A DNA stretch of 49,947 nucleotides, counting the filler, from Jimgerdemannia flammicorona (taxonomy: Eukaryota), in assembly GCA_003990765.1 (NCBI GenBank). It is 2 parts of 2 records of this genome, joined end to end, with 100 filler letters (N's around TTAATTAATTAA, not from the genome) between each part and the next. Parts side by side here need not be neighbours in the genome. Positions count along the whole stretch, not along the records: positions 1 to 24,925 come from RBNJ01000906.1; 1 more part is not named here. One strand, 5' to 3'. The translations under genes and the position numbers were made by a program. The notes under the pieces are model-generated. The model was not told where the DNA came from and ran no database searches. It worked only from the letters and a program-made list of their open reading frames with translations. This document shows, piece by piece, positions 1-49,947 of the stretch (position 1 is its first letter; the number at the start of each line of letters is the position of its first letter).

Positions 1-226
1 GCAACACGTAATCCGATTTTAATGTTCTTGGTATCATTAGAAAGGCCTTATTAAGGGCTTTCAAATGACACCAAGATCATCAAATTTGGATGATTATTCA
101 TCAGGTTATTGATGTAAACATTTAATTGTCTAATTTGGAAATCAAAACAATGGTTGATTCGAATCTGATTCGAATCTGATTCGAATCCATCCGAATCCCA
201 TCCGGATTGACTCGTTCGGAGCACTA
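1..226. mobile_element. Right end of a hAT-like DNA transposon/MITE (continues off the left edge)
   Basis: Ends ...TTCGGAGCACTA (reverse complement TAGTGCTCCGAA, a hAT-type TAG terminus) after subterminal GATTCGAATCT repeats (~155-200). It abuts mid-ORF1 LINE sequence at 227. The terminus and internal palindrome match the 8-bp-TSD element at 18917-19563. Confidence 0.6.
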
Positions 227-229
227 GGT

Positions 230-1912
230 GTGACAGGTGATCCGGAAAAAAATCTAGATGGGACTGCTGATGGTGAGCCGAGCAGTGGGAAGGGCACGAG
301 GCCCGGAGTCCTGGCAGATGGTGTTATGGGACTGGTGGTGGCTCCGTTACTCAAGAAGTCGATCTCAGCATTCGCAGTCACACTGTGCTTCCGGGGCTTA
401 GCAGTGACGGCGAAAATGGTGTTGGGGCTTATCGCTAAGCAGGTGGCAGGAGCGGCTTCGGTGAAGTTTCTGAAGAGACTAGAGGGGGTGGAGGTGGGAT
501 TTGAGGAGGTGGAACCGCTGGAGGAGGCACTGAAGGTTAGATTAGTGGTTGGGGAGGTGTATGTTCCGATGGCGAGGTGTTTGAAATGGGATCCGAGGGT
601 GGTCCAACTGCTGGTGAAGAGAGTACCCACGGTGACGGCGATGGAGACAAGGAAGAGAGTGGAGGATGTCATGGCAGAGTATGGAGAGGTGGTGGATATT
701 GGATTCAGGGTCTGGGAAGGGACCACACTCAGGACTGGGGATGTGGATGTGAGGATTTGGCTGGCTGGGAAAGAGGCTACTGGGAAGACGAGGGACTGGC
801 CTTCGGTGTTGGTCTGGGGGGCTTTCCTGTGCAAGGTGATGCGGGTGAAAGGTAGTGAAGAAGAGGAGGACGATTTATTGGAAGCGCTGGAGGAGCTGGA
901 TGGAGCTGTGGAATGGCGAGCTAAGGCCTGGAAGACTTTCGAGGAGTCAATGCTCCTGGAGGTAGTGGATGGAAAGAGGATTCGAGTGGACAAGGTGCAG
1001 TGGGAAAGGGCTCAGGGGCGGAAGAGGCAGAAGGATTTGCTGGCTAAGCTGGGGGGTGGACAACAGAAGGATGCGAGTATGAAGATGGGTATAGAAGGGG
1101 CCAGAGCAAGTGTCTGAGCTGGTGAGAGGAGTGGGAATGAAGGGGCAGGGTCAGGGAAGGCTAAGGAGGTGAAGATTAGAGACCTATATGCTGATAGCAC
1201 CTTGGAGATTTGGGATGACAGCTGGGAGAACTCCCCCACCCCTTCCCCTCTAATCAGGTAGGGTCCGGCTTCCAGGAACAAGCCTGGGGAGGACGTGACG
1301 ATGCTGGGAATGCAGCAGGTGAAATTCAGCATTCTGGAGATATTGGATGGGGACCAAGTAGTGGCGGCAGGGGAGGAGGAACTGGTGGATGTCCCGGAGG
1401 TGTGGGATGAGGACGCGAGTGCGGGAGTGGACACCACAATGCTGGATGGAGGGAGGCCAGTGACCCCTGGTGGAAAGGAGGTGGGGAACCTACTCTGGAT
1501 GTGCCAGATGATGAATAACCTGGCGGCAGAAGAGCTGGGGGAGGTGGACTTGCGTGGGATGGGTGATGAGCACTAGACGAGGATTTTGCAGGGGGAAGGA
1601 GTGGCAATGGCGCTGAAGGCGGAAATTCTCGCGGTGTATCTGGAGGAGGAAGGGTATGAGGTGGATAAGGAGAGGGAGGTGGAGTTGGCGGTGGTTGCTG
1701 GGGAGAAGGCTGCGTACTGTTGGAACAGGCATCATGGGTTGCAGCTTTGGCAGGAGGCTTGCATCGAGTACCGAGAGGAGTTTGAGGAGAAGGCTGATGA
1801 GGAGATGAATGAGCTGTTGGCTGGACTGGAGGCTCAGAGGGCTGAAGAGGAGGAGGTGATGGCTGAACATAATCTGGATATGGCACAAGAGGAGAGGGGC
1901 ATGGAGCAGTAG
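230..1912 (+). pseudogene. LINE copy 1 ORF1 (RRM-like region plus acidic C-terminal half), N-terminus missing
   Basis: ORF pieces 230-1117, 1295-1576 and 1586-1912 share one frame, separated by stops, and are homologous to ORF1 of copies 2, 4, 5 and 6. Confidence 0.85.
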
Positions 1913-1942
1913 AGATTGATTGAAAACAAACCATATTTTATG

Positions 1943-4900
1943 ATGAACAGTACAACCAATATTTTTTCTTTGAACGTAAATAGGCTAAGGGGTGTAGTTA
2001 GATGCAGGAACATTTTTCTTTGGTTGAAGGGATTGGAGGCTGATCTCTTCCTCTTGCAGGATGTCAGGTGCGAGGATGATGCTGATAGAATGGAATGGAC
2101 TAAGGAATGGGGTGGTATGGCGATTTGGAACAGCAAGGTTGGAATTCTGGTTCGGAAAGGCAGAGGGGAGATAAAGAATGTGAGGAGCTGGGGGGAGAGA
2201 CTGGTCTGGGGTGATTGGATTCGAGCAGGTTGGGAGCTGGTCACAGTTGGCTCCTATTACTGCCCTGCAGTGCAGGGGGAGCATGTGGACTGGGTGAAAG
2301 GACTCCTGGAGAGTGGGATCCTTGCTGAAGCTGGATTGGATATGCTTGGAGGAGATTTCAATATGGTTTGAGATGTAAGGCTGGATAGAACTGATGGAGG
2401 TCAGGGTGCGGAGAGCAGGAGTGGGGGGTTAGCGATGTGGGAGGAGGTTGAAAGGCTAGGAGCACTGGTGGATGCTGGTAGGGAGCACTGGGGGGACAGG
2501 AGAGTATATATGCATTGGGCTGGAGGTCTGGGGACAAGGATTGACTGGATTCTGACAGCCGACTATTGGGGCCACGATGTCTGGAAGGTGATAGAGGTAG
2601 AATGGTGTCCGTGGTCAGACTACTGGGGCCTCTTGGGACAAGGGTGTTTTGGGAGAAGTAGAGATGGGTCTGGACATTGGCGCCTGAATTCCTCCTTGTT
2701 GGATGATGAGGTCCGGTGGGAGGAGTGGGCGAAAGACATTCAGCTGAAGGTGGCAAATTGGCAGCAGGAAGGGGCTGCGATTGGAGTTCGGTGGATGAGG
2801 ATGAAAGAGATGACCAGGATGTATTGGAGCGAGGTTGGCAGAGTGGCTGGGAAGCAGCAAAGGCAGAAAGTGCATTGGGCTTCTACTAGACTGGCTAGGC
2901 TCCTGGAGGAATGGGCAAGACTGGCTGTAGTGGAGGGAGAAGAGGATTGGAGAATAACAAGGGTGAGGATGGAGGTTGGGGAACTGCAACAGGTGCTGTG
3001 GGAAGAGGAAGAGTCAAGGGTGCAAGGCCTGGTGGCACAGCTTCATTGGCAGGGGGTGGAGGATGGGGAGAGGCCTTCCAAGTTTCTCACAAGGACACTT
3101 CGAGTGCGAAGGGTACAGCAGCGGTGGGAAGGGATACTTGACTCAGAGGATGTGCTAGTGCATGGCACACAGGACATCCTTGGAATGCTGAAGGCGTGAT
3201 GGAGTGGATTGTGGAGTGAGGAGGAGGGTGGGGCAGATGCTACTGCCATTGAACATATATTAGAAGATTGGCACCCACTACAAGCTGAGGGACTAGGTGA
3301 CCTGGTAATGCCTGTAAAGGAGGACGAGATCCACCAGGTTCTTGCTGCGACAGCCTTGGGTACGGTGCCTGGGGAGGATGGCCTCCCCTGGGATTTCTGG
3401 AAGTGAATGGTTAGAGTCCCGGGCATATTGGGGGAGTTGACAGCACTGTATGACTCTATATTGCAGTCAGGGAGATGGGTGGGGGAGCAAGACCTTGGGC
3501 TGGTGACGCTGCTTTATAAGAACAAGGGAAGGCGAGAGGATTGAAAGAACTGGCAGCCAATAATGCTGCTAGATATGGACAGGAAGTTGGTGACTAAGGT
3601 GGTGGTTGCAAGACTACAGAAGGTGGCCCAGCAAATCGTGGGTGTTGAACAGAGGGGCTTCATAGGGGGTCGGCTCATTAGAGATGGCACAGCCTGGGTA
3701 CATGGAGTTATTGAAGGTGCTCGAGCCTGTGGACTAGATGGGTGTCTTGTCTTCTTGGATCAGGAGAAGGCTTATGACCAGGTGCAGCGAGTCTGGCTGG
3801 CAAAAGTATTAGATAGAATTGGAGTTCCGGCCCCATTTCGGTTGGCGATGGTCAGCCTACTGGAAAGGAGTAGGGCTGCACTCGTGTACAATGGGCATCG
3901 AGGGGTGGCTTTCTCTCTGGGGAAGGGAGTGCCCCAGGGGGACCCACTGTCCCCCATTTTGTATGCTCTTTCCTTGGAACCTCTCATGGACAGGATTTGG
4001 CGGAGGATCATGGGGCTCTCTATCTATGGAGTTGGCTGGAAGGTTGGAGCCTTTGCGGACGACATGGTGGTTGGTTTGGGAGAGACTGCAGATGTCGAGG
4101 AGCTCCAGAAGACAGTGGAGTGGTATGAAGCAAACTCTGGGGCAAAGCTGAATTGGCACAAGTGTGAAACAATGGTGCTGGGCAATGGCTTGGTGGGCGG
4201 AGAAGTTATTGGAACAATTGTCCCCACCGGAGAGGCAGTGCGGTACTTGGGCATCTATTTGTCGGTCTATGGGTCTGTTTTGCCTAGGCTGTGGTGGGAG
4301 CAGAGGATTGGAATTTGGGAGGAGGACCTGCAGGGTTGGGGGGGTAGACACTTCTCTCTGGCAGGAAGGATCTCAATTTTGAATGTTTACTGGCTGCCGA
4401 AGCTGTGGTATTTGGCCTATCATCTGGACTTCCTGGCCTGGGTGGTGAAGAGATTGGTGAAGGTGGCCAAGGGATGGATTTGGGCTGGCAGACGGAGTCA
4501 GATTGGTTGGGAGACTCTGTCCCTACTGGTGGCAAGAGGTGGTCTTGGGCTGGTGGACTTCCCCAAAAGACTACACTGCTTGCGGGCTTGGTGGCTGAGG
4601 AGGGCAGTGGCGTTGAATGGAGGGGGCTGGGTCCCCCTGCTGCAGAAGATATGGGAGAGGAGGACGTCACCGAGGGGCTTGACTGGTGATCTTCTTTCAT
4701 TAGTTGGGCTTCAGAACACTGCGCAACTGAGATATAAAGGCTTCTGGTGGGGTATAGCTGAGGGGGTACACCACATTGGTATTCGCTGGCGAGGGGATGA
4801 GGGGGAGAGGGTTTGGGGCCTGGCGATATGGAGATGGGATAGCATTCTTCTGGGAGGCATGCCTTTGCTGGAGTTCAACATTCGTGATAGCATCGAATGC

Positions 4901-5599
4901 CAAAGGGGACTAGGCCAGGATCTGTGGCCCAGTGGTTGGTAAGGAGTTGGAATTGGTGAGGAGTGGGACTGGCAGGGGGTTTGAACCTGGAGTGCTGCAG
5001 TGAAAAATCGGATGCTGCCAAAGTACTGGATAGTCTGGTGGCATGTACTGAGGAGGAATGTGATGCTTAACTTCTGCTCAGGACACCTTGTTGATGGGGG
5101 CTGCTTTGACTGCGAGGAGTGCTATAATGTAGGGCAGGAAGGGTGATTGGTACAGATGCCAGAACATTGGCTAGGGGAGTGTGAGGTGTTGGGAGACTTT
5201 TGGCAGACCATTGGGGACCACTTAGGGGTAAGGCGTAGGGGTGATGAGGTACAGGGGAGGTGGGAGGACCTGAGGGATCGATTGATAGGAGGGGTAGGGG
5301 AAGAGTGGATTATGCTAGGCTGGGCATTGGCTATTTGGGTTGGGCTGGCTGGTCACTGGCTATTTGTATTTGAGGAGGAGCAGTGACAGAGCTTGGGGAG
5401 CCGGTTAGCAAGGTGGCAGTTCCTTATGGAGGATACCTTGACAGGCTGGTGGCTTGGTTGGGGGTTGCAGGGGGGTCGGAGGCGCCGCTTGGTGGTGAAA
5501 ATCTGTGGTCAGAGTGGTGGGAGAGTTGGAGTTGTTGGTGAGAGGGTGGTCTTTATATGTGAAGAGGTGGGGTGGGGCCCCCTGATGGGGATCGGTTAG
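1943..5599 (+). pseudogene. LINE copy 1 ORF2: APE endonuclease, reverse transcriptase and C-terminal CCHC; ~1218 codons with premature stops
   Basis: Motifs MNSTT..SLNVN, GGDFN, RIDW, PGEDG, QGDPLSP, FADD, YLG and CEEC..H..C. Start and stop are in one frame (3657 nt). Confidence 0.93.
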
Positions 5600-5654
5600 T
5601 GGGTGGTGATATTGTATACTTATTCATAGACTGGTAATAAAGATGGAGTCCAAG

Positions 5655-8600
5655 GGAATATATACTTTGTCTTGATAGTACACAAAGTTGTCCTTAATGG
5701 TGTACTTTTCCTTAAATTCCTTGGTATTTCTTTATAAAACCAGAGGGTCTTGTTTATATGCCTTCTTGATCTGATTGAGGAATTCAGGTGCCATGGTGAC
5801 TTGTAAGATCATGGCAAGATCAGGTCTTCTTGATAGTGCATCTGGTACAACTAGAGTTTTGCCAGGCTTATAGATGATATTTGGGGTAAAGGTCTAAAGT
5901 AGTTGACTCCACTTGGCTTGTTAGCGAGAAAGGGTTGGTTGAGTGTTGATGTACTGAAGGGACCTGTAATTGGTGATCACATTGAACTCAACTTCTTCTA
6001 GATAGTATCACTAGGTCTTGAGGGTATGCATGATTGCCAGGAGTTCCTTTTCATGAGTAGCCAGCTTTTGTTCTGCTGGGGACAATTTTCTTGACTCAAA
6101 GGTAATAGGTCAGTATCCTTGACCATCATCTTGAGAAATGACTGCACCAATGGCAAAGTTAGATGTATCTATAGTGACCATGAACTTCAAGTTTGGGTCC
6201 ATGTTTCTAAGGACAGGTATATGGATCAAGTGGTTCTTGAGTTCTTGAAAAGCTTGTTGACAGAAAGCATCCTAGATGTAGGGGACATAGAGGTCAGAGT
6301 TGGGTTCCTTTCACAGGAGGTTTGTCAAAGATTCTGCAATACCAGAGAAGTTTTTGACAAATTGATGGTAGTATCCAGCCAGACCAAGGAAGGACCTGAG
6401 TTCAGTGAGGTTTGCTGGTACAGGCCTGTTCAATGGCTTATATTTTCCTTGGGTCTATTTGAATTCCTTTGGCTGATACAATGTGTCCAAGGTATTCGAC
6501 TTGATCCTTGAAAAATTCACATTTCTTGAGCTTTGCATAAAGCTTGTCCTTGTGGAGGATCTTGAGGACTTGTTCAATGTACTTGAGGTGTTCTTCTTCA
6601 ATGCTACTGAAGATCAGGATGTCATCAATGTATACAAGTACAAAGATATAGAGCTGATCCTTGAAGACAGTTTGCATGAGATCTTGAAAGGTTGCTAGTG
6701 CATTGGTGAGACCAAAGGCCATGACTAGAAATTTGTAGAGTCCAAAGGGTATTATGAAGGCAGTCTTGGATATGTCTTCTGGCTTGATTCGAATTTGGTG
6801 ATACCCAGAGATGAGATCAATCTTGGTGAAGTACTTTGCATTTTTGAGAGCATTAAAGATTTGATCTATGAGTGGTAGTGGGTAATGGTTCTTGACTATG
6901 ATCTTGTTGAGTGCTTGGTAGTCTATGCACATTCGCAGAGTATTATCCTTTTTCTTGACAAATAGGACTGGGGAACCAAAGGGTGACTTGCTTGGCTGAA
7001 TGGCTCCTCACTCGATAAGTTCATTGAGTTCCTTCTTGACTGCTTCAATTTTGAGTGGAGACATATGGTACATTTTCTTCTTAGATATAGCTATATCAGG
7101 TACCAACTTGATTTCGTGGTCATGGTCTCTTGAAGGTGGTAGACCAGGTAGTTTGTCCAAGAAGACTTCCTTGTACTTATTCAGCAGTAACTTGATGCTT
7201 TCACTAATTGATAGCTTCTTGTCTTCTTTCTTTGGTCAGATCAGTGCTACAAAGACACAGGTAGCTTTCTTGAGGGCCTTCTTGAACTGAATTGCTGAAA
7301 GGGTAGCAATTGGGGTTCTTGTCTGAGTCTTGTCTGGCTTGATAGTAATGTTGGCTCCATCCTGAATCAAGGTGACTTCATTCTTGGTCCAATCAATCTG
7401 AGGGTTGTGCCATGTAAGCCAGAGTTTGCCTAGGATCAGATCATGGTCTCCTAGTGGTGCTACCTCAAAATCTAAATGTTCCCAGTACTTCTGAATCTTG
7501 AGGGGAAGTTTAGCAACAATTGAGTCGATTAGTAAGGTGGTGTCATCTGTGGTGACAACTTCACTATTCTTGCCAGCTAGTTTGGTAAAAATCTTGAACT
7601 TGTTGATGAGGTTCTTGTTGATGAAGTTCCCAATAGCTCCACTGTCTATGAGAACATCTAGATCTTGTCCCTTGACTAGACCTTTGAAAATGAGCATTGA
7701 ATTGGCTTGGTTCTCAGCTATGCTTGCAATTTTGTCAGTACTACCAAAGCCTTTCTGATCTCACTTAGTTGAAGACAGCTTGGTGACTTCTTTGATAACT
7801 GGTAGGGTGGCTTGCTCCAGAATGAGCAGTGCAATTCTCTCTCCTTCATTGACAGTATATGGTTGGTTCTTGTGGTTGACTAGCAGGACTTGCATTTTAC
7901 CTCAGAAGTCAGGGTCAATGACTCCAGTGCCAACATCCAATGAGTGCTTGAAACTGAGGCCAGATCTTGGTACAATTCTTGCATAATGTTCCTTGGGGAT
8001 TTCGACTAAAAGGTCAGTTGGAATGAGCCTTCTTTCATGTGTAGGAATAGTGACTTATTGTACTGCTTGAAGGTCCAAACCAATGGCTCCTTCTGACTGT
8101 ACTTGAGAGATCTGGGCCTTGGGGTTGACTCGCATGAAATTGAGTATGACTTCTTGTTCAACTGATTTACCTTGAGTGTCTTTGGACAGGACTAGGATCC
8201 TCTTTGGTTTGGCAGTTTTCTTGGGACATTTAGTTGCAATGTGACCAGGCTGATGGCAAAAGAAGCAGGCTCCAGCCTTCTTGAGGTACTCCTTTTCCTC
8301 AGGTATAAGCTTGCCTTTCTTGTTCTTGTCAATGATGTCTAGGTCTATGGGGGTGGGTCCAACAGTTCTTACTTTGGGTTCTTCCCTTTTGTGGTTGTTG
8401 TTGAAAGGAAGTCTCTTCTGTTCAAAGTAGTGACCATAGATGATGACATCAAACCTATTAGCAATCTTCATTGCTGTATCTAGTTCCCTGGGTTCTTCTA
8501 GTTTGACACGAACTTGGGTTTGACCTTTCAGGCCTCAGATATACTTATTGACCTTCTCGTCTTCAGTGACATATGGTAATTCTAGTAGGATTGACAAAAT

Positions 8601-9172
8601 TGTGCATTGTATGCTTGCACAGACTTGAGTTGTTTGACATTTGCCAGATGGTCTTGCATGGCCTTGGTGCTGTTGACTGGTTTGAATTGGCCTTGAATGG
8701 CATCAAAGAATTCATTCCAGGTCCTGATCCAGCCAGCAAATCTGGTATTCTGGACATGATTTTGCTACCAGATTGCAGCATTCCCTCAGAGGAGTGTGGT
8801 GGTGAATTGGACTAGTGTTGCTTCTTCCAAATTGGTCAGTTCTCCATATTGCTCCAATTGGAAAAGCCAGGCATTAGTAGACAGTCCTCCTCTTTGACCA
8901 TCAAAAGTGTCAGGCTTCTGAGGCTTAATAGTGACTGCTGTTGGGTGTATTGATGTTGGTAGAGGTGCAGAGGTATGAGCAGGGGCCTTGCTTTCATTTC
9001 TTTCTATATGTTCTTGAAGTTGAGCAATCTGAGCTAATGTGGTCTGCAAAAGACTCTTGATGGCCCCATTTGACTGAGTAGGGTTTTGCTGTTCTTCTTC
9101 TTCTTGCTGATTATATGAAGCATTGCCTGGACCATAGGTGCTGTATGAAGGGTTCTACCCATTGTTCTCCAT
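5655..9172 (-). pseudogene. gag-dUTPase-protease-RT-RNase H polyprotein, copy A1, decayed and truncated
   Basis: ATG at 9172; motifs KPDTFDG, CFFCHQPGHIATKC, LIDSGA, KIDLISGYHQIR, YIDD and YLGH. Confidence 0.9.
7737..8145 (-). pseudogene. dut: dUTPase domain of Gypsy A1
   Basis: Manual translation gives the trimeric dUTPase motifs GLDL, RIVPRSGL, GVIDPDF*G, GERIA and *DQKGFGST. Confidence 0.9.
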
Positions 9173-9226
9173 AGTATTGTGACTAATATCTTGAGAGATG
9201 TCTTGATAAGGCTAGGTGTAACTTAA

Positions 9227-9238
9227 CTGCTGCTACCA
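9227..9238 (-). promoter_or_regulatory. Primer-binding site (TGGTAGCAG..., initiator tRNA-Met-like)
   Basis: Lies 2 nt inside the 5' LTR end on the minus strand. The same motif is present in A2 and in family B. Confidence 0.75.
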
Positions 9239-9240
9239 AG

Positions 9241-9645
9241 TATAACAGTTCTAGTTTTTAAATGAGGAAGCAACTAGTTCTGGTGGTTCTAAGTAGCTTG
9301 AAGAGATACTTAAGGATTTAAGTATTCTCAAAGGATTTCTGGGAGAAAATATTCTGAGACTTTATTTATGAGAATAAAGGGGATATTTATATAAGATCTA
9401 AAGGAAGGATCTGGAAGGATCTGAGAAATCAAAAGAAAATACCAAGAGGAAAGTTCTTGGCAAAGATGACAAATGATGACAAATAAAGTTCTATAAGTTT
9501 CCAGGATATTCCATGACTAGCTAAATAAGTACTAGTTAATGCTCAGTACCAAGAAGGAGATTTCTAAGTACATGGAAAGTACTGGAAGGTTATAGAATAT
9601 TCAAGAAAGACAGAGAAAAGAAATAAACTACACTAAAGTATTACA
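9241..9645 (-). repeat. 5' LTR of Gypsy A1 (~405 bp)
   Basis: Aligns end to end with 37446-37849 and 43067-43470. Confidence 0.93.
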
Positions 9646-10020
9646 TGTTCTCTTAAAGCTGAGACCATTTAAGCATATATATGTCTGAAATCTTAGTGGA
9701 GTTCAGCATCTTGATTTCAACTTATTGTAAATATATAATATCTAGTAAAAAATTGTTTGAAGAAGTTGAATTAATTTTTTAATAAATTTAGCTTATTGCC
9801 AGAGAGTGGGGTAAGGTGTATCCAGTAAGGTATATTCTATAAAGTATATCCAGCAAATGGACATCTAGCAAACAGGCAATCATACATATCATTTTCCTGC
9901 TCAAGATGCACCTTGCTCTGGATGTATCTTACTGGATACAGATGCACCTTACTGGATATAGATGTACCTTACTGGATGTAGATATGCCTTATCAGACATA
10001 AATGTACCTCGGACATCTCT
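9646..10020 (+). mobile_element. 3' end of a hAT transposon: transposase C-terminal remnant, subterminal repeats and TIR
   Basis: 9646-9714 reads CSLKAETI*AYICLKS*WSSAS*, resembling the end of the hAT dimerisation domain (R.SL..ETI.A..CLKSW). The element ends CGGACATCTCT (reverse complement AGAGATGTCCG, like TAGAGATG hAT TIRs). Confidence 0.7.
9921..10010 (+). repeat. 20-bp subterminal tandem repeat, ~4.5 copies (GATGYACCTTACTGGATRYA)
   Basis: Units start at 9921, 9941, 9961, 9981 and 10001, with inverted copies near 9811-9860. Confidence 0.85.
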
Positions 10021-10095
10021 TTCCAGTACCATTCAGGTTACACAACCTTTGGAAGGCGCTTTTGACATCGTTTTCAGCAAAAAGAGACTAACAAC

Positions 10096-12097
10096 ATGGC
10101 AACCGACAGGCAACCTGAGGTGCATACTGGGCAGGGTGGCCCAAGCACTTTTGACTGGTAGCAGGTGGGGAGGGGTCCAGGCCTGGGGGGAGGTATGAGG
10201 GGCCTACTGGTGGGTGGATATGGAAGGGGTGGAGGAGGTGGTGGAGGATCAGGATCTGGGAGGGCAAGCTTTGCGGAGATGGTGAAGGGGAGACAGCAGG
10301 TGTCAGGGCTGGAGGGCTGGCTGAGAAAGGGCAAGGAGACTGAGAAGGCAACAGTACTGGGGGGTGTGGCCCTTGGAAGGGGGGGCAGTGGAGCTGCAGG
10401 AGTAGTGGCTGGAGGGGGTGTGACTGCTGATGGTATTGGGACTGTCAATCTGGAAAAAAATCCAGATGTGATGGCTGATGGCGAGGCTGAGTGGCTGAGG
10501 CTTAGAAGACAAGGGAACTTGGCAGATGGTGTAATGGGTCTGGCAGTGGCCCCATTACTCAAGAAATTGATTTTGGCATTCGCAGTCACACTGTGCTTCT
10601 GGGGACTGGCGGTGACAGCAAAAATGATACTGGGGCTCATCACTAAGCAGGTAGTGGGTACAGCATCTGTGAAGTTTTTAAAGAGACTGGAAGGAGTGAA
10701 GGTGGGTTTTGAGGAGGCAGCACTGCTGGAGGAGGTGCTGAAGGTTGGATTGGTAGTTGGGGAGGTGTGTGTCTCAATGGCGTGGTGCCTGAAGTGGGAC
10801 CCCAGAGTGGTCCAACTGCTAGTGAAAGGAGTGCCAATGGTGACAGCAGTGGAGACAAGGAAGAGAGTTGAGGATTTCATGGCGGAGTATGGCGAGGTGG
10901 TGGATATTGGGTTCAGGGTCTGGGAAGGGACCTTGCTCAGGACTGATGATGTGGATATGAGGATTCAGCTGGCTGAGAAAGAAGCCACTGAGAAGGCAAG
11001 GGATTGGCCTTCGGTGATGGTCTGAGGAGCGATCCTATGTAAGGTGACAAGGGTGAAGGGGAGTGAGGAGGAGGAGGAGGATTTACTGGAAGCACTAGAA
11101 GAGCTGGGGGGTACTGTGGAGAGGTGAGTGAAGGCTTGGGAGGCTTTTGAAGAGGCAACACACTTGGAGGTGGTGGATGGAAAGCAGATTTGAGTGACCA
11201 AGGAGCAGTGGGAAAGGGCTCAGGGGTGCAAGAGGCAGAAGGAGTTGCTGGCCAAGCTGGATAGCAGACCACTGGGGGAGGCGAGCAAGGTGAAGGGCAC
11301 AGGGGGAGCTGAAGCGAGTGTCTGGGCTGGCGAGGGGGAGGGGAAGGACAAGAAGGAGGCGGAGAAGACTGGGAAGGACCCGTATGCAGGTGGTACACTG
11401 GAGGTATGGGAGGAGGACTGGATGGGCTCTCCTACCCCTACCCCTCTCATCAGGCGAGGCCCAGCTTCCTGGAATAGGGTGGTGGAGGATGTGCCAATGC
11501 GAGGAGCCCAGAGGGTGCAATTTGGAGTTCCAGAGGTGGCATATGGGGGACAGGTGGTAGAGACTGGTGAGGAGGAACTGGTGGATGTCCCAGAAGTTTG
11601 GGATGAGTCTGCGAGTGCTGGTGCTGACACCACAATGTTGGATGGAGGGAGGCCGGTGACTCTGGGGGAGAAAGAGGTGGGGAACTTGCTTTGGATATGC
11701 CGGATGATGAATAACCTGGCGGCGGAAGAGCTGGGGGTGAGTGATGAGTGATGAGCATTGGGTGGGAATACTGCAGGGGGATGGCGTAATGAAGACATTG
11801 AAGGCGGAAATTCTTGTGGTGTACCTGGAGGAGGAAGGGTATGAGGTGGATAAGGAGAGGAAGGAGGAGATGGCAGTCATTGCTGGAGAAAGGGCTGAAT
11901 ACTACTAGAACAAGCAACATAGACTATAGCTCTGGTAGGAAGCATGTATTGAATACCGAGAGGAGTTTGAGGAGAAGGCCGATGGAGAGATGAATGAGCT
12001 GCTGGCTGGATTGGAGGCTCAGAGGGCCAAAGAGGAGGCAGTGACTGCAGAACATAATTTGGACAAGGTGCAGGAGGAGATGAGCATGGAGCAGTAG
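10096..12097 (+). pseudogene. LINE copy 2 ORF1
   Basis: ATG at 10096 is in frame with the 10165-11025 ORF; stops and a small deletion near 11740; ends ...MEQ* as in copy 1. Confidence 0.85.
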
Positions 12098-12130
12098 AGG
12101 CTAATTGACAATATCACATATATCATCAAT

Positions 12131-15100
12131 ATGAACAGTACAACCAAAATTTTCTCTTTAAACATGAATGGGTTACGGGGTGCTTCTCGATGTAGGAACA
12201 TTTTTACTTGGTTGAAGGGATTGGAGGCTGATCTCTTCCTCTTGCAGGATGTCTGGTGCGAAGATGACTCTGATAGGTTGGAATGGACAAAGGAATGGGG
12301 AGGTGTGGCGATTTGGAAGGGCAAGGTTGGAATTTTGGTTAGGAAAGACAGGGGGGAGATACAGAATGTGTGGTGCTGGGGGGAGAGACTGGTCTGGGGA
12401 GAGTGGATTTGGGCAGGCTGGGAGCCAGTTATGGTTGGCTCCTGCTACTGCCCTGCAGTACAGGGTGAGAGGGTAGATTGGGTAAAAGGCTTACAGGAGA
12501 GTGGATTACTTGTGGAGGCTGGGGTGGATGTACTCGGGGGAGATTTCAATATGGTTAGAGATATACTGCTGGATAGGACAGATGGAGGACGAGGTGCTGA
12601 GAAAGGCTAAGTGCACTATTGGATGCTGGAAGGGAGTGTTGGGGGAGTAGAAGGGCCTATACACATTGGGCAGGGGGTCTGGGGACTAGAATTGACTGGA
12701 TATTGACAGCCTGCTGCTGGGGACTGGATGTTTGGAAATCATTGGAGGTGGAATGGTGTCCATGGTCAGATCACTGGGGGCTTTTGGGACAGGGGTACTT
12801 TGGGGGAAGTGGGGATGGGCCTGGACATTGGTGCCTCAATTCCTCTTTGTTAGATGACAAGACCCAGTGGGATGAGTGGGCTAAAGAGATTCAACTGAGG
12901 GTGGAGAACTGGAGGCAGGAAGGGGCCGCAGTTGGGACTCGGTGGATGAGGATGAAGGAAATGGCCAGGATTTACTGGAAGGAGGCTGGCAAGGAGGCAG
13001 GGAAGCAGTGGAAACAAAGAGTGCGCTGGGCCTCTGCTAGATTGATGAGGCTCCTGGAGGAGTGGGCAAGGCTGATGATGTTGGAGGGAGAAGGAGATTG
13101 GAGATTAATGAGGGCGAAAATGGAGGTTGGGGAACTTCAACAGGTGCTGCGGGAGGAGGAAGAGTCAAGGGTACAGGGCTTGGCAGCATGTCTTCGCTGG
13201 CAGGATCTGGAGGAAGGAGAGAGGCCTTCCAAGCTTCTTACAAGGGCCCTTAGAGCAAGGCAGGTTCAGCAATGGTAGGAAGGGGTATTGGACTCTGATG
13301 GTATACTGGTGCATGGTGTACAGGATATTCTTGGATCACTGAAGGAGAGATGGAGTGGATTGTGGAGTGAGGAGGAGGGTGGGGCAGATTCTGCTACAAT
13401 TGAATGAATATTGAAGGATTGGCACCCACCACAAGTTGAAGGGCTAGGGGACCTGATGATGCCAGTACAGGAGGATGAGATCCACTAGGTTCTTGCTGTG
13501 ACAATGTCTGGTACAGCACCTGGGGAGGATGGTCTGCCCTGGGATTTTTGGAAGCAAATGGTTGAAGTCCCAGAGGTGATGGGAGAGATGACAGCATTGT
13601 GTGACCTTATTCTACAGACAGGAAGGTGGGTGGGGGAGCAGGACCTTGGGCTGGTGACACTGCTCTACAAAAACAAAGGAAGGCAGGAGGATTGGAAGAA
13701 CTGGTAGCCGATAATGCTGCTAGATATGGACAGAAAGTTGATAATTAAGGTGGTGGTGGCGAGACTACAGAAGGTGGCCCAGCAAGTTGTGGGTGCTGAG
13801 TAGAGGGGATTTGTGGGTGGTTGGCTCATCAGAGATGGCACTGCCTGGGTGCATGGCATTATCGAAGGGGTGAGGGCCTGTGGACTGGATGGGCATCTAG
13901 TTTTCTTAGACCAGAAGAAGGCATATAACTGGGTGCAAAGAGTCTGGCTGGAGAAAGTTTTGGATAGAATGGGGGTACTGCATCAATTCTAGTCAGCAAT
14001 GGTCAGCCTACTAGAAGGGAGTAGGGCTGCACTCATGTGTAATGGACATAGAGGGGTAGTATTCCCCTTGGGAAGGGGGGTGCCCCAGGGGGATCCATTG
14101 TCCCCCATTTTGTATGCTCTTTCCCTGGAACCACTTATGTACCGAATTAGGCGGAGGATAGTGGGGATCTCTGTCTTTGGCATAGGATGGAAGGTTGGGG
14201 CCTTTGCTGACAACATGGTGGTGGGTTTGGATTTGATTGCTGATGTTGAGGAGCTCAAGAGGACTGTGGAGTGATATGAGAAGCATTCTGGAGCTAAGCT
14301 GAATTGGCATAAGTGTGAGATGATGGTGCTCGGTAACAGCCTGGTGGGAGGGGAAGTTATAGGAACAATTGTCCCCACTGGCAAAGTAGTGCAGTACTTA
14401 GGTATCTACTTGTCAGTCTATGGGTCAGTTCTGCCCAAGCTTTGGTGGGAGCAGAGGATTGGAATCTGGGAGGAGGCTCTGCGGAGTTGGGGGGGAAGAC
14501 ATTTTTCTCTGACAGGGCGGGTCTCAATTTTAAATGTCTACTGGCTGCCAAAGTTGTGGTACCTGGTGTATCATCTGGACTTCCCAGCCTGAGTAGTGAA
14601 GAGATTGATGAAGTCAGCGAAGGGATAGATTTGGGCTGGCAGGTAGAGTCAAATTAGTTGGGAGACCTTGTCCCTACCAGTGGCAAGAGGTGGTCTTGGG
14701 CTGGTGGACTTCCCAAAATGGTTACACTGCTTGAGAGCATGGTGGCTGAAGAGGGCGGTGGAGTTGAGAGAAGGTGGATGGGTTCCTCTGTTACAGAAGT
14801 TATAGGAGAGGTGGACATCGCCGAGGGGCTCAACTAGTGATCTCCTCTCCTTGGTTGGGCTTCAGAACACTGCCCAACTATGATATAAAGGATTTTGGTG
14901 GGAAATTGCAGAAGGAGTACACCGCATTGGTATCCGTTGGCAGGGGAATGAAGGTGAGGAGGATTGGGACCTGGTGATGTGGAGATGGGATCATATACTG
15001 CTGGGTGGTACTCCTTTAGCTGAGTTCGACATTGGTGATGGAATGGAATGTCAAAGGGGACCAGGCCAGGATCTGTGGCCTAGCGGTTGGCAAGGAGTTG

Positions 15101-15750
15101 GAATTGGCGAAGAGTGGAACTGGCATGGTGTTTGGACCTGGAGTACTGCAGTGAGAGCATGGCTGCCACCAAAGTACTGGGTGGTCTGGTGGCGCATGCT
15201 GTGGAGGAATGTTATGCTCAATTTTCGCTCAGGGCACCTTGTTGTAGGGGGTTGCTTCGACTGTGAGGAGTGCCATAATGTAGGGCAGGAGGGGGGTTAC
15301 GTATAGACACCAGAATATTGGCTAGGAGAGTGTGAGATGTTGGGGGATTTTTGGCAGACAATTGGGGATTGCTTAGGGGTATGGGGTAGGAGTGATGAAG
15401 TATGGGGGCAATGGGAGGACTTGAGGGATAGATTGGTAGGAGGGATAGAGAAGGAGTGGATTACTTTAGATTGGGCTTTGGTAATTTGGGTAGGGCTGGC
15501 CAGTCATTGGCTATTTGTTTTTGAGGATGGGAGGAGACAGAGCTTGGGGGACTGGCTGCTGCGATGGCATAGGCTTATGGAAGACACCTTAACAGGCTGG
15601 TGGCTGGGTTGGGGGATGCAGGGTGGTTGGAGGCACTGCTTGGTGGAGAAAATCTGTGGGCAAAGTGGGGGGAGAGTGGGGGTAGTTAGTGAAAGAGTGA
15701 TTTTCATTTGTGAGGAAGTAGGGAGGAGCCCCCCTGTGGGGATTGGATAG
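12131..15750 (+). pseudogene. LINE copy 2 ORF2 (APE-RT-CCHC)
   Basis: MNSTT start, GGDFN, SDH, QGDPLSP, FADN (decayed FADD) and CEEC; many stops and a deletion near 12605. Confidence 0.92.
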
Positions 15751-15808
15751 TGGGTCGGAATGATGTATATTTATTCATAGACTGGTAATAAAGACAGAGT
15801 CCAAGTGA

Positions 15809-15845
<37 letters not shown>

Positions 15846-15849
<4 letters not shown>

Positions 15850-18557
15850 TCACTGAGTTACAAAAATGTTGAGGGATGAGGAGGAGATGCAGGTATAGAG
15901 TTCAGCTGCATGGTTATGCTGGCAGGGGCTGGAGAAAAGAGAGAGGTCCTCTATATATCTCTCAAGGATCCTTCAGGTGAGAAGAGTAAGGCAGAGGTGG
16001 AAGGGGGTACTAGATTCTGATGATTAGCTGGTATATGATTCACAAGATATTTTAGGTTTACTGAAGAAGAGGTAGAGTGGTTTGTAGAGTAAGGAGGAGG
16101 GTGGAGCCAATGCAGATACAATTGAATATACTTTGAAAGATTGGTACCTATAATAGATAGATGGGCTTGGTAGCTTAGTAATAGGAGGAGAAGATTTGCC
16201 AGGTTCTTACTGTGACTATGCTAGATATGGTATCAGAAAAGGATGGTCTGCTCTGGGACTTCTGGAAGAAGATGGTGTGAGTCCTTGGAGTGCTCAGAGA
16301 GATGATGGCAATTTGTAACTTAGTATTATAGTCAGAGAAGTGGGTGGGAGAGCAGAATATGAGGCTGATGGCACTGCTGTATAAAGACAAGAGCAGGAGA
16401 GAGGACAGGAAGAACTGGTGACCTATCATGCTCCTGGACATGGACAGGAAGCTGGTCACTAAAGTGGTGGTATCAAGACTGCAGAAGGTGGTCCAGCAAG
16501 TCTTAGTGAGGAGCAATATGGTTTTGTAGGAGGCTAACTCATGGGATAGTATAGCTTAGGTCTATAGTATCATTGAAGAAACTCAAATCTGCAGACTGGA
16601 TGGGAGATTGGTCTTCTTGAATCAGAAGAAGATATATAATCATATTCGGTAAGTCTGGTTAGTGAAGGTACTAGATAGGATTGGTATCCTATAGCAGTTC
16701 TGAGTAGTAATGATCAGTCTACTGAAAGAGAGTAGAGTGGTGCTCATGTATAATGGCCATCAGGAGATAGCCTTTCTGCTAAGTAGAGACATCTCTCAGG
16801 AGGACCTGCTGTTACCTATTTTGTATACTCTATCTCTAGAGCTATTGATGGATAGAATTCGATAAAAGGTGGTTGAGCTCTCAATATTGAGAATTGTGTG
16901 GATAGTTAGGGCCTTTGCTGATAACATAATGATTGGCCTGAGATTGTTCACAAATATCAAGAAACTCCAGGAAACAGTAAAGTGGTATGAGGCACACTCT
17001 GGGGCTAAACTCAACTAGTATAAGTATGAAATAATGGTGTTAGGCAATAGCCTGATGAGAGGGGATATCATTGGAACAATTGTCCTACTAGAGATGCTAC
17101 ATAGTCCTTAGGTATCTATCTTTCAGTATATGTATCAGTCCTATTAAGACTTTGGTAGAAGTGGTAGGTAGCTATTTGGAGAAAGGTCTTGTAGAGTTGA
17201 AGAGGCCACCACATCTCTTTGGCAGATCATGTTTCAATCTTGAATGTCTATTGGCTGCTGAAGCTGTAGTATTTAGCTTATTATCAGGACTTTCCAGCCT
17301 GGGTGGTGAGGAGGTTATTGAAGCTAGCCAAAGGTTGGATCTGAGCTGAGAGGAGAAGTCAGATTAGCAGGAAAATCTTGGTATTACCAGTGGATAAAGG
17401 AGACCTTAGACTGGCTGACTTTCTGATGAGACTGCACTATCTAAGAGCTTAGTAGTTAAAGAGAGCTGTAGAACTGAGAGATGGTAACTGGATCTCTCTG
17501 ATAAAAAAGGTCTGAGAGTTGAGGTTTTCACCAAGAGGCTCTATAGGAGATCTGTTGTCCTTGGTTAGACTTCAGCATAGTGGGTGCATACAGTATAGGG
17601 GCTTTTGATAGTGAGTAGTTGATGGGGTACAATGCATTGATATTTGATGGCAGAGAGTAGAAAGAGAGATACTGTGGAGTCCAGCAATATAGAGATGAGA
17701 TAGAGTATTGCTGGAGAGTACTCCTCTACTAGACTTTATTATTGGTAATGGGGTTGAGTACCAGAGAGGGTTGGGAAAGGATGTATGGCCTGGTGGATGG
17801 TAGATGATAGGTTTTGAAGAGAAGTAGGACTAAAATAGAGTCTGGGTCTAGAGTGCAGAGATCCAGCAATAGCTACCACCTAAGTACTAGATGGTTTGGT
17901 GGTATACCAAGGGGAATTATCATACTCAACTTTTGTTCAGGCCACCTTATGGAGAGGGAAAGCTTTGATTGTGAGGAGTGCTTCAATATAGGACAGGAAG
18001 TGGGATTTGTACAGATGCCAGAATATTGGCTAGAAGAGTGTAAGGTATTTGGTGACTTTTGAGTAATAAGTGGGAATAGATTGGATATTGTATAGAGAGG
18101 GAATGGTGAGAGAGATCATTGAGAGGATTTGAGAGATAGGTTGGTGGAGTGGATTGGTAATAAGCAGCTCACAGTTGGTTGAGTCATACATAGCTATATA
18201 GGTAGGGTTGGCTGAACATCAGTTGTTTGTATTTGAGAAAGAGATAGAATTGGGCTTGAGGGTGTAGCTGGCAAAGTGGAAAGGGTTGATGGCTGATGTC
18301 TTGACTAGTTGGTGGTGGAGTTGGGGTCTGCAGAATGGATGTCAGTAGTATTTAGTAGAGAAAATTTGTAGGCAAAGTGGGAGAAGAGTTGGTATAGTAG
18401 ATGGTAAGATAACCTTTATATATAAGAGTATGGAGGGGGTCCCCCTAGGGGGATTGGATAGTGAGATGGAGTACTATACTTATATTTATTAGAATAGTAA
18501 TAAATGGTGAAATACAAGAGACTATAAAAAAATAATAATAATAATAATAATAATAAT
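15846..18557 (+). mobile_element. LINE copy 3: heavily decayed 3' two-thirds of ORF2 with an A/(AAT)n tail
   Basis: Starts mid-ORF2 (EVTELQKMLRDEEE) right after the copy 2 tail. RT and CEEC remnants are visible; the tail spans 18526-18557. Confidence 0.9.
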
Positions 18558-18916
18558 ATCATTTATGCTCAAGAAAAGAAAAATGTGGGGATACATCTCT
18601 ATAGAAATATTATCAAGTCTGCTGCCACTCTTGGGGATATATTGTATACTCCAGAGATAGAAAAGAACCTCTTTTCCATGAGAAAAGTAATGTCCTGCAG
18701 CAATAAAGAAATATATATACATGTAAAAAGCACAACCATATACAATTCACACAATAATGAGCTCATAATAGCTTCAAAACATAGAAATCTTTATATGATC
18801 AATGGCACACCAAACAGTATAAAAGCCTCAGCTTATATAACAACTATAACTGATGCATCTAATATGTGGTATCAATACATAGGACATATTGATAAGATGA
18901 GCCTCAAATATATAAT

Positions 18917-19563
18917 TAATACTCCCAAATAAATAAAATCAATTTGAATTGAATTGAATTGAGGGTCATTTGAATCAAATTAAATTCAAATCAAATTGAA
19001 TTGAGGGTCTGATTCAAACCTTATTTTTTAAAATATAATAACTCAATAGTGCCACATTAAGTCTCCATCTGCTTCCACCACTACTGGCTGCCTGGAATCT
19101 CCCACATACCTCCACACCCCAGTGATCTGACCAGAGACACCACCGTACCTCTGATAAATCTAAAATATTACCCCAGTGTTCTGCTACTAGGATCCAGTCA
19201 ATCCTCGTCCCAACCAAATTCTCACCGATTGGATGCCAAATGAAAACAGGTCTAAATTTAACAATTATTAGCTTATTAGATTCCCCTTATATAAGGAAAT
19301 CTAACAAGCTCAAGATCATTAAATATGGATATATTTTTGTTGAGTTATTACATTTTGAAAAATTGGGTTTAAATTGAATTTCAAATTGATTTGGATCTTT
19401 GATTTGATTCAAATTGAATTAAATGAGACCTTTGATTTGATTTGAATCAAATCAAATTGGACCTTTGATTTAATTTGAATTGAATTGAATTGGATTTTTG
19501 ATTTGATTGAATTGAATTAAATTTGGGTCAAATTTAATTCAATTCAATTCATAAAGAGTACTA
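18917..19563. mobile_element. hAT-type non-autonomous element (647 bp) with decayed 8-bp TSD
   Basis: Termini TAATACTC...GAGTACTA. Flanks TATATAAT (18909-18916) and CATATGAT (19564-19571) differ by two transitions. GAATT/ATTTG subterminal repeats. Removing it restores the Copia frame. Confidence 0.85.
19045..19217 (-). pseudogene. Internal fragment of a divergent LINE APE endonuclease inside the MITE
   Basis: GTRIDWIL...WCLWSDHWG...WRLNVALL. Confidence 0.85.
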
Positions 19564-20128
19564 CATATGATAAGAAGTAGCTTGGTGAAAGAATTGCTAG
19601 CATATATATATCTGAAGAATAGCTTTTATAAGGTATGTATAGAAAACAAAGCTTTCTAGTAACCATTCTAAAAATAATTAAAGTATACCTTTGGGATCCT
19701 TAATCTAGTCCATACAGATATATCTGGTCTGATACATACTCTGTCACATTCCAGCAAGCGATATTTTCTAATATTTATCAATAATTATATATACAAGGTG
19801 TATGTATATTTTCTATCAGCAAAGAGCAAATGTAAGTGTATAATCTCTAAGCCACTGAAATCACACATCACATTCCAAACAAGCCACTGAAATGATATGT
19901 GAGCTCTGAATTAATCTGGAAATTATCTGCAAGATCATGAAGCTGAGTCAACCTGAAGTTACAGTATACAAAGCTGAGTCAACTTGAAGTCACAGAACAT
20001 AAGAATTACACAAATAAAATCTTATCAATCAGAACCAAATACATGTATACTGAGTACTGAGATACATCAAAACAGAGAACTACAACAAACTAAACAAACA
20101 ACCCCAACTTCTGAATACATATACAAAC

Positions 20129-21400
20129 ATGACTACTGAAATCTACAACTACATCCAAACTGATATTTGGAATGCCATTATCAACTGAGCCACACCCCCT
20201 CTGCCCCTCATGAATATCTATAGCTTAGCACCTCTCTACTTTGTAAAAGCCCAATGGAATGCCCTGAACATACTTAGCAAGGTCTATGAAATCAGACAAA
20301 TCTCAAGCTACTATTTGATCAGCTGCCTCCTAGAAGACATGGTTGAGCACCACCATGATAAAGATATTACCCAGATGTCTCAATACCAGAAACTCATTGC
20401 TTGCAAATACTGAGAACTCTTTTATAAGTATAGTACCTTTATTCCCTGCCTCTAAGTTACTACCAGTAAAATGATTGCCACTCTATCCTATAGCCAAATC
20501 AATAATATAATATAAGAACTCAATCACAAATATATTGAGTATGTTCAGACCATAGACAGAACCTTCCTATACCCTGATGACTATATTCTGCAGATATACT
20601 AAGTCAGATATGCTATGAAAGACATCTACAATATAATTCAATTTGATATAGATGATGTAGAAGATAATGATCCCTCTGATGTCAACATGACCCCAAGCCA
20701 TGGATTACTGCCAACCCTGATCACCCTGCCAATACTACCAATGAACTTACAACAGTTCATAACCACCTATGAGACTTATTGAGATAATGATCACTGGTAT
20801 GAATATCAACCCACATTTATTCCTAATTACTTCAACTATAATAAAGAAACCAGAGAATACAATCTCTATCTCCAAACAACTCTTGAGATAGAACCAACAA
20901 CTTCACTACTAGAGTACAAGTAATATGAAGCATAACTACCAGTATACTACAACCTTGTAACTTATAGTGCTACAACTTATAGAAGATATGCAGACAGCAA
21001 ATCAGATGAAGGTGAAGATAATATACTCTTCTTTTGTCCACCAACACCTTATCCAGCATACAAGACAGATGATGCTATTTTGTGGAACAGAGATAAAATC
21101 TCCATATATTACTATCTCAGTGAACAGGGAGAAGTAATCTACAAATAACTCTTTCTAGACAACTACTTTATCAGAGATAATTTCATCAAAAACTACCCAG
21201 ATAGCATCTGAATCTATAGATAGCCTAGCAGTCATATTATTGTTAGATTGGTCTTATATGATATAACTGTAAACAGACTCAGCAGGCAGACAATCTCTTG
21301 ATATATCAGATCACACTTATACTATATGACTGTATTTCAACTCAGCAAGGCACTAAGAGCTACATCTATATCTAGCCTAGTTCAGATAGCCTCCCACTAG
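20129..21400 (+). pseudogene. Decayed ORF of unknown function (~423 codons) inside the Gypsy B LTR (U3)
   Basis: One frame from ATG 20129 to TAG 21398-21400, read without invoking a frameshift. It has 12 internal stops, comparable to the decay of the element's own gag. Confidence 0.6.
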
Positions 21401-21408
21401 TATAAATA
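21401..21408 (+). promoter_or_regulatory. LTR TATA box of Gypsy B
   Basis: TATAAATACCCCCT matches the context TATAAATATCCCCT in the family A LTRs (minus strand). Confidence 0.6.
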
Positions 21409-21886
21409 CCCCCTCTCCCAGACCTCAGAAACTCAGACTCAAATATACAAGAATATTCTGAACACTTCTCTACAGTATCCCTTCACAACTACTGCTAGTA
21501 TAGCAATATTATGAATAGCAAATAAACCTATTTAATAATCCACAAACCACTCTTAAGTAATTCCACCCCACATTAGATCCCACTCCTAACCTCATTACAA
21601 AATCTCCTAATTGGGTATTGTCTGCATGATATGCCAATTCAACTAAACTGGTCTTAGTTTCTTAAACTTCCTGAAATATGGAAAATCCTGAACATCCAGA
21701 ACTAGTCCAAAAAAGGACTTTGATTGAGATGTCAACCTGATCTTGAAATTGATAAGTGTGGAGAATATACTCTATATGAAATTAATCTTGACCTTAATAA
21801 AATGGTCTTCCAGAATATCCAGAACTTCTAGAAAACTCTTCCAGAACTACATAGTGGTTACTCTAACAAGTAACCCTCTTACAACT

Positions 21887-21896
21887 TGGTAGCAGT
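21887..21896 (+). promoter_or_regulatory. Primer-binding site of Gypsy B (TGGTAGCAGT)
   Basis: Follows ...CTTACA-ACT and shares its core with the family A PBS. Confidence 0.75.
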
Positions 21897-23867
21897 AATT
21901 TACAATCCAATTCTGCTTTAAGACACTTTCTCATCCCACTATAAATCCCTCTGAAAATTCCTATAAGTTGGTATAAAGCCCAATCTCTGAACTGAAAATT
22001 ATCCTGAACTATCTGACAATTTGGAGAGAATTGAACCTGAAGTATAAGGACAATTGGACTTCCACACCTGCAACAAGTGGGACAAACTTTATTCAAAGAA
22101 AGAAGTACTCCAAATAAATCAGCAGATAGGCAAAACCCTATTCACTGAACTCCTTGCACTATACTCAGTAAGTTAAGATAAAGAAGGTCTTATAGAAGCC
22201 CTCTTTACTCTTCTCAACAAGGGTTTTGTCAGCTCTACAAATCCAAGTAATCTAGGACAACCAGTAGTAGTCTTTCTAGTCTTAGTTTCTCATGAAGCCT
22301 AAGCCTCTATAGCCAAGTGGCTCAACTCTACCAACTTTCACTATACTAGAACCAAGACTGCATTATACTACTGATTCCAGAACAGCAAGGCCTGCTATAT
22401 TTTTAAGGAAGAAGCAGGCCCTGCTACAGCTCTATCTGACCATGAAACTAATACTGAACCAGAACTTGACTTGGAATTAAGTCCATCTGAAATTATATAT
22501 ACAACTGATTCTGTCTATTTTGATACTGAGCAAACCCAACTACATAGAGACCAAACCAAAGAGGAGGAGGAGTATCTTAGTGAATTTGATCCCAAATATA
22601 CCACTAAAGGAGATGCATATCCATTAGGATAGAATACAACTATATAGCAACAGACAGCTATCTATCGAGCCCTTACTCCAGGCCCACAACTACTACTCCA
22701 GAAACTTATATAGACTCAAGGAACACCATTATATTCTGCACCAGTACCTCATATAGTACCAGGAACACCTCTACTAGTAGTCCAACTGCCTCCAATAGAC
22801 AATATAGCAAACTAACAGATTCTAGACCTCACAGAACAGATAGCCATAATGATAGCAACCATTACTTCCTTAGCTGAACAGACCTGACCAACCAAAAATC
22901 TGAGCCTACTTACCTTCAATAGTACTGCACAAGAAGTTCAAAGCTTCATTAGTATAGTTGATACTAACTTCAAAGCCAATCAATGGACCAATGAGTGAGT
23001 TGCTGACTGCCTTCTAATAAACAATTAAGACCAACTCTAGAACAACTCTTTGCTACTACTATGGCCTATGTCTGTTGAGTTGATATATTCTTCAAAGGAC
23101 CCACTGAAGAATAGTGATGAACTCTTCTAGAAAAACCGCTCACATGGTACACCAGATCTGTAGTAATTACTCAGAATATAGCAAACAATGCCCTAGGATA
23201 TAGAGCCCATCCTGTAGCCACTGGACTCAAACAACTCATGATTGCTCAATACTGCAATAAAACCATGATTGCTGAATCTTGAGTCAAACTTTGTAATCTT
23301 AAATTTGATATATATGGCAAGGAGGAATTCAAAACCTTTTGTACCAAACTTGAGTCACTTCTGAACACTATTGGCCTAGGATATATTGCCAATGATGAAG
23401 TAAAAAATAGTATAAGAGGGGACTACCTATTTAATATATTATCCAAATGGCTTACAAGAAAAATTCAAGAACAAAGATGCCCAGTTGGTTGTAACTACTA
23501 ACAATGGTGCCTGGCAAGAATCAAGACTATAGTTAAGTGAATTCTAACAGCTGGACCAATTCTGCCATGAAGACAATTCAACAACAAGAAAAAGACTTAG
23601 ATCAAGAAAGATAAACCCAATTATGAAGCATCTCGAGCTCTCTCTACATCTACCTTATGGATACCTAGAAATCCTGAATCTACCCAGCCAAGTACCTTCA
23701 AGAATCTTACTGAAGGAGAAAGAAATGAACTTTGAAGAAGTGGAGCATACTTCTATTGCTAAAAGACAGGACACATAGCCAGTGCCTGCCCTAACTGAAA
23801 ACCCCAAACAGTAATATAAGCAAATATTACCACTCTGCACCACCTCAACAATCTGACCACTAAGATA

Positions 23868-24273
23868 TTGGACTTTGTTAAGATAAGACAAACTGCCAAG
23901 GTCCAAACCAAAGGCAGTCAAAAGGCAGCTGGATATGACCTATATGTAGCCAAAGAAGCTACAGTCTCCAACTGAGAAGTCAAGCAAGTCTACATAGGAA
24001 TCAGCATCCAAATCCCAGAAGGATATATTGGATGAATATACTGCTACAGTAGCCTAGCACTGAAAAGACTCTCAGTAGAAGGAGGAGTCATTGACAAAGA
24101 TTATACAGGCGAAATTACTGTCCTCATCCGGAATTATAGTTGGATATCCTTTAAGATCCCCATTGGTTTCTGTATCATATAGATCCTATTCAAGAAAATC
24201 AAATCAACTCTGACAATCAAGAAAGTCCCTGAACTACTACTCACCATCCAAGGATCCAAAGGATTTAGCTTAT
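23868..24273 (+). pseudogene. dut: dUTPase domain of Gypsy B
   Basis: Motifs AAGYDL, G*IYCYSSLA, GGVIDKDYTGEI and QGSKGF, in frame with the zinc knuckle. Confidence 0.88.
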
Positions 24274-24925
24274 CAAACAAGACCCCAGCCCAACCTATCA
24301 GAAACAAAGAAGAACAATTCTATAAGAAAATTGAAGATGGATATATACTAAGTGGCTGATGTCTCTATGGTAAAGGAATGTATTCTTCTCAAATAATTGA
24401 GGATTGCTTCTCTTGTGTCAATGAACTGGCTCAAAGAAGAGCCAATAGTAGGAAAGCTCCTACAACTGAAATCACTACCATTGGATCAAACAAACTACTT
24501 ATACATCAATTGAGCATCTGTCAAGATTATGATAGACAGTGGTGCCTTGGACAACTTCATCAATGAAGAGATAGCCAACAGACTCAAGGTCTTCACCTCA
24601 CCAGTACAACAAACTCAAGCAGTTGTCACAGCTGATGGAGTCTCTCATGTCATTAGCAAGAAAGTCTGCAACCTGCCCTTCCAAATTGGTGACTACTGAG
24701 TATATATTACTCTCTAGATTGTATCACTTCCTGACAATGAAATCATCCTTGGAACCCCATGGTTAAAATAAGAGAACCCTATGATTGATTGGGTAAACTA
24801 TTCTCTGACCATCAAGAAAGGATGCCATAACTTCAAACTGTAAGGCAAAAAGGACCCACTCAGTTTCAGTAACTCTGGACTAAAGATCACTGACATCTTT
24901 TTTTTTTTTTTTTTTTTTTTTTTTT

Positions 24926-25025
24926 NNNNNNNNNNNNNNNNNNNNNNNNNNNNNNNNNNNNNNNNNNNNTTAATTAATTAANNNNNNNNNNNNNNNNNNN
25001 NNNNNNNNNNNNNNNNNNNNNNNNN
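24926..25025. other. Assembly gap with artificial TTAATTAATTAA linker (24970-24981)
   Basis: 100-nt N block containing a six-frame stop linker. Confidence 0.97.
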
Positions 25026-28000
25026 AAGACCACTTTGTCAAACACTATCTCCACCTGCCCACTGCTCTGGCTACAGATCCCTTCCACCAGTCAGCAATGT
25101 TGCCCACCCTGGGGACCCCAACCAACCCACCACCCAGTAAGGAGATCCCCCACCAACTCCTCCCACCTCACCAACTTCTCTGGCATCCCTATCCAGCACC
25201 CTTCCTTAAAAACAAATAGCTAATGTCCAGCCAACCCTACCCACACTGCAATAACCCACCCTACCATGAGCCACCCATTGCCAACACCTCCCACTAGTCT
25301 AGATTTAAAATCCTCCCAGTGACCTCTCTCTCCATCTGGCCTTCTTTCTATACCTAGCTGGTCCCCTATAGCTATCCAAAAGTCTCCCAAAACCTCGTAC
25401 TCTCCCAACCAATGTTCTGGCATCTGCACAAAACCCCCAGCCTACCCTACATTATAGCACTCCTCACAATCCAATTGGCCTCCATCTACCAGATGCCAAG
25501 CATGAAAATTTTACATAATATTCCTCCACAGTATTCACCACTATACTACCCAGAACTTAGAGGGAAGCCACCGCCGCACCTCAGTACTCCAGACCCAGAT
25601 TCCTGTCCAGTCCCACTCCTCGCCAATTCCTACTGTCTGCCAACTACTCAGCTAAAGATCCTGGCCAAGTCCCCGCTGACACTCAACTCCATCACTAATA
25701 ACAAACTCAGTAAGTGGGACCCCCCCTAGCAACAGTCTGTCCCATTGCCACATAGCAGGGCCCCACACCACCTCCCCTTTATTATCCTGCCAGCACAGGC
25801 CTATCTGGTGTACCCCTTCCACTACCCCCCACCAAAAGCCCTTGTACCATAGCCACCAACTTCTATTTAGACCCACCAGAGAGAGCAAGTCTCCTGAGGA
25901 CCCCCAGGGTGAGAATCTCATCTCCCACACCTTCTGCATCAGCAGTACCCATCCTCCGCCTTGTAGTTCAGCAGCTCTTTTCAACCACCAAGCTTGCAGG
26001 CAGTGTAGCTATCTAGGAAAGTCCACAAGACCTAGGCCTCCCCTAATCACTAGCTCTACAAGAGTATTCCAACTAATCTGAGATCTTCTTCCTGTCTAAA
26101 TCTAATCCCAAGCCAGCTTCATCAGCCTCTTCACCACCCAGGCTAGAAAGTCCAAGTGATATGCCACATACTATAGCTTGGGGAACCAGTACACATTCAG
26201 TATTGCCACCCGCCCTGCCAGAGAGATGTGGTGACCCCCCCAACCTCTCAGAGCCTCTCCCCAAATGACCACCCTTCTCTCTCACCACACTCATGGCAAG
26301 ACTGATCCATATACAGAAAGGAAGATACCAAGATACCACACCACCTCTCCTGTGGGGACAATTGTTCCAATAATGTCCCCTCCTACCAATCCATTCCCCA
26401 ACACCAATGTCTCACACTTATACCAGTTGAGTTTCACCCCAGAGTATGCCTCATACCATTCCACTGTTTCTGTAAGTGCCTTGACATCTGCCACCAATCC
26501 AAGACCAACTACCATATCATCTGCAAAAGCCCCCACCTTCCACACTACACTGTACACAGAAAGCCTGGCCACCCTCCAATGGATCCTATCTATCAAAGGT
26601 TCCAAAGAAAGGGCATAAAGTATAGGGGACAGTGGGTCTTCTTGAGGAACACCTCTCCCCAAGGGAAATGCCAAACCCCTGTGACTATTATACATCAGCA
26701 CCGCTCTACTATCCTCTATCAAACTCAACATAGAGGCTCAAAACCATGGTGGGATACCAATTCTGTCCAGAACCTTGCCCAGCCATACCCACCAAACACA
26801 GTCATAGGCCTTCTCCTGGTCCAAAAAGACCAGTCTACCATCCAGCCCACAGGCCCAAGCCCCTTCAATAATGCCATGCACCCAGGCAGTCCTATCTCTG
26901 ATAAGTCTCTCTCTCACAAAACCCCACTGCTCCTCACCCAGCACCTGTTGAGCAACCTTCTGCAGCCTTGCAACAATCACTTTAGTCACCAACTTCTGGT
27001 CCATATCCAAAAGCATGATCAGCCTTCAATTCTTCCAGTCCTCTCACCTGCTCTTATCTTTGTACAATAAGGCCACCAACCCCAAGTCCTGCTCTCCAAC
27101 CCACTTGCCATTTAGAAGAACATGGTCACAGAGGACAGCCATCTCTCCTAACACTCCAGGGACCTTTGCCATCTTCTTCCAGAAGTTCCAAGATAACCTG
27201 TCCTCCCCTGGCACTGTCCTAAGCTTTATTGCTGCAAGGACCCTCTTGATCTCCTCCTCTTGGACTGGCAGGATCAAGTCACCCAGGCCCTCTACCTGTG
27301 GTGGCTCCCACTCCTCCAGTGTGTCCCCAATTGCCTCTTCATCAGCACCCCCTTCTTCTTCACTTCACAGACCCTGCCATCACTCCTTCAAGACCCCCAA
27401 GATCTGTTGCATGCTATGCACCATATCTCCCTCAGCATCAAAGACCCCCTCTCACTGTTGTCACACCCTCCTAGCTTTGAGGAGCCTAGACAAGTACCTA
27501 GTAGGCCTCTCTCCCTCCTCAAGCCCCTGCCACCATAGCCTGGCAGCCATCCCTCACATATGAGTCTCCTCCTCCTCTCTCAACACCTGTTGTAGTTTTA
27601 CTACCTCCAATCTCGCCTGCTTGAACCTCCAATCCTCCACCTCATCAGAAACAAGCAAATCAGCCCATTCCAACTGCAATCTCATCAGCCTATTGGAAGC
27701 ATACCATATGTGCTTCCTCCTCTGTCTCCCAGCCTCCCTACCAGCTCCTCTCTAAAAGATCTATACCGCCTCTTTCAACCTCATCCAACAGACACTCACA
27801 GACAGACCCTCATGCCTCCAGATAAGAACCTTCACCTGGATGTCTGCTACCCATAAGTCCCACAACCCCTTCTCAGCCAGCAGGGAGGAGTTAAGGCACC
27901 AATGTCCAGGTCCATCTCTACTCTCCCCAAACTGCCCCTGCCCTAACAGTCCCCAGTGATCAGACCACAGGCACCACACCATCTCTAAAGTCTTCCAGAT

Positions 28001-28791
28001 ATCAGCACCCCAGCATTCGGCTGCCAAAATCCAGTCAATCCTCATGCCTAACCCATTCACTCAATGGATGTAGACCCTGGCATTGCCCCACCGTGTTCTT
28101 CTCATATCTCCAAAGGAGCTTAGGTTCTCCACCTCCTCCCATGCTTCCAGACCACCACTCCTCCCACCTGCATTCCTCCCTCCATCAGTTCTATCCAGTC
28201 ATGGATCTTGAACTATATCAAAATCACCCCCAAGAACATCAACTCCTTCCTCCAAGAGAATACCCTCCTCCATCAGCTCCTTAATCCACACAATCCTCTC
28301 ACCCCTAACTGCAGGGCAGTAGCAGGAGCCCACTCTTACTGATTCCCACCCTGGTCAATGCCATTCTCCTCAGACCAAGCGATCACCCCAGCTCCTAATT
28401 CTCACCAAGTTTCCTCTATCCTTCTTTACCAGAATCGCTACTTTGCCAAACTAAGCAGTAGCTCCACCCCATTCCCTAGTCCACTCCACCTGATCATCCT
28501 CATCCTCACACTGTACATCCTATAGTAAAAAGGATCAGCCTCCAATCTCTTAAGCCAAGCAAAAATGTTCTTATGCTGCCCAGATCTCTGTAGCTCATTC
28601 ACATTCAGAGAGAAAATATTAGTTGTACTGTTCATAGAAAATACTGTTATTTATCAATCACATCCCTACAAATCTACATTCAAGTCCTCCTGTGCTAAGT
28701 CCAAGTCACATTTAGCAGCCAGTTCCCTCTTCTCAGCTTCCTGTGCCTCCAACCCCCCCAGAAGTTCAACCATTGCCCCATCCTCTTTCTC

Positions 28792-31700
28792 TTTTTATTT
28801 TTTTTATAGTCACTTGGACTCTTCCTTTATTACACCCATCTATCACATATAAGTACAGTGAACCCACCCCCTATCTAATCCCCCTAGGGGGGCCCCTCCC
28901 CCCTACCCCTTCTCGATAAAACACCACTCTATCAAATACAATCCCCACCCTCCCACCACTCTGTTCACACATCCTCACCACCAAACCTCATCATTGCCCT
29001 CCTGAAAGACCCCAACCTATCCACCATCCAGTCATCAGATCCCCCAACAGCTCCTCCCACCTTAAAACCTTCTCCTGTAGACTCATCTGTCGCCCCTCCT
29101 CAAACACAAATCACCAATGTCCTGCCAATCCCACCCAAACTACTAATACCCACCCGATAGTGAGCCAACTATCACCCACTCCCCCCACTAGCCAAGATCT
29201 CAAATCCTCCCAGCAATTCCCCTCATCCACCAGCCTGTGCCCCACACCCAGTCTATTCCCTATTTCAACCCAAAAGTCCCCCAAAACCTCACACTCTCCT
29301 AGCCAATATTCCAGCATCTGTACCAAACCCCCAGCTTGCCCTACATTGTAACACTCCTCACAATCAAAACAGCCACCATCCACCAGATGCCCGGTGTGGA
29401 AATTCAGCATGACATTCCTCCGCAGCATTCACCACCACACCACCCAAAACTTGGGGGGAAGCCACTGCCATACCTCAGCACTCCAAGACCAGATACCTGC
29501 CCAGTCCCACTCCTTGCTGATCCTGACCGCCTGCCAACCCAAAGATCCTGGCCAAGACCCTGCTGACACTCCACTCCATCCCCAATATCAAAAGTAGTAA
29601 GTGGAGTACCCCCCAGTAGCAGTCTATTCCATCACCATATACTAGGTTCCCACAACACCTCCCCCTCATTGCCCTGCCAGTGCAGACCAATTCTGTGCAC
29701 TCCATTGACCACTCCCCACCAAAAGTCCTTAAACCACAGCCTCTGAATTCCATTAAGCCCTACCAAAGAGAGTAGATTGCCTGAGAACCCTCAGGGGGAG
29801 GTTCTCATCTCCCACACCTTCTGCAGCAGAGGCACCCAACCCCCTCCATGCAGTTCAGCTGCTCTCTTCAACCACCAGGCTCGCAAGCAGCACAACCTCT
29901 TAGAGAAATCCACAAGGCCAAGACCTCCCCTGACCACTGGTGTTACAAGAGTATCCCAACTGATCTGGGACCTCCTCCCTGCCCAAATCCAATCCCTAGC
30001 CACCTTTGTCAGCCTCTTCACCACCCAAGCTGGGAAGTCTAGGTAGTAGGCCACATACCACAGCTTAGGGAACTAGTATATATTCAGAATTGATACCTGC
30101 CCTGCTAGAGAGATATGGCAGCCTCTCCAACCTTGAAGGGCCTCTCCCCAAACCACCACCCTGCTCTCCTACCAAACTTGTGGCAAGATAGAGCCATACA
30201 CAGAGAGAAAGATGCCCAGATACCATACCACTGCACCAGTAGGAATAATTGTTCCAATGACGTCCCCACCCACTAGCCCATTCCCGAGCACTATAGTCTC
30301 ACACTTATGCCAGTTGAGCTTTGCCCCAGAGTGATCCTCATACCATTCTACCATCTCCTTAAGTGCCTTGACATCTGCCACAGACCCAAGGCCAACCACT
30401 ATATTATCTACAAAGGCTCCCACCTTCCACACTATGCCATAGATAGAGAGCCCTACCACCTTCTGGCGAATCCTATCCATCAATGATTCCAATGAGAGGG
30501 CATAAAGAATAGGGGACAGGGGGTCCCCCTGAGGAACCCCTCTTTTCAAGGTAAATACCAGACCACAGTAACTATTACACATCAGCACCACCTGACTGCC
30601 CTCTAGCAGATTCAATATAGAAGCCTGAAAACCTGGAGGAACACCAATACGATCCAACACCTTGCCCAGCCAAACCCACCAGACCTGGTCATAGGCCTTC
30701 TCCTGGTCCAAGAAGACCAACCTTCTATCCAGGCCACAAGCCCGGGCCCCTTCAATGATACCATCACCCATGCAGTCCCATCTCTTATAAGTCTGCCTCC
30801 AACAAAGCCCCGCTGCTCCTCCCCCAGCACATGTTGGGCAATCTTCTGCAGCCTTGCAACAACCACCTTAGTCACCATCTTCCTATCTATGTCCAAAAGT
30901 ATGATCAGTTGCCAGTTCTTCCAGTCTTCTCTCCTCCCCTTGTCTTTGTACAATAAAGCCACCAGCCCGAGGTCCTGCTCTCCAACCCACTCACTACTCT
31001 GAAGAACATGATCACAGAGAGCAGTCATTTCACCCAAAATGCTGGGGACCTTAACCATCTTCTTCCAGAAGTCCTATGGTAGTTCATCCTCTCCTGGTGC
31101 TGTTCCAGTTTTAGTTGCCACAAGGACACTCTGGACCTCCTCACCTCACACTGGCAAGGCCAAGTCATCCAGTCCAGCCACTTGTGGCAGCCTCCATTCC
31201 CCTAATATATCTTCAATAGCTGCCTCATCAGCACCCCCTTCTTCCTTACTCCACAAACCCTACCATCTCTCTTTCAAAACCCCTAAGATTTGTTGTATGC
31301 CGTGTACCATTTCCCCATCAGCATCTAGGACTCCATCCCACCAATGTCTCACCCTCCTAGCTTTGAGCAGATGGGATAAATATCTAGTAGGCCACTCACC
31401 CTCTTCAAGCCCCTGCCACCTTAGCCTAGTAGCCATACCCCGCATATGCATCTCCTCCTCTTCCCTCAACACCTGTTGTAATTCCATAATCTCCAATTTA
31501 ATCCATGCTAACCTCCAATCCTCCACCCCATCAGAAGTAAGTAAACCTGCCCAATCTATTTGCAATCTCCTCAGCCTATTGGAAGCATACCTTGTGCGCT
31601 TCCTCCTCTGTCTCCCAGCTTCTCTCCCAGCCCCTCCCCAATAGACCCTCATAGTCTCTTTCAATCTCATCCAACAGACACCCACTGACAAACCCTCACA

Positions 31701-34626
31701 CCTCTAGCAAGAAACTTTCACCTGAATGTCCTCTACCCACAAATCTCACAACTCCTTCTCAGCCAGCAGGGAGGAGTTAAGGCGCCAATGTCTGGGTCCA
31801 TCTCCACTCCCCCCAAACTACCCCTGTCCCAACAGTCCCCAATGATCAGACCATGGGTACCATTCCACCTCCAATACCTTCCAGACATCAGACCCCCAGC
31901 ATTCTGCCATCAGAATCCAGTCAATCCTTGTACCTAAGCCATTCACCCAATGTGTATAGACCCTGGAGTTGCCCCATCATGTTCTGCCCATATTCCCTAA
32001 GGAGCTCAGCCACTCCACCTCCTCCCATACATCCAGGCCTCCACTTCTCCCTCCTGTACTCCTCCCACCATCAGTTCGGTCCAGATGCTGATCCCGAACC
32101 ATATTAAAGTCCCCCCCAAGCATATCAACCCCTTCCACCAAGGGAATACTCTCCTCCAGCAGCTCCTTAATCCATGCAATCCTCTCACCCCTAACCACAG
32201 GGCAGTAGCAAGAGCCAACCCTCACTGACTCCCACCCCAGCCGATACCAATCTCCCCAGACCAAGCAATCACCCCAGCTCCCAATACCCCCCAAGTCTCC
32301 TCTACCCTTCCTCACCAGAATTGCCACTTTTCCAAACCAAGCAGTAGCCCCACCCCATTCCCTAGTTCACTCAACCCAATTATCCTCATCCTCACACCTA
32401 ACATCCTACAGTAAAAAGAGATCAGCCTCCAATCCCTTGAGCCAATTAAAAATGTTCTTATGCCACCCAGATCCCCTTAGCCCATTCACATTCAAAGAGA
32501 AAATGTTAGTTGTACTGTTCATAAGAGAAAAAAGTTGTATCATGAACCCACCCTCTACAATTCCACATCCCGCTCCTCCTACAACAAATCCAAGTCATGA
32601 TCAGCAGCTAGTTCCCTTTCACCAGCTTTCTGTGCCTCCAACCCTCCCAGAAGTTCTACCATTGCCCCATCTTCTCACTCCTCAAAGTCCTCATGATATT
32701 CCAGACAGGCTTCCTGCCAGAACTGCAAACTATACTGCTCTGCCCAACAGTATGCTGCCTGCTCACCAGTGACCACCACCAGCTCAGCCCTCCTCACCTC
32801 ATCAACCTCATATCCCTCCTCCTCCAGGAAAATCGAAAGAATCTCCCCCTTCAGTGCCTCCACCACTCCCTTGCCATGCAAAATCTGTGCCCAATGCTCC
32901 TCAGGCATTACCTGCAGGTCCACTTCCCCCAAAGTCTCAGCTGTGAGGTTATCCATCACCTTGCACATCCACAGCAAGTTCCCCACCTCCTTCTCTCTCA
33001 GAGTCCCCAGCTGTCCTATGTCCAACATCATGGTGTCAGCCCCTACACTGGCAGCCTCATCCCACTCCTCCTCAGGGACATCCACCAGTTCATCCTCGCC
33101 AACTGCCACCACCTGACCCCCTTTTTCCACATCAGGGACCCCAAAGTGTACTCACTGGGCCCCCTTCATCGGTATATCCTCTGTTGTCTGTCTCTTTCCA
33201 GCTAGGCCCCTCCTGATAAGAGGGGGGGGAGTTGTATCCAGCTCCAGCTCCCAGACCTCGAAAGTGCTGTCAGTATAGGGGTCCTTGCTTAGTATCTTTT
33301 CAGCCCCTTCCTTGCCTACCTCCACCTCCCCAACCCCTTTACTCACCCAAACACTGGCTTCAACACCCCCAGACCCTTCAGCTCCCACTGCCTTCTGCTT
33401 TGCCTCTACATTCATACTTGCAAGTAGCTCTCTCTGTCTCCTGTGCTCCTGTGCCCACTCCCACTGCTTCCTGTCAGTATGGATGTGTTTCTCATCCATA
33501 ACCTCCAGATGCATCGACTCCTCATATATCTTCCAGGCCCTTGTCCTCCTCTCCACAGCTCCACTCATCTCCTCCAGTACCTCCAACAAGTCCTCCTCCT
33601 CCTCCTCACTCCTCTTTACCCTCGACATCTTACAGATAAATGCCCCCCACATCAGTACAGAAGGCCAGTCACTCACCTTCCCCATGACCTCCTTGTCTGC
33701 TAGCCGAATCCTGACATCAATGTCACCTGTCCTGATCATTGTCCCCTCCCACACCTGAAAGCCAATATCCACCATATCACCATACTCAACCATCACCTCC
33801 TCCACCCTCTTCCTAGTCTCCTCCTTAGTCACTGTGGGCACTCCCTTCACCAGAAGCTGCACCACCCTGGGGTCCCATCGCAAGCACTACACCATGGGGA
33901 CCACCACCTCTCTAACCACAACTCCAGTCTTCAGCACCTCATCCAGTGGGCCTGCCTCCTCAAAGCCCACCTTGACCCCCTCCAGACCCTTCAAGAACTT
34001 CACCGAGACCGCCCTAGCCACCTGCTTCAAAATAAGCCCCAGAACCATCCTTGCCGTCACTGCCAAGCCCCAGAAGCATAAGGTCACCGCGAACTCTGAG
34101 ATCAACTTCTTGAGCAATGGGGTCACCACCAGCCCCATTACACCATCTGCCAGATCCCCCTTCCGCATTGGGAACCCCTGCCCCACCTGGCCATCAGCCA
34201 TCACATCTCTTTTTTTTTTCTGATTTCCTGTCACACTCCCATCAACAGTCACACCCCCAGCCACAGCACCTCCAGCCCCTACACCTGCACTCCCAGCCAG
34301 AGCACCAGCCCTAGTACCAGCCAGTCACCCACTCCCCTTAACCTTGTCTGTGAAGCTTGGGAGACCAGACCTTCCCTCATTGCCACCAGACACCAGTCCC
34401 TCTCCAGAGCCTTCTCCACTCTTTGGCCCTCTGAAGGCCCCCATCCCCAGGCCATAATTCCTCCCCACCTACTGCCAGTTGAAGGCCCTAGGTCTACCCA
34501 ACCTAGTACATGCACCTGTATGTTCATTGCTTTCCATGTTGCTAGTCACCTTTCACCAAAAATATTGTTGAAAGTATTGCCTGAGTCTTGTGTCACCTGA
34601 ATGTTACCAGTGAAAGATGGCTCTGC
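28792..34626 (-). mobile_element. LINE copy 5, full length, inserted in ORF1 of copy 4
   Basis: A-rich tail at ~28792-28806; ORF1 34537-32555; ORF2 32522-28871. 16-bp TSD CCCCATCCTCTTTCTC (28776-28791) / CCCCATTCTCTTTCTC (34627-34642). Confidence 0.95.
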
Positions 34627-36640
34627 CCCCATTCTCTTTCTCCTCAAAGTTCTCATGATACTCCAAACAGGCCTCCTGCCAGAGCTACAAACCATGATGC
34701 TCTGCCCAACAGTAGGCAGCTCACTCATCAGCAATCACTACCAGCTCTGCCTTTCTCACCTTATCAACCTCATATCTCTCCTTCTCTAGGAAAATATCCA
34801 GAATCTCTGCCTTCAGCACCTCCACCACCCCATCTCCTCACAGAATCCATACCCAATACTCCTCGGGCATCACACACAGATCAACCTCCCCCAACTCCTC
34901 AGCCACAAGATTATCCATCACCTTGCTCATCCACAGCAGATTCCCCACCTTCTTTCCTCCCAGAGTCCCTGGCTGCCCTGCATCCAGCATCATAGTATCT
35001 GCTCCTATACTGGCAGTCTCATCCCACTCCTCCTCTGGGACATCCACCAGCTCATCCTCACCAACAGCCACTATCTGGCCCCCTTTCACCACATCTGGGA
35101 CCCCAAAGTGAACTCACTGTGCCCCCTGCATCAGCATATCCTCTACTGCCCCTCTCTTCCCCACCGGGTCCCTCTTAATAAGTGGGGGTGGGGTGCTATC
35201 CAACTCCTGCTCCCAAACTTCGAATGTATCATCAGCATAGGGGTCCTTGCCCAGCATCTTCCCAGCCCCTTCCTTGTTCACCTCCACCTCCTCTTCTCCT
35301 TTACTAGCCCAGATGCTGGCTTCAACACCTCCAGACTCCTCAGCCCCATCCAACTTCTTCTTCACCCCTCCTTTCATACTCGCTAAAAACTCCCTCTGTC
35401 TCTTGTACCCCTGTGCTCACTTCCACTGCCTCTTGTCAGTGCGGATATACTTTCCCTCCACAATCTCCAAGTGTGTTGACTCTTCATACTTCTTCCAGGC
35501 CTTTGCCCTCCTCTTGACAGTCTCACTCATCTCTTCTAGAGCCTCCAGTAGATTCTTCTCCTCCTCCTCACTCTCTTTCACCCTTGACACTCAACAACTG
35601 AAAGCCCCCCATAGTATCACCACTGGCCAGTCACTCAACTTCCCCATAGCCTCCTTCCCTGCCAGTCAAATCCTGATGTCAATATCCCCAGTTCTGATGG
35701 TGGTTCTCTCCCAAATCTGGAAATCAATATCCACCACATCTCCATACTCAGCCATCACCTCCTCAACCCTCCTCCTCATCTTGACTGCTGTCACCATAGG
35801 CACCCCCTTCACCAGCAGCTACACCACTCTGGGGTCCCACCTTAGGCAGTACACCATAGGGACCACCACCTCTCCAACCACCACTCCAGCCTTCATTGCC
35901 TCATCTAGCATGCCTGCCTCCTCAAAACCCACCTCAATCCCCTCCAGCCCCTTCAGAAACTTCACTGAGATAGCTCCTGCCACTTGCTTTGAGATAAGCT
36001 CTAGGACCATCCTTGCTGTCACTGTTAAGCCCCAGAAGCATAGAGTGGCCGCAAACTCTGAGATTGATTTCTTGAGTAATAGAGCCACCGCCAGCCCTGT
36101 CACACCATCAGCCAGGTCCCCCTTTCTTTTTGGGCCCATCTGTCCAGTCCCCACATCAATAGTTACATCTGGATTTTTTTTCAGATTCTCCATCATGCCA
36201 CCATCAGCAGTTCCACCACTACCCCCAGCCACTACTCCACTTCTGCTACCTCCTTCCAGTGAAGGCCCAGCCCCCCCAGCATTCTCAACCTTCTGCTTCC
36301 CCTTCCCTCCGGTCTGTCCACTGCGAGCTCCTATTGGCCAACCTCCAGTCCTCAGCATGTCCACAAAGCTCCTTCCCTGCTGCCCTCCAGCCCCCCCACT
36401 AGTGCCGCCTCCACTGCCCAAGCCACCCTGCCCACTTGAGCCACCAAAAGACCCCATCCCAAGTCCATATCCTCTCCTGACATGTTGCCAGTCAAAGGCC
36501 CCAGATCTGCCTGACCTAGTATGCATGTTGGCTCGCTTGCTGGTTGATATTATCTTAGTACCTTTCTCCAATAAACGACTTGAAAGTGTGTTGTAAAATG
36601 TGTATAACATGAATTGTAGAAGAGAAAGGTCACCTGTATC

Positions 36641-37445
36641 TGATCTGGATGCTGGTATATATTGATGATATACTAATTTATAGCAAAATAGTAGAGTTAC
36701 ACTACACCCACCTCAGACAGATACTGATCCTTCTGTAAGAACACCAGCTCTATGCCAAGATAAGTAAGTATAAGTTCTATTAAGACCAGATCAAGTACCT
36801 AGGACATATCATCTCTGCTGAAGGTATCAATGTAGACCCCTGAAAAGTATCAGCTCTTAAGGATATTTCCATCCTCACTACCCTTAAGCTACTTCAGTAC
36901 TTTCTGGATATTGCTAGTTACTACCAAAGATTCATCCAAGAATACCCTACTTTTGCAGCCTCACTGACCAGCCTGGCCCATAAAGAAGTGAACATCAAGA
37001 CTGAATAGGCCCCCAAGTGTACCCAGACTATAGACTATCTCAAAAGACTCCTTACTGAAGCCCTAGTGCTAATTGCACCTGACCCTACCAGACTATTTAC
37101 CCTGATCATAGATGCTTCTGATATTGCCATTGAGGTAGTACTTAGTCAAGAAGATCACTCAGTGGCCTATCTTTCTCAAAAGTTCAAGCCAGCTGAGACC
37201 TGATATACTATCCATGAGAAGGAGCTCCTGACCATTATCACTGTACTCCAGAAATAGTACTATTTCCTCCTAGGACAACTATTTGTAGCCTATACTAATT
37301 ATCATACTCTGCAATATATTCACATACAGTTCATACTAACTTATAGACAAGTCTGCTAGATGGAAATCATTACCAATTTTGGAATGAAAATCAAGTATAT
37401 CTCAGGCAAAACCAACCATATGACTGATGGTTTCTCCAGATATAT
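36641..37445 (+). mobile_element. Gypsy B segment 2: C-terminal half of RT and RNase H (decayed)
   Basis: LVYIDDILIYS, YLGHIISAEGINVDP, IDASDIA, HEKELL and DGFSR. Same strand and domain order as segment 1; the N-terminal half of RT is missing. Confidence 0.85.
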
Positions 37446-37849
37446 TGTAATGGTTCTAGTTTCTAAATGAGGAAGTAACTAGTTCTGGTAGTTCTAAGTA
37501 GCTCGAAGAGATACTTAAGGATTCAAGTGTTCTCAAAGGATTTCTGAGAGAAGATATTCTGAGACTTTATTTATGAGAACAAAGGGGATATTTATATAAG
37601 ATCTGAAAGAAGGATCCAGAAAGATCTGAGAAATCAAAGGAAAATGCCAAGAGGAAAGTTCTCAGCAAAGATGACAAATGATAACAAATAAAGTTCTACA
37701 AGTTTCCAGGACATTCAGTGACTAGCTAAATAAGTACTAGTGGATGCTCAGCACCAAGAAAGGATTTCTAAGTATTTGGAAAGTACTGGAAGGTTGTTGA
37801 ATATTGAGGAAAGATAGAGAAAAGGAATAAACTATGCTAAAATGTTACA
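37446..37849 (-). repeat. 3' LTR of Gypsy A2
   Basis: TGTAA...TTACA termini with the PPT adjacent. Confidence 0.96.
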
Positions 37850-37862
37850 TCTCCCCCTCCTT
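37850..37862 (-). promoter_or_regulatory. Polypurine tract AAGGAGGGGGAGA
   Basis: Immediately precedes the 3' LTR on the minus strand. Confidence 0.9.
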
Positions 37863-38162
37863 AAGAATCAATATCCTTGTTGAATTCTCAAAGTTACATA
37901 TAATAAACAATAAGACTAAAAGAAACTTCAAATAAAATATGTTAGCTCATTGACAAGGACTGGCCATCCTTGTATAAGGTGAGGGCCAAAGTATCATCTT
38001 GATCAGATGAGAACTGGTTCAAACCTCATTGGTTACAAGATTTATAGAGTTCTCCTATATCTCTTATTTCTGATGCTATATCCTTTAGAGTGCCCTGATG
38101 CTTAATGTGCCTTATCAGTACAGTATGTCATCTACTATCCAAGGAGAGAACCTCACAGGCAG

Positions 38163-41100
38163 TCAATGAGTTTCTTTTTGCTCAAACTCTTGGATGAGGT
38201 CTTGAGAGTTCTTGAGATTAGTGGCAGGTTCCCAGGTAGCATTATATTCAGGGTAACACATCTACTTGACTAGATATTCTGTGTGACAGTACTAGACTTA
38301 TTTGTCTAAGATTTTCTCAACTTTATACTTGATGTGGTCTTCAACTATCACTGGTGCTGATGGTGTCAGAATTCAGCCAGGGTATGGAGGTAACTAGTTC
38401 CAGACCTTGAGTTGTAACATATGGAATACTGGGTATATATGCATGGTTGTTGGCAAGTTGAGGCAGTAAGACCAGGTGGAGACTTGCTCGGTAATCTCAA
38501 AGGGTCTAAGGTACTTGGGCTGGAATTTGGCTAACTGGCAGTTGACTTGAGATTGAGCCTTAATGTTGTCAGCTTTAAGTAGAACTATATCACCAATGTT
38601 GTATATGACATTTTACTGCTTCTTATCTGCATACTTAGCTTGATATTGCTGAGCCTTTTGTAGGTTTTTAGTAGTGATCTTGAGAAGGGAATTCATTTTG
38701 TTGATAAGGTTCTGGGCTGTGGGGACTTGTGTGTGACTGGATTGCTAAAATGGAACTAGGCTTGCAGGGGTCTCAGGGTTTTGACCATGAAGTAGCTGGA
38801 ATGGGGAAAGGCCAGTTGATGATTGAGTGGCATTATTGTAAGCAAACTCAGTATAGGTCAGATAGTGGTCCCAATCATCTTGCTCATAAGACACATAGTT
38901 TCTGAGCATTTGTTTAAGTATTCTGTTCATTCGCTCAGTCTGTCCATCAGTTTGAGGGTAGAAGGTAGTAGATATAGCAATTTGGGTTCCAAGGGTCTTG
39001 AAGAGTACTTGCCAGAAGTGGCTTATGAACTTGGGGTCATGGTCACTGATAATTACTCAGAGAAGTCTATAATGGCAGAAGACAGTCTTGAAGAAGATTC
39101 TTGCAATTTCTGGGGTAGTGACATTAGTTATGGTTAGCTCAGCAATTGTAATCTTGGTGAGATGGTCCACAAATACAACAATAGCATCATAGCCTGTTTT
39201 GGTTTATAGGAGTTGCACAATGAAGTCTATTGTGACTTGTTCAAACTTCTTGGTTGAAATTGGCAAGGGTTGTAGAAGACTGGTGGGTGCTTGGTTACTT
39301 GACTTGTTTCTTTGGTAAAGATCACAGCTTTGGACATACTCTTTGATTTCTTTGAGCATGTTTGGCTAGTAGTAGTCTTGTTGGATATTCTTGATAGTCT
39401 TCTCAGTTCCAAGGTGACCAGCTAGTGGGAAGTCATGATGTTCATGAAGAATCTTATACCATAGTTTAGGGTTGGCAGGAATATATACTTTGTCTTGATA
39501 GTATACAAGGTTGTCCTTGATGGTGTACTTTTTCTTGAATTTCTTGGTGTTCCTTTGTGGAACCAGAGAGACTTGTTCATATGCCTTCTTGATCTGATTG
39601 AAGAATTCAGGTGCCATGGTGACTTGTAAAATTGCAGCAAGATCAGGTCTCCTTGAAAGTGCATCTGGTACAACTAGAGTTTTACCAGGCTTGTAGATGA
39701 TGTTTGGGGTAAAGGTCTGAAGTAGTTGACTCCACTTGGCTTGTTGGTGAGAAAGGGTTGGTTGAGTGTTGATATACTGAAGAGACCTGTGATTGGTGAT
39801 CACATCAAACTCAACTCCTTCTAGGTAGTATTGCTAAGTCTTGAGGACATGCATGATTGCCAAGAGTTCCTTTTCATGAGTAGCCAGCTTTTGTTCTACA
39901 GGGGACAATTTTCTTGACTCAAAGGCAATAGGTTGGTGTCCTTGACCATCATCTTGAGAAATGACTGCACTAATGGTAAAGTTAGATGCATCTGTAGTAA
40001 CTATGAACTTCAAGTTTGGGTCCATATTTCTAAGGACAGGTGTATGGGTCAGGCAGTTCTTGAGTTCTTGAAAAGCTTGTTGACAGAAAGCATCTCAGAT
40101 GTAGGGGACATAGAGGTCAGAGTTGGGTTCCTTTTGCAGGAGGTTTGTCAAAGATTCTGCAATATCAGAGAAGTTCTTGACAAATCAATGGTAGTATCCA
40201 GCCAGACCAAGGAAGGACCTAAGTTCAGTGAGATTTGCTGGTACAGACCACTGTTCGATGGCTTGTATTTTCCTTGGGTCTACTTGAATTCCTTTGGCTG
40301 ATACAATGTATCCAAGGTATTCAACTTAATCCTTGAAAAATTCACATTTCTTGAGCTTTGCATAGAGCTTGTTCTCATGGAGGATCTTGAGGACTTGTTC
40401 AGTATACTTGAGATGTTCTTTTTCAGTACTATTGAAGATCAGGATATCATCAATGTATACAAGTACAAAGATATAGAGCTGATCCTTGAAGACAGTTTGC
40501 ATGAGGTCTTGAAAAGTTGCTGGTACATTAGTGAGACCAAAGGCCATGACTAGAAATTCATAGAGTCTGAAGGGTGTTATGAAGGCAGTCTTGGGTATGT
40601 CTTCTGGCTTGATTCGAATTTGGTGATACCCAGAGGTGAGATCAATCTTGGTGAAGTACTTTGCATTTTTGAGAGCATCAAATATTTGGTCTATGAGCAG
40701 TAGTGGATAATAATTCTTGGCTGTAATCTTGTTGAGTACTTGGTAGTCTATGTACATTCGCAGAGTATCATCCTTTTTCTTGACAAATAGGACTGGGGAC
40801 CCAAAGGGTGACTTGCTTGGCTGAATGGCTTCTCACTCAATGAGTTCATTGAGTTCCTTCTTGACTGCTTCAATTTTGAGTGAAGATATGCAGTATATTT
40901 TCTTCTTAGGTATAGCTGCATCAGGTACCAACTTGATTTTGTGGTCATGGTCTCTTGAAGGTGGTAGACCAGGTAGTTTGTCTGGGAAGACATCCTTGTA
41001 CTTGTTCAGCAGTAACTTGATGCTTTCACTAATTGATAGCTTCTTATCTTCTTTCTTTGGTCAGATCAGTGCTACAAAGGCACAGGTAGCTTTCTTGAGA

Positions 41101-42998
41101 GCCTTCTTGAACTGAATTGCCAAAAGGGTGGCAATTGGGGTTCTCGTCTGAGTCTTGTCTGGCTTGATGGTAATGTTGGCTCCATCCTGAATCAGGGTGA
41201 CTTCATTCTTGGTCCAATCAATCTGTGGATTATATTATATAAGCCAGGGTTTGTCTAGGATCAGATCATGGTCTCCTAGTGGTGCTACCTTGAAATCTAA
41301 ACATTTCCAGTACTTCTGGATCTTGAGAGGGAGTTTAGTGGCAATTGAGTCAATTGGTAAGGTGGTGCCATCTGCAGTGACAACTCCACCATTCTTGTCA
41401 GCTGGTTTGGTGAGAATCTTGAGCTTATTGATGAGGTTCTTGTTGATGAAGTTCCCAACAGCTCCACTGTCTATGAGAACATCTAGTTCTTGTCCCTTGA
41501 CTAGACCTTTGAAAATGAGCATTGAATTGGCTCAGTTCTTGGCTATGCTTACAACTTTATCAGTGCTGCCAAAGCCTTTCTGATCTCACTTGGTTGGAGA
41601 TAGCTTGGTGACTTCCTTGATGACTGGTAGGGTGGCTCACTCCAGAATGAGCTGTGTAATTCTGTCACCTTCATTGATAGTATATGGTTGGTTCTTGTGG
41701 TTGACTAGCAGGACTTGCATTTCACCTTAGAAGTCAGGGTCAATGACTCCAGCACCAATATTCAATGAGTGCTTGAAACTGAGGCCAGATCTTGGTGCAA
41801 TTCTTGCATAATGTTCCTTGGGGATTTCGACTGAAAGGCCAGTTAGAATGAGCCTTCTTTCATGTGCAGGAATAGTGACTTGTTGTACTGCTTGAAGGTC
41901 CAAACCAATGGCTCCTTCTGACTGTGCTTGAGGGATCTGGGCTTTGGGGTTGACTTGTATGAAATTGAGTACAACTTCTTGTTCAACTGGTTGACCTTAA
42001 GTGTCTTTGGATAAGACCAGAATCCTCTTTGGTTTGGTAGTTTTCTTGGGACATTTGGTTGCAATGTGACCAGGCTGATGGCAAAAGAAGCAGACTCCAG
42101 CCTTCTTGAGGTGCTCCTTTTCCTCAGATATAAGCTTGCCTTTCTTACTCTTATTGATAGTATCTAGGTCCATGGGGGCAGGTCCAACAGTTCTGACTTT
42201 GGGTTCCTCCCTTTTGTGGTTGTTGTTGAAAGGTGGTCTCTTCTGTTCAAAGTGGTGACCATAGGTAATGACATCAAACCTATCAGCAATCTTTATTGTT
42301 GTATCTAGGTCCTTAGATTCTTCTAGTTCAACACAAACTCAGATTTGACCTTTCAGGCCTTGGATGTACTTGTCAACCTTCTTGTCTTCAGTAACATGTA
42401 GTAATTCTAGCAGGATTGACAGGAATTATGCATTGTATGCTTGCACAGACTTGAGTTATTTGACATTTGCCAGATGGTCTCGCACAGCCTTGGTGCTGTT
42501 GACTGGTTTGAATTGGCCTTGAATGACATCAGAGAATTCATTCCAGGTCCTGATCTAGCCAGCAAATCTGGTATTCTGGATATGGTTTCATTACCAGATT
42601 GCAGCATTCCCTCAGAGGAGTGTGGCAGTAAATTGGACTAGTGTTGCTTCTTCCAAATTAGTCAGTTCTCCATATTGCTCCAATTGGAAAAGCCCGGCAT
42701 CAGTAGACAGTCCTCCTCTTTGACCATCAAAAGTGTCAGACTTCTGAGGCTTAATAGTAACTGCTGTTGGATGTATTGATATCAGTGGAGGTACAGAGGT
42801 ATGTGTAGGGGCCTTGCTTTCCTTTCTTTCTATGCATTTTTGAAGTTAAGAAATCTGAGCTAATGCAGTCTGCAAAAGACTCTTGATGGCCCCAGTTGAC
42901 TGAGTAGGGTTTTACTGTTCCTCTTCTTCTTGTCGATTGTATGAGGCATTGCCTGGACCATAGATACTGTATGAAGGGTTCCACTTGTTGTCCTCCAT
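38163..42998 (-). pseudogene. Single-frame gag-dUTPase-PR-RT-RNase H-integrase-chromodomain polyprotein (~1611 codons, many premature stops)
   Basis: ATG 42998 and the ORF fragments starting at 41522, 40757, 40025, 39803 and 38930 all share one frame. Motifs LIDSGA, YIDD, TDAS, GHLG, QDDWD and chromodomain YKVEKILD..YLVK*..Y...ATWEP..NL (~38190-38335). Confidence 0.93.
41562..41970 (-). pseudogene. dut: dUTPase domain of Gypsy A2
   Basis: Motifs AIGLDL, RIAPRSGL, GAGVIDPDF*G, GDRITQL and *DQKGFGST. Confidence 0.92.
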
Positions 42999-43052
42999 AG
43001 TATTATAACTGATATCTTGAGAGGTGTCTTAATAAGGCTAGGTATAACTTAA

Positions 43053-43064
43053 CCACTGCTACCA
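43053..43064 (-). promoter_or_regulatory. Primer-binding site TGGTAGCAGTGG of Gypsy A2
   Basis: Lies 2 nt downstream of the 5' LTR on the minus strand. Confidence 0.8.
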
Positions 43065-43066
43065 AG

Positions 43067-43470
43067 TGTAATGGTTCTAGTTTCTAAATGAGGAAGTGAC
43101 TAGTTCTAGTGGTTCTAAGTAGCTCAAAGAGATACTCAGGGATTTAAGTATTCTTGAAGGATTTCTGAGAGAAGATATTCTGAGACTTTATTTATGAGAA
43201 CAAAGGGGATATTTATACAAAATCTGAAAAAAGGATCTGGAAAGATCTGAGAAATCAAAGGAAAATGCCAAGAGGAAAGTTCTTGGCAAGGATGACAAAT
43301 GATGACAAATAAAGTTCTATAAGTTTCCAGGATATTCAGTGACTAGCTAAATAAGTACTAGTAGATGCTCAGTGCCAAGAAAGGATTTCTAAGTATTTGG
43401 AAAGTACCAGAAGGTTGTAGAATATTGAGGAAAGATAGGGAAAAAGAATAAACTATGCTAAAATGTTATA
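43067..43470 (-). repeat. 5' LTR of Gypsy A2
   Basis: 404 bp, aligning without gaps to 37446-37849. Confidence 0.96.
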
Positions 43471-44299
43471 TATATAAAAAGATAAACTTGTCTTCATAGT
43501 CAAGATAATTAGAGATCTTACTGAGATGATGAAGAATAGCTACCAACAGGACAGTCTCCTGGTGAAATTCCTTCAATTCTGCCAAGATCCAGAGGCCAAG
43601 GTCCTAGAATTCATGAGGCAAATATCCAAAAGATTTACTTACTATAATAGACTTATCTATAGAGACCATGACAGAGTGGTTATATCTAACAATAATACTC
43701 TGCAGCTCAAGATCATGCAGGAACTCTATGACACTCCTGCAGTAGGACACTTTGGCTTTGAGAAGACCTACAATCTCCTCTCAAGAGAGTTCTACTGACC
43801 AAAGATGACCAAGGATATCAAAGATTTTATAGCCTCATGTGAGATATACCAAAGGTTCAAAAGTAGTAACAAACTACCTGCAGGACTTCTGCAACCCCTG
43901 CCTATTCCAAGTCACAACTAGAATCAGATTGCAATGGACTTTATTATCTAGCTCTCCAAGACCAAAGCAGGATGAGACACTATTGTAGTATTTGTAGACC
44001 ACCTAAGCAAATAAGCCTATTTTGCATCTACCAAGACCACTGCTACAATACCAGAGATTGCTGAGATCTTCCTCAACCAAGTATTCAAGCTATATAATAT
44101 ATTAAGTACCATTATATCTGACCAGGATGTGAAGTTTACAAGTAACTTCTGGAAGGCATTCTTCTCCCTCCATAGAACCAAGCTGAAGTTCTCTACTGCC
44201 TACTACTTCCAGACTGATGGTCAGACTAAGTAAACCAATAGAATCCTCAAGTAGATACTTAGTATCTTCTGCTGTTACAAGTAGAATAATTGGGACCCC
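43471..44299 (+). mobile_element. Gypsy B segment 3: integrase zinc-binding and core domains (cut by LINE copy 6)
   Basis: GHFGFEKTY, SCEIYQ, GLLQPLPIP, IAMDFI, VFVDHLSK, IISDQD, QTDGQT and NNWD. Confidence 0.88.
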
Positions 44300-44378
44300 T
44301 TTTCACCGGTAACATTCAGGTGACACAAGATTTGGACAACACTTTCTGCGAAGTTTTTGGTGAAAAGCTACTATCAAC

Positions 44379-46298
44379 ATGGTGAGCAACGAGCATACTG
44401 GTGGGCATGGTGGCCAGGGGGGCAGCGGTGCCTTCGGCTGGCAGCAGGTCGGGAGGAAACGAGGAGATGGTCTGGGGATGCCAGGGCCATCAGTGGTTGG
44501 AGGTGGCGCTGGGGGTGGAGGAAGAGGTGGACTGAGGCAGCGAGGTGGAGGGAGGATGACCTTTGCTGACAAGGTCAGGATGGGGAAGATGGCAGCGGGG
44601 CTGGATGGCTGGTTGGGTCTGGGGAAGACAGTGCCGGGTTCAGGTGGCAAACAGGGAGGACCCCTCATGGGAGCATCAGTCGGTATGGGGGGAGTGGGAG
44701 TAGGGGTTGGAGATGTGACTGCTGATGGGGCTGTGACGGGGAATCTGGAAAAAAATCCAGATGTGATGGGGGTTGGCGGATCAGGACAGAAGGAGGGCAC
44801 GAGGCCCGGGGACCTGGCTGATGGCGTGACGGGCATGGCGTCAGCACCGTTACTCAAAAAGTCGAGGTCAGAATTCGCTGTCACGTTGTGTTTCCGAGGC
44901 TTAGCAGTGACTGCGAGGATGATTCTGGGGCTGGTGGTGCAGGAGGTGAAGGGAGTGGCTATGGTCAAGTTCCTGAAGGGGAAGGAAGGAATTGAGGTTG
45001 GGTTCGAAGAAGAGGTGTTGATGCTGGAGGCTGTGGAGAAAGGGGTAGTAGTAGGCGGAGTGGTAGTCCCTATGGCGAGGTGCATGTGCTGGGACCCACA
45101 AGTGGTACAGCTGACGGTGCTGGATCTTCCTACGGTATCATGGGAGAAGGCCAGAGAGTTGATTGTGGAGGTGGTCAAGGAATATGGGGAAATTATCGAT
45201 ATTGGGTTCAAAGTCTGGGAGGGTACGGAACTTCGGACTGGTGATGTTGACATAAGGGTATGCTTGTTTGGTCGGGAGAACACAGGGAAGGCGAGGGACT
45301 GGCCGGCGACGCTTAAGTGGGGTCCGGTTGAGTGCAGGGTCTCCCAGGTGAAAGGGACACTAGAGGAAGAGGAGGATTTGCTGGAGGCTCTGGAGGATCT
45401 GTCAGGAGCTGTCGAGAGGAGATGATTGGCTTGGAAGGAGTATGAGGCCAAGACGGTGGTGGAAATTGTGGAAGGGAAGAAGGTCAGGATGGATCGAGGG
45501 ACCTGGGAGAAGATGCAGGGAAGGCGGATTCAGAAGGAGCTGCTGGAGAAATTGGGAGGGGGCATGGGGGGAAGGGGAGAGGGGGGAGGTGGTGTTGGAT
45601 CAAGAGAAAGCGACTGGGCTGGGGAGCCCAGAGCAGTTCAAGGGGTGGCCCAAGGGGTCCGTGGTGAGGAAAGACAGAGCGGCTTGGTGGAAGGCGCTGA
45701 AATGAGCGTAGAAGTACAGACACAGTATGGGGTCCCAGGAGGAGCCAGAGGTGAGGAGGAACTTCTTGACGTCCTGGAGGAGGAGTGGGATGAGTCGGGG
45801 AGGAGGATTGCATTGGAGGACCTGGTGGTTGAGGTGGGAGGGAACACTCAGGGCGTTGAGGCGGAGGTGGATGAGGAGAAGTGGTTGTGGAAGATGCTAG
45901 AAGGGGTGGCAGCGGAGGAACTGAGAGGGGAGGACTTCCGGGTAATGAGTGATAGGCACTGAGAGGAAATTCTGCGTGGTGAGGAGGTGCCGAAGAAGGT
46001 CAGGAACGAAATTCTGGCAGTGCTCCTGGAGTCGGTGGAGTATCAAGTCGATGATAAGAGGGAGGATGAACTTCGAGTGATTGCGAACGATCGAGCAGCA
46101 TACTTGTGGACCTCGAAGAAAGGGCTGGAGAAGTGGGGAGTAGTGTGCAAGGAGTATCAGACAGAAATGGAGGTGGTTGATGGGGTAGAGTGTCAGGAAA
46201 TCTTGGAGGCACTGGATGTGCAAGAGGAGATGGAGGATGAGTTGGAGGCCGCGAGGCGCCTGGATCTGGAGGGGGACAGGAGGAGCATGGAATTCTAG
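44379..46298 (+). pseudogene. LINE copy 6 ORF1 (~640 codons, two in-frame TGA)
   Basis: 44379-45425, 45426-45962 and 45987-46298 are in one frame. Confidence 0.88.
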
Positions 46299-46329
46299 AT
46301 TGCGTTATCTTTACCAAACGTTATTCAAT

Positions 46330-49300
46330 ATGAACAGTACAACTAGAATCTTTTCTTTGAACGTCAATGGGCTAAGGGGGGCATCACGGCGTAGAAATAT
46401 CTTTGGCTGGTTGAAGGGTCTGGAGGCAGATCTCTTCCTTTTGCAGGATGTACAGTATGAGTCGGATGTGGACCTACTGGACTGGACACGGGAATGGGGT
46501 GGGGCGGCGATATGGACTGGGCAGGTGGGCATCTTGGTTAGAAAAGGGATGGGGGACATTGGGGACATTGGACATTGGGGGAGTAGGCTGGTATGGGGAG
46601 TGTGGAGGAGGCCTGGCTGGAACTCTTTGACTGTTGGGTCGTGCTATTGCCCAGCTGAGAGAGGGGAACACATTGATTGGATCAGGGACTTGCAAGAGGC
46701 AGGGATCTTGGGGAAGGTTGGGATAGATTGCCTGGGGGGTGACTTTAATATGGTGCATGATAAGGAGGTGGATAGGACAGATGGGGGGAGAGGACTGCAG
46801 GGTAAAAGTGGAGGGCTGGAGAATTGGAAGGAGGTGGAAAGGTTGAGTTCTTTGGTGGACTCGGGACGACAGCTCTGGGGTGGTCGCCGAATCTATACAC
46901 ACTGGGTGGCAGGACTAGGATCCAGGATCGACTGGGCGCTAATGGCGGAGTGCTGGGGAGTGGATGTGTGGACCTCACTGGAGGTGGTTTGGTGCCCATG
47001 GTCTGACCACTGGGGACTGATAGGGAGTGGAAGATTTGGGGGAAGTGGGGATGGGCCAGGACATTGGCGGCTCAACTCGTCCTTATTGGAGGATGGCTCT
47101 CTATGGACTGATTGGGAGGTGGAGGCTACCGGGAAGATTGTCAGATGGCGGGAGCAGGGATTGGATATTGGAGACCGATGGTGGAGGTTGAAGTCGAGTG
47201 CCCAGCGGTTCTGGAGGGAAGCAGGGAAAGGGAAGAGTACACAATGGCGGCGGCGTATACAATGGGCTTCACATAGATTGGTGTCACTTTTGGAGAAATG
47301 GGCAGGGTTGATTGAGGGTGAAGGAGTGGCAGATTGGCGAATTCTGCGGATAAAGAAGGAAATTGAAGAGCTGAAGGAGGTGCTACGGAGGGAGGAAGAG
47401 GATCAGATGGATGGAATGGTGGCGAGACTACGGTGGCAAGGGTTGGAGGAGGGGGAGCATCCTACTAAATTTCTCTCCTGGCTGCTTCAAGCACGAAGGA
47501 CCAGGCAGTGGTGGGATAGTATCTTGGATGAGGATGGGGAGATGGTGGTGGGTACGCCAGACATTCTGGGATTGCTGCGTAACCGTTGGGGATGTTTGTG
47601 GAGCGAGGAGGATGGGGGTGAGGATGCACTGACCATTGAATGGCAGTTGGAGGACTGGAATCCGGACCCGGCTCTGGGACTGGGGACACTGGGGGAACCA
47701 GTTCAAGGAGAGGAGGTGTGTAAAGTCCTGGCCGCAATGAGTAAAGGAACTGCGCCAGGAGAGGATGGGCTTCCCTGGGACTTTTGGAAGAGGATGGTCA
47801 AGGTGGAAGGGGTCTTGGAGGAGATGACTGCAATGTGTGATGAAGTTATTCGATCTGGTGTCTGGATTGGGGGTCAGCGCCTCGGCCTGATCTCCCTGCT
47901 CTTCAAGGATAAGGGGAGGAGGGAGGATTGGAAGAATTGGCGACCGATCATGCTCCTTGACATGGACTGCAAGTTGGTGACAAAGGTCCTGGTGAATAGA
48001 CTACAGGGGATCGCTCAACACGTACTGGGAGTGGAGCAGCGAGGATTTGTTAGGGGTCGGCTGATCCGTGATGGAACGGCATGGGTCCATGGGGTGATTG
48101 AAGGAGCGCGGGCAGCTGGGGTTGATGGCCGGTTGGTTTTTCTGGATCAGGAGAAGGCATATGACAGAGTGAGGAGGGTCTGGCTGGAAGGTGTACTGAG
48201 GCGCATTGGAATCCTGTTGGATTTTTGGAGGTCACTCATTAGCCTATTGGAGAACAGTCACGCAGCTTTGGTGGTGAACGGACACAGGGGAATGAACTTC
48301 CCATTAGGCCGTGGGGTGCCTCAGGGGGATCCTTTGTCGCCTATCCTATATGCCCTGTCCTTGGAGCCCCTTTTGGACAGGATCCGGCAGCACATAGGGG
48401 GTTTGGACATTTTGGGGATTAACTGGAAGGTGGGAGCCTTCGCGGATGATATGGTGGTTGGTCTGGGTTCATTGGCAGATGTGGAGGAACTGCATAGAAT
48501 GATGGAGTGGTATGAGAGAGGCTCAGGTGCACGGCTCAATTGGCACAAATGTGAAACTATGGTCCTAGGAGGGGGAATAGTTGGCGGCGAAGTCATTGGG
48601 ACAGTGGTCCCTGCTGGAGAACCGGTCCGGTACCTGGGGATATACTTCTCGGTGTATGGGTCTCTCCTGCCTCGTGCATGGTGGGAGCAGCAGCTTATGG
48701 TGTGGGGGAACATTCTCTTGAGGTGGGGTGGCCGGCATATTTCCTTGGCAGGAAGGGTGATGGTGCTGAACATGTATTGGCTGCCAAAGATGTGGTATAT
48801 GGGGTATCATCTGGACTTCCCTGCCTAGGTGGTCAAGCGGCTTCTGAAAATGGCAAGCTCATGGATCTGGGCTGGATGGCGGAGTCAAATTGGCTGGGAT
48901 GTTCTGTCACTACCTGTTGGAAGGGGTGGGCTGGGCTTGGTGGACTTGGCCAAACGTCTACATTGCCTGAGAGCTTGGTGGCTGAAGAGGGCTAGTGAGT
49001 TGCGTGGAAGGGAATGGGTGCCACTTATGCAGAGAGTGTGGGAAGTTCGGTACTCTCCTCGAGGCACAACTGGTGATTTGTTGGCACTGGTGGCTTTGGA
49101 TGGTAGTCGAAAGATGCGCTACCAGGGTTTTTGGTGGGGAGTGGTGGACAGTGCAAGGCGGATAGGTCTTCGATGGAGGGGCGATGAGGGGGAGGAGGAA
49201 TGGGGACCGCAGATGTGGAGATGGGACCGGTTGCTGCTGGGTGGTACTTTGGTGGAGGATTATCAACTTGGCGATGGTATGGAATGTTTGATGGGTCTTG

Positions 49301-49947
49301 GGGGCGACGTATGGCCCGAGGCTTGGCAGAGAGCTGGGATTGGAGAGGAGTGGGATTGGAATGGGATCTGGCTTTGGAGCAAGCAGGTGGCACGGTGGCT
49401 TCCCCCCAAGTTCTGGGGGATATGGTGGAGGTTTTTGAGATGGAATGTCATGCTGAACTATCGGTCAGGACACTTAGTGCCTGATGGGGTGTTTGAGTGC
49501 GAGGAATGCTTGAATGTGGGTCAGGAGGGGGGAGTGGTGCAGACACCTGAACATTGGCTTGGGGAGTGTGAAGTAATGGGGGGCTTCTGGGACATTATCG
49601 CTAGTAGGTTGGGACTCCAGCCTCTGGTGGTGGGGGAGGGAGGGAGATGGGGGTACCTTCAGCGGAGATTGGTAGGTGGGGTTGGGAATGAATGGTTGAC
49701 CCTGGGTTGGGCCCTGGCAATCTGGGTAGGGATGGCTGGTCATTGGCTACGTGTCTTCGAGGAGGGCCAGGCGACTACCGTTACGGCGAGGGTAGCGCGC
49801 TGGGAATGGCTAACACTAGACACTTTGAATAGATGGTGGCAAGGATGGGGAGAGGGAGGGGGGAGTCGCCGGAAACTGGTGGAATGTATCTGCAAGAAGA
49901 GCGAGGGGAGGGTTCGGGTAGTAGGTGGAGGGATTGTCCTTCGGCGG
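46330..49947 (+). pseudogene. LINE copy 6 ORF2 (APE-RT-CCHC), single TAG at 48826-48828 then open to the window end
   Basis: Motifs SLNVNGL, LQD, GGDFN, RIDW, SDH, PGEDG, QGDPLSP, FADD, YLG and CEECLNVGQEGGVVQTPEHWLGEC. The TAG aligns with TGG (Trp) in copy 1. Confidence 0.95.

Follow-up and report, generated by a model that had tools for sequence, protein, structure and literature searches.

A decayed 360-codon reading frame in the probable U3 region of a long Ty3/Gypsy LTR from Jimgerdemannia flammicorona

RESULTS

A probable long LTR with a reading frame in U3

Analysis of a 49,947-nucleotide stretch of Jimgerdemannia flammicorona DNA (two parts of assembly GCA_003990765.1, joined by filler and referred to here as the window) led us to a Ty3/Gypsy element, family B, with an unusual 5′ end. 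We consider it probable that positions 19831-21883 are the 5′ LTR of this element, that its U3 holds a 360-codon sense open reading frame (ORF) at 20129-21211, and that family B is an old, CpG-decayed Ty3/Gypsy of a dUTPase-carrying, chromovirus-like group. Over codons 1-360, the frame starting at ATG 20129 is genuine coding sequence that is now dead. The features of the LTR and its borders are as follows.

19826-19830, unstranded: predicted 5-bp target-site duplication GCAAA, the final bases of an interrupted Copia-type integrase
19831-21883, + strand: Gypsy family B 5′ LTR of 2,053 bp, bounded by TGTAAG...CTTACA
19940-20001, + strand: two tandem 31-nt copies, 84% alike, in U3 upstream of the ORF
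20129-21211, + strand: decayed, putative accessory ORF, 360 codons plus TGA (21209-21211), with nine internal stops
21212-21400, + strand: U3 segment from the ORF stop to the TATA box, without homologue support; the tail of the frame as noted earlier
21401-21408, + strand: TATAAATA, the sole TATAAA in the LTR, a predicted TATA box read from the sequence
21521-21526, + strand: AATAAA, candidate polyadenylation signal (end of R), about 115 nt 3′ of the TATA box
21887-21900, + strand: primer-binding site (PBS) TGGTAGCAGTAATT, 3 nt beyond the LTR end

Judged by its sequence, this interval has all the landmarks of a long 5′ LTR. The left terminus, TGTAAG, occupies 19831-19836 and the right terminus, CTTACA, occupies 21878-21883, followed by ACT and then by TGGTAGCAG... 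beginning at 21887. TG...CA ends with an adjoining PBS, by which a Ty3/Gypsy LTR is recognized, were thus both found for 19831-21883. A first-pass annotation of the window had proposed a 2,053-bp LTR with these termini, and its coordinates proved exact, with the PBS 3 nt past the end. It had also placed TGTAAG exactly at a break in a Copia integrase. Our reading agrees: the start of the Copia-type integrase core (...LVHTDISG...RYFLIFINNY...YFLSAKSK), read by eye, ends at 19830. Pfam gave no integrase (rve) match on the Copia stretch, and a Pol_BBD match there was sub-threshold (24.4 bits against a cut-off of 27).

Within the LTR, the ORF is placed between the LTR start at 19831 and the predicted promoter at 21401, where TATAAATA probably acts as the TATA box. 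Some 190 bp separate the end of the supported ORF from the TATA box downstream, and 676 bp separate it from the PBS. The intervening U3 segment contains two 32-nt copies (21253-21284 and 21316-21347) that are 75% alike, and the 31-nt tandem copies upstream of the ORF are a putative enhancer or ORF promoter. Among four AATAAA motifs, the one at 21521 was chosen as the likely poly(A) signal; the other three are at 20013, 20840, and 21796. The CpG observed/expected ratio of the LTR is 0.0. Tandem Repeats Finder reported nothing notable in the LTR, and Rfam gave no matches over 19000-25000. A second copy of the LTR was not found within the window, and the element leaves the window inside a LINE, before its 3′ LTR.

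The surrounding element and a second family

Family B is a decayed Ty3/Gypsy element with gag, dUTPase, protease, RT/RNase H, and integrase, interrupted by nested LINE and LTR insertions. The following internal features were identified.

22400-23800, + strand: gag remnant, with a capsid-like block near 22906 and a CCHC knuckle at 23748-23792, read by eye
23895-24272, + strand: dUTPase domain (PF00692, E 5.6e-23), between the nucleocapsid knuckle and the protease
24499-24819, + strand: aspartic protease (RVP_2 E 2.5e-7, gag-asp_proteas E 4e-8)
36640-37445, + strand: end of RT (YIDD) plus RNase H, family B continuation (RT_RNaseH_2 E 2.1e-22, RVT_1 E 2.6e-7)
43472-44300, + strand: integrase zinc-binding domain and core, family B continuation (Integrase_H2C2 E 1.8e-18; rve E 0.001, below the curated cut-off)

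Past the protease, a T-run, N-runs, and an inverted LINE array break the element; an insertion of a second Gypsy element, family A, interrupts its RT/RNase H part, and a LINE truncates its integrase at about 44300. After removal of the nested LINE and family A insertions, the domains are collinear on the + strand in the Ty3/Gypsy order of protease, RT, RNase H, and integrase (24499-24819, 36640-37362, and 43691-44203). Pfam gave no gag match for family B at E ≤ 0.01, and no env was seen in the parts of the element present in the window. The nearest ESM Atlas clusters to the LINE of the window are labeled Chordata.

Family A served as a comparison. Its LTR pair was verified (404-405 bp, 92.6% alike), in agreement with the 404 bp given earlier for this family. 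The LTR of family A starts with TGTAAC and ends with TTACA, with the PBS TGGTAGCAGTGGTT lying 2 nt past the 5′ LTR, and the element has a polypurine tract (AAGGAGGGGGAGA) and a 5-bp target duplication, the same length as that predicted for family B. The two primer-binding sites, TGGTAGCAGTAATT and TGGTAGCAGTGGTT, differ at two positions, both G>A in B; we take both to be matches to initiator tRNA-Met, and a tRNA scan found no tRNA genes in the window. The TATA context GTATAAATAYCCCCTYT, compared by eye, is also common to the LTRs of both families. The assignment of 19831-21883 as an LTR is therefore supported by family A, which shares the LTR ends, TATA context, and PBS.

The order gag-CCHC-dUTPase-protease is common to the two families, which are 40-48% identical in protease, RT, and integrase. 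In family A, Pfam matched Retrotrans_gag and Ty3_capsid, and a Chromo domain is present (E 3.7e-10). The best named relatives of its pol are from plants and green algae and are at most 50% identical, which indicates a separate lineage. A MAFFT alignment of the two LTRs was convincing only over the U5 end and the PBS, and neither blastn nor tblastx matched B to A significantly within the LTR or ORF part. Relative to family A, family B has about 1.3 kb of additional U3, and the ORF lies in this extra part; family A, with its 404-bp LTR, has no ORF like it.

The reading frame is a dead coding sequence of 360 codons

The frame had been described previously as running from ATG 20129 to a TAG at 21398-21400 that adjoins TATAAATA. 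A recount agrees with the 12 internal stops reported for these 423 codons (5 TGA, 6 TAA, and 1 TAG), far below chance, and the other five frames of the same span contain 19-45 stops. Markov shuffles of order 1 averaged 33.4 stops, and none of 2,000 had 12 or fewer; those of order 2 averaged 28.9, with 1 of 2,000 reaching that level. The earlier estimate that the stops were about half of expectation was too high, as the shuffles place them at about 40% (12 versus 29-33). G content by codon position is 0.19, 0.11, and 0.10 at positions 1, 2, and 3, respectively.

Among 5.8 billion proteins, the ORF has two relatives only, P0002 and P0003, which are open protein fragments from public data encoded on 998-nt and 1180-nt contigs. 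P0003 covers codons 1-128 (95 of 128 residues identical, 74%; E 8e-69) with the same Met start, and P0002 covers codons 115-360 (138 of 251 identical, 55%; E 1e-85). When the two proteins were searched against the window with tblastn, they matched only 20129-20512 and 20471-21208. HMMER against 1.84 billion representatives returned P0002 only, with a profile limited to codons 115-360. P0003 stops at codon 128, and the window copy has a stop at the adjoining codon 129; either the contig ends there or the source copy of the family was already broken. The coordinates of the earlier frame are exact, but homologue support ends at the TGA at 21209-21211. We rejected the continuation to TAG 21398, as codons 361-423 have no homologue and contain 3 stops in 63 codons. 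An LTR-borne accessory ORF, as first proposed, is thus upheld insofar as LTR landmarks bracket a genuine dead ORF, with a length of 360 rather than 423 codons.

Mainly C>T/G>A changes inactivated the window ORF, which is as decayed as the pol of its element. The alignment spans 356 codons, of which 227 are unchanged, 64 show a C>T/G>A difference, 15 show the opposite change, and 41 differ in other ways. Eight of nine aligned stops are consistent with C>T/G>A decay in the window copy. Differing columns that fit this decay number 28 of 33 against P0003 and 50 of 104 against P0002, where the shuffle maxima were 15 and 19. Stop density in the ORF is 0.025, compared with 0.024-0.037 in the dUTPase, protease, RT-RNase H, and integrase of family B, in line with the previous view that its decay is similar to that of the element's gag.

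Protein searches found no full-length open copy, and no copy other than that of the window shows the ORF flanked by LTR ends. Protein-guided scans confirmed none of 244 metagenome, 124 genome, and 137 viral stretches picked out by pattern, and scans of three collections with degenerate DNA patterns gave no matches. Two sequencing runs list related sequence (shares 0.06 and 0.05), with no RNA dataset among the listed holders, and short contigs from runs of two studies are 80-99% alike over the ORF part. These read-derived contigs are 151-265 nt long, and none spans an LTR end. Two small joints, each present in one contig, skip 242 at 20101-20344 and 93 at 21318-21412. Summed contig depth (X1), a measure that cannot rank the LTR, ORF, and internal parts, was 966-1942 over 21370-21900, 40-584 in the ORF part, and 233-597 in the internal part. 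Relatives may share R-U5 yet differ in U3.

The predicted product is an orphan protein

The ORF product is, as read from its sequence and predicted models, an orphan whose N-terminal part is helical and whose tail is very acidic and rich in aromatic residues and proline. P0002 has a net charge of −36, with 18.6% D+E, 14.6% aromatic residues, and 9.7% Pro. AlphaFold modeled six helices in the N-terminal part (P0003) with low confidence (pLDDT 45.1) and gave no confident fold for P0002 (pLDDT 30.2). The first-pass annotation had recognized no domain, and Pfam, PDB, ESM Atlas, and HMMER likewise give no family. Pfam returned no family for P0002 at E ≤ 10 and only a chance-level RAMP match for P0001 (16.5 bits versus a cut-off of 27), PDB sequence searches gave no matches at E ≤ 1, and ESM Atlas yielded no usable match (its own model had a pLDDT of 0.39 and a best structural match of TM 0.30). 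No membrane-spanning stretch was detected, the highest 19-residue hydropathy being 0.97-1.28. The acidic, aromatic-rich, disordered tail would be compatible with an activation-domain-like protein. Our best guess, with the odds well against it, is that the product regulates transcription or silencing of the element.

Alternative explanations

The ORF may instead be a passenger, a captured or newly arisen piece of coding sequence in the U3 of one subfamily that does the element no service; we regard this as unlikely, though it is the strongest of the alternatives. The openness of the relatives would then reflect young copies, not selection. That the protein is an orphan without a family or confident fold, that its relatives amount to two fragments, and that family A gets by on an LTR of 404 bp without this ORF all fit a passenger. 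Against it, no host-gene relative of the ORF was found among the 5.8 billion or 1.84 billion proteins. P0002 remains open over 247 codons despite differing at 54 of 242 aligned codons beyond C>T/G>A decay, P0003 and the window ORF have a common start codon, and the alignment alternates between long invariant and variable blocks.

We give a smaller chance to the explanation that the ORF is not in an LTR at all, the true LTR being short and the ORF being rearranged internal sequence, such as a 5′ or 3′ extra ORF like those of plant Tekay, Athila, and Retand, or a separate insertion. The available parts of PMC7264820, PMC3485330, and PMC11728184 give an internal position for the extra ORFs of Ty3/Gypsy elements, the 3′ LTR of family B is outside the window, and the LTR of family A is 404 bp. 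The boundaries argue otherwise. The Copia break independently sets the left border at 19831, and the left end is the inverse of the right end at 6 of 6 bases, a match with a chance probability of about 2e-4 at a given position. We rejected a short LTR placed at the left end; the sole TGG between 19831 and the ATG, at 19917, has no PBS-like match. An LTR beginning near 21370 was also rejected; there, no TG is paired with a matching inverted terminus. No polypurine run of at least 10 was found in 19701-22000. The ORF part is not bracketed by termini or a duplication, and it matches the rest of the element in composition, CpG loss, and stop density.

That the scarcity of stops is a by-product of base composition with no gene behind it, in an A-/C-rich and G-poor region where fewer TGA and TAG codons arise in some frames, is refuted by di- and trinucleotide-preserving shuffles, which almost never reach 12 stops, and by the matches to two independent open proteins, P0002 and P0003 (E 1e-85 and 8e-69).

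DISCUSSION

Family B is a Gypsy element whose extra ORF is probably placed in U3, a layout known from a few retroviruses. MMTV sag is a superantigen ORF in the U3 of a betaretrovirus LTR, a position that puts it last on the genomic RNA and doubles it along with the LTR, and encodes a membrane glycoprotein, nef and the foamy-virus bel/bet genes overlap U3, and betaretroviruses carry a dUTPase adjoining the protease. Like sag as generally described, the family B frame runs in the sense direction for a few hundred codons within the probable U3 of a long LTR; unlike Sag, its product has no sequence or family match and no membrane-spanning stretch. The carrier also differs from those of the retroviral U3 genes in being a chromovirus-like Ty3/Gypsy with no env in the parts present.

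The plant Tekay chromoviruses provide a second comparison, by description, from the available parts of PMC3485330 and PMC11728184. These elements have long LTRs (>3 kb in Retrosat2) and 5′ additional ORFs, namely ORF0 of rice Retrosat2, RIRE3, and RIRE8 and the 5′aORF of sunflower Tekay 13-2. The extra ORF, about 400 aa and in sense orientation, lies upstream of gag between the 5′ LTR and gag-pol, and its protein is a fast-evolving orphan, largely disordered and proline-rich in sunflower (PMC3485330, PMC11728184). As portrayed there, Tekay and family B resemble each other in a chromovirus-like carrier, a long LTR, and an orphan sense ORF upstream of gag; the Tekay ORFs are internal, between PBS and gag, whereas that of family B is upstream of the PBS, inside the LTR.

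Chromodomain Gypsy elements with a dUTPase include the basidiomycete PosPlaTy3 families and, from rotifers and planarians, Gypsy-like elements (PMC2864245, PMC5408684, PMC6431247, as far as available). PosPlaTy3-3 has its dUTPase at the Pol amino-terminus (PMC2864245), and families A and B similarly have theirs inside gag-pol; family A resembles the PosPlaTy3 families, as described in that portion, in its chromodomain. The available portions of these three papers make no mention of an ORF in the LTR of a dUTPase-carrying Gypsy. In a non-exhaustive search of literature open without subscription, we found none on an ORF inside a retrotransposon LTR, only retroviral or unrelated uses of "LTR-encoded."

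Under the reading that we favor, a U3 gene in family B, the ORF product would be an accessory protein serving the element in trans. Because it lies in U3, the gene would occupy the 3′ end of the genomic RNA, reverse transcription would place a copy of it at each end of the element, and solo LTRs would retain it; we infer this duplication, as the 3′ LTR lies beyond the window and no second LTR copy is within it. The ORF might be expressed from a subgenomic (spliced) RNA or have its own promoter within the initial 300 bp of the LTR, with the transcript ending at the LTR poly(A) site.

A bolder and more tentative proposal, possible but doubtful at present, is that a chromovirus-like Ty3/Gypsy lineage keeps a selected gene wholly in U3, a retrotransposon counterpart of MMTV sag whose product acts in trans. 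Such a gene would be doubled at each reverse transcription and survive in every solo LTR, and the upstream tandem repeats together with the LTR poly(A) signal could make it a self-contained LTR gene. The helical N-domain and acidic, aromatic-rich tail would then act on transcription or silencing of the element.

Many LTR retrotransposons carry extra ORFs, which are poorly understood, and family B adds a lineage with a dUTPase ahead of the protease and an orphan protein family. An ORF could be gained, for example, if the plus-strand priming site shifted and drew a 3′ ORF into U3. If the U3 ORF is conserved, solo LTRs and LTR-derived promoters across the genome could each carry a coding unit, variation in LTR length could reflect gene gain, and the genome layout of sag, nef, and bel would not be confined to retroviruses.

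Setting of the element

Self-comparison and Pfam scans show the window to be a eukaryotic nest of transposable elements. Family B, the decayed Ty3/Gypsy element that carries the candidate LTR at 19831-21883, lies in three collinear pieces, split by a LINE array and by the chromovirus family A. It runs out of the window within a LINE, and its 3′ LTR lies beyond the window.

Features of the window
228-5660, 10390-15830, 25026-36232 (inverted) and 44300-49947: LINE copies, G-rich (self-comparison, Pfam)
5655-9646: second, partial copy of family A, 90% alike
End at 19830: Copia-type pol remnant
19831-24897: family B piece 1 (LTR, gag, dUTPase, protease)
21521: candidate poly(A) signal of the LTR, downstream of the ORF
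23748-23792: family B gag CCHC knuckle
23895-24272: family B dUTPase (Pfam E 5.6e-23)
24499-24819: family B protease
~36640-37445: family B piece 2, RT end and RNase H (E 2.1e-22)
37446-43471, minus strand: family A chromovirus, complete, 404-bp LTRs (self-comparison, Pfam)
43472-44300: family B piece 3, integrase zinc-binding domain (E 1.8e-18)

The minus-strand family A copy at 37446-43471 is a nearly intact chromovirus whose insertion parts the RNase H of family B from its integrase. Its duplication reads ATATA on its own strand, and a single frame encodes gag, CCHC, dUTPase, PR, RT, RNase H, IN, an SH3-like domain and a chromodomain. Between 24820 and 36640, family B lacks the N-terminal two thirds of its RT. 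At 24898-25026, where the family B protease meets the inverted LINE, there is a T-run and then two N runs separated by TTAATTAATTAA; this N stretch is a gap or masked stretch. The LINE family encodes an endonuclease and RT, with an open 879-aa ORF at 46189-48828, and its copies, some in tandem, are mutually 66-79% alike. They have ~53% G+C, with 39-40% G vs 15% C on the coding strand (GC skew 0.4-0.5). The Copia-type pol remnant holds a 33-bp tandem repeat (4.3 copies, 79% matches) at 19384-19523, just 5′ of the integrase core.

Relatives of the open reading frame

The first-pass annotation had placed in the U3 of family B a frame from ATG 20129 to a TAG at 21398-21400, adjoining TATAAATA; its coordinates for the LTR ends and for the start and end of the frame were all exact on re-reading. 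When the frame was used as a query, with stops as X, against 5.8 billion proteins, the sole match among 1170 candidates was P0002, an open fragment of 247 aa (138/251 identities with codons 115-360, E 1e-85). A search of shorter proteins likewise gave a sole match among 84 candidates, the 128-aa open fragment P0003 (95/128 identities with codons 1-128, E 8e-69), which has the same MTTEIYN start. By tblastn, both match this locus only within the window. No full-length open copy was found in the protein searches. P0003 ends at codon 128, adjacent to one of the window's stops, at codon 129; the end of P0003 may be a contig end, or the source copy of the family may itself have been broken there.

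The two relatives uphold the annotated frame over codons 1-360, but not its end. P0002 ends exactly at the window's TGA at 21209-21211, and the last 63 codons before the TAG hold 3 stops and have no relative. We therefore place the end of the ORF at this TGA rather than at the TAG, giving a supported span of 20129-21211, with ~190 bp left before the TATA box. The ORF is a real gene, of which the window holds a dead copy.

At 54 of 242 aligned codons, P0002 departs from the window ORF in ways not attributable to decay of the window copy, yet its 247 codons are still open, and comparison of the ORF with its relatives reveals invariant blocks interleaved with variable ones. This pattern favours an accessory function under selection across subfamilies. 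The strongest alternative, though an unlikely one, is that the ORF is a passenger without function, carried in the U3 of a single subfamily. In two sequencing runs, the summed contig depth of 21370-21900 was three to four times that of the ORF part and internal region, a measure unsuited to ranking parts; a genuine difference would mean that many relatives have R-U5 in common and carry another U3.

Delimitation of the probable LTR

The sequence TGTAAG stands at 19831 and CTTACA at 21878-21883, followed by ACT and, from 21887, by TGGTAGCAG. Even a low-stringency comparison revealed no second copy of 19831-21883 in the window, and family A is the best substitute for an LTR pair. Its LTRs (404-405 bp, 92.6% alike by self-comparison) come with a polypurine tract, AAGGAGGGGGAGA, 5′ of the 3′ LTR and a 5-bp duplication. 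Family A is a relative of family B: their proteases, RTs and integrases show 40-48% identity, and the order gag-CCHC-dUTPase-PR is common to both. The family A LTR starts with TGTAAC and ends with ...TTACA, with TGGTAGCAGTGGTT 2 nt further; that of family B starts with TGTAAG and ends with ...TTACA, with TGGTAGCAGTAATT 3 nt further. This primer-binding site (PBS) is the same as that of family A except for two G>A changes. The TATA context GTATAAATA(Y)CCCCT(Y)T, compared by eye, is common to both families, and only one TATAAA occurs within the 2,053-bp LTR. The left end is set independently by the point at which the Copia integrase reading breaks off (by eye), and it is an inverted match of the right end (6/6). 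Family A's matching ends, TATA context and PBS thus support the original delimitation, from TGTAAG at the Copia break to CTTACA 3 nt before the PBS, and 19831-21883 is very probably an LTR. The distance from LTR start to TATA box is ~260 bp in family A vs 1,570 bp in family B; the extra length is U3, containing the ORF.

That the ORF part lies outside the LTR is less probable still than a passenger. The separate insertion with its own termini and TSD that the first-pass annotation had set against its own reading was looked for, and no such termini or duplication flank the ORF part. Its base composition and total CpG loss are as in the remainder of family B. An LTR shorter than 2,053 bp likewise found no support: there is no PBS-like site from 19831 to the ATG and no polypurine run of at least 10 in 19701-22000, and near 21370 no TG start is paired with an inverted end that matches it.

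Stops and decay in the window copy

The frame is not a chance product, since its 12 internal stops in 423 codons, fewer than expected as first proposed, compare with 19-45 in the other five frames of the same span and with 33.4 and 28.9 in Markov shuffles of order 1 (0/2000 reach 12) and order 2 (1/2000), and its codon position 1 is enriched in G.

Across 356 aligned codons, the residue is the same at 227, C>T or G>A in the window copy would account for 64 differences and the reverse direction for 15, and 41 differ otherwise. Eight of the nine stops within the aligned part are consistent with C>T/G>A decay, as are 28/33 differing columns for P0003 and 50/104 for P0002 (maxima in 1000 shuffles, 15 and 19). 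Contigs of two other data sets have C where the window has T at 223 and 230 places and G where it has A at 116 and 118, vs 112/143 and 70/106 places in the opposite directions. Stop density is 0.025 in ORF codons 1-360, similar to dUTPase (0.024), protease (0.037), RT-RNase H (0.029) and integrase (0.029); therefore, ORF and pol were equally intact at the time of this copy's insertion, and the ORF decayed in place. CpG observed/expected is 0.0-0.11 in the LTR elements (18300-44300) vs 0.35-0.50 in the LINEs, a contrast suggesting that older elements in the host underwent heavy CpG methylation and decay.

The encoded protein

The protein is an orphan. HMMER against 1.84 billion representatives, with a profile of codons 115-360 only, returned P0002 only. 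Consistent with the earlier failure to recognize a domain, Pfam yielded no match for P0002 and one at chance level for the protein P0001; PDB sequences held no match and the ESM Atlas no usable neighbour. AlphaFold models were poor (pLDDT 30 for P0002; 45 for P0003, whose model shows six helices). The N-terminal part is near-neutral and predicted to be helical, and the tail is long, acidic, aromatic-rich and probably disordered. P0002 has a net charge of -36 over 247 residues, 18.6% Asp+Glu, 14.6% aromatic residues, 9.7% Pro and no Cys. Given this composition and the lack of a membrane-type hydrophobic stretch in P0002, the protein is not env- or Sag-like.

Comparison with known elements and proposed function

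ORFs that lie within U3 or extend into it are a feature of retroviruses, as in MMTV sag, nef and foamy virus bel. No ORF inside a retrotransposon LTR was found in searches covering the literature outside subscription journals. A review describes extra ORFs of Ty3/Gypsy elements as internal, upstream or downstream of gag-pol (PMC7264820), in agreement with the first-pass annotation. The nearest chromovirus parallel is the additional ORF on the 5′ side of plant Tekay elements (PMC3485330, PMC11728184): ORF0 of Retrosat2, with LTRs >3.2 kb, and the 5′aORF of sunflower Tekay 13-2, ~400 aa, mostly disordered and proline-rich. These follow the 5′ LTR, whereas the family B ORF precedes the PBS.

Both Gypsy families here also carry a dUTPase between nucleocapsid knuckle and protease (23895-24272 in family B), a betaretrovirus-like position. 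Gypsy dUTPases are known from basidiomycetes, rotifers and planarians (PMC2864245, PMC5408684, PMC6431247). Unlike families A and B, fungal, rotifer and planarian elements are described with the PR-RT position (PMC6431247), although PosPlaTy3-3 resembles families A and B in having its dUTPase at the Pol N-terminus (PMC2864245).

The observation behind an LTR-encoded accessory gene is confirmed, and that interpretation is partly supported. We speculate that a shift of the plus-strand priming site brought a former 3′ ORF into U3. In the full-length RNA, a U3 gene would come after integrase, at the 3′ end, and would require a subgenomic RNA or its own promoter. A transcript contained within the LTR is conceivable, because two tandem 31-nt copies lie in the 298 bp 5′ of the ATG and a candidate poly(A) signal lies downstream. 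From the composition of its tail, the best single guess, itself a long shot, is that the protein would act in trans to regulate how the element is transcribed or silenced. Reverse transcription would copy such a gene to both ends of the element, and LTR-LTR recombination would leave it behind in solo LTRs.
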